Source: an uncultured virus (IMG/VR IMGVR_UViG_3300035510_000375) (taxonomy: Duplodnaviria; Heunggongvirae; Uroviricota; Caudoviricetes). From it: a stretch of 64,000 nt of DNA. The stretch lies in IMG/VR virus record IMGVR_UViG_3300035510_000375; one strand, written 5' to 3'. The translations under genes and the position numbers were made by a program. Below, one piece after another: positions 1 through 64,000 of the stretch; within the stretch, counting starts at the first letter, position 1, and each line of letters begins with the position of its first letter. Under the pieces are notes generated by a model that was not told the DNA's origin, did not search any database, and saw only the letters and a list, made by a program, of their open reading frames with translations.

Positions 1-2280
1 AACGAAGAAGTTCTAGCGGAATGGAAAGAGCAATGGGAGTCTGTAGTATCAGATTTAAATAGTTTAGTAGAAGATTCTATTCAAAATATTATTGATAAAT
101 ATACAAATGCCATTAATGAGACTTTTGATGCTATTGCAGATAAATTGACTAATGGTATGGGATTAGATTTTACAGAAACTCAATGGGATTTAATTAATGA
201 TAATGCAGATTCTTATTTAGATACAGTTAATGCAATATATAAAACACAAGAAGTTAAGAGTAAATTTATAGATGCTATAAATAATACGGATAGTGTTTCT
301 GCACAAAAGAAACTTAAAGCGGTAATGAATGAACAGCTTGATATCTTAGAGAGTCAAGAAGAATTAACTCAGTATGATATTGATAGAGCAAATGCAATGT
401 ATGAAATTGCGGTTAAGCAAATTGCTTTAGAAGAAGCTCAACAAAATAAATCTTCTATGAGGCTGAGACGTGATTCCCAAGGTAATTATACTTATCAGTA
501 TGTAGCTGATGAAGATAGTATTTCTAAGGCTCAAGAAGAGTTGGCGGAAGCTCAAAATAATTTATTTAATTTAGATAAAGATCAAGTTCAAGAAACTTTA
601 GATGACGCATTAAGTGCTTATAAAGAATGGCAAGATGCTATCACAAGTTATACAGAGCAAGCTTATGAGGATGGTACTTATAATACTCAGGCATATTGGG
701 ATAAATTAGATGAAATTAATGCTCAATATACAGAAAAATTTAATCGCTATTGGGAAAATTACCAAGAAGCTAAGACTAATCTTGAAGATTCTACTATTCA
801 GTCATTGAAGAGTAGTTATGATACAGATAATGAGAATTTTGTATCAATGATTTTAAAGAATGAAACTTTATTCACATCATTTATTGGTACTAGCACAGAA
901 GAATATCAAAACATGACTGATGAAGAAAAGAAGCAAGCTGCTTCGTTAGCATTAAAGAATGAGGAAGTATGGAATAATATATCAGATATAACAAAAACAG
1001 CTATTACTGAAGAGATTGTTCCACAAGTAACGTCTGGTGTTGCGACTATGCTAGAAAGTATTGCGGGAGAGGGCGGTTTTGAGCAAATTGCAACTGAGGC
1101 TACTAACAATGTAAAAGATGCAACAGAAGATTATGAAACTAGCTTAAATAATGTAGCTGCTTCTGCTGATGTTGATTTTACCGCAATAGGTAATGGTATT
1201 GATTCTACTGTTGATAGTACAGAAGCTTTGTTAGAAGATAATCAAGAATTATTAGATAGTTATGATGATGAAATAACAAAGATAAAAGAAGTTATTACAA
1301 ATATGACTACTCTGATTGCTAAGTATAATAGTGCGGCGGCAGCTGCTCAAAGGGCTACAACTGCTGCCTATGATTACATAACCGCGACTAATGAAAAAGC
1401 AGCAACAGCCGCAAGAAATTCTAGCTCTAGTTCTAGCGGTTCCTCATCTAGCTCTAGTTCTAGCGGTTCCTCATCTAGCTCAAAAATCACATCTACATTA
1501 AAAGATGTTGCTAGTGCTGCAACAGAAACAGTTAAAGCTTTGGCAACAAACAGTGGAGATAAGACATCTGATACTACAACTAAAGATAAAATGTATGTTA
1601 TTGTTTCTCCGGATCAATTAACTTATCGTTATTATACTGGAAATAAATTGTATAGCACACGAACTAATAGAAGTGCTAAAGATGCTCTTTCAGAATATAA
1701 TAGATTTAAAACTACTAATAAAGATAAATATGATTTTACTTTAGTAGGAGCCAGTTATGGCCCTGGACTCACTTCAGCAAAAATTACTAATAAATCAAAA
1801 GGACAAGTAAATAGCGGAGTAACATTATGGGGCGCTTATCAGGGTACAACTTTAAGATATACGGCTGGTTCAGAAGATGACCTTCGTCTATGGGCGGCCA
1901 AGTATGGTTATTATCCTGCTTTTGATACAGGCGGATATACTGGTTCTTGGGGTGACGATGGTAAACTAGCTGTTCTTCATCAAAAGGAATTGGTTTTAAA
2001 TGCCTCTGATACTGAAAATATGCTTGCGGCAGTTGGTATTGTGCGCGATATGTCTAGCTTATTAAGTAACATTAATTCTAATATTCAAGATAAATTGCTT
2101 GCGTTGGCGGCTGGATTAAGTTCGTCTACAGGCTCGGTTTCCGCAACATCTGATACTCTTGAACAAAATGTTCATATTGAAGCTTCATTCCCTAATGTAA
2201 GTAGTTCAAAAGAAATTGAGAACGCTTTTAATAACCTTACTAATATTGCTTCACAAAGAGCATTTAATAATAAAAGATAA
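1..2280 (+). CDS. Tail tape measure protein, C-terminal part (reading frame open from position 1, 5' truncated)
   Basis: Long helical/coiled-coil A/E/T/Q-rich sequence; C-terminal FDTGGYTGSWG..GKLAVLHQKELVLN motif typical of tape-measure C-termini; precedes tail genes. Confidence 0.85.
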   Translation, partial: NEEVLAEWKEQWESVVSDLNSLVEDSIQNIIDKYTNAINETFDAIADKLTNGMGLDFTETQWDLINDNADSYLDTVNAIYKTQEVKSKFIDAINNTDSVSAQKKLKAVMNEQLDILESQEELTQYDIDRANAMYEIAVKQIALEEAQQNKSSMRLRRDSQGNYTYQYVADEDSISKAQEELAEAQNNLFNLDKDQVQETLDDALSAYKEWQDAITSYTEQAYEDGTYNTQAYWDKLDEINAQYTEKFNRYWENYQEAKTNLEDSTIQSLKSSYDTDNENFVSMILKNETLFTSFIGTSTEEYQNMTDEEKKQAASLALKNEEVWNNISDITKTAITEEIVPQVTSGVATMLESIAGEGGFEQIATEATNNVKDATEDYETSLNNVAASADVDFTAIGNGIDSTVDSTEALLEDNQELLDSYDDEITKIKEVITNMTTLIAKYNSAAAAAQRATTAAYDYITATNEKAATAARNSSSSSSGSSSSSSSSGSSSSSKITSTLKDVASAATETVKALATNSGDKTSDTTTKDKMYVIVSPDQLTYRYYTGNKLYSTRTNRSAKDALSEYNRFKTTNKDKYDFTLVGASYGPGLTSAKITNKSKGQVNSGVTLWGAYQGTTLRYTAGSEDDLRLWAAKYGYYPAFDTGGYTGSWGDDGKLAVLHQKELVLNASDTENMLAAVGIVRDMSSLLSNINSNIQDKLLALAAGLSSSTGSVSATSDTLEQNVHIEASFPNVSSSKEIENAFNNLTNIASQRAFNNKR
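1420..1481 (+). repeat. 27-bp tandem repeat (2 copies plus partial) encoding a Ser-rich linker
   Basis: TCTAGCTCTAGTTCTAGCGGTTCCTCA at 1420-1446 and 1447-1473, partial to 1481. Confidence 0.9.
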
Positions 2281-2283
2281 AAT

Positions 2284-2317
2284 AAGGGGAGGATAAATTC
2301 CTCCCCTTGACTTTTTT
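2284..2317 (+). terminator. Intrinsic terminator after tape measure gene
   Basis: AAGGGGAGGA/TCCTCCCCTT stem followed by T-run. Confidence 0.75.
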
Positions 2318-2335
2318 AAAATTTTGTGATAAAAT
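2307..2335 (+). promoter_or_regulatory. SigmaA-like promoter overlapping the terminator
   Basis: TTGACT-17bp-TAAAAT with upstream TG. Confidence 0.6.
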
Positions 2336-2356
2336 AAGAGAGAAAAGGAGATAATT

Positions 2357-4801
2357 ATGAACAACATAGAAAATAATATTTGCGATGCTATTGAAGTTAT
2401 TGTAAATAAAGCTGTTGAGGATGCGGGTTATGATAGAACAGTAAAAGCGATTGTAATAAGCTACGAAGATGAAAAAACTGGTAGATATAGAGTTAAATAT
2501 CAAGATGGTATTTTTGATGCTTATTATTCAGCTAAAGATGAGGTATTAGAAAACGGAACCAACGTATACGTTTTAATACCAGAAAATAATATGAATACTA
2601 TTAAAACTATATTGGGGCCGGTAGCGAGCTTAGGGGCGGCCGCCGCAATAGATGTTAGTTCAGATATAATAGAAAAAATAGGTAGAAGTGTAATTAGCGA
2701 TGTCAATGACAACTGGTCTTGTGGGCTTAGCTCTTGGCATAAAGATACTTTTACTAAGACTTTATATGATGTTAATGATACTAGTAATAATTTATTAAAT
2801 ATAAATTCAACAGATGTTAAATTATATATAAAATCTACAGACAAAATCTTAATTTCTTTTGATGTGCAAACTAATTTAGAAGAAGAGCAGCAATATCAAG
2901 GCGACTATGGGTTAATATTTACATTGGATTTTAAGAATGATTTTACTAGTTATAGTCAGCAATATGTAATAGATACTTCTCGAATGAGTGGAACTCCTTA
3001 CAATTTTATTAATCCTACTACTCAAGAGTTTACTTTTGAATTAAATAATACAGATTTCCAACAAATATCTTCTATCCAAGCTTATGTAAAAGATTTTCCT
3101 AATAGTAAAGAAGACTGTGCTAATAGCGAAAGTGATAATTGTCCAGTGGATATTTTGATTAGTAATATTAAATTATATGGAATTAATACTTATGATAAAA
3201 GTGAACCTTGCTTAATATTTTCTACTCCTGATGGAACATACCTAAACAAGAATGATAATTTAACAACTGTACAGCTTCAAGCAAAAGTTTACTATGATGG
3301 AAAAGATATAACTGATGATTGCGATTTTTATTGGTTTTTTGAACAACCTGATGTTATGGTTGGAAACGAGCGTTATAGTTCATATGGTGGGAATGGATGG
3401 TGGGATATTAATGATTGGATAGGAAAATATAGAGGAAGTAATTACATTCATTTTTCAACCTGGAGTTTAACTAGTAAAAATATATTAAATATTACTAGCC
3501 AACAGTTAATAACTAAAATTAATAGAATTAAATGTGCAGCTATTTATAATAATCAAAATATTAATAATATTATAAATATAATTAATTATGATTCATTTTA
3601 TGATTTTTACATTTATTCAGAACAAGGTTCGCAATTTTCTTTTAATAAGGGAAATACATTATTAGGTTTAAATAGTAATTGGTATAATTCACCAAAAGGT
3701 ACGTATACTGATCCACAGGTATGGTCTAGGTTAGATGATACTGGTAACTATACATTATTAGAGCGTAACGAAGTAGCTACTTCTGCTTTAGAAGTACCAA
3801 ATATTGATTTTAATAAGTATTGTACTTATAGTTGCGTAGTATATGGGGCAATAGGAGGAGAGAGCTGGTATACTCGAGAACAATACTTTGGCACAGCTTC
3901 TATTACCCTTACCAACACTTCAGAGGTAGAAGGACAAACTACAGAAGTTACTTCATCCGGCATTAAAGTATATAAGCACGATCCTGATGCAGATTTTTCA
4001 GTTACTATAGAAGCCGGAGATGATACAGAAGATAATTTTACTGGGGTAGTTTTAGGCAAAGTTACAGAGCAAAATACTCAAACAGAAAAAATTGGTCTAG
4101 TAGGATATCACAATGGACAACGTAGTATACTTTTGGATGCGGAAACTGGTAAGGCGGAGTTTGGAGTAAATAAAGAAATTGTTTTGGATCCCGCAAAGAA
4201 CAAAGCTACTATTGCGGGTTGGAACATTTCTGAAGATGCTTTAACTTCAACAAGCTCAGATAATGGAGGTTTTATTAAATTATCTAATGAGGGTTCTATT
4301 TCTGGTAATTATATAGAATCAGAAAAGGGATGGACTATTAAGAGTGATGGTTCTGCTATTTTCAATAATATAACTATAAAAGGCGGGACTATTGCAAAAA
4401 CAATTACTATTCCTGTTGCAAATACCGCAAACACTGCTAAAGCAATAGGCGGATGGAAGTTAAGCGATGATGAAACTCAAGTATCTGCTAAAGATATTAT
4501 CTTAGATTCAGAACAAGGAGTAATTAGAGATACCAATTCTTCTTGGGTATTATCCAGTAATTCTGCTAATTTTAATAATCCTACTATTGCTGGCGGTAGT
4601 ATCACTTCTAGTACAATTACAGGTGGCACAATATCGGAAATTACCGCGCCAGAGAATGCTGAAACACTAAATATTAATAATACAGCTGGTAATATTAAAT
4701 TAAATGCGAATGAAATTTATATCGGTGATTTAACATTATCAGATTATATAAATAATAAAATTAAAGAATATTTGGATAATAATTCAAATACAAATGTATA
4801 A
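2357..4801 (+). CDS. Tail/baseplate structural protein (814 aa)
   Basis: RBS AAGGAG; beta-rich; IAGWNI/IGGWKL repeats typical of tail spike/fibre C-termini; follows tape measure. Confidence 0.6.
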   Translation: MNNIENNICDAIEVIVNKAVEDAGYDRTVKAIVISYEDEKTGRYRVKYQDGIFDAYYSAKDEVLENGTNVYVLIPENNMNTIKTILGPVASLGAAAAIDVSSDIIEKIGRSVISDVNDNWSCGLSSWHKDTFTKTLYDVNDTSNNLLNINSTDVKLYIKSTDKILISFDVQTNLEEEQQYQGDYGLIFTLDFKNDFTSYSQQYVIDTSRMSGTPYNFINPTTQEFTFELNNTDFQQISSIQAYVKDFPNSKEDCANSESDNCPVDILISNIKLYGINTYDKSEPCLIFSTPDGTYLNKNDNLTTVQLQAKVYYDGKDITDDCDFYWFFEQPDVMVGNERYSSYGGNGWWDINDWIGKYRGSNYIHFSTWSLTSKNILNITSQQLITKINRIKCAAIYNNQNINNIINIINYDSFYDFYIYSEQGSQFSFNKGNTLLGLNSNWYNSPKGTYTDPQVWSRLDDTGNYTLLERNEVATSALEVPNIDFNKYCTYSCVVYGAIGGESWYTREQYFGTASITLTNTSEVEGQTTEVTSSGIKVYKHDPDADFSVTIEAGDDTEDNFTGVVLGKVTEQNTQTEKIGLVGYHNGQRSILLDAETGKAEFGVNKEIVLDPAKNKATIAGWNISEDALTSTSSDNGGFIKLSNEGSISGNYIESEKGWTIKSDGSAIFNNITIKGGTIAKTITIPVANTANTAKAIGGWKLSDDETQVSAKDIILDSEQGVIRDTNSSWVLSSNSANFNNPTIAGGSITSSTITGGTISEITAPENAETLNINNTAGNIKLNANEIYIGDLTLSDYINNKIKEYLDNNSNTNV

Positions 4802-4816
4802 AGGAGATAAAATAAT

Positions 4817-5032
4817 ATGGTAAAAGATTATCAATTTTTTAAAGAAAGTTTAAATGGTTTAATTCAGAATAGTGGATTAGATGTGGGAGTACTATATTAC
4901 ATTCTTAAAGATACCTTAACAGATATTGAAAGAATTTATTATGCTCAAATTAATGCGGAAATTGCTCAGGCGCAGAAAGACGTAGAGAAAAAAGCACAGA
5001 GCGAGACCGCCGCAAATAAAGAAGAAGAATAA
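4817..5032 (+). CDS. Hypothetical protein (71 aa)
   Basis: RBS AAGGAG, helical small ORF. Confidence 0.6.
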   Translation: MVKDYQFFKESLNGLIQNSGLDVGVLYYILKDTLTDIERIYYAQINAEIAQAQKDVEKKAQSETAANKEEE

Positions 5033-5039
5033 TTTTCTT

Positions 5040-5086
5040 GGGCAGAAAACCTCCATTAATAAATTCAAAAATTCATAATAATTAGT
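5040..5086 (+). promoter_or_regulatory. Putative phage late promoter GGGCA-N27-TTCATAATAATTAG
   Basis: Same spacing motif recurs at 19737(+), 40035(-), 46628(-), 56739(-). Confidence 0.5.
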
Positions 5087-5124
5087 AAGTTATAGAAAAA
5101 GAATTTTTGTTTATTAATGGAGGT
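5049..5124 (+). promoter_or_regulatory. RBS-sequestering RNA hairpin over the holin-like gene
   Basis: 5049-5063 ACCTCCATTAATAAA pairs perfectly with 5110-5124 TTTATTAATGGAGGT (contains GGAGG); 5066-5074 pairs with 5101-5109. Confidence 0.7.
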
Positions 5125-5132
5125 AATTTTTT

Positions 5133-5603
5133 ATGGAAGATTTACTAAACAATTATTCTCTTTCAGAGATTTTAACTTTTTTAGTTATATTTTGTTTAGC
5201 AATTAAGGGATTTTTTACATTTTGGGATTGGGCAGTAGAACGTCTTAGAAAGACTTTTAATAAAGAAACACAACAAGAAACAAAATTAGCAGTTATGCAA
5301 GAACAAATCAATCAATGTAATAATAATTTTCAAAAGGTTGAAAAAGAGCAAGCTGCTGTTGAAGATAAATTGTCTGATATGCTACAAAAGATTAATTTGC
5401 TAATTGAATCTGATAGAGATGATATCAAATCTTATATAACAAAAGAACATCATTCCTTTTGCTATGATAAGGGATGGATTGATGACTACAGTTTAAATTG
5501 CATTGAAAGACGTTATAATCATTACGTAGATGAAGGCGGGAACTCTTTTATTAAAGATTTAATGGAAGAGATACGTGCGCTTCCTAAGCAACCGCCGCAA
5601 TAA
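5133..5603 (+). CDS. Holin-like membrane protein (N-terminal TM, coiled coil, C-terminal Y..EGGN motif)
   Basis: Hydrophobic ILTFLVIFCLAIKGFFTFW segment; YNHYVDEGGNSFI motif common in Firmicute phage holin-like proteins. Confidence 0.55.
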   Translation: MEDLLNNYSLSEILTFLVIFCLAIKGFFTFWDWAVERLRKTFNKETQQETKLAVMQEQINQCNNNFQKVEKEQAAVEDKLSDMLQKINLLIESDRDDIKSYITKEHHSFCYDKGWIDDYSLNCIERRYNHYVDEGGNSFIKDLMEEIRALPKQPPQ

Positions 5604-5628
5604 AAATAAGAGAGAAAAGGAGAATGAT

Positions 5629-8448
5629 ATGTCAATAACAAATAATTTATACCCACCTATTGTGGGTACGTACCAACCTGCATTTGTGAGAAATGAAACT
5701 TGCAAAGTATATTTCTCCTTATCTAATTATAATAGTTATGAAGATATAAAAAATGCACAAGTTATTGTCAATTATCAAAAGAGTAATACATCAGCTTTTA
5801 GAACTTCGCCTGATACAAAAGATACAAGCAAGCCTTATTATTCTACTAATATTAAAGTTACTAATATTTTAATAGATAATACAGTAGTCAATGATGAAAA
5901 ATATTATATTGAAATAAATCCTGAAGATTTAAAACAAGGTGAATTTGAAGTTAATCAATATTATAAAGTTCAGGTTCGTTTTACTGGTGCGGGAGCCCAA
6001 GAAACTCCTGCAAGTCAAGCTGGTATGGCTTCTTGGTTAAATGCAAATTCAACATATTTTTCAGAGTGGTCAACAGTATGTTTAATTAAAGGCATTTCTA
6101 AACCGACTTTAGAGTTAAAAGGTTTTGAAGATGATCCTACCACATTAGAGACTACTATTTTTACTACTGAAATATTAGATTTAATTGGTACTTTATCTTT
6201 CGAAGATGAAGATGAAAGTGAATATTTAAAATATTATACAGTAAAAATTTATTCAACTTTAAATAATGAATTAGTATTTAATAGTGATAAAATTTTTACT
6301 GAAATATATAATCCAAATGAAATTAATTATACCTTACCTTATTTATTAGAAGATGGCACCGAATATAGATTAGAATTAACTTATTATACATACAACGAAT
6401 ATTCTAATTCAATTGAATATACTTTTTCAGTTATTCCAAATTTGCTTGACGCCTTAGAACTATCTATTGAAGCAGAGGCGGATGTAGATAATGGCAGAGT
6501 AAAATTACACATTAAGAGTACTGATACTATACCTTTCTTTGGTAATGTGACTTTCAGAAGAACTTCTAGTAAGAGCAATTTTAAATTGTGGGATGATGTA
6601 AAACAACTAACTTTTACTGATAATACAATTGTTGATTATACATGGTATGATTATACTATAGAAAGTGGAGTGTGGTACAAGTATGGGATACAAAGAAGAA
6701 GTAGTAAAGGTGACCGAGGGGTCTTAACTATAATTGAAGATCCTATTGTAATAGAACTAGAGGATATGTTTTTAACAAGAGAAGACTTGCAGTTTAGAGT
6801 TAAATACGATCCTAGCATTTCTTCTTTCAAAACTAATTATATAGAATCTAAAACTGATACGATAGGTTCACAATTTCCTTTTATTCGTAGAAATGGAAAT
6901 GTTAAATATAAATCATTTTCAATATCTGGTTTAATTACTAGCTTTTGTGATGATGAACATATCTTTTTAAGTCCTGAGTCAATTTACGGACAAGATATGT
7001 ATGATAATTATTATAAAAAATATAATGAAGATGTAGCGGCCGCCGCAGATTCTCCATTTGATGAAAAAAGATATATTACTGAATATAATGATTATATCTA
7101 TGAACGAATGTTTAGAGAAAAGATAATGGATTTCCTATATGGAGATGATTTAAAATTATTTAGGTCTAATACAGAGGGTAATATTATAGTAAGATTAATG
7201 GATATTAATTTTTCTCCGCAAGAAACATTGGGAAGAATGTTATATTCATTTAGCGCAACTGCATATGAGATGGATAATTGTACTGTTGCAAATTATGACA
7301 CGTATGGTATTCAGACTATTGGTGATTATTGCACTGAATTACATTATGATTATAATAAAATAGGTCAAGTTATTGATACTTTTACAAAAAATGATGATGT
7401 TATAGATATTATAAGAAATAAATATTCTAATCTTACTTTAGAAAAATATATAACAAATTTGTCTTATCTTAGTTGGGTAAGATTGCAATTTAATTCAGCA
7501 CCTTATTTAATAAAAACGGTTAATGGAGTTCCGCAACCTTGGAGCAAAACTGGAGATTCAGATACTGCGGTAGGATACATTGTTAATATTAATAATACTC
7601 CAATTATTGTTAGTGCGCGAGGATTTTATGAATTAATTGATGATGACACAAATGTTACTTCAATTACATTTCCAACAGATACTGATGTAACTATTGATTA
7701 TATTGCAGAATTAGAACAAACTGAAAATACTAGTTTGTTATATAGTAAAATATATTATAATGTAAAAGCAGGCCAACTTCATAAAATGTTTAAATTAGAC
7801 GAAAATGGCTTTACTGATATATATACAAAATATTTATTTAAATATCAAGCTTATTATCAAACATTAGCATCTCTTAATGAAGTCACTATTGAAGCAGACC
7901 CTGGTACAGTAATTTATGTTAAAGATTCTTATGATGATGAATACTTTAAACATGAAATAGGAGCGACGGGGGTATTAAGATTCTATGATGAAGATAGTAT
8001 TCTAACAGGTTTTTATTTTCATGGAGTTCATTTACATTTAAATTCTGCTGTTGAAGCTATCTTACAAATTATTTCCGCCCAAGAAGATGGCAAACCTATT
8101 GAGAAGATGGTTGTGCTGAAAGATGGAGTTATTACTATTGATGATGATGGAAATATTATTACAGTAAATCCGGAATATTTTACAATAGAAGATAATAAAT
8201 TAATAGTTAAAAATGACAATGAATATGTTAGAGATACTGAATATTTTGAAGTTAGGGGAGATTGGACTTCTTTTGATGAAATTGTTAGTCCTGCTAAAAA
8301 TAGTGTTTATACTATTAACGGTCAACGATATATTTATTACCATCAAACATGGTATGAATTTTCAGATGATGATATAGTTCAATGTCCAGTATTTGCTATT
8401 GTAGATTACATTGTTGAAACTATGAAAGGAGAGTATTATTCAGAATGA
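5629..8448 (+). CDS. Tail/baseplate protein (about 939 aa)
   Basis: RBS AAGGAG before ATG 5629; beta-rich, structural module context. Confidence 0.55.
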   Translation: MSITNNLYPPIVGTYQPAFVRNETCKVYFSLSNYNSYEDIKNAQVIVNYQKSNTSAFRTSPDTKDTSKPYYSTNIKVTNILIDNTVVNDEKYYIEINPEDLKQGEFEVNQYYKVQVRFTGAGAQETPASQAGMASWLNANSTYFSEWSTVCLIKGISKPTLELKGFEDDPTTLETTIFTTEILDLIGTLSFEDEDESEYLKYYTVKIYSTLNNELVFNSDKIFTEIYNPNEINYTLPYLLEDGTEYRLELTYYTYNEYSNSIEYTFSVIPNLLDALELSIEAEADVDNGRVKLHIKSTDTIPFFGNVTFRRTSSKSNFKLWDDVKQLTFTDNTIVDYTWYDYTIESGVWYKYGIQRRSSKGDRGVLTIIEDPIVIELEDMFLTREDLQFRVKYDPSISSFKTNYIESKTDTIGSQFPFIRRNGNVKYKSFSISGLITSFCDDEHIFLSPESIYGQDMYDNYYKKYNEDVAAAADSPFDEKRYITEYNDYIYERMFREKIMDFLYGDDLKLFRSNTEGNIIVRLMDINFSPQETLGRMLYSFSATAYEMDNCTVANYDTYGIQTIGDYCTELHYDYNKIGQVIDTFTKNDDVIDIIRNKYSNLTLEKYITNLSYLSWVRLQFNSAPYLIKTVNGVPQPWSKTGDSDTAVGYIVNINNTPIIVSARGFYELIDDDTNVTSITFPTDTDVTIDYIAELEQTENTSLLYSKIYYNVKAGQLHKMFKLDENGFTDIYTKYLFKYQAYYQTLASLNEVTIEADPGTVIYVKDSYDDEYFKHEIGATGVLRFYDEDSILTGFYFHGVHLHLNSAVEAILQIISAQEDGKPIEKMVVLKDGVITIDDDGNIITVNPEYFTIEDNKLIVKNDNEYVRDTEYFEVRGDWTSFDEIVSPAKNSVYTINGQRYIYYHQTWYEFSDDDIVQCPVFAIVDYIVETMKGEYYSE

Positions 8449-10472
8449 GATATAATTATCCATATTTACAAGACTCTGCTTTCTTAAAAATGTTTGATAA
8501 AATAAGAAATAAAGAACAATATGTTAATATCACAGTTTTAACTTTTGATGAAAAGCCAATAAAGTCAATACAAGGACAAGTTACTTCTGGCACTCTAAAT
8601 TTAGATGCTAGTTCTACTATCCGAAGAACGTGTACCTTGTCCTTAGTAGCGACTGAGGCAGAAAATGATTTAACTAATGTTAATAATATATTTTCTATAA
8701 ATAAAAAAGTTGAAGTTGAAATTGGCTTTATTAATAATACAAAATATTATACAGAATTTGAAAAGATTTGGTTCCCACTTGGTGTATTTGTAATTACTTC
8801 ACCTAGTTTATCTCATGCTACCGATGGAGTTAATATTTCATTGCAGCTAAAAGATAAAATGTGCTTATTGAATGGAGAGTGCGGGGGCACCCTTCCCGCC
8901 TCTATTACTTTCCATGAATATGATACTATTGATGAAAATGGTGAATATATTACAGTTAAAACTACTATTTATCAGATTATTCAAGAGTTAGTTAATCATT
9001 ATGGCGGAGAGCAGCTAGGTAAAATTATTATTAGTGATGTTGATACTAGAGTAAAACAAACAATGAGATGGATTGGTAGTAATCCTTTATATATTACTAC
9101 AACATATCATAATGGTTCTACACAATATAGTGCTTCTACTACGAAACCTATTAATTCAACTTATAATAAATATGAATATGGTGATGATATAGGATATATC
9201 TATACTGATTTTGTTTATCCTGGCGAATTAATAGGAGATGCGGGAAATACAGTATGTACTATTCTTGATACAATTAAAAATACTTTAGGTAATTATGAAT
9301 ATTTTTATGATATAAATGGGAATTTTGTTTTTCAAGAAATTAAAAATTATTTAAATACAAGTCAAACAACAATTGAATTACAAAATATGAGTAGCGGTGA
9401 TTACTTAATGGATTATAGTAAAGGCAAATCTGTATATCAATTTGATGATTGTACTATGTTTACCTCTTGTACTAACTCACCTCAATTTAATATGATTAAA
9501 AATGATTTTGTTGTTTGGGGGGTAAGAGAAGATGTTGAAGGATACACTTATCCTATTAGATATCATTTGGCTATCGATAGCAAGCCTGCTATTGGAAATA
9601 CGTATCAAGTATTTTTCTATACGGATCCAGATGATGGATTAACCAAAGCTAAATGTTCAATGGTCTATGAAAAATATCAAAACTTTCCTGCGGTAGGCAC
9701 GGAGGGTGTATTTTATAAAGCAAAAGATAGAAATAATATAATATATAAATGGGATACTGCAAATTTACAATATGTAGTAATTTGTGATGAAAATACTCAT
9801 TTACCTATAACAGAAAAAGATATTACGACTGATGATTGGCGGACCGAGCTCTATTTACAAGGGGCTGCCGCAGAACCTTTAGGAAGTGATTCTAATTATT
9901 ACTATTCTGAACTTTGTAATGAATGGCCAAAACTTTATGATGTAGAAAATGGTAAATTTATAGATGAGTTAAATGGAACAGATATAGATTTTTATTTAGA
10001 CTTTATAGATTCATCTGCTGCAATTTCAGAACTTAGTGTTTCTAACATAGGTAGAAGAACAAAAGTGCTAAGTGATGATAGCATTAACTGTATATTTGAG
10101 CCAGATATACCAGATTTAGTAATTATTGAAAGTGGACAAAATGATACTACTGCTTTAGTAACTGAATGTCAAAATAAAGGTCAAGCTTATATGCAAGTTG
10201 ATTCTAAGATTTATGAAGCAATTGCTACAGGCGGAACTAAAAATTCAGCTTATAATACTGTTAGAGAATTATTATATCAATATACAAGTTATAATGAAAC
10301 AATTACAATTAGCTCCATTCCAATTTTCTATTTAGAGCCTAATACTAGAATTACAGTAAGAGACTCTCAATGCGGAATTTATGGAGATTATATGATAAAT
10401 AGTATTTCTATTCCTTTTGATACTTCTAGTACAATGACTTTATCATGTACAAGAGTATTAGAGCGAATTTAG
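8445..10472 (+). CDS. Tail/baseplate hub-like protein (675 aa)
   Basis: RRTC..., YFYDINGNFVFQ and C-terminal PIFYLEPNTRI motifs resembling Firmicute phage tail-hub proteins; ATGA overlap with upstream gene. Confidence 0.6.
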   Translation: MRYNYPYLQDSAFLKMFDKIRNKEQYVNITVLTFDEKPIKSIQGQVTSGTLNLDASSTIRRTCTLSLVATEAENDLTNVNNIFSINKKVEVEIGFINNTKYYTEFEKIWFPLGVFVITSPSLSHATDGVNISLQLKDKMCLLNGECGGTLPASITFHEYDTIDENGEYITVKTTIYQIIQELVNHYGGEQLGKIIISDVDTRVKQTMRWIGSNPLYITTTYHNGSTQYSASTTKPINSTYNKYEYGDDIGYIYTDFVYPGELIGDAGNTVCTILDTIKNTLGNYEYFYDINGNFVFQEIKNYLNTSQTTIELQNMSSGDYLMDYSKGKSVYQFDDCTMFTSCTNSPQFNMIKNDFVVWGVREDVEGYTYPIRYHLAIDSKPAIGNTYQVFFYTDPDDGLTKAKCSMVYEKYQNFPAVGTEGVFYKAKDRNNIIYKWDTANLQYVVICDENTHLPITEKDITTDDWRTELYLQGAAAEPLGSDSNYYYSELCNEWPKLYDVENGKFIDELNGTDIDFYLDFIDSSAAISELSVSNIGRRTKVLSDDSINCIFEPDIPDLVIIESGQNDTTALVTECQNKGQAYMQVDSKIYEAIATGGTKNSAYNTVRELLYQYTSYNETITISSIPIFYLEPNTRITVRDSQCGIYGDYMINSISIPFDTSSTMTLSCTRVLERI

Positions 10473-10490
10473 GAAAGGAGGAAAAAGGAT

Positions 10491-11156
10491 ATGAGCTATA
10501 ATATTGGTCAATTCCGTAGGAGTGACTTAGATGTTGGTGGATACGAAACGGCTATTGATTATAGTCTTTCTACTGTAAAAACAGTAATACCTTTAACAAG
10601 TATAACATTTACAGATAAAATTTTAAATTTTACAAAACCTATTAACTATTCTACAGTTTATTATTTAAGATTTACTGTTAGTTGTCTTACTTCAGGGGTG
10701 CAAGATTTTTCATTAATTTTGCAAAATAATTCGGATACTGATAATACTGAAACAATAGGTAACTATACAGCGCCAATAGGAACTGGTACAGTAACTTTTG
10801 AAATTATTTTTCAACCTAACAACTCCTATAATTCTATGTTATTTGAATTACAAAGAAGTGATTTAGATTTTAAATCTACTAATGGAAGAGCTATGACTAT
10901 TACTATTGATAAGTTTATAAAACTTACTAATGTGGTAAAAGATGCTATTGGAGTTAATAGTTTAAAAAAGATAGGTATTCAAGGTCCTCCTGGACTATTA
11001 TTTACTGTTAATGGTGAAGAAATTCAAATTGGCAGAAGTGGAATTTATGAATTATATAATAATAATATAGCTATTAATTATTTAGGTTTTGTATTAAAAA
11101 ATAGTTTAGTAACACAAAATGGAACTGACTATTTTATAGTAGATTATAAATATTAA
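10491..11156 (+). CDS. Structural protein (221 aa)
   Basis: RBS AGGAGG; C-terminal KIGIQGPPG..NGEEIQIGRSGIYEL domain similar to the 12000 ORF. Confidence 0.55.
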   Translation: MSYNIGQFRRSDLDVGGYETAIDYSLSTVKTVIPLTSITFTDKILNFTKPINYSTVYYLRFTVSCLTSGVQDFSLILQNNSDTDNTETIGNYTAPIGTGTVTFEIIFQPNNSYNSMLFELQRSDLDFKSTNGRAMTITIDKFIKLTNVVKDAIGVNSLKKIGIQGPPGLLFTVNGEEIQIGRSGIYELYNNNIAINYLGFVLKNSLVTQNGTDYFIVDYKY

Positions 11157-11170
11157 AGGAGGATTAAAAT

Positions 11171-11986
11171 ATGGAAAGCTTCTATGGAGGCAGACAAGGT
11201 GCCTCCTTTGTTTTAGTAAAATCCTTTGGAAGTAAGGCGGAAATGGTTAGCGCCTTTAAGCAAGGGGGAAGTTATACAGCTGTTCATTATGATGAATATG
11301 TAATTATTAATTCTGAAAATAAGAATAATGCAGATAATGGTAGCGTTTATCGTAGAGGTTATGATTATACTAATAGTTTAGGTGGAGCTATTTATGTAGG
11401 TACTATAGTAGGACCATCTGGAAGGGCACCTCAACTTGAAGTTACTAATGAAGCTGGTGTAGCATCCGCACTAAGCACCGCGCAAGCTAATAATGAAGAT
11501 ATTCTTAGTGGAAGTGGTTCATATATAGCAACGACTAGTAATGGCGGACTAGTACCTGGGGATAGTAATTCTGCAATTACATACTCTTATTGTTCTGTTA
11601 GGGATGAAAATGAAAATGACACCACTGCATATATTGGGTTTACTTTTCCATATACTGTATTTGATGCTAATGTTAATATTATTGATGCATCATCTACAGC
11701 TTCTGTTACCAAATTAGCAGGAGGGGATAGTGAACATCCATTCTATTATAAATGGCAATTTAATATTCCAAGGACTACAGATACTTATGTAGGTGGGATT
11801 AGAAAAACTACCTATGTAGCTGAGTTAAATAAAAAAAATACTATTAATAATTATCCAAGTGATTTAAGTGCAACTACAGAAATTTTTGTTAGTGATACAT
11901 ATGATTATACTGGTGCGCTAAAATACTCTACTTATTTAAGTCAAGCAACTACAGCTTCCGCATTAACTTGGATAGACTTTGAATAG
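11171..11986 (+). CDS. Tail fibre-associated/structural protein (271 aa)
   Basis: RBS AGGAGG; MESFYGGRQGASF start; structural module. Confidence 0.5.
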   Translation: MESFYGGRQGASFVLVKSFGSKAEMVSAFKQGGSYTAVHYDEYVIINSENKNNADNGSVYRRGYDYTNSLGGAIYVGTIVGPSGRAPQLEVTNEAGVASALSTAQANNEDILSGSGSYIATTSNGGLVPGDSNSAITYSYCSVRDENENDTTAYIGFTFPYTVFDANVNIIDASSTASVTKLAGGDSEHPFYYKWQFNIPRTTDTYVGGIRKTTYVAELNKKNTINNYPSDLSATTEIFVSDTYDYTGALKYSTYLSQATTASALTWIDFE

Positions 11987-11999
11987 GTGGTATAAAGGT

Positions 12000-12266
12000 A
12001 TGGCAAATAAAAAATTTGTTCAATTGCATGGACCTTTTTCTGCTAAGCAAGATTTAATGGAAGAAATACGTAAAGAATATTCAGATCTTTCCTATGTTCA
12101 AAAATTAGGAATATTATCTATGCCTACTCATATTTGTAATATTAATGGTAAAAAATATGAAATAGGAAAGACTGGAATATTAGAGTTTAACAATATAGAA
12201 ATAGGTTCGCTATACTTTGAACAATATGAAAATATAGATGCAGAAATTGACTGTATTGTAAAATAA
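12000..12266 (+). CDS. Small structural protein (88 aa)
   Basis: KLGI...INGKKYEIGKTGILE resembles the C-terminus of the 10491 ORF. Confidence 0.5.
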   Translation: MANKKFVQLHGPFSAKQDLMEEIRKEYSDLSYVQKLGILSMPTHICNINGKKYEIGKTGILEFNNIEIGSLYFEQYENIDAEIDCIVK

Positions 12267-12370
12267 GGAGAAGGCATAAAATAAAATATTTTTACAAGTC
12301 CTTTAATGGAAAAGAAATTAGGTAGGAACATAAAAAGGGGGAGAAGGACGTAAAAGAGTAGGAGATTAAA

Positions 12371-14929
12371 ATGGCTATTACTAAACTTATTTTAGATAAT
12401 AACACTTATGATTTTGGCGGGAGTGGGGGAGGAACCACAATCGTTGAAAAAAAATTAACATATATAAAAACAGTTGGCTTTAGCGCAGACAATGACTATG
12501 TTTGTGATGGAACAGCTGATAATATACAAGTACAAGCTGCTATAAACGAAGTAGCTGCCGCAGGAGGAGGAACAGTTTATATTTTAGGAGGTAAGTACTC
12601 CTTCTCTTGTGTAGTTTACTTAGACAGTAATGTTTCAGTAGTTATGTGCTATGATACAGTAATTAAACTTACAAATCAATATATAGCTACTCTTCCTTCA
12701 AAAACAACTAAAGGAAGTGCGACTATTGCGGTTACAGGTGAAATATTAAAAAATATAATTGTAGGTCAGGAAGTTGGCTTCACGAATGGTAAAGTTGGCT
12801 ATGTAACAGAAGGGGAAAATGCTTTTGGTACTTTTGTTACAGCAATAGATGATAAAAACAACACTATTACAGTTTTACAAGCACCTCAATATGAATTTAC
12901 GACTATTTGTACTTTAAATTCAGCTTTTAGATTTGAAGATCAAAGACAATCAACTTATTATGGTATCGGATATAACATATCTATTTCTGGTGGTGAAATT
13001 GATTGTAATAGAGACAATGCAAAAGTATGGATAACAGATTTATTTCAGAATGGTATCATTATTGGCGGGGTCGCCGGTTTGGAGATTAAAGACGTTAGAG
13101 TCCATGATTGTTGTTTCCAAGCTATTCATGTGTGCGGACCTTGGGTATCAGATTACTGGGATGGTGGAACTGATTATGATAATTATACCACTCTTGTAGA
13201 AAGATGCACTGCATGGAATTGTAACTTCGCTGCGATATGTGTAGATAGCTATAAAGAAGCTGTAGTTAAAGATTGTATTGGTAGAAATTCAACTTTTGGG
13301 TTACAATTTGTTGCTTCTAGTAATTGTAAAACTTATGGCGGTTATTATTATAATAATAGCTTTTGCGGAGTTAGATATGCAACAATTGACAATGATGATT
13401 TTGTTTTTCATGGGGTTACCGCAACTAATAATGCTCGTGGCATAGGTATTACTAATTTACATAATTCTACTATTGCAAATTGTTTTATTGAGGGTAATAC
13501 AGAATATGGTATTGCTATTGAAGAAGAATCTTCTTATATCTCAATTACTGGTTGTAGTCTTAAAGATAATGCAATAGGTATTTGGGAATCAAGCAGCGGA
13601 ACTGAGAATAATACAATATGTAATTGTACTTTCAATAATAATATAAATGACTATAGTATAGATACGGCTACTATCATAGGCGGTGGCTCCGGTAGTGGAG
13701 CACTTATCGATGACTCTGTGATGATTTCATCAAGTGATAAAAACCTAATTGCTTCTACTCCTACTGGCTATGCTCAATACGTAGAAGGTACAGTTCCTAA
13801 TGTTTTGACTATCAGTAGTCATAATTTATTTGACGTTACAACTTATGTTTCCGAGGGGGCGTACCAGGGATATAGAGGTACGAGATTACAATTCAAGCCT
13901 AATACCTATTATACTTGCTCTACCGAAGCCACAAGCGGAAATACAGTATACTTCGGTCAATCTTTAAGTATCGGGGTAGATGAGTCTGGAGGCGTGCTTA
14001 CCGCGCAAACTGACGAAAATGGTTATATTTATTTATGGCTATTAAGTGATAGGAGTGATTATTCTAAATATTTAGATGGTAGTTTATGGTTACAAATCGA
14101 GGAAGGTAAAGAAGCTACTTCCTATACACCAGTGGGAGAAATGAGACAAATTCAAATTAATGATTTAGGTCAAATTTTTGCAATTAACTCTGGTTTAACT
14201 ATCGTAGGTGAATATGATTTTAGTATTAAAGGATTATCTTATTTAGATTTGATTACTTTAAATTTAAATGCTTTTTTCTCAAATCTTACTATTGGAGCAA
14301 CTCCAACAGATGGTTATGAAAATGATTATTATACGGATGAAGATTTAGGTATAGAAGATTCTGATGGAAGCTCTGAAGATGATACTGAACATGGTATTTT
14401 ACTTTACAATTGGGATTTTACAGCAGGTAGTCTAATAGATACTGTAGCAGGAATCTCTGCAACTAATACAGGAGCAACTCTTAGTTCAGATGGTCTATCT
14501 TTTGCTAAAGGTTCTCAAAATGTGCTTTTAGGTACAGATGTATTTGGAGTAGGTAGAACATTAGAAATTGTAACTGGCGAAATGTCAAGACAATTTGACT
14601 CTAGCACTCATGGTAGAACATTTATGATTTATAGTACTGATACTAATAAATCTGAAGGATTAGTTTACAGATGGCAAAGTCAATGTTGGAGCTTCTATGT
14701 GAATGGCGCATGGGCAACAGATTCAACACTTACAGATGCAAATTATTTTGATAATTGTACATTAAAATTTGTTTCGGATAGTAAAGGATACATTAATTTA
14801 TATAAAGATGGTGAATTAGTGTATACTTCATCTAGGGCATTTGATAAGAATCGTACAGCTATATGTCTTGGCGGCTATGCAGATAGCTTCTACAATATGA
14901 CTATTAAGTCAGTATCAATATATTCATAA
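12371..14929 (+). CDS. Tailspike/depolymerase with right-handed beta-helix and C-terminal LamG/ConA-like domain
   Basis: DYVCDGTADNIQVQAAIN..GGGTVYILGGKY pectate-lyase-like start; N/C/I ladder repeats; C-terminal YNWDF..SLIDTV..IKSVSIY. Confidence 0.75.
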   Translation: MAITKLILDNNTYDFGGSGGGTTIVEKKLTYIKTVGFSADNDYVCDGTADNIQVQAAINEVAAAGGGTVYILGGKYSFSCVVYLDSNVSVVMCYDTVIKLTNQYIATLPSKTTKGSATIAVTGEILKNIIVGQEVGFTNGKVGYVTEGENAFGTFVTAIDDKNNTITVLQAPQYEFTTICTLNSAFRFEDQRQSTYYGIGYNISISGGEIDCNRDNAKVWITDLFQNGIIIGGVAGLEIKDVRVHDCCFQAIHVCGPWVSDYWDGGTDYDNYTTLVERCTAWNCNFAAICVDSYKEAVVKDCIGRNSTFGLQFVASSNCKTYGGYYYNNSFCGVRYATIDNDDFVFHGVTATNNARGIGITNLHNSTIANCFIEGNTEYGIAIEEESSYISITGCSLKDNAIGIWESSSGTENNTICNCTFNNNINDYSIDTATIIGGGSGSGALIDDSVMISSSDKNLIASTPTGYAQYVEGTVPNVLTISSHNLFDVTTYVSEGAYQGYRGTRLQFKPNTYYTCSTEATSGNTVYFGQSLSIGVDESGGVLTAQTDENGYIYLWLLSDRSDYSKYLDGSLWLQIEEGKEATSYTPVGEMRQIQINDLGQIFAINSGLTIVGEYDFSIKGLSYLDLITLNLNAFFSNLTIGATPTDGYENDYYTDEDLGIEDSDGSSEDDTEHGILLYNWDFTAGSLIDTVAGISATNTGATLSSDGLSFAKGSQNVLLGTDVFGVGRTLEIVTGEMSRQFDSSTHGRTFMIYSTDTNKSEGLVYRWQSQCWSFYVNGAWATDSTLTDANYFDNCTLKFVSDSKGYINLYKDGELVYTSSRAFDKNRTAICLGGYADSFYNMTIKSVSIYS

Positions 14930-14940
14930 GGGGAGATTAA

Positions 14941-15744
14941 ATGGATAGTTTAACTTTTTATAACAATGATTTAAGGTCAATCTTTCCAGTTGCTATTAAT
15001 TTTGATAAAACTTTTAAAAGTGTCAACCATAGGGGCTACAGTAATGTAGCTCCGGAGAATACACTCGCCGCCTTCCGCCTTTCTAAATTTCAAGGTTTTA
15101 ATTATGTAGAAACTGATATAAGTTTTACTGCGGATGGTATTCCAGTTTTATCTCATGATGCTACTATTGACAGATGTTCTAATGGTTCTGGTACTGTAAG
15201 TGAAATGAGCTATGAAGACATTAGAGCTTATGATTTTGGTAGTTGGAAAAACTCAATATATGAGGGAGAGCGTATACCTAATTTTAAAGAATTTTTAAAA
15301 TGCTGTAAAATGTTAGGATTACATCCTTATATTGAAATTAAAAGTAATGCAACTTATACAAAAGACCAATTAAAAATGTTAGTACAAAATGTAAAAGAAT
15401 ACGGAATGCAAGGCAAAGTTACTTGGATTTCATTTAATATTGATTACTTAAACACTATTGGCAATACAGATAATACTGCGAGAATTGGTTATTTACAAGC
15501 ACCAACAGAAACAAGAGTAGGATATTTATTAAGTTTACGCAATAAAGGTTGCGATGTATTCTTTGATAGTAATTATACAGTTTGTGATGATGAAAAAATT
15601 CAACTTTGTATAGATAATGATATTCCTCTTGAAGTATGGACTCTTGATGAAGTAAATGATTTAATGAGTTTAGATCCTTATATTAGCGGAATTACTACTA
15701 ATTGTTTAATTGCTGGAAAAGAATTTTATAATAAATATATTTAA
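14941..15744 (+). CDS. Glycerophosphodiester phosphodiesterase (GDPD family)
   Basis: HRG..APENTLAAF, VETDISFTADG.PVLSHD, IEIK, VWT, GITTN motifs. Confidence 0.9.
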   Translation: MDSLTFYNNDLRSIFPVAINFDKTFKSVNHRGYSNVAPENTLAAFRLSKFQGFNYVETDISFTADGIPVLSHDATIDRCSNGSGTVSEMSYEDIRAYDFGSWKNSIYEGERIPNFKEFLKCCKMLGLHPYIEIKSNATYTKDQLKMLVQNVKEYGMQGKVTWISFNIDYLNTIGNTDNTARIGYLQAPTETRVGYLLSLRNKGCDVFFDSNYTVCDDEKIQLCIDNDIPLEVWTLDEVNDLMSLDPYISGITTNCLIAGKEFYNKYI

Positions 15745-15768
15745 AAAATAGCTAAGGGGGGAAATGAA

Positions 15769-16662
15769 ATGGCTATTAGTAAATTAATTTTAGATAATAA
15801 TGAATATGATTTAAGCGGGGGAAGTGGAGGTAACACTTCATTTTCTGTTGCAGATAGCACTTTATTTATTGAATCAAGTGGTTATTCTAATTATTCAGAG
15901 CCTACTTTATATGAAGGAAGAGAATTAGATGAATTTACATGGGCAGATTTGAAGCAAAAATGTAGAAATAATGATTTTTCAGGTCTTAGAGTTGGAGATT
16001 ATAAAACTATTACTACTTTTGGCTATTCTAATCGTATGTGTATAGCGGGTATTGATACCTATTATGGCTCTGGAATGGACTATCATCATATAGATTGGAT
16101 TGGGAAAAATGTAGCACCGGTATCCGGCCCCTGGAGCTCATCTCGTATTGATAATAATGGAAACCCTTATCCTTATAGGTATACTTATTGGAGCAATAGT
16201 ACATTTCATGATTCAGGGTTGCCTTCTGAAGTTATAAACGTACTTAGTAGTAAAGAAGCTCCAATGGAAAGACGATGCGGCAGAGATGGTGCTAATAGTA
16301 TTATAACAATAGATAATTCTAATGGAATTAATATCTATTGGTATAATGCAGCTAATTATTTGTGGCTTCCAACAGAATACGAGGTTTTTGGCTCTACTAT
16401 TGCGGGAACTCCAAAATTTTCTACTACTGGAGTACAATATCCTATATTTAGAAATAATCCATCTTTTAGAGTAAAAAGCACTCGAGATGGGGGTTCTGCT
16501 GTAAAATGGTGGTTAGCAACTGTAGCTGCAAATTCAACTACAGAAGTTTGCGCAGTAGATTCTCATGGTATTCTTGTTACTTGTCAAGGTCCATACATTT
16601 CAGGTAGCTCTTATAATACATTTAACTATCATCCAATATGTTTTACAATTTCAGGAGAATAA
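15769..16662 (+). CDS. Putative receptor-binding protein, paralog 1 (DUF6273/C-type-lectin-like)
   Basis: LRVGDYKT, IAGIDTYY, HHIDW, LWLPTEYEVFG, QYPIF, WWL, PICF motifs. Confidence 0.65.
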   Translation: MAISKLILDNNEYDLSGGSGGNTSFSVADSTLFIESSGYSNYSEPTLYEGRELDEFTWADLKQKCRNNDFSGLRVGDYKTITTFGYSNRMCIAGIDTYYGSGMDYHHIDWIGKNVAPVSGPWSSSRIDNNGNPYPYRYTYWSNSTFHDSGLPSEVINVLSSKEAPMERRCGRDGANSIITIDNSNGINIYWYNAANYLWLPTEYEVFGSTIAGTPKFSTTGVQYPIFRNNPSFRVKSTRDGGSAVKWWLATVAANSTTEVCAVDSHGILVTCQGPYISGSSYNTFNYHPICFTISGE

Positions 16663-16664
16663 AA

Positions 16665-17540
16665 ATGACACAATTAACAAATATATCTTTAAATGATGAA
16701 AAATTTAGAATTACTAATAGTTCTCCTTCTCCATTATATCGAGGTCATGAATTAGATGAATTTACTTGGTCAGAGCTAAAGCAAAAATGTGTAGATAATG
16801 ATTTTTCTGGGCTTCATGTAGGAGATTGGAAAACTGTTACTTTAGCTACTAATGAACAAATAGTAATGCAGATTGCGGGAATAGATACTTTTTATGGATT
16901 ATGTGAGCAATATACTCATCACATAGACTGGGTACCTAAAAATGGGTTATCTACTTTACAAATATGGGGAGATAATGATACATGTTATATGTTTCCTGGT
17001 TATTCTTATTTAGAAAGTGATATATATAAGTTTTTAAATAATACAGTATATAATTGGTTCCCAACAGAAGTTAGAAATGTAATAATTAATAAAAAAGATT
17101 ATTTAGAATATCGTGAAAATACAAAATATCCAAGCAAATCTAATGCGTGTCAAAGTCTTACTTCTGATTATGGATTATGCGATTTAGGTAAGATTTGGCT
17201 TTTGTCTGAATATGAAATATGCGGTTCAATAAATTATGGAGAAGCACCTTATTCAGCCATTTCTGCTATTCAGTATCCTTTATTTGCGAATTATGGTAGG
17301 GAAGTTAGGGTAAAAAAGAATGGTGCAACTGGAATAGACCAGTGCTGGTGGCTAAGAAATTTAGTGGTGTGCGGGAGTCCTTATAGTGAAAAATTAGGAT
17401 ATAACGAAGAAGAAGGAACCGTTGCATTTAATAATACAGGATTTTGTGGTCAAATTAATTGGTATGGTTGCCCTGGCCGTAGTTTAGCTACTTATCATAA
17501 TACATATTTAGTAGTTCCTTGTTTTAGAATAGGGGGATAA
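16665..17540 (+). CDS. Putative receptor-binding protein, paralog 2
   Basis: Same motif set; RBS AGGAG before ATG 16665. Confidence 0.65.
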   Translation: MTQLTNISLNDEKFRITNSSPSPLYRGHELDEFTWSELKQKCVDNDFSGLHVGDWKTVTLATNEQIVMQIAGIDTFYGLCEQYTHHIDWVPKNGLSTLQIWGDNDTCYMFPGYSYLESDIYKFLNNTVYNWFPTEVRNVIINKKDYLEYRENTKYPSKSNACQSLTSDYGLCDLGKIWLLSEYEICGSINYGEAPYSAISAIQYPLFANYGREVRVKKNGATGIDQCWWLRNLVVCGSPYSEKLGYNEEEGTVAFNNTGFCGQINWYGCPGRSLATYHNTYLVVPCFRIGG

Positions 17541-17542
17541 TT

Positions 17543-18445
17543 ATGTCAAATTATTTAAAAAATATAAATTTAAATGGAACAGAATATAGTATTGCTTCTA
17601 ATATTCATCAAGAACCTACTTTATTTACACAAGGAAGAGAATTGAATGAGTTTACTTGGTCAGATTTAAAACAGAAATGTTTGGATAATGACTTTTCAGG
17701 CTTACAAATTGGTGATTATAAAACTATTATTTTAGATGGAGGGGATGATGTTCTTTATGCTATGAAAACTATTAAAATGCAGATTGCGGGAATAGATACT
17801 TATTATGGAATGCGCTATGGATGGGTAGGAGGAGACCCTTTTTGGAAAATAGGTCATCATATAGATTGGATTAGTAAGGATGTTCTCTATGCCGGAACAG
17901 AAGATTCGCACTGGACATTGACAGATTTTTCGTCTATATCTGCTTATACTCAATATTCTCCATTTAAAAAATCTAATATATATTCTTATTTAAATAATAC
18001 TTTTTTTAATTATTTATCAGAGGAATTACAATCTTGTATTACTACTAAAATAAATCCTATGACAACTGGCTATCCAGCAGGAATGTTAGATAGCGGTGAA
18101 ATAGGAAAATTATGGCTGCCTACTGAAGGAGAAGTGTTTGGAAGCGTTAGACCTAGATTATCTGATGAAGCAGCATATTATGCTTCTACAGGTTATGCTT
18201 CTACAATACAGTACCCTATTTTTAGAAATGCTAGCAGTAGAATGAAACATATAGCTAATAGTTTTATGAATGATAGTTATCGTTATACTAATCTTGTATG
18301 GCCATTGGCTACTACTGATGGAAAGGAAAATACTGCAATACTTTATGTAGATGATTATGGAAGCTTAACAAAGCTTAAATACATGGATTGTAATTCTAAT
18401 TTCCTTATTTGCTTTAGAATAGGAGGAGAATGGAATGATAATTAA
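17543..18445 (+). CDS. Putative receptor-binding protein, paralog 3
   Basis: Same motif set (LQIGDYKT, MQIAGIDTYYG, HHIDW, LWLPTEGEVFG, CFRIGG). Confidence 0.65.
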   Translation: MSNYLKNINLNGTEYSIASNIHQEPTLFTQGRELNEFTWSDLKQKCLDNDFSGLQIGDYKTIILDGGDDVLYAMKTIKMQIAGIDTYYGMRYGWVGGDPFWKIGHHIDWISKDVLYAGTEDSHWTLTDFSSISAYTQYSPFKKSNIYSYLNNTFFNYLSEELQSCITTKINPMTTGYPAGMLDSGEIGKLWLPTEGEVFGSVRPRLSDEAAYYASTGYASTIQYPIFRNASSRMKHIANSFMNDSYRYTNLVWPLATTDGKENTAILYVDDYGSLTKLKYMDCNSNFLICFRIGGEWNDN

Positions 18446-19283
18446 TAGTATAAACTTAGATGGTAAATTATATACTTTTGGTGAAGATTCTGGCCTTGAA
18501 ATAGATATGTATGAAGGTAGAGAGATAACTGAATATAGTTGGACTGAATTATTACAAAAAATTTTAAATAATGATTTACTTGATTTAAGGGTGGGAGATT
18601 GGAAGTCTTTAACATTAAATAATGGTGAAGTAGTTGAAATGCAAATTGCGGGGATAGATACTTATTATGGCTCATATGCATACACTAGTAATGGTAATAA
18701 TGCTAATTTGTATCATCATATTGATTGGATAAGTAAAAATTGTTTAAATTCTACTTATGTGTGGGATTCAACTGGTAAGAGTGCTGCAGGTACTAACCGC
18801 GATTCTATATTTCAACAAAAACAAGGAGCAACTGGAACTCCAATAATACAAGCAGATTTATGGTATGATTTAAATAATATATATACTACACTTTTGCCAG
18901 ATGAAGTTCAACATATAATTCTTAATAAATATATTTATTCAGAAGTAGCAAGGTCTAAAGATATGATTGATTCAAAAACTACAGGTATTTTTAGTCCAGG
19001 CTATTTGTGGCTTCCCACTGAATGTGAGGTATTTGGATGTGCGCTTTGGGGAACGGATAAAATCTCAGATGTTCAGCAGACGCAATATCCTTTGTTTAAA
19101 TTTAGACCTAGAACTAGATTAAAAAAGAGTAATGGTTCTCCTATTAGTTGGTGGCTTAATACGCCAGCAAGTGGAGATAATACTACAGTATGTTGTGTAC
19201 ACGCTAATGGGTATGCTTGTCATGAAGCAGCCGATACCTCATTAGGTGTGCCACTTTGCTTTAGAATTGGTGGTATGATATAA
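18435..19283 (+). CDS. Putative receptor-binding protein, paralog 4
   Basis: Same motif set (LRVGDWK, MQIAGIDTYYG, HHIDW, LWLPTECEVFG, WWL, VPLCFRIGG). Confidence 0.65.
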   Translation: MIINSINLDGKLYTFGEDSGLEIDMYEGREITEYSWTELLQKILNNDLLDLRVGDWKSLTLNNGEVVEMQIAGIDTYYGSYAYTSNGNNANLYHHIDWISKNCLNSTYVWDSTGKSAAGTNRDSIFQQKQGATGTPIIQADLWYDLNNIYTTLLPDEVQHIILNKYIYSEVARSKDMIDSKTTGIFSPGYLWLPTECEVFGCALWGTDKISDVQQTQYPLFKFRPRTRLKKSNGSPISWWLNTPASGDNTTVCCVHANGYACHEAADTSLGVPLCFRIGGMI

Positions 19284-19301
19284 GGATAAAAGGAGTCTAA
19301 T

Positions 19302-19556
19302 ATGGAAACTTATGAACAAATAGAAAATTATAATTGTCAAATTCGTGCTCTTAAACAAGCTTTAGAAATGAGTGATTACAAAGCCATTAAGTATGCGGAA
19401 GGCGCTATTTCTGAAGAAGAATATGCAGAGGCAAAAAATATAAGAGCTAGCTATAGAGCTCAAATTAATAAGTTAGAGGCGGAAATCGCTGAACTACAAG
19501 CTACTCTTCCTCAAGTGGATGATGAAGAGTGGAAAAAATGGATAATAAATGAATAA
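19302..19556 (+). CDS. Tail fibre assembly chaperone-like protein
   Basis: LKQALEMSDYKAIK...R..YRAQINKLE pattern typical of small genes following fibre genes. Confidence 0.55.
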   Translation: METYEQIENYNCQIRALKQALEMSDYKAIKYAEGAISEEEYAEAKNIRASYRAQINKLEAEIAELQATLPQVDDEEWKKWIINE

Positions 19557-19565
19557 TATATACAT

Positions 19566-19597
19566 TGTGCGTAGATTAATTTCTACGCACATTTTTT
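19566..19597 (+). terminator. Intrinsic terminator ending the tail operon
   Basis: TGTGCGTAGA/TCTACGCACA stem plus T-run. Confidence 0.8.
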
Positions 19598-19736
19598 ATT
19601 TTTGCAAGTCTTATTTAAATCCTATTTAGGATATTTTCTTAAAAAACTTTTCTAATGATAAAATTATAATCCCTTTAAAAATAAAATTAGCTACCTGCCA
19701 AATTTAAATGCGGTAAGAAATTTTAATGAAAATTTA

Positions 19737-19783
19737 GGACAACTTATTAAATTCCATTTATAGAAATTTTCATATAAATATGT
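19737..19783 (+). promoter_or_regulatory. Putative late promoter of the five-gene cassette
   Basis: GGACA-N27-TTCATATAAATATG. Confidence 0.5.
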
Positions 19784-19824
19784 CAAGAAGGACAAAAGAA
19801 ATAAAAGGAGGAATTAATAAGTAA

Positions 19825-20202
19825 ATGAATTATTATAATCCAGGCTATATGAATGGTTATCAGTATAATTATATGCCACAGCAACCGCAGATACAACAAC
19901 AGCAATATTTAAATGGTAAAATAGTTGATAGCGCAGATGTTGTAAAAGCAACTGAAGTTCCTATAGGCGGGTATGGCGTATTTCCAAAAGCAGATTTAAG
20001 TGAAGTATATATTAAGTCATGGAATAATAATGGTACGACTAGTATTATTACATTTAAGCCTGCATCCCCCGAGCCAGCGCCCGCCGCACAAAACCTAAAT
20101 GATATTTTATTACAAAAAATAGAGGGATTAGAAAATAAAATTGATTCCCTCTTGAAACCAAAAGACACAAAGAAAGTAGAGGTAGTTAAAAATGGCTTCT
20201 AA
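19825..20202 (+). CDS. Cassette gene 1: Q/Y/N-rich N-terminus plus small beta domain, unknown function
   Basis: RBS AGGAGG; YYNPGYMNGYQYNYMPQQPQ; VFPKADLSEVYIKSWNNNG. Confidence 0.75.
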   Translation: MNYYNPGYMNGYQYNYMPQQPQIQQQQYLNGKIVDSADVVKATEVPIGGYGVFPKADLSEVYIKSWNNNGTTSIITFKPASPEPAPAAQNLNDILLQKIEGLENKIDSLLKPKDTKKVEVVKNGF

Positions 20203-20437
20203 TGTAAATCCCATGCAATTTATACAAATGGTAAAAGGATGCGGGAACCTGCAGAATTTTGTTATGAATGTACTACAACAGCAATCTCAAAATAATCCTA
20301 TTGCTACTAATTTATTTAATTTAGCAAAAAATAATCAGACTGCTGAAATAGAGCAAGTTGCTCGAAATTTATGTAAAGAGCAAGGAAAAGATTTTGATAA
20401 AGAATTTAATGATTTCAAACGTATGTTTGGACTTTAA
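20192..20437 (+). CDS. Cassette gene 2: small helical N/Q/M-rich protein, unknown function
   Basis: RBS GAGGT; NPMQFIQM..IEQVARNLCKEQGKD. Confidence 0.75.
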   Translation: MASNVNPMQFIQMVKGCGNLQNFVMNVLQQQSQNNPIATNLFNLAKNNQTAEIEQVARNLCKEQGKDFDKEFNDFKRMFGL

Positions 20438-20465
20438 ATAAATAAATATTTTATACAGGAGGAAA

Positions 20466-21299
20466 ATGTATATGTTTAATTCAGGTGAAGGTTATAGTTT
20501 ATCTGATATTGCAGCCGCTAGTAGAGAAGATGGCGGTGGATTTGGCGGAAGCGGTTCCGCTTGGTGGATAATTATCTTATTCTTATTTATGTTTATGGGA
20601 TGGGGTAATAATGGATATGGTGCTAACTCTGCATCGGCGCAAGGCGCTTTGACAAGAGCAGACCTTTGTCAAGATATGAATTTCAATCAGCTTGAAAGTT
20701 CAGTAAGAGGAGTTCAGTCAGGTCTGTGTGATGGATTCTATGCCATGAATACTGGAATGTTAAATGGATTTGCGGATGGACAGCAGACTATGTGTGCGGG
20801 ATTTAATGGTTTAACTAATACTTTAAATCAAAATACTAATGCAATCCAGCAAGAGATTACTAATGCTACTATTGCAAATATGCAAAACACTAATGCAATT
20901 CAGCAAGCAATTAATGGTACTGTTGTAGCTGGTATGCAAAATACCAATGCTCTTCAATCTCAAATGGCAGATTGTTGCTGCCGAAATGAATCCGGTCAGA
21001 AAGATATTGCGTTCCAGATTGCATCCAACACTTGCGACGTAAAGAATACAATCCAGAGCACAACAAGAGATATAATTGATAATCAGAATTGTGCAACAAG
21101 AAGTATCTTAGATTTCCTTGTTCAAGATAAACTTTCTACTTTACAAGCTGAAAATCAGAATCTTAAATTTGCAGCTAGTCAATGTGCACAAAACAATTAT
21201 CTTGTTAACCAGTTAAGACCTGCTCCAATTCCTGCATACCAAGTAGCTAATCCCTATATCGGTTATGGATTAGGCTATGGATGTGATTGTGCAGTTTAA
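20466..21299 (+). CDS. Cassette gene 3: Gly-flanked hydrophobic segment plus long N/Q-rich coiled coil with CCC motif, unknown function
   Basis: RBS AGGAGG; AWWIIILFLFMFMGWG; MADCCCRNE; LRPAPIPAY. Confidence 0.8.
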   Translation: MYMFNSGEGYSLSDIAAASREDGGGFGGSGSAWWIIILFLFMFMGWGNNGYGANSASAQGALTRADLCQDMNFNQLESSVRGVQSGLCDGFYAMNTGMLNGFADGQQTMCAGFNGLTNTLNQNTNAIQQEITNATIANMQNTNAIQQAINGTVVAGMQNTNALQSQMADCCCRNESGQKDIAFQIASNTCDVKNTIQSTTRDIIDNQNCATRSILDFLVQDKLSTLQAENQNLKFAASQCAQNNYLVNQLRPAPIPAYQVANPYIGYGLGYGCDCAV

Positions 21300-21318
21300 A
21301 GAAGGAGGATGAAAAACA

Positions 21319-21741
21319 ATGGCTGAATATACAGCAAACGCTGTTCAAACAGTAGCCGCAAATCAAGATATATTATTTACCAATGAACCTATCGGCGGAA
21401 ATTGTTCAATCTTACATAGAAGCGGCAGTGGGTTAGTGACCTTGCGCGGTCTCACACGCCAGTCCCGCGCAAGATATAAAGTATCCTTTAATGGAAATTT
21501 AGCTATTCCTACTACTGGTACTTCAGGAGCAATTTCTATCGCTATAGCTGAAAATGGAGAGGCCTTAGATAGTTCAATTATGACATCCACAACTACTACT
21601 GTAGGTCAATTTAATAATGTATCAAGCTCAGTATTTATAGACGTTCCTGCGGGATGCTGCTCTCAAATTACTATAAAAAATGTTAGTACTCAATCAATTA
21701 ATATTCAAAATGCAAATTTATTGGTTGAAAGAGTCGCATAA
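21319..21741 (+). CDS. Cassette gene 4: all-beta protein resembling a BclA-CTD/C1q-like jelly roll
   Basis: RBS AGGAGG; SGLVTLRG..YKVSFNGNL..ANLLVERVA strand pattern. Confidence 0.65.
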   Translation: MAEYTANAVQTVAANQDILFTNEPIGGNCSILHRSGSGLVTLRGLTRQSRARYKVSFNGNLAIPTTGTSGAISIAIAENGEALDSSIMTSTTTTVGQFNNVSSSVFIDVPAGCCSQITIKNVSTQSINIQNANLLVERVA

Positions 21742-21751
21742 GGAGGAACGC

Positions 21752-21991
21752 ATGGAAAGATTAAGACATATTAAAAATACTTTAATAGATGCGGCGATGG
21801 CGCATATGAGCGATCTAAGGACAGTCGATACCGCTGAGTTAGGTGAAGTAATAGATATGATTAAAGACATAGAAGAAGCTATCTATTACTGTCATGTATC
21901 TAAAGCGATGGAATCAAAAGAAGAAGTAGAGTATCATACTCTGCCTTACATGGAACACGAGTCGCGCATGGAAAGTAAAGTGACAAAATAA
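21752..21991 (+). CDS. Cassette gene 5: small helical protein (79 aa), unknown function
   Basis: RBS AAGGAGG before ATG 21752; ELGEVIDMIKDIEEAIYYC. Confidence 0.7.
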   Translation: MERLRHIKNTLIDAAMAHMSDLRTVDTAELGEVIDMIKDIEEAIYYCHVSKAMESKEEVEYHTLPYMEHESRMESKVTK

Positions 21992-21996
21992 AATTA

Positions 21997-22030
21997 GGGA
22001 GATAGTGTAAAAGCTATCTCCCATTTTTGT
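21997..22030. terminator. Terminator between convergent modules
   Basis: GGGAGATAG/CTATCTCCC stem with T-run, at the strand switch. Confidence 0.75.
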
Positions 22031-22513
22031 TTACCAAGCACTTTCTTCTGTTGATATTAAAGTAGAATCATAGATACAAATAGCATCACAAATATCATCA
22101 TTAGCTTCAATTCCATATTTATTTTTTACATATTCAATATCTGCTTTTTTGAGTTCTTCTCTTTTTATACTGCGGCCGGTATGGATTCCTATTTTAGACC
22201 TCCAGGACGAAGGCTGGATATAGGTAATGTTGATCTTGGGGTTAATCTCATAGGCGGCAACCGCAATAACTCCTTGAAGCCAAGTTAATATTTTATAAGT
22301 ATGAGCATTTTTATAATCGGTTCTTACTTCTTCTATTACAATTTCTTTAATATTATATTTATTTAAAATCTCTTTAATACCATCTCGCATGATAATAATT
22401 CTTTTTAAATTAGATGTACTTGTAGAAGTTATACATCCATAATCTATAATTTTACTTCCATCTCCAACGCACCAACCGCTAGATTTAGAAGAAAGATCCA
22501 ATGTTAAAATCAT
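22031..22513 (-). CDS. RuvC-like Holliday junction resolvase
   Basis: ILTLDLSSKSSGW, IVIEE, PSSWRS, DDICDAICI catalytic pattern. Confidence 0.8.
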   Translation of the reverse strand: MILTLDLSSKSSGWCVGDGSKIIDYGCITSTSTSNLKRIIIMRDGIKEILNKYNIKEIVIEEVRTDYKNAHTYKILTWLQGVIAVAAYEINPKINITYIQPSSWRSKIGIHTGRSIKREELKKADIEYVKNKYGIEANDDICDAICIYDSTLISTEESAW

Positions 22514-22539
22514 TTATAAGCCTCCTTAACTTTACCTAG

Positions 22540-22568
22540 ATTATACCACAAAATTTTTCAGTTGTCAA
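22540..22568 (-). promoter_or_regulatory. SigmaA consensus promoter
   Basis: TTGACA-17bp-TATAAT with extended TG. Confidence 0.75.
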
Positions 22569-22627
22569 GGAGTTTTAGTAAAAAAATAAGAGTAACTAAT
22601 TAAAGTTACTCTTATATATTTAAAATA

Positions 22628-23065
22628 TTAATTGACTCCGGTTGAACCAAACCCTCCACTCCCGCGCTCTGTTTCATCCAAATCTTCTACAAGATTAAAT
22701 TCAACTGGGATAAAAGGTAAAACTACTAATTGAGCAATTCTTTCTTTTGGCTCTATTGTTCTTACCTCTTCGCTATCATTATGTAAGGGTACAATCACAC
22801 TACCTCGGTAATCTGCATCAATGACACCGACACAATTCGCTGGACGTAGGCCTTGTTTCGTAGCCAATCCACTACGTGCAAAGATAGCTCCAAAAGTATT
22901 TTCTGGTAGCGCAATAGCGATTCCCGCACTAATCTTTTCTGTAGAATGAGGGTTAATTTTTACAGGTTCATCAATAGCGGCATATAAATCATAACCTGCG
23001 CTATATTTGCTACCTCTTGAAGGAATATGTGCATTATCATCTGTTAATTTAATATTCATCTTCAT
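22628..23065 (-). CDS. dut: dUTPase (trimeric)
   Basis: SAGYDL, ARSGLA, GVIDADYRG, ERIAQL, RGSGGFGSTG motifs. Confidence 0.95.
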   Translation of the reverse strand: MKMNIKLTDDNAHIPSRGSKYSAGYDLYAAIDEPVKINPHSTEKISAGIAIALPENTFGAIFARSGLATKQGLRPANCVGVIDADYRGSVIVPLHNDSEEVRTIEPKERIAQLVVLPFIPVEFNLVEDLDETERGSGGFGSTGVN

Positions 23066-23079
23066 TATGTTAAATCCTC

Positions 23080-23337
23080 CTAAAATGCACTTCCTGAAGT
23101 ATTATAGCTAATAGAAGCGGAGCCTATAGGTTCACGTTCATCATCAAAAATCTTTGTGAGCGTGGTTCGGACCCACTCATCTTCGATTTCGCCCTTGACT
23201 TTGCGCTGCCTCTTTACAGAAGTATATTTAGCTAATTCAAAGTGATTATCTTTCTTAGCTTCTTCAATAAGTGCAGCCGCTTCTGCTTCATTATCTACTC
23301 TATAAGTTTCTTCAACCTTTAATAAATATTTTCCCAT
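23080..23337 (-). CDS. Hypothetical protein (85 aa)
   Basis: ORF with RBS AGGAG in operon. Confidence 0.6.
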   Translation of the reverse strand: MGKYLLKVEETYRVDNEAEAAALIEEAKKDNHFELAKYTSVKRQRKVKGEIEDEWVRTTLTKIFDDEREPIGSASISYNTSGSAF

Positions 23338-23358
23338 ATCCTTTTATCTCCTTTTAAT

Positions 23359-23622
23359 CTATACTATATTAATTTCAATTTTATTTTCATTGTATTTAGC
23401 TATTTCCGCCTCTTGAAGTTTTTTTGACAATCCGCGGATATATTGCTTAGGACCTACTAAATCTACTTTTGTAACATTATATTCATCAGTTAATGAAAAA
23501 ATAGTATCATTAAGAGTATCAATAGTAGCAGTAGTATCTCCTAATTTATTACCATCTTCATAAACATAAAAATTTTGTTTCACATCAAATGGTCTAATCA
23601 ATCCAACTATTTTACGACTCAT
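23359..23622 (-). CDS. Hypothetical protein (87 aa)
   Basis: GGAGG before ATG 23622. Confidence 0.6.
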   Translation of the reverse strand: MSRKIVGLIRPFDVKQNFYVYEDGNKLGDTTATIDTLNDTIFSLTDEYNVTKVDLVGPKQYIRGLSKKLQEAEIAKYNENKIEINIV

Positions 23623-24022
23623 AAGAACCTCCAATTTCTATGACACCTAAGTCATAAGGGAAAAGATAATAGCAAAAAGCTTCATCGTTGATACTTAGCC
23701 AGATTTCATAAGCATTTTTATCTTCGGTTAAATCAATACCAAGGATAATACCTCTATTCTCTAAGCATTCTTGAATGTCATTTCCACTTGTCGATATGGC
23801 AGCAATATCTTTTTCTAAGAAGTTAAATAATGTATAATCTCTTTGTTCATGGCATAATAACATGAAATAAGTATTATTACTTGTTTTGAAAAAGTTTTTT
23901 ATTTCTTTTATTTTATCTTTAATTTCAAAAGGCTTGAGCGGTTTTTCATTCTGTATGACTAAGTTTTTATTTAATTGGTACATTGTACCTACAGCTATAT
24001 CCTTAGATTCATTGTTACTCAT
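23612..24022 (-). CDS. Hypothetical phage protein (136 aa)
   Basis: YFMLLCHEQRDYT..YYLFPYD; operon context. Confidence 0.6.
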   Translation of the reverse strand: MSNNESKDIAVGTMYQLNKNLVIQNEKPLKPFEIKDKIKEIKNFFKTSNNTYFMLLCHEQRDYTLFNFLEKDIAAISTSGNDIQECLENRGIILGIDLTEDKNAYEIWLSINDEAFCYYLFPYDLGVIEIGGSYES

Positions 24023-24533
24023 TATCCTTATCTCCTTTATCTATTTTAACAAATTGTTTATCTTCTGTTACTTGATAGACATTCTGATTGCGGCTGCCGC
24101 GCAACCACAAGGATAAATCTTTTTCCTCTTGAACAAATTGTCCATCAATTAAATAATTTATATTAGAAAAAATGCAATCTAAATCTTTATCTTTTTCCTT
24201 TTGCAATTCAGCTAAAGTATATCCAGTCCATACGAAGATTTTAATATGCGGATATGCCATTCGCACTGCAGATATTATATCTTTTACTGCAGCTCTATTC
24301 TCTGGGCAGAGAGGCTCCCCGCCTAGAACAGAGAAATTTCTTATGATACCATTTTCTCCTATTGCTTTAATAATATCCCATTTTATTTCTTCTGATTCAT
24401 AGCCACCATTAAAATCCCAAGTATCTTGATTAAAGCAACCCTTGCAGTGATGCGGACATCCTTGGGTAAAAAGAGATACACAAACTCCGATTCCATTTAC
24501 TACATCATTTTTAATTAGTCCTGCTATTCTCAT
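24015..24533 (-). CDS. nrdG: Anaerobic ribonucleotide reductase activating radical SAM protein
   Basis: GCPHHCKGCFN CxxxCxxC, LGGEPL, RGSRNQ; adjacent to nrdD. Confidence 0.95.
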   Translation of the reverse strand: MRIAGLIKNDVVNGIGVCVSLFTQGCPHHCKGCFNQDTWDFNGGYESEEIKWDIIKAIGENGIIRNFSVLGGEPLCPENRAAVKDIISAVRMAYPHIKIFVWTGYTLAELQKEKDKDLDCIFSNINYLIDGQFVQEEKDLSLWLRGSRNQNVYQVTEDKQFVKIDKGDKDNE

Positions 24534-25458
24534 ACTATTTCTTCTCCACCTAAATGAACGTATCGATCTTTAATTTCATTTGTTCTTCCATAGTTCCAAA
24601 AATGGGAGCCAATATATCCACACGTACGTCTTGCTACATTTAAAGTATTGTGATTGCGATTTCCGCAATTTGGGCAATACCATTCATTATTATCATCAAT
24701 AAGAATTTCTCCATCGAAACCACACTCTTGGCAATAATCTGATTTTGTATTTAATTCCGCATACATAATATTGTCATAAATAAACTGAATTACAGTTAAA
24801 ACTGCATTTATATTTTGTGTTAAATCTGCACATTCTATATAAGAAATTGCTCCGCCTGGACTGAGTTTTTGGAATTTTGCTTCTATTGATAATTTATCAA
24901 AAGGTGAAATCTTTTCAAAAACTGGGACATGGTAGCTATTAGTTATATAGTTTCTGTCTTTTCCATCGAGCTTAATAAAAACATCATCCCCAAATCTTTT
25001 CTTTAAGGACTGCGCAAATTTATATGTTGTAGATTCAATAGGAGAACCATATAAACTATAATCTATATCTTCCGCTTCTTTCCATTGATTACATTTATCA
25101 TTTAAAGCTTGCATAACTTCAAGTCCAAATTTCTCTCCTTCTGCACCATCAGTATGAGAATGACCTGTCATATATTTAACACACTCATATAACCCTGCAT
25201 AGCCTAAACTTGCAGTTGAATAGCCATGATGAATTAAATCAGTTAAACTTTCACCTTTATTTAGCCGTGCAAAGGCGCCATCCTGCCAAAGTATAGGTGC
25301 TACATCTGAAGTTACTTTTAATAATCTATCAATTCTTGCACGAAGTCCTTTGTGACATAATTCAGTTCTTTGTTCAAAGAGTTTCCAAAATGTGCGGAGG
25401 TTGCCTTTGGAACTTAAAGCTAGGTCTACAAGATTAATGGTAGTTACACCCATGTTAA
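24530..25458 (-). CDS. nrdD: Anaerobic ribonucleoside-triphosphate reductase, exon 2
   Basis: YITNSYH, CQECG..CPNCG, RRTCGYIG glycyl-radical motif; spliced product 736 aa. Confidence 0.9.
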
Positions 25459-26252
25459 CAATTTTAAATTAGACTATCTCTTCACTTTTATAAGTGTTGC
25501 GCGCTTCGAGTAGTGATAAAATCTACTCTACTGGGCTACATTCATCACCCATAGTCGTTACACCTTTCTTTATATCTAAGGATTTACATAAATAATAATC
25601 AATAATATCATATCTTTGTTTAAACCAATTTCTAGTAAACACCCTTTTAATGCCACCATTTTTACAAGAATGTTCACTATATGTTATAAACTCTTTTGCT
25701 GGACAAAAAGTAACAGTTTCTTTTTTTTCTTTGTCATAGACGGTTAAAATCCAAGTATTACCTATTCTATGATTATTATTTTGGCAATCTTTTATATTCT
25801 GTTGTTGAGTTCCTAAATATAAATTATCTATATTATTATTAAGACTATTGTCATCTTTATGCAAGACAAATAAATTATTATCTATTTGTCCTATCCATGT
25901 TTCATATACAATTTTATGAATAGGATAATGCTTTTGTCCATTTCCAAAATTAATATCAATATAATAGTATTGTTTATTGCCAATGTTTTTTATTAATGGT
26001 TTTAATATCTTTTGAGAAAAATCTGAATAAATTTTTCCGTCTTTGCTACAATAATATTTTGTATCTTTAAATTGTTTATATGTAATTCCTTGTATAGATA
26101 TTGTTTTCATATAAAAACTCCTTTTTAATTAGTTATTATATTTAAGACTTGGCACGGTATTGTCCTTTCGGCTTTCACCGTTAGCAAGCATATCGCTCAC
26201 ACCTTTTTTTCTTAAGTTCACGCAATTTTAAGTCGGCTTAACTTTCGGGTCA
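25459..26252 (-). mobile_element. Group I intron (IA-type) in nrdD, 794 nt, with HNH endonuclease
   Basis: 5' exon ends GGTCGGT pairing with GCCGAC (U-G); terminal G; GACTA...AAGAGATAGTC P7; splicing gives YGR-F-NMGVTTINL. Confidence 0.9.
25523..26110 (-). CDS. Intron-encoded HNH homing endonuclease
   Basis: IHKIVYETWIG..VLHKDDNSLNNNIDNLYLGTQQQN; 3' end overlaps intron core. Confidence 0.85.
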   Translation of the reverse strand: MKTISIQGITYKQFKDTKYYCSKDGKIYSDFSQKILKPLIKNIGNKQYYYIDINFGNGQKHYPIHKIVYETWIGQIDNNLFVLHKDDNSLNNNIDNLYLGTQQQNIKDCQNNNHRIGNTWILTVYDKEKKETVTFCPAKEFITYSEHSCKNGGIKRVFTRNWFKQRYDIIDYYLCKSLDIKKGVTTMGDECSPVE

Positions 26253-27534
26253 ACCGACCATAATATTTTCCTTTTGTAGGATCATAATTAAGAGCCTTGG
26301 CATAATTTTCCGTACAACGGTCTGGCGTAAGGAACGAACGACATCCCATGCATCCATAGACATCGCCCTGTCCGAAACGGTTAACCTTATATTCTCGCAT
26401 TTTCTTAGCTGAAATATAATCAGGAACCATTCTTTTTGCAGTGCATTGCGCTGCTAATTTAGTTAAATACCAATATTTAGAATTTTCTTTAATATTATTT
26501 TCATCTAATACATATAATAATTTAGGAAAAGCGGGAGTTACATACACACCTTTTTCATTTTTCATTCCTAAAATTCTTTGTTTTAAAAATTCTTCAATAA
26601 GAATAGCATTTTCTTTTTCGTATTCTGGGTTTTCACTAACCCACATTACAACAGAAAGAAAAGGAGCTTGTCCATTGGTTGTACTCATTGAATTAATTTG
26701 ATAATTAAAAGTTTGAACAGCATCTTTTACTTCTCTTGCCAAATCTTCGTCTGCAAATTGCTGAGACTGCTTATCCTCTAACCCACGAGTAAGATATTTA
26801 TTATAATGCTCTTTCCAGCTTGACCTTACGAAAGGAGCTAAATGTGCGAGCGTGATAGTAGAGCCACCATACTGTGAACTAGCCACCGCTGTTACGATTT
26901 GAGTAGCTACTGTAGTTGCAGTACCAATTCGATGCTGTGGATCTATTCTAACTCCATTAATTTTAGTACCATTTTGCAACATATCATCAAGATTTATTAG
27001 ACAGCAATTAGTTAAGGCGTTCTGTGCCATATAATCCATATCATGCTGATGAATTATACCTTGGTCATGTGCTTCACATACGTCTTGCGGTAATAAAAAT
27101 CTACGAGCAATATCTGTAGAAGCAATTCCCGCAATATAATCTCGTTGAGTTGTTACTACTTTTGCATCTTTATTAGAATTTTCTTCATTCCAATAAGTAC
27201 TCTGTCCGCTTAAATATTCTAGTAATGTATGGTCTGTTAAATTACCTCTTGCGCGAGTTCTTTCATTACGATAGGTAATATAGGCTCTCGCTACGTTTTT
27301 TCTTTTTGTTGCCATAAGACCTTTTTCAACGTAGTCTTGTATCTCTTCTACATTGAGAATATGATCTGCATTTTCAACTTGCTCTTGAATGAAATTAGCT
27401 ATATTACCGCTTTTAGTATAAGCATATTCATCAAGTTCCCCATCTACAGCTTTAAACGCAGCAAGCACCGCATTTATAATTTTATTTTGATTAAATTGCT
27501 GTAAAGAGCCATCTCTTTTTTTAATTACTATCAT
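26253..27534 (-). CDS. nrdD: Anaerobic ribonucleoside-triphosphate reductase, exon 1 (ATP cone)
   Basis: IKKRDG ATP-cone, ENSNKD, HDMDY..NCCL, GQAPF, MGCRSFL. Confidence 0.9.
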
Positions 27535-27604
27535 TAATTATCCTCCTAATTATTTCATTATTATTTTAAGGCTTATAATTATTATAAATTTTTTCTAATA
27601 TAAA

Positions 27605-27898
27605 TTAATTATTATTACCCAGGAGGGTAGTACTAATATACTCTGGGTGTGGAGTAGTAATAGTAATATTATTTTTATTGTTTTCTTGCAATTCCTTATA
27701 TTTTTTTAAATACCAATCACTTTTTGCAATATCTTCTTCTTTGTTTTTATACAAAGCCCTGCTTCTATATTTCCAAGCATTAAGCTTACAAAAACTTTTT
27801 ACTTCTTCTTCTCCGAAGAGAAGGAGCATTTCATCAATTGTTTCCATAGCCCCTTCTCTGCAATAGTGATTTGGATGATTTACAATATCATTTGTCAT
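27605..27898 (-). CDS. DUF3310-like phage protein
   Basis: VNHPNHY..ETIDEM..FCKLNAWKY..EDIAKSDWY. Confidence 0.7.
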   Translation of the reverse strand: MTNDIVNHPNHYCREGAMETIDEMLLLFGEEEVKSFCKLNAWKYRSRALYKNKEEDIAKSDWYLKKYKELQENNKNNITITTPHPEYISTTLLGNNN

Positions 27899-27900
27899 TG

Positions 27901-30434
27901 TTACTCTCCTTGTCCATATCTATTATGTTCTAATATCATTGTATCATTATTTACTTGTACAATTTTATACAATTGATGTGATTCAGTTTTTTGATAGGTT
28001 TTGGCTACAAATTGATTTTCTCTGCGGAAGCCCGTCACCATAATCTTGGTTCCACGCTTAAACCAACCTTCTTCTTTAACTTTTTTGCTACCATCCGCTT
28101 CTATTTCTGATATTCTGCGGTTATACATAGCATAATATTCTTTAGTAAAATTTACTGTTACTACACCACGAGTTGTTAAAATAGTTACTGATGATTTAGC
28201 ATCGTCTTTACTAATTATCGTACCTATGATTTTGTATAACTTATAAATAGGAATTTCTTTTCCATTTCTCTTAAAGAAATAATCAACTTGAGGATCTTCA
28301 GGTAGGTTAAAGAAATCTATCACTCCGTATCTATATGTATTAATATTTATTAATTCATGCTCGTGATAATAAAAACATAATGCTTCCATTTCCCATGCTG
28401 ATATAGTGCCTTCTGCGTACTTATCCCAAGATTCTTTAAATAAAAGATAATTAAACTCTTTAAGCACCGAATCTTGGTTATTTGTCAACCAAGCCCTGGC
28501 CGCATCCATTTCTTTCTGATATATCTTTTCCCAATTAGATTGTAAAATACAAGTATAACCATTAATTACTTGTAATAATTCCATATTAAAGAATTGAGAA
28601 TAAAATCTATCACAAGCTTCGTCAAATACATAATATTTTCCTACTTTTTTATTTTTCTTTAAGTAATCATTAAATATATATATTCGCTTTGTGAAAGTTA
28701 AATCTTCTGGCACTAAATTTCTTTGTATTAAACCATTAAAGTTTTGTAAAGTTAATTTTTTCTTAGGCTCACTAACTTTTAAAATATAATAAATCATAAT
28801 TAAAACTCTAGGTTCAATATTTAACTCTTTTGCCCATTGCTCCTCAAGGTTATCAAAGCTTCCCGCTTTAATAAGAGAAATCATAGCGGTTTTATTTAAT
28901 GGACAACGATTTAAAAAGTCAATAAAACTTTTATAAGGGCGGCCCGCAATAATTTTATTAATAACATCTGTATTAATACCACTTAATGCTTTTAAACCAA
29001 ACAAGATTTGATTATTCTCTACATCAGGTTCAAAACTAAAATTAGATTTATTAATATCTACTAAAGTTACTTTAATTCCTCTTGAAATAATATCCCCTAG
29101 TGCTTTTGCAGTTTTTGCATAGTCAGTAGTACCATTATCTTCTAAAGAACCACTATTGCTAATTAAACAAGCACAACTCCAAAAAATAATTGGATATTTA
29201 TATGCTAAATTCATCTCTTGTAAGGCTACTAAAGAATATGCAAGACAATGCGATCTATTAAAAGAATATCCACGCTGTACTTTAAGCAGTACATCCCACA
29301 CATAATGTGCCAATTTTTCTGAACAATTGTTCTTTTTAATGTTTTCATAAAATATATCTTCGCATTCTTGGAATAGCTTACCTTGCTTTTTTGCAATACC
29401 TTTTCTACATTTATCTGCAAAAGTTAAGGTATTTCCGCCTAATCTAGGTTCTTGGACTAATGACATTAGCCCCTCTTGTGACTCACAGATCCCGTCTGTA
29501 ATGGCAGAATGGCTAGATAACCAATCTATTTCTTCTTGACTTAATCCATAATTTCGCATTTCTTTTAACCACAAATTGATATTTTTACGATATTTAGACC
29601 AAGTTACCAAAGGGGTATCGCTATTCTTATCTGGCGCCATTAGTCTGATAACTGAATTTAAAACACTAAGGTCGTTAACACTTTTTGGCTTGGCTAAAGC
29701 TATACCTTGAATACCACTTTGCTGTTCCATCTGAAATAATGATAAAATTTTATGTTCCCACACCATTTTCCACATATCTTCAGATGTTCTATCTAATTTA
29801 TAAATACCTATAATTTTTTCGTATGTTTCACGTAAAGTAGCTTCTCTTGTTTCATATCCATAATTGCAAATTAAATCAAGACAGACATGAAGTTTATCCA
29901 TAGCCTCGACTGAGAGCGCATCATACTTGATAAGGCTCACGGCCTCTGCGTCATGAAGATCAAATTGAGTACAGATTGTACCATCCGGCGCTCGCATTAA
30001 TCCAGTAGATAAGGTAAAGGGTTCATCCACGAAGATAACACCACCCGCATGAATACCTGTTCCGCATATTAACCCTTCTATTTTTTGAGCTACTTGCCAC
30101 AGTTCTTGGTAATCTGTATCCATAGCTTGAACAAAGGCGGTAACTGGTTTAAAATCTTTTTCGGGATTACCATAATATACTTCTGATAAACTTCTTATTT
30201 GACCTCTATCTGCGGGAATGAGACTTGCTAAATACTGTGCCTCATCATTATCTATACCTAAGCCTCTTGCTGCAGTTAATATAGCAGATTTAGTTTTTTC
30301 TGTTCTAAAAGTAATTACATTTGATACTCTATCTTCACCATAAAATTCTCTAAATTTTGATAAAACTTGTGCTCTTTTACTACCTTCTATATCAAAATCA
30401 ATATCAAGAACAGATACACGTTCTGGGTTCAAAA
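27901..30434 (-). CDS. dnaE: DNA polymerase III alpha subunit, exon 2
   Basis: NPERVSVLDIDFD, GIHAGGV, LIKYDAL, FQME, YSFNRSH; spliced product 1287 aa. Confidence 0.9.
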
Positions 30435-31399
30435 CACTTTTTCCATTGTCACCAATGGAGCTGACTATCTCTTACTCTCCTTTATAAAATATTTCCAAAC
30501 CTAAATACTTTTTATTATTTTTAATCCTATTACATATTTCTTGCCTTACTATTGTAGGATTTATCATTTTTGTGTATTTATTTTTAATTAACCATTCAGC
30601 AGCTTCTCTTGTCGTTTCAAAATTATGTTTGTTATTTTCTTTATCTATTATAATTAATGGTTTTGATTGTTGCTGTCCTGGGGTAAATCGTTTAACTCCA
30701 TTTTCATTCAATATTCTATCTATAGTTGAATGATCACAGCCAATTTCTAATGCTACCTTCCGAGCAGATTTTAATCTCATATATTTTTTTATAATATCAT
30801 CTATATCCCAATTATATAATTGAGTAGCTCTTCCGCCCAAGGTGCTATTGTAACCATTAAAATAACTATCATAATATTCTATCCAATATTTTTCTCTTTC
30901 ATTTAAATATTCATTATCAATTTCTTCAATTTCTTCACATTTAAAGTTATTAATACCATATTTATTAAATGCTTTATATAAAATAATTTGAGAAAAGTAC
31001 TCTTTATTACTATTATTTTTATGTTGTTGAAATCTTTTTTTCAACTGTTTTAATAGTTTGCCCTATGTAAACTTTTTGGTTAATTAAATTTGTAATTTTA
31101 TAAATATGTCCCATTTATTTTCTCCTTTCGGTTTAAAAGAAAATAAAGGAGAGTCCTCGCGCTTCGAATAGTGATAAAATCTATTCTACTTCCTTACACT
31201 CATCAGGAATAGTCGATACACTCCTTACTTTCACTTGTTTTTCCAATGAAAAGTAAAAAAGCACGGTATTGAGTTTAATTAAAACTGTCCACCGTTAGCA
31301 AAATTAATTTTAATAATTTCACACCGCTTTTTCTTGCGTTCACGAGGTTTTTTGTAGGCATGTCACCATGCCTAGGAGACCTTTAAACCCTATGGGTTA
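30435..31399 (-). mobile_element. Group I intron in dnaE, 965 nt, with frameshifted GIY-YIG endonuclease in the P8 loop
   Basis: Exon TGGAGAT pairs with GTCTCC (U-G); terminal G; GACTA...AAGAGATAGTC; splicing gives WR-F-LNPER. Confidence 0.9.
30472..31114 (-). pseudogene. GIY-YIG homing endonuclease, disrupted by one extra A in an A7 run near 31035-31041
   Basis: RBS AAGGAG, ATG 31114 gives MGHIYKITNLINQKVYIGQT; continuation KRFQQH..EREKYWIEYYDS..GYNST is in the +1 frame. Confidence 0.8.
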
Positions 31400-32729
31400 A
31401 TCTCCAACTATAAGTTTTAGTTTCTTCTCTTAAAGGATTAATTTGTGTAATACCTAAACAATATAAAAGAATAAAACCTACACCTGAGCCTCTTCCTGGG
31501 CCTACTATAGAATTTGCTTCCCAACATAAATCTATAATCTTTTGAAGATTAAGATAATAGGCTGACCAATGTGCTTTATTTACGTTAGAAGATACCCAAG
31601 TCATTTGCAGATTGCTATTAATTTCATTATAAGCTTCTTGATTTTGTAAATCTTCATGTTTATTAATACCTACTATTATTGCTTTAACTAATTTTTTATC
31701 TCCGTCGAAAGAAGAATTATTAAAAGTTTCTAACATAGGAATTTTATCTATCCATTCTTGAGTTAAAGAAATATTACTATAATCATTCCATTTAAGACTA
31801 GGAATTTTTAAAGGTTTTAAAATAGAATAATCTTCACATAAATTTTGAATTTTTGTAATATTACTATAAGCCCTATCTAATTCCTCTCTTGTTAAATCTA
31901 AATGAGATTCTAATTCTTCTGTGTTCATTAAATAAGTTGTAGCATAAAATGAATCTACTTCTCTATCTCCATCTTGGGCATGAAGAAAAGCTTTATGAAT
32001 ATTTTTATCTTCTTTTTGTAAATAATGAGAATCTGTAGTAATAATATAATCTATATTTAATAAATTAGATATTTCTATTAATTTTCTATTTACATATGTT
32101 TGCTCTTTTGAAGCAGAAGGCTGTAATTCTAAATAAAAATAATCTTTCCCGCCAAAAGTGTTACATATTAATTGACACCAATTTAAGATTTTATTCCATA
32201 AATCTGTGTCTTGCTCTTGAGTATCTCTATATTTTAAAAGTTGAGTTGCAAGCATACCACCAAGGCAAGCGCTAGAACCAATAACATGGCCTGGCTTCTT
32301 TCCTATAATTTCTACTATATCTTGATAATAAGTAGGAACTCTTCTTAAGCCTCTACTCACATAACTTCTCATCCAAGCTCTAGTAGATAATTCACAAATT
32401 TGTTGATAGCCTTGCAAATCTTTAGCTAAAAGAATAAAATGATAATATTTATCTTCTCCCGCTACATAATTTTCATTATTTAAACCATCTCTACATAAAT
32501 AAATCTCATTACCCATTATAACTTTTAATGGAATATTTTTCTCTTTAATTTTATTATATATTTTTTCTACTCTCACTGCAGATGCTATAGTTTCATGGTC
32601 TGTAACTGCTATAACTGAATGATTTAATTCTATTGCTTTATTAATTAAATCTTCCTCTTTAATAATACAATCCCGAATCCTGAAATTCGACATCTGGGTA
32701 TGATTATGTAAACTACCTGGATAATTCAT
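31400..32729 (-). CDS. dnaE: DNA polymerase III alpha subunit, exon 1 (PHP domain)
   Basis: SLHNHT, AVTDH, GNEIY, HFILLAK, TTDSHY, GPGRGSG. Confidence 0.9.
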
Positions 32730-33000
32730 TTTTACTCCTTAGTATGGATTCTAATATTTGAATATAATCTAAATTATCTGCCCAAAAACCGATTTTATCA
32801 TTTACAAGTTCCCAACATTCATTTATCCATGCTCTTTCAAAAGCATTGTCAGATATAAACATACTTTTTATATACGGATAACTTTCCATTTCATCAGCAT
32901 AAGGATTATTAATTCCCCACCAATAGGACTTTGAATAGTTTTTATTTTCTACGTTTATATTGTTGATAAGATTTAATAACTGTTCTTTTTTGGAATACAT
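32713..33000 (-). CDS. Hypothetical protein (95 aa)
   Basis: ORF downstream of sigmaA promoter, RBS AGGGG. Confidence 0.55.
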   Translation of the reverse strand: MYSKKEQLLNLINNINVENKNYSKSYWWGINNPYADEMESYPYIKSMFISDNAFERAWINECWELVNDKIGFWADNLDYIQILESILRSKNELSR

Positions 33001-33032
33001 ATTATTTATACCCCTTTTTCTTTTCTATATAT

Positions 33033-33061
33033 ATTATAACATAATTTTTATAAAAAGTCAA
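33033..33061 (-). promoter_or_regulatory. SigmaA-like promoter (member of a repeated family)
   Basis: TTGACT-17bp-TATAAT with TG. Confidence 0.7.
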
Positions 33062-33163
33062 AAAAGAGTGACAAGCACTCTTTCTTTTCAAATTTTCTAA
33101 CTAAAAATAGATTTAGTTTTATTAGAATTAAAAATTTATTTATCATTTTCTTTATCAACTTCA

Positions 33164-33388
33164 TCAAAAATAAATCAACTGCTTCACATATTTCAAAAGA
33201 AGAATTGAAAAAATTTCTTCTGCCTCATCACATATTAAAAATTCAATATAATTATTAAATAAATCCATTTCAGCAATTAATTTAATATCAGTATTTTTAT
33301 TATTCATTAAAGTGTAAATTGGTTTATAAAATACCATAAAATTTTTAGCTTCATTTCTTGTTTTTGGATTCCGTATGTCGTGTGTCAT
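33164..33388 (-). CDS. Hypothetical protein (74 aa)
   Basis: ORF following helicase, GAGGT RBS. Confidence 0.45.
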   Translation of the reverse strand: MTHDIRNPKTRNEAKNFMVFYKPIYTLMNNKNTDIKLIAEMDLFNNYIEFLICDEAEEIFSILLLKYVKQLIYF

Positions 33389-33393
33389 ATCTA

Positions 33394-34583
33394 CTACCTC
33401 ACTAAAACAAGCTTCTCTGCGCTACGAGTTGCAGCTGTGTATAGCCACCGGGCGTGTTCAATTTTATCAAATGGAAAAGACTCTTCTATGACTAAAACTT
33501 TATCAAATTCGCTGCCTTGTGCTTTATGAGCCGTAATCGCATACCCATACGCAAACTGCCTAGGTATGATATCCCCTATTTTATTTCTTAATTTACCAAG
33601 AGCATAAGATTCTCTCCAATCAAGACAAGGTTCTCCAGTTTGTATCATTTTTTTATCCATGTCAACAGAATGAAAAGTTGTTCCATCTTCTGTAATAAAC
33701 TCTCCACAAATTATATTCATGCGATGATTTTTCATTTTTATATATTGTGGAGCCATAGTATAGGTTTCAAAAGGATTTTGAATAATACCTGTTGTTCCAT
33801 TTACTAGTGCAGATTCTCCATCTTCAGATAAATCTTCCCAATAATTAGATAAGCAAATCATGCGTTCGCCCGTTTGCGGCAGCCCGCTATAACCAAGCAG
33901 TTCGCGCATTTGATCATTTAATGCTCTTCTTTTGCTATTAGTAGCGCAAATAATTTGATCTGCCCAAGTCATATGCCCAGTAACTAATTCACTAGGAGGA
34001 ATCACTAAAATATCTTTCCCTTGAAAATAGTCTATGACTTCACCTTCACGTATTTTCATAGTAAGTTGAATAATTTCAGATTCTGCAGCTTGGCGCATAA
34101 TCTCAGATAGGAATACATGAGGCTTGTCTAGTAGATGATTATCATCCTTTTTAGAGATCGGGCCTAGCTGAAATGGATCGCCTAAGAAAATTACATAAAC
34201 ATTGTAACTCAATAATAAATCTATCATTTCAGTAGGAACCATTGATACCTCATCTACAACAACAATAGTAAAGTCCAATGAAACTTTAGGTTTGCGATAG
34301 AAACCTCCATCCGGGCGAGGGAAACTATCATACAATAATTTATGTAAAGTCATAGCATTTGGATTACCCTTTTTGCGTAATACTTCTGCTGCTTTACCTG
34401 TATATGTTGCATAAGCTACTTTTCTTTCTTCTACATCCAATGCCTCAATGATAAAACGAACTAGAGTTGATTTCCCGGTTCCTGCTTTTAGGCATAGCCA
34501 GAGATAACAGTAAACTTTTTATTGTTTCTGTATCTGGCTATAGCAATTTTCAAACCTTCTTCTTGTTTTTTAGTCAATTTCAT
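33394..34583 (-). CDS. RecD/Dda-like SF1B helicase, interrupted by an 8-nt insertion at 34486-34493
   Basis: RBS AGGAGG, ATG 34583 MKLTKKQEEG..ISGYA then TAA; removing 8 nt restores GYAGTGKST; downstream VDEVSM, GDPFQL, RQA, AITAHKAQGSE, LYTAATR. Confidence 0.85.
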
Positions 34584-34724
34584 CAGGTTCTACTTCCTCC
34601 TTTTCTTTTTTTCTATAAATATTATATCACAAAATTATATAAAAATCAAATAAGTAAAAATGGGTTTGAAAAAATCCAAACCCCTATTTTGAATCTGAAT
34701 GTCGGATGTTTACCCTCCAAGCAG

Positions 34725-36539
34725 TTAAAAGAAATATTTACTAGAGTCAACAATTTCATACTCTGTTATAAAAATCTGCGGAGACACATTTCCATTCCAT
34801 TCATTTAGATGGCATTTGCCTACACAATTTATTTTTACATAGCCTGTATTATTTGTCTGCAACTTATCACAATCTTTTTCTGTTGCATTAAATAACATTA
34901 AAGTTACATTATTATTTAGTTGAATTTTAATTGTTATACTTGATTTATTATAAATAGTTACCATTTCCGGTACTATAGTTAAATTCTCAATAGCAACGAT
35001 GCTTTCTGATAGATCCTTCCCCCAATAGCAATCCATAGAGGCTATATCTAATATATTTTGAGGATTTACATTATTTCCATTATAAATATAATCAACATAA
35101 TATAATGCTTCGGAAGGCATATCTTTTAATGCTTCATCTGTTGCGGAAATGAATTTATTTATGTTTTCTTCGGGGATGTTTAGCCCGAAGGCTCCTTCAT
35201 GACCCGCGGCTAGACTCGTCAACCCAGTTCCCGCGCAGATACTCTTAAAATTAGTAATACCAACTATATCACATCCTCTTGCAGAACCTTGATATGATAT
35301 ATTAGTATACATTTCTGCAATTACTTTATCATTATTAGGAAACTCTACCTTACTAATTTCTTCCACTCTTGTAAGAATAGCACAAGGTCTTTGATAAAGT
35401 GAAGCTACCTTATTTGCGCATAATCCCGCAATATTTTTGTCTATTTGTCCAGGTTCAAGCAAGAATAATAATACTTTATGTTCAAGCATATTATCTTCTA
35501 TAATTTTATTCTCTAAAAGTTCCATCCCTGCATCTTGAGCTCTTGATTGTCTATTCTTCACATTGGTACAAGTTCTTACAGCTTGCTCTACTAATTTTTC
35601 TTGTTCTCCTGGTAAATGCCCTCTTTTGGTAGATGGAATTAAATTAAAAGCCTTAAAAGCTAACATCGACTCAAAAATTAATTCTTTTTCCTCTTGGGTT
35701 CCACTACGCACAATAGCATTAACTAGAGGTGCAATATAAAAAGCTGCGCCCCATGATGTGATGTGGTCACCTAATTTAAATTGATTCTTTTGCCACATAT
35801 AATAAATAAAAGGATTATGAATATTCTCAGGTTCAAAGCCTTTATTTATTAAATGTTTTGTTTCTATTGATTGCAAAGATTGCATATCTGCAGTGTTGCC
35901 AAGAGCTACCAAGTCAAGATATTGATTTGCATAATCAGTGTTTAAAAGGCTATCTAAATATCTACATAATTGCCAAGTAACTCCCACTCCGCTCAATTCT
36001 TTATTAGGATAATCGCTATTTTGATTATTTATTACAATCCCGCAAGTGATTTCTGCATCTACGATATGATGATCTAAACAAACTGTAGTAATCCCATTTT
36101 CATATAATTTCTGATGAAATTCTACATCATTAGAACCTGCATCTGGAAGAATCACCAACTTAAAATCATCTGTATAGGCTTGCTCATAACAATCATTTAA
36201 ACCATGCTGTTTTCCTTCGTGGATATACCATGTTAAATAATGTTTAGTCCAAGCGGGAAATAAAGTATAAAGATAATTAATAAGAAGGGCAGCGGAAGTA
36301 AAACCGTCGCAATCACTGTCTACAATGATTAAGGCCTTTAAATTATACTTGACTGCGGTAATAATAGAGGCCGCCGCATTTTTCATATTTTCTTCACCAA
36401 AAGCTAAAGGTGAATTAATATCGGCATCTGTTGTATTTATATAATGATACAAATTATTATATTCAATCCCTCTATTGGTTAATACCTGTTCTAACGCAGA
36501 GTAATTAGGATTAATCTCTTTAATTAATTTATATTTCAT
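34725..36539 (-). CDS. recJ: RecJ-like single-stranded DNA exonuclease (DHH family)
   Basis: DSDCDG, PDAG, LDHH, GSAR, GHEGAFG. Confidence 0.88.
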   Translation of the reverse strand: MKYKLIKEINPNYSALEQVLTNRGIEYNNLYHYINTTDADINSPLAFGEENMKNAAASIITAVKYNLKALIIVDSDCDGFTSAALLINYLYTLFPAWTKHYLTWYIHEGKQHGLNDCYEQAYTDDFKLVILPDAGSNDVEFHQKLYENGITTVCLDHHIVDAEITCGIVINNQNSDYPNKELSGVGVTWQLCRYLDSLLNTDYANQYLDLVALGNTADMQSLQSIETKHLINKGFEPENIHNPFIYYMWQKNQFKLGDHITSWGAAFYIAPLVNAIVRSGTQEEKELIFESMLAFKAFNLIPSTKRGHLPGEQEKLVEQAVRTCTNVKNRQSRAQDAGMELLENKIIEDNMLEHKVLLFLLEPGQIDKNIAGLCANKVASLYQRPCAILTRVEEISKVEFPNNDKVIAEMYTNISYQGSARGCDIVGITNFKSICAGTGLTSLAAGHEGAFGLNIPEENINKFISATDEALKDMPSEALYYVDYIYNGNNVNPQNILDIASMDCYWGKDLSESIVAIENLTIVPEMVTIYNKSSITIKIQLNNNVTLMLFNATEKDCDKLQTNNTGYVKINCVGKCHLNEWNGNVSPQIFITEYEIVDSSKYFF

Positions 36540-36724
36540 TTACTTATCTCCAAATGTATTTCTTGGTTGCATTGAGGACAAATAATATATTTTACATCAT
36601 TGATAATATCCATACAAACTATAGTTCTAGTTCGGAGAATATCCTCATCTTCATATGTTAGCACCGCTCCACATGAATTACAAGTTATTTGATGTTTTGT
36701 TCCTCTTTTAATAATTGTTATCAT
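36536..36724 (-). CDS. Small zinc-ribbon protein
   Basis: CNSCG...CPQC. Confidence 0.6.
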   Translation of the reverse strand: MITIIKRGTKHQITCNSCGAVLTYEDEDILRTRTIVCMDIINDVKYIICPQCNQEIHLEISK

Positions 36725-36741
36725 ATTTATTTTACCTTAAA

Positions 36742-36978
36742 TTATTCTATAAAATCTACTGTTCCATATGAAACGCAATCACAAATAGCAACAGGAATAC
36801 CTTTATATCGTTTTATTGCTATACCATCAAAATTATTAAATGTCTTTAGCACCAAGTCTGTGCTCATATCTTTACTCATAACTAAATATTTAGGTAAACG
36901 ATTATATTTAGTTTTAAATTCATCAATTTCTTTATCAAGTTTCTTAATATCAATTGTTGTAAAATCTTGAACTAACAT
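36742..36978 (-). CDS. Hypothetical protein (78 aa)
   Basis: ORF in operon. Confidence 0.5.
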   Translation of the reverse strand: MLVQDFTTIDIKKLDKEIDEFKTKYNRLPKYLVMSKDMSTDLVLKTFNNFDGIAIKRYKGIPVAICDCVSYGTVDFIE

Positions 36979-36979
36979 A

Positions 36980-38071
36980 TTACAAATATATCCTTTCTTT
37001 AAATAATTTTAAAAACACATCTTTACCTTTGTCAATGGGAGCATCTTTATAGTCTAAATATTCTCCTTTTTTATCATAAACGAAGCTTAAATTATATAAA
37101 GCACCATATTTTTTCTGATAGTTATAAAATTTTTGAACATATTGCTTTTTATCATCTTTTTCGCCCTCTCTATCAAAAGCAATAATAATTTCTTCTGCGC
37201 CTACAGATTTTAATAATCCTAGTTGATAACTGATTATTGTCTGTCCGCAGCAAGCAACTGTAATATCATTTTCCTCTCCAAAGTAACTCGCATAAAGCAT
37301 TGTTGATTTTTCTGACTCAAAAATAATAGCTTTTTTAATAAGCTTAATATTATCTTTACTATTATTTAAATTATATAAATTAAAAGAAAGCGGGTGGCGG
37401 TATAGTGTCCCGTTAAGCTTGGCTGGGAGATACTTACCCCATTGTTCATTTTCTTTTATTAGAGTTCGCTCTCTAATTCCAACTAAGTTATTATTTATAT
37501 CATAATGCGGAATTACTATACCTTCATTAACGGGATCATAAGAAATCCCTCTACGTTTTATTATTTCTGTAGAAATACCCTCTTGTTCCCAGGGTAATAT
37601 CCTGGGCTTTGGCAAAAAATTAAGTATCCTATCATTATAAAATTTTAACTCTATTTTCTGGTCATTATTTTGAGATTCTTGAATTTTACTATAGTTCTTA
37701 AAGTAATTCCAATCTTCAAGAGATACTTCTTCAAAAGGTTCAAAAACATTAAAATCATAACCAAAATATGAAGCTACATAGGCAATAGCTTTTGGTAAAG
37801 GCCATTCAATATTTTCTTGAATAGATTTTTGTTTTTGCACTAAACTAAAAATATCAAATGTTTCGCCGCATGATGTGAAGCACCGGAACAGGTGTGTATT
37901 GTTGTAGTAATAAAGCTTATAAGAACCCTCACCTGGTTTATTATGACATATCGTTTGAGATATGAAATAATTTTCTTTAATAGGTTGCGGGTTCCCGCCC
38001 AATTCCGCCACTAAATCATGTATTTGTTCTATTGTTAATTCTTCTTTTAATTTATCTTTGTCTATTTTCAT
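36980..38071 (-). CDS. dnaG: DNA primase (Zn-binding plus TOPRIM)
   Basis: TICHN..FRCFTSCG zinc finger; IIFESEKS, IIIAFDRE, KDAPID TOPRIM. Confidence 0.8.
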   Translation of the reverse strand: MKIDKDKLKEELTIEQIHDLVAELGGNPQPIKENYFISQTICHNKPGEGSYKLYYYNNTHLFRCFTSCGETFDIFSLVQKQKSIQENIEWPLPKAIAYVASYFGYDFNVFEPFEEVSLEDWNYFKNYSKIQESQNNDQKIELKFYNDRILNFLPKPRILPWEQEGISTEIIKRRGISYDPVNEGIVIPHYDINNNLVGIRERTLIKENEQWGKYLPAKLNGTLYRHPLSFNLYNLNNSKDNIKLIKKAIIFESEKSTMLYASYFGEENDITVACCGQTIISYQLGLLKSVGAEEIIIAFDREGEKDDKKQYVQKFYNYQKKYGALYNLSFVYDKKGEYLDYKDAPIDKGKDVFLKLFKERIYL

Positions 38072-38628
38072 TTTACTTCTAGCTTCTCAAAAATTAATGT
38101 GTTAAAAAGAAAATTTTTGCAAATATAAATACTTGCAAAACTAACTCCTTTTTGAACCTCTTTCATTTCTTTGTCTTTATAAAAATTAATTCTTTTATCA
38201 AAAATTAATACTTCACAATCTTTTATATAATCAAATCGCTTTTGTCCTTGTAAAGTAGGTAAAGGCAATAGCATCGCATAAGGCTTATGTAATTCATCTA
38301 ATCTTTTTAAAATATCATCTTTAATACTAAAAGGTGGATTAGAAATAATAACATCATAATGTTCCGGCTCATATTCAAAGAAATTTTGTCCATTATTAAT
38401 ATGCGTAGCTATTACGTTATATCCAGCCTCTTTAAATGTTTTTACATACCAGCTATCTTCTTCATCAAAAGGACACCAAATAGTTATATCCTTTCTACTT
38501 AGAATATTAGCATCATGTAACCAATTATCTAAATGTTTTATTAAAGGTGTAACTGCATATTGCGGAGTGTATACTTCATCTGAAGCTTTATCTGTTTTAG
38601 CAGTTAAATATCCTACATTTAATGCCAT
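38068..38628 (-). CDS. Adenine-specific methyltransferase-like protein
   Basis: DEVYTP, IWCPFD, IISNPPFS motif IV. Confidence 0.75.
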   Translation of the reverse strand: MALNVGYLTAKTDKASDEVYTPQYAVTPLIKHLDNWLHDANILSRKDITIWCPFDEEDSWYVKTFKEAGYNVIATHINNGQNFFEYEPEHYDVIISNPPFSIKDDILKRLDELHKPYAMLLPLPTLQGQKRFDYIKDCEVLIFDKRINFYKDKEMKEVQKGVSFASIYICKNFLFNTLIFEKLEVK

Positions 38629-38638
38629 AGTTTCCTCC

Positions 38639-38980
38639 TTAAAAAGCACTTGCTTGAATTGCGGGTTTTATATTTATTTTTGTATCTTCCATTTCAATAA
38701 ATTCATAATTGTAATCAGTGGCAAATAAAGGAATAATTTTACAAGTACCTTTATTACTTTTGCACCATAAGAAAAGGTTATTATATTTTCCTCGTCTATT
38801 TTTATAAATTGATATTTTCATATCGGGAACTTCAAAAGTTTTACTATCAAGGATTGGTTGAAGTGATTCTATATCTTCGCTTGTGGCTTTCAGCATAATG
38901 GCCCCTATATCAATTTTGTCTGCAATTGCTTTGGCGCCTCTAAGCAAGTTTTGATCCGGAATTTTCTCTTCCTTCCAACT
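38639..38980 (-). CDS. dnaB: Replicative helicase, exon 2
   Basis: DQNLLRGAKAIADKID..KNRRG; spliced product 511 aa. Confidence 0.85.
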   Translation of the reverse strand, partial: SWKEEKIPDQNLLRGAKAIADKIDIGAIMLKATSEDIESLQPILDSKTFEVPDMKISIYKNRRGKYNNLFLWCKSNKGTCKIIPLFATDYNYEFIEMEDTKINIKPAIQASAF

Positions 38981-40099
38981 CGTTTAATCCTTACATTTCT
39001 ATAAGGAACTGACTATCTCTTAAAGTTATAAAATTTTTTATAACTTAAAACCTATTTCGGTTCTCATGCACTTCGTTTCCTAAAATGCAGACGCATCTCA
39101 GCTAGCGTCCCTACTCCCCAGCTTGTTTCAGACTTTGGGGATAGTCGATACATGGCTCAATCCATTTTTTGATTGACTTTTTATAAATTGGCAAATTTTT
39201 ATATGATTCTCCATAAATTATAGCTTTTATAGCAGAATTGGTAGCAATGTGATTATATTGCGGATAAAGTTGATTTGGAGTTTGACCTTCTGCATACTTT
39301 TTTCTTATTTCCATAACTTGCTCATCAGTAAATTTAGCTTTTTTATTTTTTGAGCCTTTTATTCCAACTGACATAATTCTTATTGGATATGACTCATTTT
39401 CTTCGGACCAAATTTTACCTTGATTAATCATTGATAAAGTAGACTTTGAAACAAAAGGAAATTTATCATTTATTTCGGTTAGGGTTAAATCAGTTTCTTT
39501 TAAAAGTTTTTTTATTTCATTAACTTCTTTTTGATTAAGTTTTGCTTGGCTGTGATTTTCTCCTTTTAATGCAAAACTTTCTTGTCCGCCCAAACCTATA
39601 TTATAGCCTTTTTCTTTATTTGTTGAATTATAATAATGAATCCAAAATCTTTCTTTATCATCTAACTCTTCTTTTAAGCACTCTTCTAAAATACTTAAAG
39701 AAAAATTACTTATACCATATTTCTGCATTGCTAAGTGTATTGGAGTATTAATATCTCTTTTATTTTTTAAAGAATATTTTTCAGGCTGTCCAGATCTTAA
39801 ATGCTCTGAATATCTTCTTTCAATATTAATACTTTGTCCCACGTAAACTTTACCATTTACATTATTTGTTATTAAATAAATTCCAATCATATTTTTCTCC
39901 TTATTATGACAATGCAAAATATCATAATAAATCGAATGGATTGCATCACACGGGATTCTCATGGTAAATTGCATTTAGTTATTTACTGTACAATATACTT
40001 TAAAGTTCCCCGTTAGCATTTAATAAACTTTGTCCAAAAATTTATTAAATACCCCTAGTGAGTTCTAGGATAAGGTTTTATTGGCAGTTACTTTTTCCT
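38981..40099 (-). mobile_element. Group I intron in dnaB, 1119 nt, with intact GIY-YIG endonuclease
   Basis: TGGT|AG pairs with CTGCCA (U-G); terminal G; GACTA...AAGAGATAGTC; splicing gives STQLNG-SWKEEKIPDQNLLRG. Confidence 0.88.
39111..39890 (-). CDS. Intron-encoded GIY-YIG homing endonuclease (259 aa)
   Basis: RBS AAGGAG, MIGIYLITNNVNGKVYVGQS..RYSEH..ERFWI..GYN; C-terminal HTH repeats. Confidence 0.88.
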   Translation of the reverse strand: MIGIYLITNNVNGKVYVGQSINIERRYSEHLRSGQPEKYSLKNKRDINTPIHLAMQKYGISNFSLSILEECLKEELDDKERFWIHYYNSTNKEKGYNIGLGGQESFALKGENHSQAKLNQKEVNEIKKLLKETDLTLTEINDKFPFVSKSTLSMINQGKIWSEENESYPIRIMSVGIKGSKNKKAKFTDEQVMEIRKKYAEGQTPNQLYPQYNHIATNSAIKAIIYGESYKNLPIYKKSIKKWIEPCIDYPQSLKQAGE

Positions 40100-41293
40100 A
40101 CCATTTAACTGCGTAGAAGAGAGAATAAACACTCCATAATCATTAGCTAAATCTTTAAGTCTAACACTAATTAAAAATAAAATATTATCCTCGCGGAGAC
40201 CGGATACCTTTGATTTGGAGGATATTTCTGAAAGAATTTTCATACTTGTGTGCAGATAATCCAAACACAAGTAACGCACACCATGCTCATGAATCCCACG
40301 TTTTAATGTATTCTCAATATCTTGCAAAGAAAAATCATGTAACTCTTGAATATAAATGGGAGATTTTTGCAAGATATTAGAAGCTTTTACCACGCGCTCC
40401 CATTCTCCTTCATAATATTCTCCCGTCAAAATATGCTCTTCATCTACATCTGATATAAAAGCTATCATCATAGTTTGAATTTCATTTATCTCTTGTTCTG
40501 TTGTAATATATAAAGTAGGTTCTTTAGAACCATTCTCTACCCATTTATGTTCTTTATAATCATATAACTCACTGCAGGCAAAGTTACACGCGTCCGCTAT
40601 CATTGCTCTCGTTTTGCCGAGGCCCGAGGGGGCCGAACGTAGGTAGAACTTTTTTAACCGAGCCCCGCGCGTGATAGTATTAATAAGAGGACCAAACATT
40701 GGATATCCATACTCTGGATTCTTTTTAAAAGATTCTATTAACTCTAATACATTTTCACCAGCTTGCGCAGATTGTTCATTATAATCATCTGCATATTTCA
40801 TTTTAATAGCAGATATCTTAGAATCTATGGTTTCCGCAATCTGTTCTAATGAAGTATTATCTAGCCATTCTTCTTGAGTTTGCTTCTTTTTAGTATCTAA
40901 AATGTTATCATTATCATACAACCAAGAGAGGTCTAAACCTATTTTTTGATACATTCTAAATAAAGTCATTTTCTTCATTCGACTATAATAATAATCAAAA
41001 GTAGCTAATTGAGTAACTTCCGCAAGTTTATTTAAATATTCAGTTCCTTTGTTCGCTTTATAAATTGCCATCTTTTTTGGGCGTTGCTCTAAGTAATCTT
41101 CTATTGTGCTAATAGTAATTTCTTTAGCCCCAAGATTATGTAAATTATAAATAGAACCAAAAATAATTTTATGAAACTCTTGCGGAAAATCTTCTTCATA
41201 AAAATTATATTTTTCATTATCCAATAGTAAAGGATTAAGAAAAATTGAGCCTATTACATTTATTATTGCTGTTGTATCTATATATTTAGACAT
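40100..41293 (-). CDS. dnaB: Replicative helicase, exon 1
   Basis: SAPSGLGKT Walker A, ITTEQ, CLDYLH, STQLN. Confidence 0.88.
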
Positions 41294-41810
41294 TATCTTC
41301 CTCTTCCTCTAAGTTAAATAATTTTATTTTAAATAATTTTGGTTGCGGAGGTGGAATTTCCACTTCCTTAACTTTAGTATGATAGTTTTGAATATCTTTA
41401 TTTTCATTTGCTAATTTCGCTAAATATAAAGCATAATAGTATTGGCAAGCTTGTTGATAGATATAAGGTACGATCCCCAGTCCGCCATTAGCTTTCTCTA
41501 TTGAATTGCCTTTTACCTCATACCAATAAATTAAAGTTTTTAATATTCCACTATACGTAAAATTATATTGTTCTTTATATTCTTTTAATTGCTTCCGCAC
41601 TCTTGCATTTACATATTCTTCATCAAATAAATTCTTGATATATTTTTCTAATGCTTCTAAGTCTTTTTCTTCTTGACTTTTATTTTTTTCATGTTCTTCT
41701 GCACATTTTTTATGTGCATATCTACGTGCGGAAACCTGTGTTGTAGGCTCCTTATCTCGGTTAAACTTCTCACCGCAATAAGGACAGATTACATAATGTG
41801 CTGTTGCCAT
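41286..41810 (-). CDS. Zinc-finger protein upstream of helicase (possible loader/replication accessory)
   Basis: CPYCG..HKKC; GLGIVPY; GAGGTG RBS before ATG 41810. Confidence 0.55.
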   Translation of the reverse strand: MATAHYVICPYCGEKFNRDKEPTTQVSARRYAHKKCAEEHEKNKSQEEKDLEALEKYIKNLFDEEYVNARVRKQLKEYKEQYNFTYSGILKTLIYWYEVKGNSIEKANGGLGIVPYIYQQACQYYYALYLAKLANENKDIQNYHTKVKEVEIPPPQPKLFKIKLFNLEEEEDNV

Positions 41811-41918
41811 ATTACACCTCTTTTTAATTTCTATATATATTATAACATAAATTTTATTAAAAGTCAAACTATATAATTAAAAATTGGACAAAGACTTTTA
41901 CGTCCTTGCCCAACAATA

Positions 41919-42950
41919 TTATGAATTTAATTTAATAATTTCTTTTAATTCCTCTACAATAAGAGAGAGTGCTTCAACCTGATTTGAATTACATTCTCCT
42001 ACTTTTTTACCCTTTCCAAGATATTTATCTGTAAGCTGAACAATTTTAGGTGCCCAAAATTTTCCAAAGTGTTCTTGTTCTGCTTCAGTTCCATCACTAG
42101 AACCTGGAATTGAGCCTATTAAACTATCAAATTCTTCTTTTAAACTATTAAAATCTAATTCTGCAACAGTATTTAATTTTTGTTGTTCTGCAAAAGTAGC
42201 AATAACAACATTGTCATTTTCTTTCTTTTTGTCAATACCAGTTTGAATAGCTTGTGCTAAATTCTCAGCTGTAAATTCTTTAATAAAAGTAGGCGTATAT
42301 TCTATTCTAGCTCTTGCAAAAAATTCTTTTGTCTGAGCCAAATATCCAGAAGATTTTATAACTCTTCCTTCTGAATCAACGCCATTGCTTTTTAAATACA
42401 CTACATAATCGCACTTATCAATAATAGGATTCATGCATCGTTTATCTCCTTTAGGAGATATAAAACCTGTTTGTGTATTAACCTGTTCGTGTGCAATAAA
42501 AACAACTGTGTAACCTGCGCTAACCAGTAAATTTATTTGACGAAAATACTCTTTTTCATATAATTGATAAAGATTATGTTTACTATCTCCATCTGCCATA
42601 GTTAAAGCTCCATCTCCATACGTAGAGCAAACATAATCTTGACAATAAATTGAAGAAGCATAAACTTCATCTATAATAATAGTATGATACATTTCCTTAG
42701 CTTTATCTTTAGACCTAGGATCTGTAAACTGCTTAATAACGCTTTTAAAATCAGACCATCTTGTTATTGGAGCATAAGGTATACCATCAATACCATTTAA
42801 TCCCATTTCACAAGCAACAACAAAAGGTTTCTCAAAACGAGTTGCTTGATAAGATTTTCCTAAGTTATTGCCTCCATATATTAAAATAACTTTTCCTTCT
42901 AATCCATTAGCGATTACAGAATGGGGGGCATTAAAAATATCTATAGCCAT
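41919..42950 (-). CDS. AAA_24/Sak4-like P-loop ATPase
   Basis: IYGGNNLGKS, IIIDE, VFIAHE. Confidence 0.7.
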   Translation of the reverse strand: MAIDIFNAPHSVIANGLEGKVILIYGGNNLGKSYQATRFEKPFVVACEMGLNGIDGIPYAPITRWSDFKSVIKQFTDPRSKDKAKEMYHTIIIDEVYASSIYCQDYVCSTYGDGALTMADGDSKHNLYQLYEKEYFRQINLLVSAGYTVVFIAHEQVNTQTGFISPKGDKRCMNPIIDKCDYVVYLKSNGVDSEGRVIKSSGYLAQTKEFFARARIEYTPTFIKEFTAENLAQAIQTGIDKKKENDNVVIATFAEQQKLNTVAELDFNSLKEEFDSLIGSIPGSSDGTEAEQEHFGKFWAPKIVQLTDKYLGKGKKVGECNSNQVEALSLIVEELKEIIKLNS

Positions 42951-43010
42951 GTTTAATTCTCCTTATTTTAAAATTTAATTATTATAAGGGAGTTACCCCT
43001 TTATAATTTA

Positions 43011-43958
43011 TTAAAAGTTAAATCCACCTGCTGCAACCTGAGAAGGAGTTACTGTTGACGCAGAACTAGAACCGCCTGCTGCAACCTGAGCTTTCCACTC
43101 TTCTGCCTTCTTTTTTACCTCTGCGAGGTAAACTTCTCTATCCTGCATAGCTTTTGTCACTTCATCAGCGGTAAGTACACTTTCTTCACCATAATCATAA
43201 GTAACTCTTGGTGAACCCGTTACTTCCCATTCCTTGGTTTTCTTAGGATACTTCTGAACTGAAGGTTCTCCAAAAGCAGAATCTTCTTCCTTTGTAATAT
43301 AAGTAGTGGTGGAATTGATCTTACCCCATACCTTAGTAAACATTGGTTCTGAAGGAGAGATACCCGCATTTTCAAAATAATTCATACCAGCTTTATTTCT
43401 AACTGTAAATTCTACTGGAAGAAGTGCTTTTTTAAAATTAAAGATAGCACCACGAATAACTACATAATCTTCTTTAATATTTTTTTCTTCATTAGCTTCT
43501 ACTGTTTTTACAGAAGTAATAAGCATATCTGCAGAAAATTCATTTCTTTTATTTTCCTCTCCTAAGTCAGATACAATATTAAGGAAGCCACCTTCATTTC
43601 TTTTTGCAGAAACTAATTCATTGTTGTTATTATAAAAATCATTTAAATCTATTGAAGGAGTAGCTTTAACTTTAATAGCTTCATCCTTACCTACTTCAAG
43701 CCAAGTCTTATTTTCACTAATAATTTTCTTCAAAGCATTGAAAGTTTGATTTACGGCACCTTTACTTGTAGTTGGTGTAACATAAGTATAATGAACCTGT
43801 ACTACATTTAAACCTTCTTCATCTGTCGCAATATCAAGATTACCAGAAATAAACTCTTTTCCATAATTTGAAGAAGCTTGATTCTGTACTGTCTTAACTG
43901 TTAATTCATGCTGATAAACTCTACCTATAATATTTTCTACGTTAATCATTTTCTTCAT
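43011..43958 (-). CDS. Putative single-stranded DNA-binding protein
   Basis: Beta-rich OB-like pattern, flexible tail ending in FNF; next to Sak4-like ATPase. Confidence 0.55.
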   Translation of the reverse strand: MKKMINVENIIGRVYQHELTVKTVQNQASSNYGKEFISGNLDIATDEEGLNVVQVHYTYVTPTTSKGAVNQTFNALKKIISENKTWLEVGKDEAIKVKATPSIDLNDFYNNNNELVSAKRNEGGFLNIVSDLGEENKRNEFSADMLITSVKTVEANEEKNIKEDYVVIRGAIFNFKKALLPVEFTVRNKAGMNYFENAGISPSEPMFTKVWGKINSTTTYITKEEDSAFGEPSVQKYPKKTKEWEVTGSPRVTYDYGEESVLTADEVTKAMQDREVYLAEVKKKAEEWKAQVAAGGSSSASTVTPSQVAAGGFNF

Positions 43959-43982
43959 AAAAACATTTTCTCCTTAAATACA

Positions 43983-44354
43983 TTATTCTTCAATATTTAC
44001 ATTACTTAAATCTTTTGTAGTACCCTTATCAGTTAGACCGTAAGTAATTGGTTCTAATGTAAGTTTTTCAACAAAACCTTCAGTAATTAATTTTCTCATT
44101 GAACTAGATACAGAACGAGAAGAGGTAAATAGACCTTCCGCAATTTCTTTTGAAGTAAAACTCTTATTTGCTTCGTTCTCTTGCATATACTTTAATATCT
44201 TTGCACCACTCTCTGTAAGTTCAACTTTTTCTTTTGGCGCAGCACTATTTTTTAATTCTTCAAAATACTCTAGTGCCATTTTATCTAATTCTGTAGTGTC
44301 AAGAGGGTTAAGTAATTCTTCTACCATTTTAATAAAAGCTTCTTTTTTAGTCAT
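43983..44354 (-). CDS. Winged-helix DNA-binding protein
   Basis: FTSKEIAEGLFTSSRSVSSSMRKLITEGFVEK. Confidence 0.7.
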   Translation of the reverse strand: MTKKEAFIKMVEELLNPLDTTELDKMALEYFEELKNSAAPKEKVELTESGAKILKYMQENEANKSFTSKEIAEGLFTSSRSVSSSMRKLITEGFVEKLTLEPITYGLTDKGTTKDLSNVNIEE

Positions 44355-44428
44355 AATTTATTTTTACCATTCCTTATTTATTATACTTATATTATAACAT
44401 AAAAAATTATAAAAATCAAATAAAATTA

Positions 44429-45103
44429 TTATGTAGCTTTTTTAGGTTTTCTACCACAACTCTTAGCCTCAGAACAATAGCCAAATAATTCACATTTAGG
44501 TTTAAACTCTTGTTCAATAATTACTTTCCATTCATCAGAATATTCTTTTAATGCGTTGATTATATCATTCATTAATTGACGAAATTCCCAATAGGCTCTT
44601 GAACAAAGTCTTTGGTGAGACATATCTATCAACTGGCGGAGGTTAGTTCTAATCACAACATCTGTTGTCATACCAAGAGGCAAAAGATTTGCTACATCCT
44701 CCCTAGGTATACCAATACTATTAAGTAAAACACTAGAGCGCTGGATTTGCTCCATGCAATCTTGATAAATTTCTTTTGCTTCATCATTATTCTCAATAGA
44801 AGATGGAATGATATAATCAAAAGCACTATAATCAAGATATCTTGTGCTTGCTTGTAGTCTAGTAGGTGCTCCGCCTATGTGTGTATACAATTCGCGGATA
44901 ACCCTTGTGGAATATCCTTTTAAAATTAAATACACTTGCGGGAACTCGCTTACGCGCCCATGACCGCTTTCTAAACAGCTAAGTCCGCGCTTGTAATTTT
45001 TATCTTTATCTGAACTATCTGCGCCCCAACAAACTCCCGCTTCTTTTCCCATTAATTGGAGAGGATGTCTTGTTGTGTCTACTTGTATAATTACTTTTCC
45101 CAT
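44429..45103 (-). CDS. thyX: Flavin-dependent thymidylate synthase
   Basis: GHGRVSEF, RELYTH..QASTRY, EDVANLLP, NLRQL..RLCSRAYWEFR. Confidence 0.85.
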   Translation of the reverse strand: MGKVIIQVDTTRHPLQLMGKEAGVCWGADSSDKDKNYKRGLSCLESGHGRVSEFPQVYLILKGYSTRVIRELYTHIGGAPTRLQASTRYLDYSAFDYIIPSSIENNDEAKEIYQDCMEQIQRSSVLLNSIGIPREDVANLLPLGMTTDVVIRTNLRQLIDMSHQRLCSRAYWEFRQLMNDIINALKEYSDEWKVIIEQEFKPKCELFGYCSEAKSCGRKPKKAT

Positions 45104-45104
45104 T

Positions 45105-46064
45105 TTATTTATTCCCTATAGTTGAATTATAGCCAAAATTATAACTATCATACAACCCAATATAATATTTTTCTTTTTCATTTAATTGCTCTCTTGGGCA
45201 CTCTTCTAATAGCTCCCAAGAAAAAGACCATAAACCATACTCTTGCATGGCTTTATATAGTTTATTATTTGCGGGGGTATCGATGCCCAATCCGCACTTA
45301 GCATGGTCTGTCCACCTAGACGCGGTATTCGTTGCCTGACCGATGTAGCACTCGCCCGTCTCAACATTGGTTATTTTATAGATGCCAGTCTTTTCATTAG
45401 TACCTAGTACATTTGCACATAAAGCTTTAAGTGGCTTTTGAAACCATGTCTGCCATATTAACATACTAAGAACTCTAGGCTTAGATAACGTTTTTTTAAC
45501 TTGTTCTAGCCTTTGTATATCTAATTTATCAACATCAGATATTTGTAAACAATAGAAAGAAAGATTATCTTGAATTTCCTTCTCGCGGATGCGGGCTTGA
45601 ATGCTCGCTGCTAACGTATCTTTTATCTTTTGTAATTCTTGATTAGTTTGCGCATATTCTAAATTTAATTTATTTATTTTATTATTATATGCAATTTCAG
45701 CATTTTCATATTCCGTTTCTAAATTCTCAAAGTATTTTTCACTAGCTAAAGAAGTAGTTTGTTTATATTGCTCAAACTGTACAGTAACTTTATCTTTTTC
45801 AGCGGTATATAATTGTTGTACTTTTGCTAAATCTTCTTTTTCTATCTGTTCATAAAGATGTTTATCTTGCTCAAATTTTTCAACTAATTGTTGGTGTTCT
45901 TTTTTAATATGCTCACAATTTTGTTGTGTTAATTTATATTGGTTATCTAAATATTCTTGTTCTTTATATTTAGTAACTTTTATCTGATTTGCATTAATAT
46001 AATATTTAATTCCTATAATTAAACAAATTAATGCAAATATAAAAAAAATTATTTCAAAAATCAT
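45105..46064 (-). CDS. Membrane-anchored coiled-coil protein with C-terminal GIY-YIG domain
   Basis: N-terminal TM; TGIYKITNVETGECYIGQA..RW..EKEKYYI..GYN. Confidence 0.75.
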   Translation of the reverse strand: MIFEIIFFIFALICLIIGIKYYINANQIKVTKYKEQEYLDNQYKLTQQNCEHIKKEHQQLVEKFEQDKHLYEQIEKEDLAKVQQLYTAEKDKVTVQFEQYKQTTSLASEKYFENLETEYENAEIAYNNKINKLNLEYAQTNQELQKIKDTLAASIQARIREKEIQDNLSFYCLQISDVDKLDIQRLEQVKKTLSKPRVLSMLIWQTWFQKPLKALCANVLGTNEKTGIYKITNVETGECYIGQATNTASRWTDHAKCGLGIDTPANNKLYKAMQEYGLWSFSWELLEECPREQLNEKEKYYIGLYDSYNFGYNSTIGNK

Positions 46065-46123
46065 ATTAATTACCTTATTGAAAAAGATAGGGAGCTAAAT
46101 TAGCTCCCCATATATTCAATAAA

Positions 46124-46408
46124 TTACTCTGCGTCATCAGTCAAATCAGGATCAAATTCAAGGCCTGCCTCGGTCAGTCTGATAAACTTCACTGCCTTAT
46201 GAGATACCTTACCTTCTGCATCAGTTACTTCAATCTCAGCTGGGATTCTTTCCATGAGTCCTTTCTTTTGGAACGCACTTGTAACGATACCATTTACACT
46301 ACGAATCTCAAGTCCTGTGCCCTCAACAATATCTGCTGCTGTAATATTTTCTCCCTGATTTTCCTTTACAAATTCAAATACTTTCTTGTTCTTTTCATTT
46401 AAAGCCAT
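46124..46408 (-). CDS. Small winged-helix DNA-binding protein
   Basis: ITAADIVEGTGLEIRSVNGIV..IRLTEAG; similar to the 43983 ORF. Confidence 0.65.
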   Translation of the reverse strand: MALNEKNKKVFEFVKENQGENITAADIVEGTGLEIRSVNGIVTSAFQKKGLMERIPAEIEVTDAEGKVSHKAVKFIRLTEAGLEFDPDLTDDAE

Positions 46409-46488
46409 CTTTAAAATTTCTCCTTTTTAATTAAATATTATTATTATTATTATTATTGAGGATTATATTCCTCATTTTTGATAAATAT

Positions 46489-46517
46489 ATTATATCATAA
46501 AATTTTTCATTTGTCAA
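46489..46517 (-). promoter_or_regulatory. SigmaA consensus promoter
   Basis: TTGACA-17bp-TATAAT with TG. Confidence 0.75.
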
Positions 46518-46688
46518 GAAATTTTTTATTTTTCTAAATAATATATTTTATATAAATAAAACCTTCCTTTGTTTAAGGGAGTGTATTATTATTGAAATTT
46601 AGAAATAATAAATTTAACACTTCTGCCCAGAGGTGTCTTTTTTCTTTATTTCTTTATATAATTATTATACCACAAAATTTTTAAAAAA

Positions 46689-48626
46689 TCAACTAAGTAG
46701 CAGCTTAAGCTGGGTTTCATTGATTATAGGTACATTTAATTCTCGTGCTTTCTTGTGCTTTGCGGAATTACTATCTTGATTACAAACTAAGTAATCTGTT
46801 TTTGAAGTTACAGTAGAAGTTACTTTACTACCTTTAGATTCTACAAAAGCAACTAGGTCATCGCGTTTAGCCCATATAATTCCTAGTTTTCCAGTAACAC
46901 ATATATTAAGTGCGGAGGTGTCGCTATGTTCGCCTGCAGTCTTTGCTTCTTGGTGCTCGAAGTCAAGCATTTCCGCAATCTTATCTGCTTCTGAATAATC
47001 AAAATTATTTAAAGCCTTTTCCATTTCATATCCAAACCCAGGTAAGGCGCTCCAATTCCCGCCAACCGCATTTTTAAATTCTTCCCATGTAGGATAATGT
47101 TCAGCAATAACCTTAGCTACCTGTATTCCAATAAGAGGAATACCAAGCGCAGCAATAAAGCTTTCTAATTTACAATGCTTACTTTCTTCTATTGCATTTA
47201 AAATCTTATCTACAGATTTTTCACCAAAGCCTGGTAATTTAATCCATTCTAAGCGATGCTCTTTTAATGAATAAAGGTCAATTATATTATTTAACCAATC
47301 TAAATCTATTAATTTCTCTATTGTAGCTAAACTTAATCCTTTTACGTCTAATCCATGCTTTCTATCACAATAATGATTTATTCTTTGATTAAGCTTTCGT
47401 GGACATTCATCATTAGAGCAATAAAGATTTTGAACTCCAGTATCGCTTGTTTCAATAGCTACTTGACCTCCGCATATTGGACATTTATCCAAAGGAAGAA
47501 TATAATCTAATAAAGCAGAAAGGTCTGCTTTAACCGCAGATTCAACATAAGGAATTATTTGATTTCTTTTGCTAATTTTAAGGAGCTGTCCTTTATATGG
47601 ATTACCTAATTTTTCTTCCATTATGCTTAAATTACACAGACTAGACCTTGATACTTCCGTACCTTCAATATCAATAGGCTCAAATAAAGCTACAGGAGTT
47701 AATACTCCTTTCCTAGATACATCATAGTCTATATCTATTAACCTAGTTTCATAAATTTCATCATAAAATTTAAAAGCATAGGCGGCATTGCTATGATGAG
47801 CCGTAGAGCCAAGAGATTCCCCATACTCTATATCGTCAAACCTGCCTACCAATCCATCTATTGGATAACCTAATTCTTTTGCTGTATCTTGAAGATATTC
47901 TTTTGCATCCCAATCAAAAGATGAGATGTAAGGCACAATAATAAAACCTAATTCTTTTGCCTCTTGTAATTTGTCCACAAAAGAATTACCATTAAATCCT
48001 TTAATTATATTCCATACTACAAAAGTCAAGTTGCGGTTAGCGCATTCTTTTGAATCTAATAATCTAATACTTCCAGCTGCAAAATTGCGAGGGTTCTTAT
48101 ATTCATCTTTATGTGGCTCAAAATCTTGGTAGGTACAGATAATTTCTCCATCTAATACTAATTCATCTTTATAATTTATTCTATTAGGAATAGATTTTAT
48201 TACTTGCGCATTGTACAAAATATCTTCGCCTATTTCCCCATCACCGCGAGTTTCCGCACTTACCAAATATCCATCAATATATCTTAATGAACAAGTTAAA
48301 CCATCAAGTTTGGGCATACCTATTACATCTTTTGATATATTTTTAGACCTAAAATAATTAAGAAAAATATCCCAATCTTTAGTCTTATCAAGGGAACCCA
48401 TCCAATGATTATGTTTAACTTTGTTTAATTCATTAACTATAGTATAAGTAATAGTTTGAGTAGGAGAATCATCATATACATACCCAGTTTCATTTTCTAA
48501 TTGTTGAAGTTTAAAATATAAATTATCATATTCTTCATCTGAAACAAGTGGATGTCCTTCATCGTATGCTAATATATATTTATTTAACGTATCTATATAA
48601 TTTCTTATAGTATTTGTAATATTCAT
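46689..48626 (-). CDS. ligA: NAD-dependent DNA ligase
   Basis: SDEEYD, KLDG, TRGDG..GED, NPRNFAAGS, DGLV, AFKF, Zn finger, HhH, C-terminal BRCT. Confidence 0.95.
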   Translation of the reverse strand: MNITNTIRNYIDTLNKYILAYDEGHPLVSDEEYDNLYFKLQQLENETGYVYDDSPTQTITYTIVNELNKVKHNHWMGSLDKTKDWDIFLNYFRSKNISKDVIGMPKLDGLTCSLRYIDGYLVSAETRGDGEIGEDILYNAQVIKSIPNRINYKDELVLDGEIICTYQDFEPHKDEYKNPRNFAAGSIRLLDSKECANRNLTFVVWNIIKGFNGNSFVDKLQEAKELGFIIVPYISSFDWDAKEYLQDTAKELGYPIDGLVGRFDDIEYGESLGSTAHHSNAAYAFKFYDEIYETRLIDIDYDVSRKGVLTPVALFEPIDIEGTEVSRSSLCNLSIMEEKLGNPYKGQLLKISKRNQIIPYVESAVKADLSALLDYILPLDKCPICGGQVAIETSDTGVQNLYCSNDECPRKLNQRINHYCDRKHGLDVKGLSLATIEKLIDLDWLNNIIDLYSLKEHRLEWIKLPGFGEKSVDKILNAIEESKHCKLESFIAALGIPLIGIQVAKVIAEHYPTWEEFKNAVGGNWSALPGFGYEMEKALNNFDYSEADKIAEMLDFEHQEAKTAGEHSDTSALNICVTGKLGIIWAKRDDLVAFVESKGSKVTSTVTSKTDYLVCNQDSNSAKHKKARELNVPIINETQLKLLLS

Positions 48627-48834
48627 ATTTATATTTATTTCCTTTTGTTTTAAAATAAACCATCTTTCTATAGGAATTACATTTGGAATTGTATTTATAG
48701 CAGCTCCATTAATATTATAAATAGGCTCCCTATACCAAGTATAATAATAATATATTTATTATTTTCCTTTCTTATATTATATATATTATAACATAAAATT
48801 TTATAGAAAACAATAAGGGAGAATTATTCTCCCT

Positions 48835-50724
48835 TTATAGTTTAACTACTGAGTTAATTTTTCCTTTTAACATAATATTACCTAAACTTACTCTATTTAG
48901 TAAAGGAATATCGTTAGCAGAAATGCATATAGAACCTGGCTTACCAACCAATAAAATATTATCATCTTTATCTATCATTGCGGCGCCCGCAATTTCTCCA
49001 GTAGAGTTAGAAGTCTTATATACAATTACACCTTTTCCACTCCTACCCTGATATGGTATCTCTTCAAGAGAAACTTTCTTACCTAAACCACTAGTGGTGA
49101 AAATAGCTAAATTATCAGAATATTTATGAATAGGTAATCCTATAACTACTTCATCATCCGCTTCTAATTTAATTGCTTTTACTCCTGATGTAACTCTACC
49201 TATTGCTGCTATATCTTTTGTGCTAAAATGAATTGACATACCTTTTTTAGTAACTATCACGACTTCTTCTTCATCCATAAACAAAACATTAGCTAATGAA
49301 TCATTATCTTTAAATTTAATTGCGGCGGTGCCCTTTCCGCGCTTTACCTTCATATATTCTTCTAACAAAGTCTTTTTAATTAAACCTTGTTTTGTGAAGA
49401 AAACTACATATTGAGGTTTGCTCTTTCTATGTAATGAAGTCATGGCTACCACTTTTTCATTATCTTCTAAGCTAATTAAACTACTTATTCTAATACCTTT
49501 TGAAGTATTAGTTCCAGTAGGTATATCATCTACAAGTAATTTATACATTTTACCAGTATTAGTAAAGAACATCAAAGTATCAATAGTATTAGTAGAGATG
49601 CTCTCTAAGACAGCACTTTCTTCTGTCTTTATACCTTTACCATTTCTGCGCTGAACTTTAAAACTAGATGCGGGAATGCGCTTAATCTCCCCGGTCTGAG
49701 TTAGGATAACTACAACATCTTCTGCAACTACAGTTTCAATTTCTTTATCTTCTGTATCTTCTTCAACTGTAATAATTTTAGTTCTATGCTCATCTCCATA
49801 TTTCTTAGCAACTTCTCTCCAGCCTTTAATAAGTTCATTATTAAGAAGTTCTTCGCTATTTAATATAGTTTCAATCTCTTTTGCTTTATTCTCTAATTCA
49901 TTTTTTTCATCTTCAAGTTTCTTTACTTCTAAGTGAGCTAAGCGAGATAATTTCATATCTAATACAGCTTTTGCCTGCAATTCATCTAATAAAAATTTAG
50001 ATTGTAATTTAATACTTGCATCTGCTGTCGAGTTAGAGGATTTAATTTCTTGAATAACCTCTTCTATTGAAGCTAAACAAATTAATAAACCATCTATAAT
50101 ATGTATTCTACTTTCAATTTTATCTAGATCAAATTTAAAGCCATTAATATAAACACTTTTTTCATGATCAATGTGTGCCTGTAAAATTTCTTTCCAACCA
50201 AATACTTTTGGAAATCTACCTTGATCAAGCATTGTCATATTGATACTAAAATGATATTGTAAAGAGGTATTTTTATATAATGATTTAATCACTCTATCAG
50301 GATTAATCCCTTTTTTAAGATAAATTTTAATCAATACCTTTTCGCCAGTTAAATCGTTAAACCTATCAACACCAGGATTATTCTCTTCATCATCAAGAAG
50401 AGCCTCTAATTGCTTACATATAGTATTTGTATATACTCCATAAGGAATTTCATTTACTATTAAACAATTTTCTTTATTACTATAATCTATTTTTGCTCTT
50501 AACTTACAAGACGCCCCAACAGCATTATTATCTTTTGCGTTTACTTTTGAACCATATTTTAAAGCTTCTTTGACTTCATTTTCATTAATTAAATAAGCTC
50601 CTGTAGCAAAATCTGGCGGACAATAAATTTCTTCAAAATCTGCATTAGGATTTAATAATAGTACTTCTAGTGCTTTATTAACATCCTTAATATTAAACTG
50701 AGGGAGGCTACTAGATGCGCCAAC
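48835..50724 (-). CDS. gyrA: DNA gyrase subunit A, exon 3
   Basis: PDFATG, EIPY, LDMKLSRL, GyrA-box QRRNGKG and beta-pinwheel repeats; spliced product 799 aa. Confidence 0.88.
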   Translation of the reverse strand, partial: VGASSSLPQFNIKDVNKALEVLLLNPNADFEEIYCPPDFATGAYLINENEVKEALKYGSKVNAKDNNAVGASCKLRAKIDYSNKENCLIVNEIPYGVYTNTICKQLEALLDDEENNPGVDRFNDLTGEKVLIKIYLKKGINPDRVIKSLYKNTSLQYHFSINMTMLDQGRFPKVFGWKEILQAHIDHEKSVYINGFKFDLDKIESRIHIIDGLLICLASIEEVIQEIKSSNSTADASIKLQSKFLLDELQAKAVLDMKLSRLAHLEVKKLEDEKNELENKAKEIETILNSEELLNNELIKGWREVAKKYGDEHRTKIITVEEDTEDKEIETVVAEDVVVILTQTGEIKRIPASSFKVQRRNGKGIKTEESAVLESISTNTIDTLMFFTNTGKMYKLLVDDIPTGTNTSKGIRISSLISLEDNEKVVAMTSLHRKSKPQYVVFFTKQGLIKKTLLEEYMKVKRGKGTAAIKFKDNDSLANVLFMDEEEVVIVTKKGMSIHFSTKDIAAIGRVTSGVKAIKLEADDEVVIGLPIHKYSDNLAIFTTSGLGKKVSLEEIPYQGRSGKGVIVYKTSNSTGEIAGAAMIDKDDNILLVGKPGSICISANDIPLLNRVSLGNIMLKGKINSVVKL

Positions 50725-51284
50725 CGTAGCGCTCTTATGTTTCCATAAGCACTGACTATATCTTAATTGTCTTATGACAACGATTACCATTTCGAACTAT
50801 GTACCAATAATAGTCCTACTCCTCCGCTCCGAGGATAGTCGATACAGGCTACAATTACTTGGAGACTTTTCTTTTTGGATAAAAATTTCTGATAGGATAT
50901 GTTTCATTTTCTTTTCTATATCTTCACATTTAGAATAGTATTTATGTAAAGCTGCATAGCAAGCTGTATTATCTTCTTTTCTAAAATGCTCTGATATTCT
51001 ACGTCTTATATTTATTGCTCTTCCAATATAAATTTTATTATTAGGAAAATTAATTTTATAAATACCAGAAATATGTTGCGGAATTTCATTATACTTCATA
51101 AAAGTCTCCTTTCATTGTTTCCCACGGGATTACCATTTAATATTTTACATTATAATATTAAATTATAAATGAGGCATTATTCTATTTTGCCCTAAAAAAT
51201 ATTAGGCAGGCTTCCCCGTTACCCATACTTTATATATGAGCCTTGTGGTGAACAAGAAAGGTAATAACACAGGCATTATTACAT
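50725..51284 (-). mobile_element. Group I intron 2 in gyrA, 560 nt, with truncated GIY-YIG
   Basis: GGT|AT pairs with ATGCC; terminal G; GACTA...AAGATATAGTC; splicing gives NGTQGIG-VGASSSLP. Confidence 0.88.
50797..51099 (-). pseudogene. Truncated GIY-YIG endonuclease (N-terminal fragment only)
   Basis: SGIYKINFPNNKIYIGRA..RRISEH, then runs into intron core; no catalytic E/GYN segment or DNA-binding domain. Confidence 0.75.
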
Positions 51285-51572
51285 ACCAATACCCTGAGTT
51301 CCATTAACGATGTTGTAAAAACCTTTAGACGGAAGAACTGATGGATACTTTTCAGTATCATCATAATTATCTCTCCACTCTTCTACAGTATTCTTATCTA
51401 TATCTTCAAATAATTTAAGTGAAAAATTGCTTAATCTTGAAGAAGAATAACGAGGCGCTGCCCAATTACCAGTTTCCATTAAGTTTCCGCCATTACCTTC
51501 TATTTCAATCAGCGGATACCGCATAGCAAATGGTTGACCCGATCTCATTATAACGCCTTCTGCACTTGCGTC
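51285..51572 (-). CDS. gyrA: DNA gyrase subunit A, exon 2 (catalytic Tyr)
   Basis: QPFAMRYPLI..GN.G..AAPRYSSSRL; PSVLP. Confidence 0.88.
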
Positions 51573-51847
51573 CAATAATTATTAACCATAGGCTTTTTAT
51601 CCTATGCTCTGGAGCTTTCGCTCATTTTCATCAAATAGTCTTTTCTATTTCAGTTTAGCATATCTTTTCATCTTTATTAGATGTCGCGGCCTCGTGGAGG
51701 GATTATATCTTTTCACCCTCTATGCGTTGCCCCTGACTATAGTTTCTATAGCCTTCGGTTCGGATTAGCATATCATTTCTGATTTAGCCTTCCCGCTTAA
51801 TTCCGCGATTTTAACACGGCAACTAAAAATTAATTTTTTACTACTCT
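51573..51847 (-). mobile_element. Group I intron 1 in gyrA, 275 nt, ORF-less
   Basis: CACGGT pairs with GCCGTG; terminal G; P7 GCATA...AAGATATGC; splicing gives YIHG-DAS. Confidence 0.88.
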
Positions 51848-52069
51848 ACCGTGGATATACATTCGGGCTACCGAACCTATAGCTTTCAAAGTCTTTTTAA
51901 ATGGTTTATTAGGCAAGAACTTATCTGTATATAAACAATAAAAAATTTGTCTTGCAGAGGGTTTTAAACAATCTCTTACATCTACAAGCGCTCGTGATTG
52001 GAGTACAGCTCCCGCATAGGTAGTAAAACTATCTTCAATAATAGATTGCATATTTCTTTCTATATTCAT
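51848..52069 (-). CDS. gyrA: DNA gyrase subunit A, exon 1
   Basis: SRALVDVRDCLKPSARQI..YIHG. Confidence 0.88.
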
Positions 52070-52138
52070 ATTTTTCTCCTAATTATTTTTCTTTATTATA
52101 ATTATAATATTATTTTTAATTAAAATCAAATAAAATTT

Positions 52139-52744
52139 TTATTCATGAATTGTAGCAAAATCTACATTTTTAAATATATAATCTGTACGATAACTTACAT
52201 CATCACCCATTAGTTCTTCTAACATTTGGATTGCGTTAGGATTAGGTTTTAATACTTCCATTCTTTGAAATTCATCCGAGAACATTGAACGTTGGGCTTG
52301 CTCTGTAGATAAGCTTCCTAAGCCTTTGTTTCGCTGAACTTCCCCTTTAATAGAATCTCGTACTGCATTCATTTCTTCATCTGTAAAATAATACTGTTCT
52401 TCTTTTCCATTTTTTACAATATAAAGCGGAGATTTTAACCAGCATAATCTATTCTCTTGTATAAATTGTGGCGCAAGATATTGCAAAGCGGACATAATCA
52501 ACAAGCCTATGTGCGCGCCATCACTATCTGCATCGCTACATATACCTATTCTACCATAGCGCAATTTAGCGGGATTATATTTTCCTGGTACAATATTCAT
52601 AGCTTTTAGTAATAATTTAATTTCTTCATTATCAGCAATTCGCTCTTCATTATTACTAAGGCAATTAATCATTTTTCCTCTGATTGCAAGAATCCCATAC
52701 TTGGAGTAATCACGTGCATTAGCCATGGCACCTGCAGCACTATC
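52139..52744 (-). CDS. gyrB: DNA gyrase subunit B, exon 2
   Basis: DSAAG, IRGKMIN, DADSDGAHI, QRNKGLG; spliced product 613 aa. Confidence 0.9.
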   Translation of the reverse strand, partial: DSAAGAMANARDYSKYGILAIRGKMINCLSNNEERIADNEEIKLLLKAMNIVPGKYNPAKLRYGRIGICSDADSDGAHIGLLIMSALQYLAPQFIQENRLCWLKSPLYIVKNGKEEQYYFTDEEMNAVRDSIKGEVQRNKGLGSLSTEQAQRSMFSDEFQRMEVLKPNPNAIQMLEELMGDDVSYRTDYIFKNVDFATIHE

Positions 52745-53394
52745 CGTGTGCTCCTATATTTCTATAGGCACTGACTATCTCTTCACTCTGGTTTGTCAAA
52801 CCTTCATCGTGTCCTCTATTTCGAAATATGTATCAATAATATTTCTACTACAGGTCTCGCCCTGTATAGTCGATACAGCTTATTCTATATCTTTATAAGT
52901 TTGGTGTGTTACTATATTATATATAGTAAACCATGCTTTATCTGGCACATATTTTAACCAAACTTGTTTTGGACTCATACCATTATCATAATCTTGTCTC
53001 ATTTGCAAAACTTGTTCTTTTGTAAAAGCTTTTGTATTATTAGCAGCAATTTCAGAAGCATTTGCTTTTGCTTGGTGAGAATGCCAATATTTATTTTCTG
53101 CATTATTATATTCAGGATGAATATTTTTCCAATTTTCAAAATACCATACTTTTTGCAGCCCTCTTTTAGAAATTTTATCTTTAAATTCTGCATAAACAGT
53201 TCTAAAAGGAATATGATTAAAATATCAAGTTTTGTCCAAAAATTTTTCAATATAAAATCTTGCCACGGGATTGACTTCGCCTAAACTTGTTTTGACTTAC
53301 AAGTGTAACGGTCAGCTTTCCCCGTTAGCTACTTATTTTTAATTAAGTAACCCCACTGATGAGGTGGTAAAAAGGATTAGGGCAATAATTACTT
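52745..53394 (-). mobile_element. Group I intron in gyrB, 650 nt, with endonuclease remnant
   Basis: AGGGT|AA pairs with TTGCCCT; terminal G; GACTA...AAGAGATAGTC; splicing gives IVEG-DSAAG. Confidence 0.9.
52880..53224 (-). pseudogene. Start-less C-terminal DNA-binding part of a homing endonuclease
   Basis: Open frame ..KAFTKEQVLQMRQDYDNGMSPKQVW..IYNIVTHQTYKDIE resembles the C-terminus of the dnaB-intron endonuclease (KFTDEQVMEIRKKYAEG..IIYGESYKNL). Confidence 0.7.
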
Positions 53395-54630
53395 ACCCTC
53401 TACTATTAACAGCGTAGACCCAGGTCCTAAGAACTCCGCGTCTTTTAATTTATCTGAATTAAATACTTTTTTACTAGCATTTTTTTCTATTTCTTTTGAA
53501 GTTTCAAGGATTTGACGTCTAGCTCTATCTGCAGCTTTTTCTGCCTTTTGAACTTTAATTAACATCTTAATAATATTATCAAAGTCTGTACTATTCTGAA
53601 ATTCATCAAGTCCTTCTTTAAAAGCTTTTGAAGCAAGAGTACGAAGATTAGGATTATTTATCTTTGATTTCGTTTGATTTGCAAAAGAGGGTTCAGCAAC
53701 TTTGCAATTAATAGCATAAACTAAACCTTTCCTAATTAAATCTGCATCTAAGTCTTGTCCGCTCATTTTCTTGATTTGTGTTGTTAATGTTGTTTTAGCT
53801 CCTGTAACTGGACTTCCGCCCTCATTACAATACAAACCATTAACAAAAACGTGTGCAGCTTCTTTCCCCGCAGTCCAGCAGAAAGCAATTTCAACCTCAT
53901 CTATTTCATCTTTTGCTTTACAAATAATAGGCTTCATTAATGGAGATTTTGCTTCTGCTATAACAAAATCTGCAATACCATTTTTTGAATAAAATTCTTT
54001 TTTCTGTTTTGTCTTTTTATTAGTAATAATAAAATGTACACCTTTATTAAGATAAGATATATTTTTTATTTCACTTATTATTCTATCAAAAGTAAAAGTA
54101 TCAGTCATATTTTTAAAGACTTCTTTATCAGGAATGAAGCTAACAAAAGTACCATTTTTTTCTTTTGTATCAAATTCTTTATAGTTATCTAAAATTCCTT
54201 TAGTAAAGTTTGCGGCAGCCGCTTTTCCATCTCTATAGCTTTCAACTGCAAAAGATAGAGAAGAAAGACATACTGCACTTGCTCCAATTCCATTTAATCC
54301 AGAGCTGTTTGCATATGCACCTTTTGTAAATTTACCACCAGTATGAGATTCTGTATAAATAGATACTAATACATTTTCTCCATTGTCTCTAATACCAAAT
54401 GGCACTCCCCTACCATAATCCCTAACAGAAATTAAATTTTTATCTTCATCTACTTTAATCTCTATTACATCGCCATAGCCAGCCAGTGCCTCATCTGTTG
54501 AATTATTTACAATTTCTTTAAAAGCTTGATAAATTCCATCTGTATCATCAGAACCTAAATACATTGGAACTTTTTGTCTAATGCCCTCTCTAAAGGTTAA
54601 ATGTTGAATATCATTTATATCATATGACAT
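53395..54630 (-). CDS. gyrB: DNA gyrase subunit B, exon 1
   Basis: EIVNNSTDE, DYGRGVP, HTGGKF, GLNGIG GHKL motifs; LLIVEG. Confidence 0.92.
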
Positions 54631-54988
54631 TATTTATTTCTCCTTTTTATTTTTTTATTATATTATAACATAATTTTTATTAAATTTCAAATATTAAAAA
54701 ATTAAAAATTTTTACTTGACTTTTTAAAAATTTTATGATATCATATTTATATAAGGAATAAAACAAAAGAAAACTAAATTCTAGATCCTATATTATACTA
54801 ATCTAATTATATATTATTATAAAATATTAAGTCAATTTTTATATTCTAATTTTTATAATTTTCTTTCATAATTTGCTGTTTGTAAACTATATTATTTTTT
54901 ATTCTAATATTATTATATCATATTTTTCAGAGAAAGTCAAACCGTTTTAAAAAATTTTTTTTATTAGAATAAAAATAAGCAAAAAATT

Positions 54989-55016
54989 AAGTGGGTAGCT
55001 TTTACGCTACCCACTT
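54989..55016 (-). terminator. Terminator after endolysin
   Basis: AAGTGGGTAGC/GCTACCCACTT 11-bp stem, T-run on the - strand. Confidence 0.75.
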
Positions 55017-55022
55017 TGAATA

Positions 55023-55835
55023 TTAAACTTTCTTAGTATAATTCAGTGAAATCCAACCTTTGCCAGATTTTAAATATCCCCAAGTACCAGAAGTTTTTGT
55101 AATTGTATAAGTACCCTTGTCTTTAATTACACCAGTAATTGCATATTTAGTTCCAGGGCCTTTTCTAATATTTAACGCGCTTGCTGTTACTTTTACTTTA
55201 TAACTTGAAGCAGCAGTGCTTGATTGTGTAGTCGTAGTAACTGCCTTAGTAGAGCTACTAGTCTTAGCTTCCGCGCTTGTAGACACGGTTGCCACATTTA
55301 ATTTTGCCGTTACTTTTGTAGCTAAATCACCAAGCTTACCATACATCCAATCACCTGGACAAGCTGTATTACTAAACCAGCGATGTGCTGTTAGTACCAT
55401 TTCATCTGCTGCTGGTGTATAATTTAATGCGGTATTTTTATCTCCTAACCAAAGTAATTTCTTCTTACCATTTCTCTTGCAAATATCAGTACATAATTCA
55501 ATTAATTTATTATAAACTGTATTGTTAAAAGCATAAGGTGCTGTTAAATCAGAAGCACATTCAATAGTAATTGCTCTCTGATCATTTGCACTACTGCTTG
55601 AACACCAGCTTCTATTAGCTTCATCTACTACTAATACAATTTTACCATCTTTACCTATTGCATAGTTACAACTAGCTTTTCTACTAGTAGGAGTAAAGAT
55701 GCTGCCAATTGACTCTGCAGTAAGCTGTCCTACTACACAGTGAGGTGTAATTCTATCAATAGTATGAGTTCTAGCTCCACTATGATTAGGACTCTTGATT
55801 GTACATCCTATTAATGAACTATTTGTATATTCCAT
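55023..55835 (-). CDS. Endolysin: N-acetylmuramoyl-L-alanine amidase plus C-terminal SH3b
   Basis: SPNHS..RITPHC, ASCNY, AITIEC, HRWF..TACPG; ALNIRKGPGT..WG..GWISL. Confidence 0.9.
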   Translation of the reverse strand: MEYTNSSLIGCTIKSPNHSGARTHTIDRITPHCVVGQLTAESIGSIFTPTSRKASCNYAIGKDGKIVLVVDEANRSWCSSSSANDQRAITIECASDLTAPYAFNNTVYNKLIELCTDICKRNGKKKLLWLGDKNTALNYTPAADEMVLTAHRWFSNTACPGDWMYGKLGDLATKVTAKLNVATVSTSAEAKTSSSTKAVTTTTQSSTAASSYKVKVTASALNIRKGPGTKYAITGVIKDKGTYTITKTSGTWGYLKSGKGWISLNYTKKV

Positions 55836-55836
55836 A

Positions 55837-56187
55837 TTACTTATCTCCTTCTACATAAGATTTTACGTTTTCGTTTTGTTCTAACATTGTTTTAAATTTA
55901 TCTAAAGCTTCGTCTACTAAAGTACTAAACTGATCAAAAGGGATAATCTTAGCAAGCCATGTAAATTTAGCAATAAACATATCATAAACATAACGTAATT
56001 TAATTTGTCCAGTTCCAGAGCCTAGTTCTTTTTCAGCTTCTGTTACTGCGTATAATAACCATTCTTTTACTTTTTCAATCTGTTCTGTCGTTGGTCTTGT
56101 TGCAAAAGCATAAATTGCATATCCTGCGGCAGCGAGCACCGCAATAGCAATAATAATAATTAACCAATTAGATATTAAAAAACTCAT
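55837..56187 (-). CDS. Holin-like protein (116 aa)
   Basis: N-terminal TM; EWLLYAVTEAEKELGSGTGQIKLRYVYD; adjacent to lysin; RBS AGGAG. Confidence 0.75.
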   Translation of the reverse strand: MSFLISNWLIIIIAIAVLAAAGYAIYAFATRPTTEQIEKVKEWLLYAVTEAEKELGSGTGQIKLRYVYDMFIAKFTWLAKIIPFDQFSTLVDEALDKFKTMLEQNENVKSYVEGDK

Positions 56188-56206
56188 ATTTTTATCTCCT
56201 TTTTTC

Positions 56207-56677
56207 TTATCCAACTGCGGAATCATCATCATCTTCACCAAGTCCATCATCATTACTGGTGACACTATTTAGCCCCTTCATCGCAGACTCATAGACAATT
56301 CCATCTTTAGAATTTTCTTTAACTGATTTAAGTGAATAGACTCCAAAACCAATAACTTCACCAACTACCGCTCCAATCAAAGCGACAAGAGGACTAAAGT
56401 CAGGTGATAAATATTCAGAGGCTGCCGCAATTTGTAAGCTTTTTACTGTTGCCCAACCAGTAAATATTTCTATTAAAGTACAATTTATAAATAAAAAAAG
56501 AATTAACCTTTTAGTAGTAGTTAATTCTTTTTTATCTTTTAATTTATCATTTAGTTTTCTCTTGCCTTTTTCTATTTTAATTTTTCGTTTTAGTAGTTGT
56601 TTATCCTTGGCCCATTTTTGTTCCTCTTGTTGGATTTCTTCTTCGGTTAAATTTTTATCAAAGTCCATAATAAACAC
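56207..56677 (-). CDS. Two-TM membrane protein of the lysis cassette (holin-like)
   Basis: Two hydrophobic segments, YSLKSVKENSKDGIVYE. Confidence 0.6.
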   Translation of the reverse strand: MFIMDFDKNLTEEEIQQEEQKWAKDKQLLKRKIKIEKGKRKLNDKLKDKKELTTTKRLILFLFINCTLIEIFTGWATVKSLQIAAASEYLSPDFSPLVALIGAVVGEVIGFGVYSLKSVKENSKDGIVYESAMKGLNSVTSNDDGLGEDDDDSAVG

Positions 56678-56693
56678 CTCTTATTTTCTTTGT

Positions 56694-56757
56694 CTAATAA
56701 TAATTAAAAATTAATAATATAAATTAAACAAAAAAGACCTCACTTAATGTGAGGTCT
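56694..56757 (-). promoter_or_regulatory. Terminator hairpin overlapping a putative late promoter of the lysis cassette
   Basis: AGACCTCAC/GTGAGGTCT stem plus T-run; GGTCT-N27-TTAATTATTATTAG. Confidence 0.5.
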
Positions 56758-56763
56758 ATAATA

Positions 56764-57042
56764 TTAATCATCCTGTAAAGTTGAAGAAAAATCGTTGGTT
56801 TTAAAGAAGCTTCCAATAATACCTAATGTTCCACAGAAAATAGGAATATCTGCTTTCGCAAGAGTAATACCAATCATTCCAATTCCCTTAATAAATAGAT
56901 TACCTATTGTAATTTTAATAATCCATCCAATAATTACACCAAGAGCAAAATTAAGAAATGGAGTAATAAACATTAAAAATACCAATCCTAATAGAGTAAG
57001 GCATCCCACCGCGATATCTGTATTCTTATCCTCGTTAGTCAT
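56764..57042 (-). CDS. Small multi-TM membrane protein
   Basis: Mostly hydrophobic 92 aa. Confidence 0.6.
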   Translation of the reverse strand: MTNEDKNTDIAVGCLTLLGLVFLMFITPFLNFALGVIIGWIIKITIGNLFIKGIGMIGITLAKADIPIFCGTLGIIGSFFKTNDFSSTLQDD

Positions 57043-57043
57043 A

Positions 57044-57586
57044 CTAAATTTCTCCTTTATTTCTTTTTATATTTATATCATCAATAATTTGTTCAAGATT
57101 AACTGGTGTGCAGTTATGAGCATCTAAATTTACATTATAAGCATGGAATACATCACTCCACTTATCTTGAGAGTGAGTATGACCATGTAATGAAAAGATA
57201 GGTTTTATATCTTTATAATTTGCAACGAGCTGCGGATAATGACTAAGAATAAATTGTTTCTTTCCAGTAGAAAAACGATATCCCATTTGCACCTCATAAA
57301 TATTAGGTAGCTCGTTATAAATTTCAATGCGGGCGAGGGTGTCATGATTCCCGTAGGCTACGTATATTTTCCCATTAAGCCGAAGAATTTTCTCCATCCC
57401 GCGCTCATTATCTTTAAGCATTAGATCTCCAAGACAATAAACAATATCATCTTCTTTAACTACTTTATTCCAATTCTCTATAATTGCTTCATCATGTTCT
57501 TCAATACTATTGAACCCTCGCGACCCCCAGATGAACGGCTGGTCATGTGAGAAATGAAGGTCACTAGTAAGCCATATGTTCGTCAT
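57044..57586 (-). CDS. Calcineurin-like metallophosphoesterase
   Basis: SDLHFSH, LGD, GNHD, SHYP, HGHTH. Confidence 0.9.
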   Translation of the reverse strand: MTNIWLTSDLHFSHDQPFIWGSRGFNSIEEHDEAIIENWNKVVKEDDIVYCLGDLMLKDNERGMEKILRLNGKIYVAYGNHDTLARIEIYNELPNIYEVQMGYRFSTGKKQFILSHYPQLVANYKDIKPIFSLHGHTHSQDKWSDVFHAYNVNLDAHNCTPVNLEQIIDDINIKRNKGEI

Positions 57587-58085
57587 AAATATGTTCCTCC
57601 AAATATTCTACTATTGGTTTATTATCTTCTACTACATATATTCTATTAAATCCTTCTTCAAAAGTAGGTCTAGTTATGCTTGCGTGCATCCTCCCAACAA
57701 CAGAACGAGGAACGTAAGCTTGAGTATCTTTACGATTTTCATTTTGTGCAAGACATACTTCCAAAGGCTTCTTAATAAAAATTGCATTTATTTCAGAAGG
57801 GTTAGAGTCAATACGTGATAACAACTTGCTCCTAGAAGGCACACTTATATGAGTAGCATCCGCAAACACATTATATCCTTGCTCTATTGCTTCATTAATT
57901 AAATATACAAATTCTCTAAAGACTTCTACTTCATGTGTAAAATAATCTTCCCCTTCATCAAGTAATTCAAATCTAAGAGCGTCTCTTGAAATTACCTTGT
58001 CTGTTTTAGGATTTGAATGATTAGCTATCCAAGTACTCTTGCCCGATCCTGGCGCTCCTATCATTACATATAGTTTTCCATTCAT
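57564..58085 (-). CDS. Polynucleotide kinase-like P-loop kinase (AAA_33)
   Basis: GAPGSGKST, ISRDALR, DATH, R..VP. Confidence 0.85.
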   Translation of the reverse strand: MNGKLYVMIGAPGSGKSTWIANHSNPKTDKVISRDALRFELLDEGEDYFTHEVEVFREFVYLINEAIEQGYNVFADATHISVPSRSKLLSRIDSNPSEINAIFIKKPLEVCLAQNENRKDTQAYVPRSVVGRMHASITRPTFEEGFNRIYVVEDNKPIVEYLEEHIYDEHMAY

Positions 58086-58087
58086 AT

Positions 58088-58447
58088 TTAGCCCTCCTTA
58101 TTACGAAATTCACATTGACAAGAACAATTTGTGTTCCAACATTTACCTATTCTATTTCTATTGTATTTACATTCAAGATTTTTACAGCCTGGTAACTGAC
58201 TAATAGGAAGTTTTTCACCATTAACAAATCTACCTAAGTCAAATTCTTCTTTAAAATCTTCGTAGCGGTAAGAGCCGAATGGACGCACCTCGGCATGGTT
58301 CGTCGCCTTACAACAACATAAACAATAGATACGTTTTAGATGACCAGCCTCTCTTTGTTGACCTGCGCGACGTGGAATATCAATTCCCTTGTTTCCGCAT
58401 TCTGTACAATACATTTCACTAATAGTAAAATTTTTATTTTTTGGCAT
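58088..58447 (-). CDS. Cys-rich zinc-ribbon protein with ribosomal L33-like N-terminus
   Basis: YCTECG...HLKRIYCLCC..TNHAEVR. Confidence 0.55.
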   Translation of the reverse strand: MPKNKNFTISEMYCTECGNKGIDIPRRAGQQREAGHLKRIYCLCCCKATNHAEVRPFGSYRYEDFKEEFDLGRFVNGEKLPISQLPGCKNLECKYNRNRIGKCWNTNCSCQCEFRNKEG

Positions 58448-58524
58448 ACAATAACCACACTTCTTTCTTTTTTATTTTCTATATATATTATAATATAAAT
58501 TTTATTAAAAATAAAGTGTAGAAA

Positions 58525-59271
58525 TTAATCTGCGCTTATTGGATTAAAGGATGCCATAGGCATTAACTTAAATAAATTCTGTTTATGTAATTTATCAATT
58601 TTTTCTTTTATTTCTGCGGGAGGCTCAATGCCTTCTCCGATATATTTATCAAGAGTCTCATAGGTAAAGCCAAGATTATCTTCATCGGTCTTTCCGCAAA
58701 GACCATCTGATGGAGCCTTGTCTATCATCCATGACGGAAGTCCAAGTTCTCTACCAATAGCTTTTACTTCTGATACCAATAGATTACTAAGAGGACTAAA
58801 ATCGCCTGCACCATCTCCATATTTAGTAGCATATCCTACCCAATCTTCGCTTTTATTACAGGTATTTGCAACTCTTCCATTGCAGCTTTGACTTACCGCA
58901 TAAAGCGCCGCCATTCTAATACGTGGAGGGAGATTAATTGTAGCCTGTGTTGAAAGAGAGCTTGCTTCATATTCAATTTCTGCAATAAGTTCTTTAACTG
59001 CCGCCCCAATATTTACAGTACAACTATAAATATTTAAATAAGTGCAAATATCCATAGCATCAGATAGGTCACTTTGGGTGTTATTAGGCATTCGTACTCC
59101 AATAACTCTATTTGCACCTAAAGCTTCTACACAAAGTGCGGCGACCACGGTTGAATCCTTCCCGCCCGAAATTCCCACTACCGCATTACAACCTTTACCA
59201 TTTTCCTCAAACCAATCTTTAATCCATTGTACACATCTATCTTTTACTTCTTTTGCATTAAAATCCTTCAT
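58525..59271 (-). CDS. nadE: NH3-dependent NAD+ synthetase
   Basis: GISGGKDS, N..PRIRM, NKSE..GYATKYGDG, KAPSDGL..TDEDNLG. Confidence 0.93.
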   Translation of the reverse strand: MKDFNAKEVKDRCVQWIKDWFEENGKGCNAVVGISGGKDSTVVAALCVEALGANRVIGVRMPNNTQSDLSDAMDICTYLNIYSCTVNIGAAVKELIAEIEYEASSLSTQATINLPPRIRMAALYAVSQSCNGRVANTCNKSEDWVGYATKYGDGAGDFSPLSNLLVSEVKAIGRELGLPSWMIDKAPSDGLCGKTDEDNLGFTYETLDKYIGEGIEPPAEIKEKIDKLHKQNLFKLMPMASFNPISAD

Positions 59272-59282
59272 AATATTTCTCC

Positions 59283-59369
59283 TTAGATTCTGTTTAATAC
59301 ATCATAAAATCTTCTTAAATATTCATATACATTTTCAAGTAAGTTAGTGATAATTGGCTGTAATCTCAT
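59283..59369 (-). pseudogene. 28-aa ORF, probable internally deleted nicotinate phosphoribosyltransferase (pncB) remnant
   Basis: RBS AAGGA; MRLQPIITNLLEN resembles PncB N-termini (PIITSLL.TD); directly upstream of nadE behind a promoter. Confidence 0.5.
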
Positions 59370-59452
59370 TTTTTTCCTTTTTTTTATTATGTATATATTA
59401 TATCATAAATTTTTATAAAAATAAAGAGCGAGTATTACCTCGCTCTATTTTA

Positions 59453-60655
59453 CTATTGATGATATTTTAATAAAAATTGATTTGAAACCGCTTTAAAGCT
59501 TTGGGTTCCATCTTGAGAACGGAATACAAGTCCTTCCCTCATGCCGCTATCTATTGTAGAATCTCCAGTAGCAAAATCTAACATTTCATCTACTGTTGGT
59601 AATAATTTAAAATGGTCATGCAAAATAGGAACCCAAGGAATATCATAAGCTGACATTATTTTAGCAGACTCCACAGAATTAAGGCGTCCTCTATCCGAGA
59701 AGATAAGATTAAAGCCAGCGAACTCGTGCCCTTTAAGAGAGTAATCACGCTTCTGTATGCCGGTCCCGTAAACTTCGCCTTGTAAAGTGGCCCACTCTAG
59801 GTTATATTTTTTTACCAAGTCACCAAGAACTTCCTCAAAATGATATTTCTCTGACATCTCTGTGTATGGATTAAACTCATAATAGCAACCCTTATTAGGC
59901 TTATCAAATACTACATTTCTACTACAGATATAATATTCATGCTTTTTCTTCCCTTTTCTTTTATAAGTTGCAGTTGTAGAACTACCATCTATTTTTTCTG
60001 TTACTATCCATTTATCCTTGCTCGAAAGAATATGAGGTAGGTTCTGTATCCTCTCCTCATCGGTTTTTTTCACCCACTCTGGCCACGGATTCTTTTTATC
60101 TTTCCTTTTTCCAAAGAAAAGGAACATTAAATTTTTACCCCAACTTCTTTTCATAAGCCATTTTGCCCATGATTTTTTAAATATCTCTGGGTGTCGCTGT
60201 GCCATTTTCTTATATTTATTTGCGGGCACCGCTTTTCTTTGATTATCTTCCGCAACTGCATAAGTTACATCTAAAGCCGCAGTCAAAAATTCATGCTCAA
60301 TATTTCCGCCTTGCTCAACTTTATCTTGCAATCTCTGTAACCAATCTGGTGCATTACCATCTATAATAAAGTCATTAAAAGACATAAGTAATCCTTGTGA
60401 AATAGACTTACACATCTTTTGAGTTTTTATTTTAAAATGTTTAGGTTCAAGAAATAAAAATGGCTCTACTTCAGGAACTTTTGAGTCTATTTCAAAATAT
60501 ATAGCATAATTACCGGGTTTAAATTGTCCTTTTCGCACTACAACTCGCCAACCGCCAACAATAGCAGACTCTACCCTATCATACCCTGGAAGTGGTTCAA
60601 TCGCATCTATTTTAACTGTATATACGAGTTCTCTAGTACCCTCTGAATTTAACAT
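59453..60655 (-). CDS. RNA ligase (Rnl2/DRB0094-like)
   Basis: YFEIDS, SQGLL, KTDEERIQNL, TEKIDGSS, CSRN, QGEVYG, REGLV, FKAVS. Confidence 0.88.
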   Translation of the reverse strand: MLNSEGTRELVYTVKIDAIEPLPGYDRVESAIVGGWRVVVRKGQFKPGNYAIYFEIDSKVPEVEPFLFLEPKHFKIKTQKMCKSISQGLLMSFNDFIIDGNAPDWLQRLQDKVEQGGNIEHEFLTAALDVTYAVAEDNQRKAVPANKYKKMAQRHPEIFKKSWAKWLMKRSWGKNLMFLFFGKRKDKKNPWPEWVKKTDEERIQNLPHILSSKDKWIVTEKIDGSSTTATYKRKGKKKHEYYICSRNVVFDKPNKGCYYEFNPYTEMSEKYHFEEVLGDLVKKYNLEWATLQGEVYGTGIQKRDYSLKGHEFAGFNLIFSDRGRLNSVESAKIMSAYDIPWVPILHDHFKLLPTVDEMLDFATGDSTIDSGMREGLVFRSQDGTQSFKAVSNQFLLKYHQ

Positions 60656-60661
60656 AAGTCT

Positions 60662-60979
60662 CTATTCCTCTTTTCCTTGAAGCTTCATCGTCGCATCATA
60701 AATATCTTCTATTGATGTGCAAATAACTTCTTTTTCTTCTTCATCTTCAAGAATATAAAAATAAACATCAACGCCTTGCGCATACTGTAGCAATGTTTCA
60801 ACAATATATTCACTACCAGTCATTTCTTCTAGTATACTTTCTATTGCACCAACAAAAATATTCTTTTCATTTGTAACATACAAACCAAAAGAAGATAAAG
60901 CGTTATCTAAGTTTATTGTTTTATTAAAATCATCTATATAAGCCTCTGCTAACTTTACAAAAATTTCTTTCTGTGTCAT
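60662..60979 (-). CDS. Hypothetical acidic protein
   Basis: ORF with GAGGTG RBS. Confidence 0.55.
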   Translation of the reverse strand: MTQKEIFVKLAEAYIDDFNKTINLDNALSSFGLYVTNEKNIFVGAIESILEEMTGSEYIVETLLQYAQGVDVYFYILEDEEEKEVICTSIEDIYDATMKLQGKEE

Positions 60980-60994
60980 AATAAATTCACCTCA

Positions 60995-61780
60995 TTATAA
61001 AAATTTAATTTCTTCACCATGAATAATATTTTCTAATTCTATAGCTTTATCATTAAAAAGCATTATTATTTGTTTATTTTCTATTTTAGGATAAATTCTT
61101 GTGCTATGAAAATGCCCAAATAACCAAAGTTTATAATTTAAATTACGTTCTATTTGTTCTAAATATCTTTCCATAGTAGTATCTACTGTTGACTGGTCTA
61201 CTACAGATAAAAATAAATCAGTTGGCTGAAATGTGAATGGACAAGTATGTGACAATACTAAATCAACATTCCAATCTTCTTTCTCAAATATACAAATACC
61301 ATCAGATTGCTCTTGTTCACTCAGCTGTTCTGCGGGAAACCATGACCAATTTAGTTCTAGTCTACGGTATTTATCGACAGAATAACCACCTGGAATTATA
61401 GCTGTTTTATAACCATTAATATCATATACAGCAACTTCATCAAGAGCATACTTAATATAAGGAAATTTATTCTCTACATATACAGTATTACCAAAATATG
61501 TTTCAGTATGCCATTTATCAGACTCTTTTTCCATACAAATACTAGGTCTTTCTTCGTGGTTTCCTCTAACTAAAAAATAAGTAAAAGGATAAGTTCCTAA
61601 TTTCTTTTTAGTATCTTCATCTCTGTGATTAAAAAAGAAGTTTAATCCTGCATCACCAAGTAAAATTATTACTTTTTCTGCTTCATTATATTCTTTATCA
61701 TCTTTATTTCGTTGATAAAAGGCTCTTACAGGACGCCAATTCCCATGTATATCACCCAAAATATATATTTTTGGTTTCAT
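60995..61780 (-). CDS. Calcineurin-like metallophosphoesterase
   Basis: GDIHG, LGDAG, RGNHE, SHTCP, FGHFH. Confidence 0.9.
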   Translation of the reverse strand: MKPKIYILGDIHGNWRPVRAFYQRNKDDKEYNEAEKVIILLGDAGLNFFFNHRDEDTKKKLGTYPFTYFLVRGNHEERPSICMEKESDKWHTETYFGNTVYVENKFPYIKYALDEVAVYDINGYKTAIIPGGYSVDKYRRLELNWSWFPAEQLSEQEQSDGICIFEKEDWNVDLVLSHTCPFTFQPTDLFLSVVDQSTVDTTMERYLEQIERNLNYKLWLFGHFHSTRIYPKIENKQIIMLFNDKAIELENIIHGEEIKFL

Positions 61781-61847
61781 TTTTATTATACTCCTTTTTT
61801 ATTTCTATATATATTATAATATAAATTTTTATAAAAATAAAGGTGAG

Positions 61848-62684
61848 TTACAAACCCACCTTTTTATCTATATAAGCTCTATCTTCACCTTTAAAAATAG
61901 GAATATTATTATCAATTATCCAATGATGTAGCTTTGTCTGCAAATCTGGAGTAGTAATATATTCATTTTTTATACAACAACTACCCCTCTGCTGAGTAAT
62001 AGGAAGCTTATCCCAATCTATATTCTTTTGCTCCAAAAGCATCTGTTTAACTTCTTTACTTGACTTACCTTGCAATTCCTTATGTGCAAAATTAGCCTGT
62101 CCTACAGAGTTAATGCTGTTACGTATTGCATCTAGCTGCCGCCATAAAATCAGATTGGTAACTTCTTCTTTTGGAATATTAAATGCACGAGAGTCAAACA
62201 TAGCACCTTTATCTGCGGCAGTTTGCAATTTAGCACAATATTTATTTATTTCTTGCTGTATTTCCGCACTTAGAAAGCCCTTTGAAGCTTGACATTCATA
62301 ATCTGCAATTAAATTCGTTACCTTTGCGGTAAATGCTTTATTAAAAGCAAGAGTAGCCATAGACGCACTAATACTTACTAACTTTTCTAGCTGATTATCA
62401 AACCAAGCTTGCGTTTCTAATTTTTCATAGTCAGTTAGAATAAGTGTAATTTCATCACTTTGAGTGTATCCTACTACACATCCCGCAATATTCTCACAAA
62501 GATACTTCATGGTTTTTTGCATAGACTCCATAAACACTTTATCAAACGGCTTGCAGAAACCTTTAGTAAAAGTGTGTCCTGCTCTCATATCTAGCCTAAT
62601 CGCCACAGGCGTCCGCCGCATTAAACTAATTTTAGGTATGTTCTCATAGTTTTTCATTCTATTGCCCAAATCATCTCGGATCAT
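61848..62684 (-). CDS. Thg1-like tRNA(His) guanylyltransferase / 3'-5' polymerase
   Basis: RMKNYE, IRLD..FT, YTQSDEI, FDSRAF, WRQLDA.RNSI, RGSC. Confidence 0.88.
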   Translation of the reverse strand: MIRDDLGNRMKNYENIPKISLMRRTPVAIRLDMRAGHTFTKGFCKPFDKVFMESMQKTMKYLCENIAGCVVGYTQSDEITLILTDYEKLETQAWFDNQLEKLVSISASMATLAFNKAFTAKVTNLIADYECQASKGFLSAEIQQEINKYCAKLQTAADKGAMFDSRAFNIPKEEVTNLILWRQLDAIRNSINSVGQANFAHKELQGKSSKEVKQMLLEQKNIDWDKLPITQQRGSCCIKNEYITTPDLQTKLHHWIIDNNIPIFKGEDRAYIDKKVGL

Positions 62685-63085
62685 TATTTTATCCTCTTTT
62701 CCCAATAGTAATTCCAATCAGTAATTTTTATTTTATTATAGTCAGTTGTATCCTCTTCAATATCTTTTCTATTTGACCATACATCAAGGTCTTCTACAAT
62801 AAAACTATTCATAGCGCAAAATAAGAGGTATCCAAAATAAGTTCCATCCCCGCATCCAAAATCAATATATTTAGTTATGACAGTTTCAGTCTTTTTGTCA
62901 ATAAGCATAACGACAACAGAAGTATAAGTACCCGACTTATCTTCAAATACTTCAACGTGACGATTGACCTGATGCATAACAAAGCGACCTCTCCAAAGAG
63001 GATCTTGCGCAATATTTTTATTTAAGGTACGAATTTTTTTATTTATTTTACGTTGGTTTTGTTTAATTTGTTTGCGTGTGTTCAT
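62684..63085 (-). CDS. Hypothetical basic protein (133 aa)
   Basis: LNKNIAQDPLWRGRF; RBS AAGGA. Confidence 0.6.
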   Translation of the reverse strand: MNTRKQIKQNQRKINKKIRTLNKNIAQDPLWRGRFVMHQVNRHVEVFEDKSGTYTSVVVMLIDKKTETVITKYIDFGCGDGTYFGYLLFCAMNSFIVEDLDVWSNRKDIEEDTTDYNKIKITDWNYYWEKRIK

Positions 63086-63150
63086 ACTTAATACTTCCTT
63101 TCTTTTTTATTTTCTATAATTATTATAATATAATTTTTATAAAAAATCAA

Positions 63151-64000
63151 TTAAGATTTTAAATTAGGATTAGTAATTTTTATATAAGTACCTTTCATAC
63201 CCATATTTTGTACTGTTGCTACCTTTAATTCTTTCATTTTTGTTATTAAATTATTATATACCGGGCGGGAGATGCAGGTCTGCTCTACTAACCTAGATAT
63301 GGTAATATTACCCTCGTATCCTATTTCATCAATGATAGCTTCATAGGCTTTTCTTTCTGCGTTAGTAAGATGCTCAAAAAATTCTTTCTTTGAAATATTA
63401 ATAGTGGGATTAACAATAGAAGAATAGATTATTTGCATCACTCCTTCTTCCATAATTGCGGCAGCCCTGGTTCGGAGCTCATGAGCAACTCCCGCATCTT
63501 TATCTAAAACTCTATCTAATAATTCATAAATACCTTGTTTAGCTCCTTCAATATCTACACTATTACTATTTTTAATTAAAGATAATGTACTATGCATAAT
63601 ACCTTGTGGTCTAATACAATCAATATAATCTTTACCCTGCAAATACATATCTAAGAAATAGGTTAATCTCCAAGCATTATAAATTTTTTTGTTGTCTAAT
63701 TCTACATAAGATAATGTATGTTTAATTTGCCCGCTAATGCTTTTTACAGTCTTATCAATGTCATAATGTGTGATATCTTCCCTATTGGATACAAAATATT
63801 GATTCCATAATTCTTCATATTTAGGATTAAGAATAAAATAATCTGTATATAAAATTTCAAGAAAATTAATATTCTGTTTCATGAACATTAATCTTAATTC
63901 TCTAATATCTTTTACTTCGATATGTTCATCCTCAAAATGAAGTTCTTTTGACTCCCATTTTTCATGTAAACATATATCTTCAAAAGTAGGCAAAATAATC
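63151..64000 (-). CDS. Putative nucleotidyltransferase fused to a CodY-like C-terminal winged HTH (5' end beyond window)
   Basis: [27 protein letters not shown] nucleotidyltransferase-type segment; C-terminus LTNAE..EG....S.......ISR.V..N...K......GMKGTYIKI. Confidence 0.7.
   Translation of the reverse strand, partial: [282 protein letters not shown]

What the first reader, a model, noticed from the sequence alone, without database searches (positions are those of the whole stretch)
34470..34510. 8-nt stop-containing insertion in the helicase Walker A codons: possible programmed ribosomal hop
Seen (- strand): GGC TAT GCC TAA AA GCA GGA ACC GGG AAA TCA. Skipping 8 nt gives a perfect GYAGTGKST. 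The insert is flanked by two Ala codons (take-off GCC, landing GCA) with TAA directly after take-off, and the stop sits in the loop of a possible hairpin (UCUGG..UGC-CUAAAA-GCA..CCGGG). The rest of the ~393-aa gene, its RBS and its promoter are intact. Known: T4 gene 60 bypassing uses matched take-off/landing codons, a stop and a hairpin, and short bypassed inserts have been proposed in Streptomyces phages. Alternatives are a scar from a lost intron/intein, a micro-intron removed with help from the phage RNA ligase, a recent inactivating mutation or an assembly error.
Basis: partly seen in the sequence, partly recalled or inferred. Interest (0 to 1): 0.72.

Follow-up and report, generated by a model that had tools for sequence, protein, structure and literature searches.

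The report
Ribosome-hop cassette in phage helicase gene
This uncultured gut phage's Dda-like helicase gene is broken in its ATP-binding loop by eight bases that start with a stop codon, and dozens of related phages carry 5- to 10-base versions at the same spot behind a conserved RNA hairpin, so ribosomes most likely hop over the gap, a very rare way of reading a gene.

Summary
On the - strand, GGC TAT GCC is followed by TAAAAGCA (34490-34483) and then GGA ACC GGG AAA TCA. Skipping the 8 nt gives GYA|GTGKST and a 393-aa SF1 helicase.

It is neither an error nor unique. Contigs from three sequencing runs bridge the insert without a gap. In two insert-agnostic samples of relatives, 16 of 70 (viral contigs) and 24 of 102 (metagenome contigs) distinct alleles are interrupted at this site. 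In 39 of these 40 the interruption sits at the same codon boundary; in L383 it is one codon later. The inserts are 5, 6, 7, 8 or 10 nt long, so all three frame classes occur. Each starts with an in-frame stop directly after the last decoded codon.

Further points:
- In 31 of 32 distinct inserts of 6 nt or more, the last three bases are GCN or one transition away from it.
- Interrupted alleles, and only they, carry an 8-9 bp stem whose 3' arm ends at the take-off codon, with three compensatory pair types.
- Both coding halves are under purifying selection.

Best reading (0.75): programmed translational bypass. Peptidyl-tRNA-Ala leaves GCY when a stop codon sits in the A site and re-pairs 5-10 nt downstream, helped by a 5' "driver" hairpin.

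The insert travels with its roughly 130-150 nt N-terminal module by recombination. My four literature searches found no report of it. This scan has noted similar stop-led gaps in other phage genes on other DNA. No experiment has been done.

The parts
34621..34649 (-). Promoter-like site of the helicase gene (TTGATT, 17 nt spacer, TG-extended TATAAT)
   Evidence: 10 of 12 consensus matches. This is a consensus match only, not evidence of function.
34596..34600 (-). Shine-Dalgarno GGAGG, 12 nt before the ATG
   Evidence: read directly from the sequence
34491..34583 (-). ORF part 1: 31 codons (MKLT...VISGYA), ending with the take-off codon
   Evidence: dN/dS among interrupted alleles is 0.23 in this frame against 0.91 and 1.23 in the other two frames.
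34533..34541 (-). 5' arm of the conserved stem (AUAGCCAGA; codons I-A-R)
   Evidence: It pairs with 34502-34494 over 9 bp in the window.
34503..34532 (-). 30-nt loop of the stem-loop (10 codons)
   Evidence: The loop length is constant, but its sequence diverges as in any coding DNA.
34494..34502 (-). 3' arm of the conserved stem (UCUGGCUAU; codons S-G-Y), ending directly at the take-off codon
   Evidence: 87.3% of cells paired in 62 distinct interrupted alleles, against 21-53% in slid controls. Uninterrupted alleles reach 50.7%.
34491..34493 (-). Take-off codon GCC (Ala31)
   Evidence: Take-off is GCY in 16 of 16 interrupted alleles of the insert-agnostic viral sample, against 23 of 54 uninterrupted alleles.
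34483..34490 (-). 8-nt coding gap TAAAAGCA: in-frame stop TAA (34490-34488), spacer AA, landing triplet GCA (34485-34483)
33394..34482 (-). ORF part 2: resume codon GGA, Walker A GTGKST (34482-34465), 362 codons, stop at 33396-33394
   Evidence: Codon-aligned dN/dS among 24 interrupted alleles is 0.31.

Best explanation
The 8 nt are a programmed translational bypass (a 'stop-hop') inside the P-loop codons of the phage's Dda/RecD-like helicase gene.

Proposed course (inferred):
1. The ribosome translates 31 codons and melts the 9-bp stem as it passes.
2. With GCC (Ala31) in the P site, UAA enters the A site and decoding stalls.
3. The 5' arm is by then about 40 nt upstream and outside the ribosome. 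The 3' arm lies at -9 to -1 from the P-site codon, inside the exit path.
4. Re-zipping of the stem drags the mRNA out of the ribosome, and peptidyl-tRNA-Ala lets go of GCC.
5. The ribosome slides 3', and the anticodon re-pairs with the first GCN-like triplet (GCA, +8).
6. GGA is decoded next, giving ...SGYA-GTGKST... and a 393-aa helicase.
7. Ribosomes that do not hop release a 31-aa peptide, so the gap also lowers helicase output.

Shown here: the anatomy, its recurrence, the matched codons, the stem and its covariation, and selection on both halves. Inferred: that the event is translational, and that the hairpin is the driver.

The cassette (RBS to gap, about 130-150 nt) moves between helicase genes by recombination. 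Its benefit is unknown. My guess is that it protects the conserved P-loop DNA from a homing endonuclease, as the T4 gene 60 insert does against MobA.
For: 1. Recurrence at one site. 

2. Gap lengths. The gaps are 5, 6, 7, 8 or 10 nt (26, 13, 15, 20 and 1 of 75 distinct contexts). All three frame classes occur, so no single frameshift or readthrough fits. Skipping the gap restores the identical GYAG[TSV]GK[ST] register in every case.

3. Stop codon. All 40 interrupted alleles of the two insert-agnostic samples have a stop codon directly after the last decoded codon. Across all contexts the stops are TAA 61, TGA 12 and TAG 2.

4. Landing triplets. Among 32 distinct inserts of 6 nt or more they are GCN 18, GTW 7, ACN 6 and TCC 1. 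The 5-nt inserts give ACY (4 of the 5 distinct inserts) or GAT (1).

5. L383. Here the event is shifted by one codon and keeps the rule with another tRNA: take-off GGC, UAG, landing GGU.

6. Stem, counted with a script. The stem abuts the take-off codon. Pairs formed are 7.7 of 9 in interrupted against 4.6 of 9 in uninterrupted viral alleles. In the metagenome sample they are 8.17 against 4.67.

7. Stem, counted on alignments. 87.3% of cells are paired, against 21-53% in slid controls. Three pairs show compensatory changes (G-C/A-U twice, A-U/C-G), 11 cells, reached by 0 of 500 shuffles. Uninterrupted alleles reach 50.7%, about the level of the best slid controls (26-49%).

8. Linkage of stem and gap. 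Probing with the two arms alone, 38 of 38 distinct family hits carry a stop-led insert.

9. Selection. dN/dS is 0.23 for the N-terminal part and 0.31 for the C-terminal part among interrupted alleles.

10. Stop context. The base after the stop is U in 1 of 37 distinct inserts, although T is 36% of the window. This fits selection against efficient termination; the link between that context and termination is recalled, not tested here.

11. Solved relatives. 9kwf_B and D. radiodurans RecD2 (3e1s), whose alignments were printed, have the contiguous G-x-x-G-x-G-K-[ST] with no extra residues. T4 Dda (3upu) is also a hit over query residues 2-146, alignment not printed.

12. The DNA is real: contigs of three runs bridge the gap.
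Against: 1. No protein, ribosome-profiling or reporter data exist, so the hop is inferred from sequence alone.

2. Landing is not always cognate. ACN, GTW, GAT and TCC triplets pair with only two of three anticodon positions.

3. One insert (TAACGCC) holds an ACG triplet before its GCC. It could catch the tRNA out of frame.

4. Covariation in the stem is modest: 3 of 9 pairs, and 13 of 500 shuffles reach that number of pairs. RNAalifold on its own gave only a weak consensus (-0.92 kcal/mol), because the loop is 30 nt long.

5. While the take-off codon is in the P site the 3' arm is inside the ribosome. The 'driver' role rests on analogy with the gene 60 5' stem-loop model, of which I read passages (10.1101/2024.12.09.627546).

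6. The libraries that hold the window are labelled RNA, yet only contigs could be laid. An insert-less RNA form could therefore not be excluded.

7. Codon-bias tests were not corrected for shared ancestry.
Confidence: 0.75

Rival explanations
1. Removal at the RNA level: the hairpin guides an endonuclease that cuts out the 5-10 nt, and the phage's RNA ligase / polynucleotide kinase module reseals the mRNA (a micro-intron).
For: The window encodes an RNA ligase (59453-60655), a polynucleotide-kinase-like protein (57564-58085), phosphoesterases and a Thg1-like enzyme. A conserved hairpin abuts the insert. In the window's minimum-energy fold part of the gap is a 7-nt bulge between two helices.
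Against: It gives no reason for the obligatory in-frame stop right after the last codon (40 of 40 in the insert-agnostic samples), or for GCN-like triplets at the 3' end of the gap. The helix 3' of the bulge shows no support: 3.32 of 5 pairs against 3.31 in shuffles. No such short-insert excision is known in bacteria or phages (recalled). Contigs from RNA-labelled libraries keep the insert; this is weak evidence, because DNA may be present in those libraries.
Confidence: 0.07
2. Ordinary recoding that differs with insert length: -1 or +2 shift for 5 and 8 nt, readthrough or a +3 skip for 6 nt, +1 shift for 7 and 10 nt. The result would be a helicase with 1-3 extra residues in the P-loop, the GCN being read as Ala.
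For: For several lengths the product would still fit [AG]xxxxGK[ST], with Ala in first place (for example A-K-A-G-T-G-K-S for 7- and 8-nt inserts); this was worked out by hand. A stop in the A site is a known trigger of shifts.
Against: It needs three or four different mechanisms at one site. There is no slippery heptamer at the site. tRNA-Ala cannot re-pair at -1, +1 or +2 on these sequences. The P-loop length would vary among close relatives, whereas 54 of 54 and 78 of 78 uninterrupted alleles, and the solved homologues whose alignments were printed, have one fixed length. ACN, GTW and TCC triplets in place of GCN would change the residue.
Confidence: 0.08
3. The gene is switched off or split. 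Only the 31-aa peptide and/or an N-terminally truncated protein (for example from TTG 34440) is made, and the insert matters only at the DNA level, for instance to spoil an endonuclease site.
For: A stop-containing frameshift normally kills a gene. The phage also has a DnaB-like helicase (40088-41293). The window is full of homing endonucleases.
Against: There is purifying selection on both halves. The Walker A codons right after the gap are kept in all interrupted alleles, though a truncated product would lack them. A stem and matched codons are maintained in 75 distinct contexts. About 23% of alleles in two samples carry the gap.
Confidence: 0.05
4. Sequencing or assembly artefact.
For: None beyond the prior that small indels are common errors.
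Against: Contigs of three runs from three studies bridge the site, one of them a variant strain with 3 differences. Related inserts occur in 147 loci of three collections.
Confidence: 0.01

Closest known systems
Phage T4 gene 60 programmed bypass (50-nt coding gap) and its homologues in the MobA element
   Same: Two out-of-frame pieces give one protein. Take-off and landing codons match. A stop codon lies directly 3' of take-off. A stem-loop lies 5' of take-off. The insert sits in a conserved enzyme motif of a replication protein. Close relatives with and without the insert show a clean break in identity at the site. Passages were read in 10.1101/2024.12.09.627546 and 10.1101/2022.08.31.505936; my data are.
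   Different: The gap is 5-10 nt rather than 50, and there is no room for an A-site or take-off stem-loop inside it. The 5' stem ends 0 nt from take-off, against 9 nt in gene 60. The tRNA is Ala rather than Gly. The gene is a helicase, not a topoisomerase. No endonuclease gene is physically linked: flanks of alleles that share the cassette are unrelated. There is no sequence homology to the gene 60 cassette.
[quoted passage not shown] 2023, PMC10732093; passages read)
   Same: Short gaps in a phage ATPase gene. A slow-to-decode A-site codon starts the gap. [quoted passage not shown] Frameshifting is argued against because the junction is conserved.
   Different: There the trigger is the rare sense codon UUA, tied to host tRNA supply; here it is a stop codon. 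That case rests on 3 genes; here there are 75 distinct contexts with gaps of variable length. The host range and the gene differ.
Synthetic 'stop-hops' in E. coli (Weiss et al. 1987, as cited in PMC10732093 and PMC5009743; the original was not read)
   Same: Peptidyl-tRNA leaves its codon when a stop is in the A site and re-pairs with a similar codon a few nt downstream (+5, +6, 9 nt for one residue).
   Different: Those are low-level events in constructs without stimulators. The 2016 review (PMC5009743, passages read) says that no natural in-frame stop hop is known. Here the sites are natural and conserved, and carry a dedicated hairpin.
Bypass elements ('byps') in Magnusiomyces capitatus mitochondria (mentioned in PMC10732093 and PMC5009743; details recalled)
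   Same: Many short, mobile, untranslated inserts are bypassed using matched codons.
   Different: Those are 27-55 nt (recalled) in mitochondrial genes of a yeast. They are GC-rich, unlike the AU-rich gaps here, and lie at many sites rather than one.
prfB (RF2) +1 frameshift
   Same: A stop codon in the A site, plus an upstream mRNA element close to the P site, pushes the ribosome forward.
   Different: That is a single-nucleotide shift onto an overlapping codon. The upstream element is a Shine-Dalgarno pairing with 16S rRNA, not an intramolecular hairpin (recalled).

Membership tests
Programmed translational bypassing (hopping) | One protein is encoded by two ORF pieces separated by untranslated nucleotides | tested here: met
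   Uninterrupted relatives and the solved homologues whose alignments were printed have the two parts contiguous. The window's parts are 31 + 362 codons.
Programmed translational bypassing (hopping) | Take-off and landing codons can be read by the same peptidyl-tRNA | tested here: met
   The window has GCC then GCA. Among 32 distinct inserts of 6 nt or more the landing triplets are GCN 18, GTW 7, ACN 6 and TCC 1. L383 uses GGC then GGU.
Programmed translational bypassing (hopping) | A slow-to-decode codon (a stop) lies in the A site at take-off | tested here: met
   40 of 40 interrupted alleles in the two insert-agnostic samples. Overall TAA 61, TGA 12, TAG 2.
Programmed translational bypassing (hopping) | A stimulatory mRNA structure is present | tested here: met
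   An 8-9 bp stem specific to interrupted alleles, with compensatory changes. Its function as a stimulator was not tested.
Programmed translational bypassing (hopping) | A nascent-peptide signal is present (as in gene 60) | tested here: inconclusive
   The N-terminal peptide is conserved in interrupted and uninterrupted alleles alike. The one distinguishing residue (Ala at -16, 35 of 39 against 4 of 43) is explained by the stem's GCC codon.
Programmed translational bypassing (hopping) | A single polypeptide spanning the gap has been shown | not testable with these tools
   This needs mass spectrometry or a reporter assay.
T4 gene 60 / MobA mobile cassette | Homologous bypass cassette linked to a MobA-type endonuclease in a topoisomerase gene | tested here: not met
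   The gene is different and no endonuclease gene is adjacent: the neighbours are RecJ-like upstream and small unknown ORFs downstream. Flanks of alleles that share the cassette are unrelated.
SF1 Dda/RecD-like helicase | AAA_30 / UvrD_C_2 domains and Walker A GxxGxGK[ST] | tested here: met
   Pfam 3.1e-18 and 4.9e-16. PHROG 325 Dda-like helicase, 1.2e-74. Walker A is complete only if the 8 nt are skipped.
-1 / +1 programmed ribosomal frameshift | Slippery site that allows re-pairing on an overlapping codon, with one fixed shift | tested here: not met
   There is no slippery heptamer at GCC UAA. The only A-rich run (T AAA AAG, 34521-34515) would give a non-homologous peptide. Insert lengths fall in all three frame classes.
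Intein or self-splicing intron | Hint domains, or a ribozyme fold of hundreds of nucleotides | tested here: not met
   The insert is 8 nt. Rfam gave 0 hits in the window at gathering scores. A true intein (LAGLIDADG_3, 8.3e-16) is present 12 nt downstream in relative L001, not in the window.

The most novel reading that the evidence does not exclude
Uncultured gut and rumen phages carry a whole class of miniature, horizontally exchanged 'hop cassettes'. Each has a driver hairpin that ends at the take-off codon, a stop codon, and a 5-10 nt gap ending in a matching codon. They are placed in the most conserved catalytic-motif DNA of essential genes. There they spoil the target of inteins or homing endonucleases without changing the protein.

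If so, this helicase family (about 23% of alleles) would be the best-sampled natural model of minimal translational bypass. Translational hopping would be a common anti-endonuclease immunity rather than a T4 oddity.
Probability: 0.25. Interest if true: 0.92.

Novelty: new variant of a known kind. Interest (0 to 1): 0.85.

Why it matters
Programmed bypassing has rested for decades mainly on T4 gene 60, with yeast mitochondrial byps and one weakly tested Streptomyces phage case beside it. The 2016 review I consulted (PMC5009743) states that no natural stop hop is known.

This family offers dozens of natural variants of one minimal site:
- gaps of 5 to 10 nt;
- three different stop codons;
- cognate and near-cognate landing triplets;
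- one allele that uses a different tRNA;
- a stem with natural compensatory mutants.

That amounts to a ready-made mutational series. It can test how far a peptidyl-tRNA can slide, what selects the landing site, and whether refolding of mRNA behind the ribosome drives forward movement.

There is also a practical side. Gene callers split or truncate these helicase genes, so annotation pipelines for metagenomic phages miss an essential replication protein in about a quarter of this family.

If the link to homing endonucleases holds, it would explain why such gaps sit in catalytic motifs.

Tried and rejected
1. Whole genome: none is held for this window, so I could not search the rest of the phage for tRNA-Ala, release-factor genes or further gaps.

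2. Cultured phages: megablast found nothing. tblastn found only relatives under 40% identity, such as PBS1/AR9 and Enterococcus phages. No isolate is known to carry the cassette.

3. tRNA genes in the window: none.

4. Reads: only Logan contigs of four RNA-labelled runs could be laid. They show the insert but cannot show whether an insert-less RNA exists. X3 does not bridge the site.

5. Its 3' half lies in the ACN GGN codons, whose third bases vary among relatives.

6. A second helix 3' of the gap, which makes the gap a bulge in the window's fold, has no support in relatives.

7. RNAalifold alone gave a weak consensus. The stem was therefore tested by explicit pair counts.

8. A generic scan of the window for other 'stop plus matching codon plus long open frame' sites was swamped by chance hits in this AT-rich DNA. 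It allows no conclusion about other hops.

9. The genome-contig scan gave 6 family hits, all on MAG-binned contigs with mixed taxonomic labels, and 4 chance hits. No reliable host follows from it.

10. Relatives of the L001 intein: only the locus itself and one weak hit. Whether intein and gap exclude each other could not be tested.

11. Rfam gave no hit in the window, so the split genes nearby could not be assigned to known intron families.

12. A nascent-peptide signal was considered. The only distinguishing residue is explained by the stem.

13. Four literature searches and passages of four papers found no helicase case. Supplements were not opened.
Full report
**1. What is in the window**

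On the - strand a gene starts at ATG 34583. It follows a GGAGG at 34600-34596 and a promoter-like site at 34649-34621. Frame 0 reads 31 codons, MKLT...FTVISGYA, and meets TAA at 34490-34488. A second frame is open from there to 33397 and begins (A)GTGKSTLV.

Leaving out the eight bases TAAAAGCA (34490-34483) joins GYA to GTGKST. That gives a 393-aa protein. Pfam finds AAA_30 and UvrD_C_2. PHROGs calls it a Dda-like helicase at 1.2e-74.

Solved relatives confirm the expected P-loop. In 9kwf_B and D. radiodurans RecD2 (3e1s), whose alignments were printed, the beta-strand and G-x-x-G-x-G-K-[ST] align without extra residues. T4 Dda (3upu) is a further hit over the same N-terminal region.

**2. 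It is real DNA**

Logan contigs of runs X1, X2 and X4 come from three studies. X4 is a variant with three differences. All cross 34483-34490 with no gap. These were contigs, not raw reads, and X1 may be the source of the window.

**3. It is not unique: the same site is interrupted in many relatives**

A protein-guided scan of viral contigs returned 38 loci. Reading their DNA showed inserts at the same codon boundary in L008 (TAAACT), L013-L017 (TAACT) and L023 (TAAAAGTT). A pattern built on this found 58 loci, all in this helicase family.

That pattern forced GGC, GCY and TAA, so I repeated the survey with patterns blind to the insert. One was anchored on the upstream E-G-L-K codons and the downstream P-loop, with a free spacer.

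| Sample | Distinct family alleles | Uninterrupted | Interrupted |
|---|---|---|---|
| Viral contigs (protein-guided plus blind pattern) | 70 | 54 | 16 |
| Metagenome contigs (blind pattern) | 102 | 78 | 24 |

In the metagenome scan, 9 of 111 distinct stretches were other proteins and were dropped.

Over everything fetched there are 75 distinct interrupted contexts in 147 loci, with 37 distinct insert sequences. The family filter in that script missed at least the two 'EEALK' alleles, L048 and L075, which are listed.

**4. Anatomy of the inserts**

- Lengths: 5 nt (26 contexts), 6 (13), 7 (15), 8 (20) and 10 (1). All three frame classes occur.
- Stop codon: every interrupted allele of the two blind samples (40 of 40) has a stop codon directly after the last decoded codon. 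Overall the stops are TAA 61, TGA 12 and TAG 2.
- TAG is rare for a reason: many of these phages read TAG as a sense codon. All 41 in-frame stops inside the C-terminal parts are TAG, at positions where relatives have Gln.
- Take-off codon: GCC or GCT in 16 of 16 interrupted alleles of the blind viral sample, against 23 of 54 uninterrupted ones (not corrected for ancestry).
- Landing triplet: the last three bases of the gap, where a hopping tRNA would have to sit so that GGN is read next. Among 32 distinct inserts of 6 nt or more they are GCN 18, GTW 7, ACN 6 and TCC 1. In 5-nt gaps, where the triplet overlaps the stop, they are ACY or GAT.
- Base after the stop: U in only 1 of 37 distinct inserts.
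- L383 carries the event one codon later and obeys the same rule with another tRNA: GGC (Gly), UAG, landing GGU.

**5. A hairpin that goes with the gap**

Interrupted alleles have Ala at position -16 (35 of 39 distinct peptides), where uninterrupted ones have E, K, Q or D (A in 4 of 43). They also prefer GGC and TAC for the Gly and Tyr codons before take-off.

Both facts have one cause. Codons -17 to -15 (RUAGCCAGA) are complementary to codons -4 to -2 (KCUGGCUAY). This forms an 8-9 bp stem with a 30-nt loop, and its 3' arm ends at the take-off codon. In the window 34541-34533 pairs with 34502-34494 over nine base pairs.

| Measure | Interrupted | Uninterrupted |
|---|---|---|
| Pairs formed of 9, viral set | 7.7 | 4.6 |
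| Pairs formed of 9, metagenome set | 8.17 (all 24 have at least 7) | 4.67 (9 of 78 have at least 7) |
| Cells paired on named structure | 87.3% (62 distinct alleles) | 50.7% |
| Same structure, partner slid 1-3 columns | 21-53% | 26-49% |

Three pairs show compensatory double changes: G-C to A-U at the outer pair in 8 alleles, G-C to A-U in L310, and A-U to C-G in L085 and L349. That makes 11 cells, a value reached by 0 of 500 shuffles. The count of three pairs is reached by 13 of 500 shuffles.

Three alleles (L008, L046 and L077) have the 5' arm shifted by 6 nt. Probing viral contigs with the two arms alone, 38 of 38 distinct family hits carry a stop-led gap and none is uninterrupted.

The loop sequence diverges as freely as in uninterrupted alleles. 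The arms are therefore held by selection, not by recency. The window's 97-nt region folds at -24.7 kcal/mol, z = -2.95.

**6. Both halves are translated**

Among interrupted alleles dN/dS is 0.23 for the N-terminal codons outside the stem. In the other two frames it is 0.91 and 1.23. For the codon-aligned C-terminal part of 24 alleles it is 0.31 (dS is saturated, so this is an upper estimate).

**7. Evolutionary behaviour**

On a FastTree tree of 87 C-terminal parts, presence of the gap needs at least 21 changes, 12 of them forced by well-supported branches.

Near-identical C-terminal parts can differ in gap status, and then the whole N-terminal module differs:

| Pair type (C-terminal identity 0.9 or more) | N-terminal identity |
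|---|---|
| One allele interrupted, one not (n = 4; C-terminal identity 0.93) | 0.72 |
| Both uninterrupted | 0.95 |
| Both interrupted | 0.99 |

These figures are; examples are.

Conversely, L083 and L044 share 94% identity only from about -150 to the gap, with unrelated flanks on both sides. So the gap travels with its hairpin-bearing module, roughly from the RBS to the gap, by recombination. The breakpoint lies at the P-loop.

L001 is 95% identical to the window downstream of the P-loop. It has a different N-terminal module, no gap, and an intein with a LAGLIDADG endonuclease inserted 12 nt downstream of the gap site. The window itself holds at least five homing-endonuclease genes and several split genes.

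**8. How it most likely works**

A single mechanism fits all lengths and yields the same protein in every allele. Peptidyl-tRNA-Ala leaves GCY while a stop occupies the A site. The ribosome slides 5-10 nt. The anticodon re-pairs with the first GCN-like triplet, and GGN is decoded.

The hairpin's place suggests its role. At take-off its 3' arm lies inside the ribosome's exit path and its 5' arm is free. Re-zipping would pull mRNA out of the ribosome by about the length of the gap. This is the 'driver' role proposed for mRNA pairing behind the ribosome in gene 60 (passages of 10.1101/2024.12.09.627546).

RNAalifold also pairs the GC of the take-off codon with an upstream GC. If real, that would let the stem compete with the anticodon. 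However, those bases are Ala codons in all alleles, so this is not discriminating. These mechanistic steps are inference.

**9. Rivals**

- RNA-level excision is possible in principle, because the window has an RNA ligase and kinase module. It explains neither the stop nor the GCN-like triplets, and no helix 3' of the gap is conserved.
- Length-specific frameshifts or readthrough would need several mechanisms at one site and a P-loop of variable length.
- A dead or split gene is contradicted by selection and by the maintained signals.
- An artefact is excluded.

**10. Comparison with what is known**

The logic is that of T4 gene 60: matched codons, an adjacent stop, a 5' stem-loop, an insert in a conserved motif, and clean identity breaks between alleles with and without it. 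The differences are a gap a fifth to a tenth as long, no structure inside the gap, another tRNA, another gene, and no linked endonuclease gene.

It resembles the phiHau3 terminase proposal in gap size (PMC10732093) but is triggered by a stop rather than a rare sense codon. It is the natural counterpart of the synthetic stop-hops of 1987. The 2016 review says no natural stop hop is known (PMC5009743).

Four full-text searches found no report of this helicase case. I read passages only and opened no supplements.

The scan's own notebook holds unverified notes of similar stop-led gaps behind hairpins in other phage genes on other DNA: SNF2 and UvsW helicases, a terminase and a polymerase. There are none for this family or this window. 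I did not test those notes.

**11. Verdict**

It remains without experimental proof. It is a new, short-gap, hairpin-assisted variant of programmed translational bypassing, widespread in a family of uncultured gut and rumen phages.

Noticed in passing
L001:425-2692 (+): A relative whose helicase is 95% identical to the window downstream of the P-loop has no gap. Instead it has an intein of about 361 aa with a LAGLIDADG endonuclease domain, inserted after the Lys of GK[ST], 12 nt downstream of the gap site. Its N-terminal module differs from the window's.
   Followed up: partly
window 24530-27534 (-): The anaerobic ribonucleotide reductase NrdD is in two ORFs (26218-27534 and 24530-25453), with an HNH endonuclease gene (25523-26110) between them.
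   Followed up: no
window 27901-32729 (-): DNA polymerase III alpha is in two ORFs (31383-32729 and 27901-30432), with a GIY-YIG-like homing endonuclease ORF (30472-31044) between them. The endonuclease ORF ends GAG TAA GAG and is in frame with the downstream polymerase part, which is possibly chance. Rfam found no intron here.
   Followed up: partly
window 48835-54630 (-): Both topoisomerase II genes are fragmented. The large subunit is in two ORFs (53389-54630 and 52139-52726). The GyrA-like subunit is in at least three (51830-52069, 51279-51575 and 48835-50790), with a GIY-YIG-motif ORF (50797-51099) between pieces. The large-subunit split lies near the place of the T4 gene 39/60 split (profile positions 445/452 of 661).
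   Followed up: no
window 39111-39974 and 45105-46064 (-): There are two further GIY-YIG-type homing endonuclease matches. In the second ORF only the C-terminal 95 or so residues match, and it sits next to a thymidylate synthase fragment (44429-45103).
   Followed up: no
window 57044-62717 (-): An RNA repair set: phosphoesterase, polynucleotide-kinase-like protein, RNA ligase (59453-60655), metallophosphoesterase and a Thg1-like tRNA-His guanylyltransferase (61848-62717).
   Followed up: no
many related loci, e.g. L036, L042, L050, L055, L094: Relatives have in-frame TAG codons where others have Gln. All 41 in-frame stops in the helicase C-terminal parts are TAG, so many phages of this group appear to read TAG as Gln. 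The window itself shows no in-frame TAG in this gene.
   Followed up: partly
L383:204-300 (+): One allele has the gap one codon later: GCA GGC TAGGT ACA. Take-off is at Gly GGC, the stop is TAG and the landing triplet is GGT. The hairpin then ends 3 nt before take-off.
   Followed up: partly
L219, L221-L225 (genome contigs): Six gap-bearing alleles lie on 23-175 kb contigs binned into MAGs labelled Mollicutes, Endomicrobiaceae, Anaeroplasmatales, Clostridia, Bacilli and Clostridium. These are probably phage contigs swept into bins, so they are no reliable clue to the host.
   Followed up: no

Follow-up and report, generated by a model that had tools for sequence, protein, structure and literature searches.

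The window analysed here is a 64,000-nucleotide stretch of DNA from an uncultured virus (IMG/VR IMGVR_UViG_3300035510_000375) and has the gene content of a tailed phage: it carries genes for a tape measure, tail proteins, DNA polymerase, primase, helicase, ligase, topoisomerase and ribonucleotide reductase, as well as for an amidase-SH3 lysin. Related phage records are about 110-140 kb long. At the end of the window, an open reading frame on the minus strand (63151..63999), cut by the window edge, encodes the 3' part (residues 61-342 and the stop codon) of a fusion between an RlaP-like nucleotidyltransferase and a wHTH (winged helix-turn-helix) domain. Locus L001, which matches the 282 window residues at 100%, supplied the complete gene; its 342-aa product is termed P0002 and its start codon lies 180 bases past the window edge. 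Because residues 1-60 are beyond that edge, G43-S44 and D55-x-D57 are known from L001 and not from the window. The earlier note had proposed a nucleotidyltransferase fused to a CodY-type DNA-binding domain; the C-terminal sequence that it quoted is present letter-for-letter within the open reading frame, and the complete gene confirms the fusion. A one-off fusion or a frameshift artefact is ruled out, as 98 of the 120 homologues among the matches listed are full-length fusions covering at least 91% of P0002. In a monomer model (pLDDT 94.9, pTM 0.82) built on 92 of these 98 sequences, 6 close ones being left out, the Pol-beta core of P0002 extends to about residue 137 and is followed by a helical domain (141-225), a long helix (233-256) and the winged helix (264-341).

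The genes that come after the fusion gene, all on the minus strand, encode a Thg1 tRNA-His guanylyltransferase (61848..62717), a calcineurin-like phosphoesterase (60995..61780) and an RNA ligase (59453..60655), assigned with Pfam and PHROG, and a P-loop kinase (AAA_33; 57564..58085), assigned with Pfam and with a putative polynucleotide-kinase role. Among 12 non-redundant fused loci of at least 10 kb, an RNA ligase gene is near 6, Thg1 near 5 and a kinase near 6; the corresponding numbers for 68 unfused loci are 11, 17 and 35. Often the fusion gene is first or second in its operon, with RNA-repair genes downstream and a promoter-like site in front. An NAD synthase gene (58525-59271) also lies within the RNA-repair cluster and is near only 1 of the 12 fused loci. 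At L001, the phosphoesterase and fusion genes, adjacent in most relatives, are separated by an endonuclease-like ORF (3948-4394 and about 430 bases after it), apparently frameshifted by eye and with no Pfam match. Elsewhere in the window, HNH or GIY-YIG endonuclease genes interrupt other genes (24530-27534, 27901-32729, 38639-41293, 44429-46064 and 50797-54630); the split genes are those for ribonucleotide reductase, DNA polymerase and DnaB helicase, with a gyrase-B-like gene in pieces by eye, and further endonuclease genes are found at 45105 and 50797. These are probably introns or mobile inserts.

Contigs near-identical to the fusion region were found in animal-gut libraries. Contigs from four animal-gut RNA libraries also cover the region, in three of them at 99% or more for most contigs; such contigs cannot show transcription. 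Cultured phage records gave 29 matches to P0002, none covering 80% of the query, and the fused family was found in none of 401 sampled bacterial genomes at E <= 1e-18, in a search run without a positive control. Word-index searches for shorter and longer forms, by an insensitive method, returned two matches and none, respectively. The sigma-A-type promoters with TG before the -10 element and the bins holding relatives suggest a Firmicutes host.

Residues ~1-256 form an RlaP-like Pol-beta nucleotidyltransferase with intact GS/DxD/D motifs. The catalytic residues are kept in 89 to 92 of the 92 aligned fusions (G43 in 92, S44 in 91, D55 in 90, D57 in 89 and D91 in 92). D91, the third acidic residue of the active site, belongs to a D-I-R motif (63907..63909, minus strand), the R93 of which is part of the predicted interface described below. 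A Pol-beta-type N-terminus, as read at first from the letters, is borne out by three lines of evidence: a match to PHROG 388, shared by all 20 unfused relatives scanned; Pfam matches at E <= 0.01 to Polbeta, NTP_transf_2 and RlaP in 66, 43 and 21 of the 92 members; and the comparison of the Atlas model with an RlaP cluster, in which 234 residues were aligned (TM 0.62/0.79). The Pfam RlaP score of P0002 is 12.9 bits, under the cut-off of 23; the unfused protein P0112, which nests among fused proteins, scores 28.1 bits, above it. P0002 displays the RlaP traits of a Pol-beta fold, a GS motif and three acidic residues and, in the model, the C-terminal helical domain that forms the RNA cleft in RlaP (helices 141-256); residues 141-230 of this domain are encoded by 63490..63759 on the minus strand. 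The only characterised RlaP, from Pseudomonas, adds one or two NMPs to the 3'-OH of RNA and labelled RNA, not protein or DNA (PMC12776372), and phage RlaP genes track RNA ligases according to another study (PMC7824862). Given the likeness to RlaP, the intact motif and the RNA-repair neighbours, the P0002 copy has probably retained activity as an RNA-end repair enzyme.

The C-terminal part (residues 263-337; 63169..63393, minus strand) is a winged helix-turn-helix of the CodY type. Pfam HTH_CodY matches the window piece with an E value of 8.2e-6 (25.8 bits for a cut-off of 27), P0002 with 25.2 bits, also below the cut-off, and 79 of the 92 members at E <= 0.01. NCBIfam CodY matches residues 209-280 of the window piece with an E value of 6.7e-10 (38.7 bits, the full-length cut-off being 255), and all eight PDB sequence matches are CodY. 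A search with the family profile gives an E value of 1e-13 for CodY and of 0.04 for the protein that ranks next. In structure, the wHTH superposes on the CodY DNA-binding domain with Z 13.8 and an rmsd of 1.6 Å over 82 residues, versus Z 7.5 for the next wHTH, and the wHTH of an eroded relative gives Z 13.3 for CodY versus 9.4. The gaps in profile and structure scores rule out a generic wHTH, and the CodY likeness claimed for this region holds in both. The GAF domain of CodY is absent, the N-terminal part being the nucleotidyltransferase.

Residues of CodY were mapped on the phage protein by alignment to PDB CodY, with residue roles taken from PMC10415144. In the CodY-DNA structures described there, readout is mostly by shape, with two base-specific bonds per half-site, made by Ser215 and by the main chain of Met237 (PMC10415144). 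Several contacts are kept in P0002: Ser180 (T272), Ser204 (S295), Thr213 (S304), Val216 (V307), Gly236 (G327), Met237 (M328) and Thr240 (T331). The wing (residues 327-331; 63187..63201, minus strand) has the same residues in P0002 as CodY Gly236-Thr240; among 149 relatives, 99 have Val at position 328, and the CodY Ser182 position is Ala in P0002. At the start of the recognition helix (residues 303-311; 63247..63273, minus strand), S304, R305 and V307 are CodY-like. DNA-reading residues are replaced, Ser215 by P306, Val218 by N309, Arg222 by T313 and Tyr181 by N273, and these four are constant or nearly so across 32 host CodY proteins. The Ser215 position is Ser in 32/32 host CodY and Pro in 129/149 family members; the Val218 position is Thr in 55, Asn in 46 and Lys in 35, and Arg222 and Tyr181 are not kept in the family. 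Identity is 33% between the phage wHTH and CodY, 44% within the phage family and 89% within the sampled CodY set, the last value being biased upward because 30 of the 32 CodY sequences are best profile hits. In a FastTree phylogeny, the phage wHTHs form one long-branched group separate from 33 CodY sequences; as the tree has no outgroup, it does not give the donor or the direction. The phage wHTHs are a family sister to the CodY head and are not CodY proteins. The low dN/dS, far below 1 in seven pairs (e.g. dN 0.029 for a dS of 1.25) and indicative of purifying selection, and the persistence of the wHTH in relatives that lost the enzyme support it as a working, selected module. At seven loci (L006, L010, L086, L087, L089, L164 and L166), the final codons of the fusion gene contain the -35 element of the promoter-like site that comes next, so that C-terminal residues shared at these loci may be due to the promoter instead of the protein.

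Searching 1.84 billion representatives with the wHTH profile gave 295 clusters (50% identity) at E <= 1e-10 and 1043 at 0.001, with at least one true CodY among the matches listed at E <= 1e-10. The best 150 wHTH relatives comprise 17 proteins with an intact enzyme, 71 with a degenerate one, 23 long proteins without an enzyme match, 38 short proteins (<170 aa), some of which are fragments, and 1 true CodY; the N-terminus is dead, eroded or tiny in 132 of these 150. A joint alignment was made of 109 unfused, 17 intact, 40 dead full-length and 53 eroded proteins, leaving out the short class and one chimeric-looking protein. Strict retention of 12 active-site residues is 0.92 in unfused and 0.93 in intact fused proteins, 0.22 in dead and 0.10 in eroded ones; retention of 13 wHTH core residues is 0.94, 0.96 and 0.93 in intact, dead and eroded proteins. 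The eroded N-termini are remnants of the enzyme (hhalign probability 99.2), and the eroded form folds well in a model (pLDDT 89).

A separate intact enzyme gene is present in the same record in 5/5 dead, eroded or short cases for which gene context was available (L020/G015, L049, L058, L167 and L209), and a second enzyme copy in 0/6 intact-fusion genomes; the corresponding Fisher value of 0.002 overstates the case because the genomes are related and partly incomplete (several at 47-94%). At L058, the eroded wHTH gene and the intact enzyme gene are separated by a gene that resembles one for a sigma factor by eye (7837-8739). The enzyme tree places fused proteins within unfused ones and three unfused proteins within fused ones; in it, 36 of 38 dead forms group, with weak support, inside intact ones, and long-branch effects are possible. 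The wHTH and enzyme trees are from FastTree only, with weak inner support. The wHTH is single-copy in 9 of the 50 records searched and present in 2 of the 22 records at least 90% complete; its carriers form one clade with 47-63% protein identity. In the presence of a second, intact enzyme gene, the enzyme part of the fusion is reduced to a probable scaffold, a pattern for which the order of events is weakly supported.

A homodimer was predicted for P0002 with an ipSAE of 0.66, compared with 0.00 for the best of three controls, a pLDDT of at least 86 and at least 52% of contacts in agreement between runs; among solved pairs 20 of 30 attain the ipSAE mark, among single chains 1 of 23, a calibration that is only rough with a custom alignment. 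The predicted interface involves residues 66-75, 93, 96 and 244-255. One half is a short helix after the invariant P64 (residues 66-75; 63955..63984, minus strand), kept in dead and eroded relatives; the other is the end of the long helix before the wHTH (residues 244-255; 63415..63450, minus strand), at the place of the CodY linker helix. As the interface names no wHTH residue, and hence no wHTH-wHTH contact, the model leaves a CodY-like arrangement of the heads unproven. In eroded forms, occupancy is 0.91 and 0.97 for the two interface segments, 0.55 for the GS loop and 0.09 for the helical domain, which is deleted. Interface hydrophobics are kept at 0.91 in dead and 0.82 in eroded proteins, compared with 0.79 and 0.62 for the enzyme core. 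Interface retention is also fairly high in unfused enzymes (0.84), so that pairing may be ancestral. C70 is Cys in 14/17 intact, 33/40 dead, 26/53 eroded and 28/109 unfused proteins. Core residues such as P64, N118 and Y121 are also kept in decayed forms, residues kept for folding and for pairing being not fully separable; dead forms still have D91 and R93 (92%), perhaps because of a structural role or as a leftover ligand site. The short class is devoid of any interface element and would need another route for pairing. In CodY, the GAF lobe makes about 67% of the dimer interface and the heads pair only on DNA (PMC10415144). The simplest reading of the models is that the enzyme domain would do the pairing job of the CodY GAF domain.

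DNA targets were searched for in the window and in carrier genomes. CodY boxes occur at chance in the window (21 for 21.1 expected), and no CodY-box array is shared by nine carrier genomes, in which the maximum is 9 sites (<=3 mismatches) per 2 kb; in G035, a phage that lacks the wHTH, 12 such sites occur within 2 kb, many of them near-tandem repeats (L331:3803-5255). The strong promoters of these phages have a T-tract/A-tract pseudo-palindrome between -35 and -10, with CodY-like spacing and the central C and G absent. One such sigma-A-type promoter-like site starts at the base after the stop codon of the fusion gene (63122..63150, minus strand) and is a candidate site, not a diagnostic one; promoter-like sites show no excess in the region (36, compared with 36.1 in shuffles). 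The spacer pseudo-palindrome is present in 144 of 342 promoters in nine carriers and in 62 of 195 in the comparison set of 10 non-carriers. The non-carriers include the related, wHTH-less G031 (25 of 42 promoters) and G014 (22 of 38); the pseudo-palindrome is hence independent of the wHTH and was rejected as its site. A CodY box within 3 mismatches is found in 50 of 342 carrier and 15 of 195 non-carrier promoters, a difference confounded by clade. Other candidates were likewise rejected: a dyad of an A-tract and a T-tract as well as a palindrome at the -10 element (confounded by clade or present in non-carriers too), a CAGG-N9-CCTG dyad (mostly tRNA and other stem-loops) and a CodY-like palindrome repeated in G005 (absent from other carriers). 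No dyad, clustered word or palindrome array common to the carrier genomes was found. Short local arrays of CodY-spaced palindromes or repeats, differing per phage, are present in G005 (L301:8442-10200) and G011 (L270:659-1060) and may be origin or terminal regions. L013 has, about 1650 bases upstream of the fusion gene, a promoter-like site with a spacer at most 2 mismatches from a CodY box (by eye); host CodY might therefore read some phage promoters. The weak promoter trace is compatible with an AT-tract binder and equally with a host target.

We consider it on balance probable that the protein is a dimeric phage regulator of AT-rich DNA, in which the enzyme replaces the GAF domain as a dimer scaffold and, in this copy, probably also acts in RNA-end repair. 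The C-terminal part has the fold of the CodY DNA-binding head and would bind DNA as such. In the dimer model, residues 66-75, 93/96 and 244-255 would pair two chains and present two heads to DNA, standing in for the GAF domain and linker helix of CodY. AT-tract DNA would probably be read by shape, without the Ser215 contact. The likeliest targets would be the phage's own strong sigma-A promoters, on which the protein may act as a repressor, with a possible spill-over onto AT-rich host sites. The DNA-binding job would be constant across the family and the enzyme separable. As the GAF domain is absent, no CodY-type sensing of branched-chain amino acids or GTP is expected. The activities that the earlier note had proposed for the fusion fared less well than its domain reading. 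CodY-box targeting is not supported, in view of the changed Ser215, Val218, Arg222 and Tyr181 and of the box counts in the window and the nine carriers, with overlap with CodY sites being possible since CodY reads mostly DNA shape. Binding to CodY itself is likewise unsupported, the GAF lobe being absent and the modelled dimer using enzyme residues; nor is there support for regulation by nucleotides or nucleotidylation of a partner protein, the active site being lost in most carriers and the characterised RlaP having labelled RNA, not protein or DNA (PMC12776372). A rewired host CodY regulon is possible, though no result here supports it, and the same holds for gating by nucleotides or cut tRNA and for any effect on starvation or sporulation.

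Alternative readings place the target outside the phage genome or give the enzyme a sensory role. The dimer could occupy the CodY boxes of the host in response to neither amino acids nor GTP, keep the regulon in its fed state and so delay starvation responses or sporulation. CodY is by far the closest relative of the wHTH, the Met237 main-chain bond, one of the two base-specific bonds per half-site, can be kept (PMC10415144), Spo0A effector domains that lack the receiver occur in gut phages (PMC10294663), and the failure to find a private site common to carrier phages fits a target outside the phage. However, the four DNA-reading residues are all replaced, position 309 varies by subgroup (Asn, Thr, Lys), unlike a domain tied to one host site, and identity to CodY is 33% versus 89% among sampled CodY; we regard this reading as unlikely. 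A ligand-gated sensor, in which an NTP or a cut tRNA end would move the long helix in the intact subgroup and switch DNA binding, thereby linking tRNA damage to transcription, would account for the enzyme at the place of the CodY sensor, for a helix adjoining the wHTH in the modelled interface, for the position of the gene ahead of RNA-repair genes and for an intact subgroup that keeps the active site together with an almost fixed recognition helix. Against it, the nucleotide-binding residues are lost in most carriers and the entire cleft in many, the linker 257-262 is poorly conserved (0.28), and the three unfused enzymes nested among fused ones imply that enzyme and wHTH separate freely; such gating appears decidedly improbable. 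A combined scenario is also rather unlikely: a tRNA-repair enzyme would have replaced the CodY sensor, with cut tRNA or nucleotides gating the head on phage promoters and host CodY sites and so tying RNA damage to host starvation genes, before most lineages turned the enzyme into a dead scaffold and the protein into a signal-blind regulator.

Two further readings dispense with DNA. The wHTH might be an RNA-binding aid that holds tRNA for the enzyme, with no role in transcription, in line with an RlaP that acts on RNA only (PMC12776372) and with related phages rich in tRNA genes (26 in G007 and 14 in G008). This is very improbable, as the wHTH is kept in proteins with a dead or missing enzyme, lies up to ~10 kb from the intact enzyme gene, and is absent from 20 of 22 near-complete records with a related enzyme. 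The least probable reading is that the wHTH acts by protein contact, either poisoning dimers of host CodY or touching RNA polymerase: N310 and K314 match Asn219 and Lys223 of the CodY recognition helix and no DNA site was found, but the conserved positions are mostly those touching DNA in CodY, Arg222, Glu225, Ser226 and Ala227 are not kept, and the GAF lobe, most of the CodY dimer surface, is missing.

The regulator of AT-rich DNA that we favour appears to represent a family of phage gene regulators not described before. In Firmicutes, CodY is a master regulator, and its head has a large sister family in gut phages. Current annotations of members read hypothetical protein, CodY or ribosomal protein S25, and the Atlas clusters are hypothetical proteins. 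No description of the fused family was found in the open literature searched; subscription papers or supplements may list the fusion. A paper on CodY orthologues treats CodY as the sole protein known to combine GAF and wHTH domains (PMC9318921). Should the members of the phage family bind DNA, they would be phage regulators that could time phage genes or blunt the starvation responses of the host, in line with what has been proposed for phage Spo0A. Among its present-day members, the family shows an enzyme in the course of erosion to a probable pairing scaffold; were the gated-mimic scenario true, it would offer a phage-borne CodY mimic together with a full living series from enzyme to pseudo-enzyme to transcription-factor scaffold.

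Compared with CodY (GAF PF06018 and wHTH PF08222; PDB 8c7t and 2b0l; PMC10415144), the phage protein has the same wHTH fold, the same wing and backbone contacts and a long helix before the wHTH, and it is probably a dimer too. The phage dimer is modelled through the nucleotidyltransferase domain, not a GAF four-helix bundle; the GAF domain, Ser215, Val218, Arg222 and Tyr181 belong to CodY only, whereas the phage family occurs in phage-like records. With RlaP (PF10127; PHROG 388; PMC12776372; PMC7824862), the fusion shares the Pol-beta core and helical domain, the three acidic residues and a gene setting with RNA ligase, Thg1 and kinase. It differs by the added CodY-type wHTH, by a P0002 score under the Pfam cut-off and by the many catalytically dead relatives. 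The closest printed precedent is the effector-only Spo0A of gut phages, in which the DNA-binding domain of a Firmicutes master regulator is likewise kept without its sensor; the regulator is a different one, and the fusion has an enzyme in the place of the sensor and a diverged recognition helix. The main text of that study does not mention CodY (PMC10294663). The top Foldseek match of the model is an Exiguobacterium nucleotidyltransferase-like protein (PDB 3c18, E 5.5e-5), which aligns over model residues 14-336 with 10-11% identity and an rmsd of 16-22 Å; its domain arrangement is another one, at best an independent parallel. We take 3c18 to end in an HTH domain and to belong to the YgxA family. 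A nucleotide-handling enzyme, or its remnant, coupled to a DNA-binding head is also found in BirA, NadR and NrtR; their enzyme folds are unrelated to that of the fusion, and for them gating by a ligand is established.
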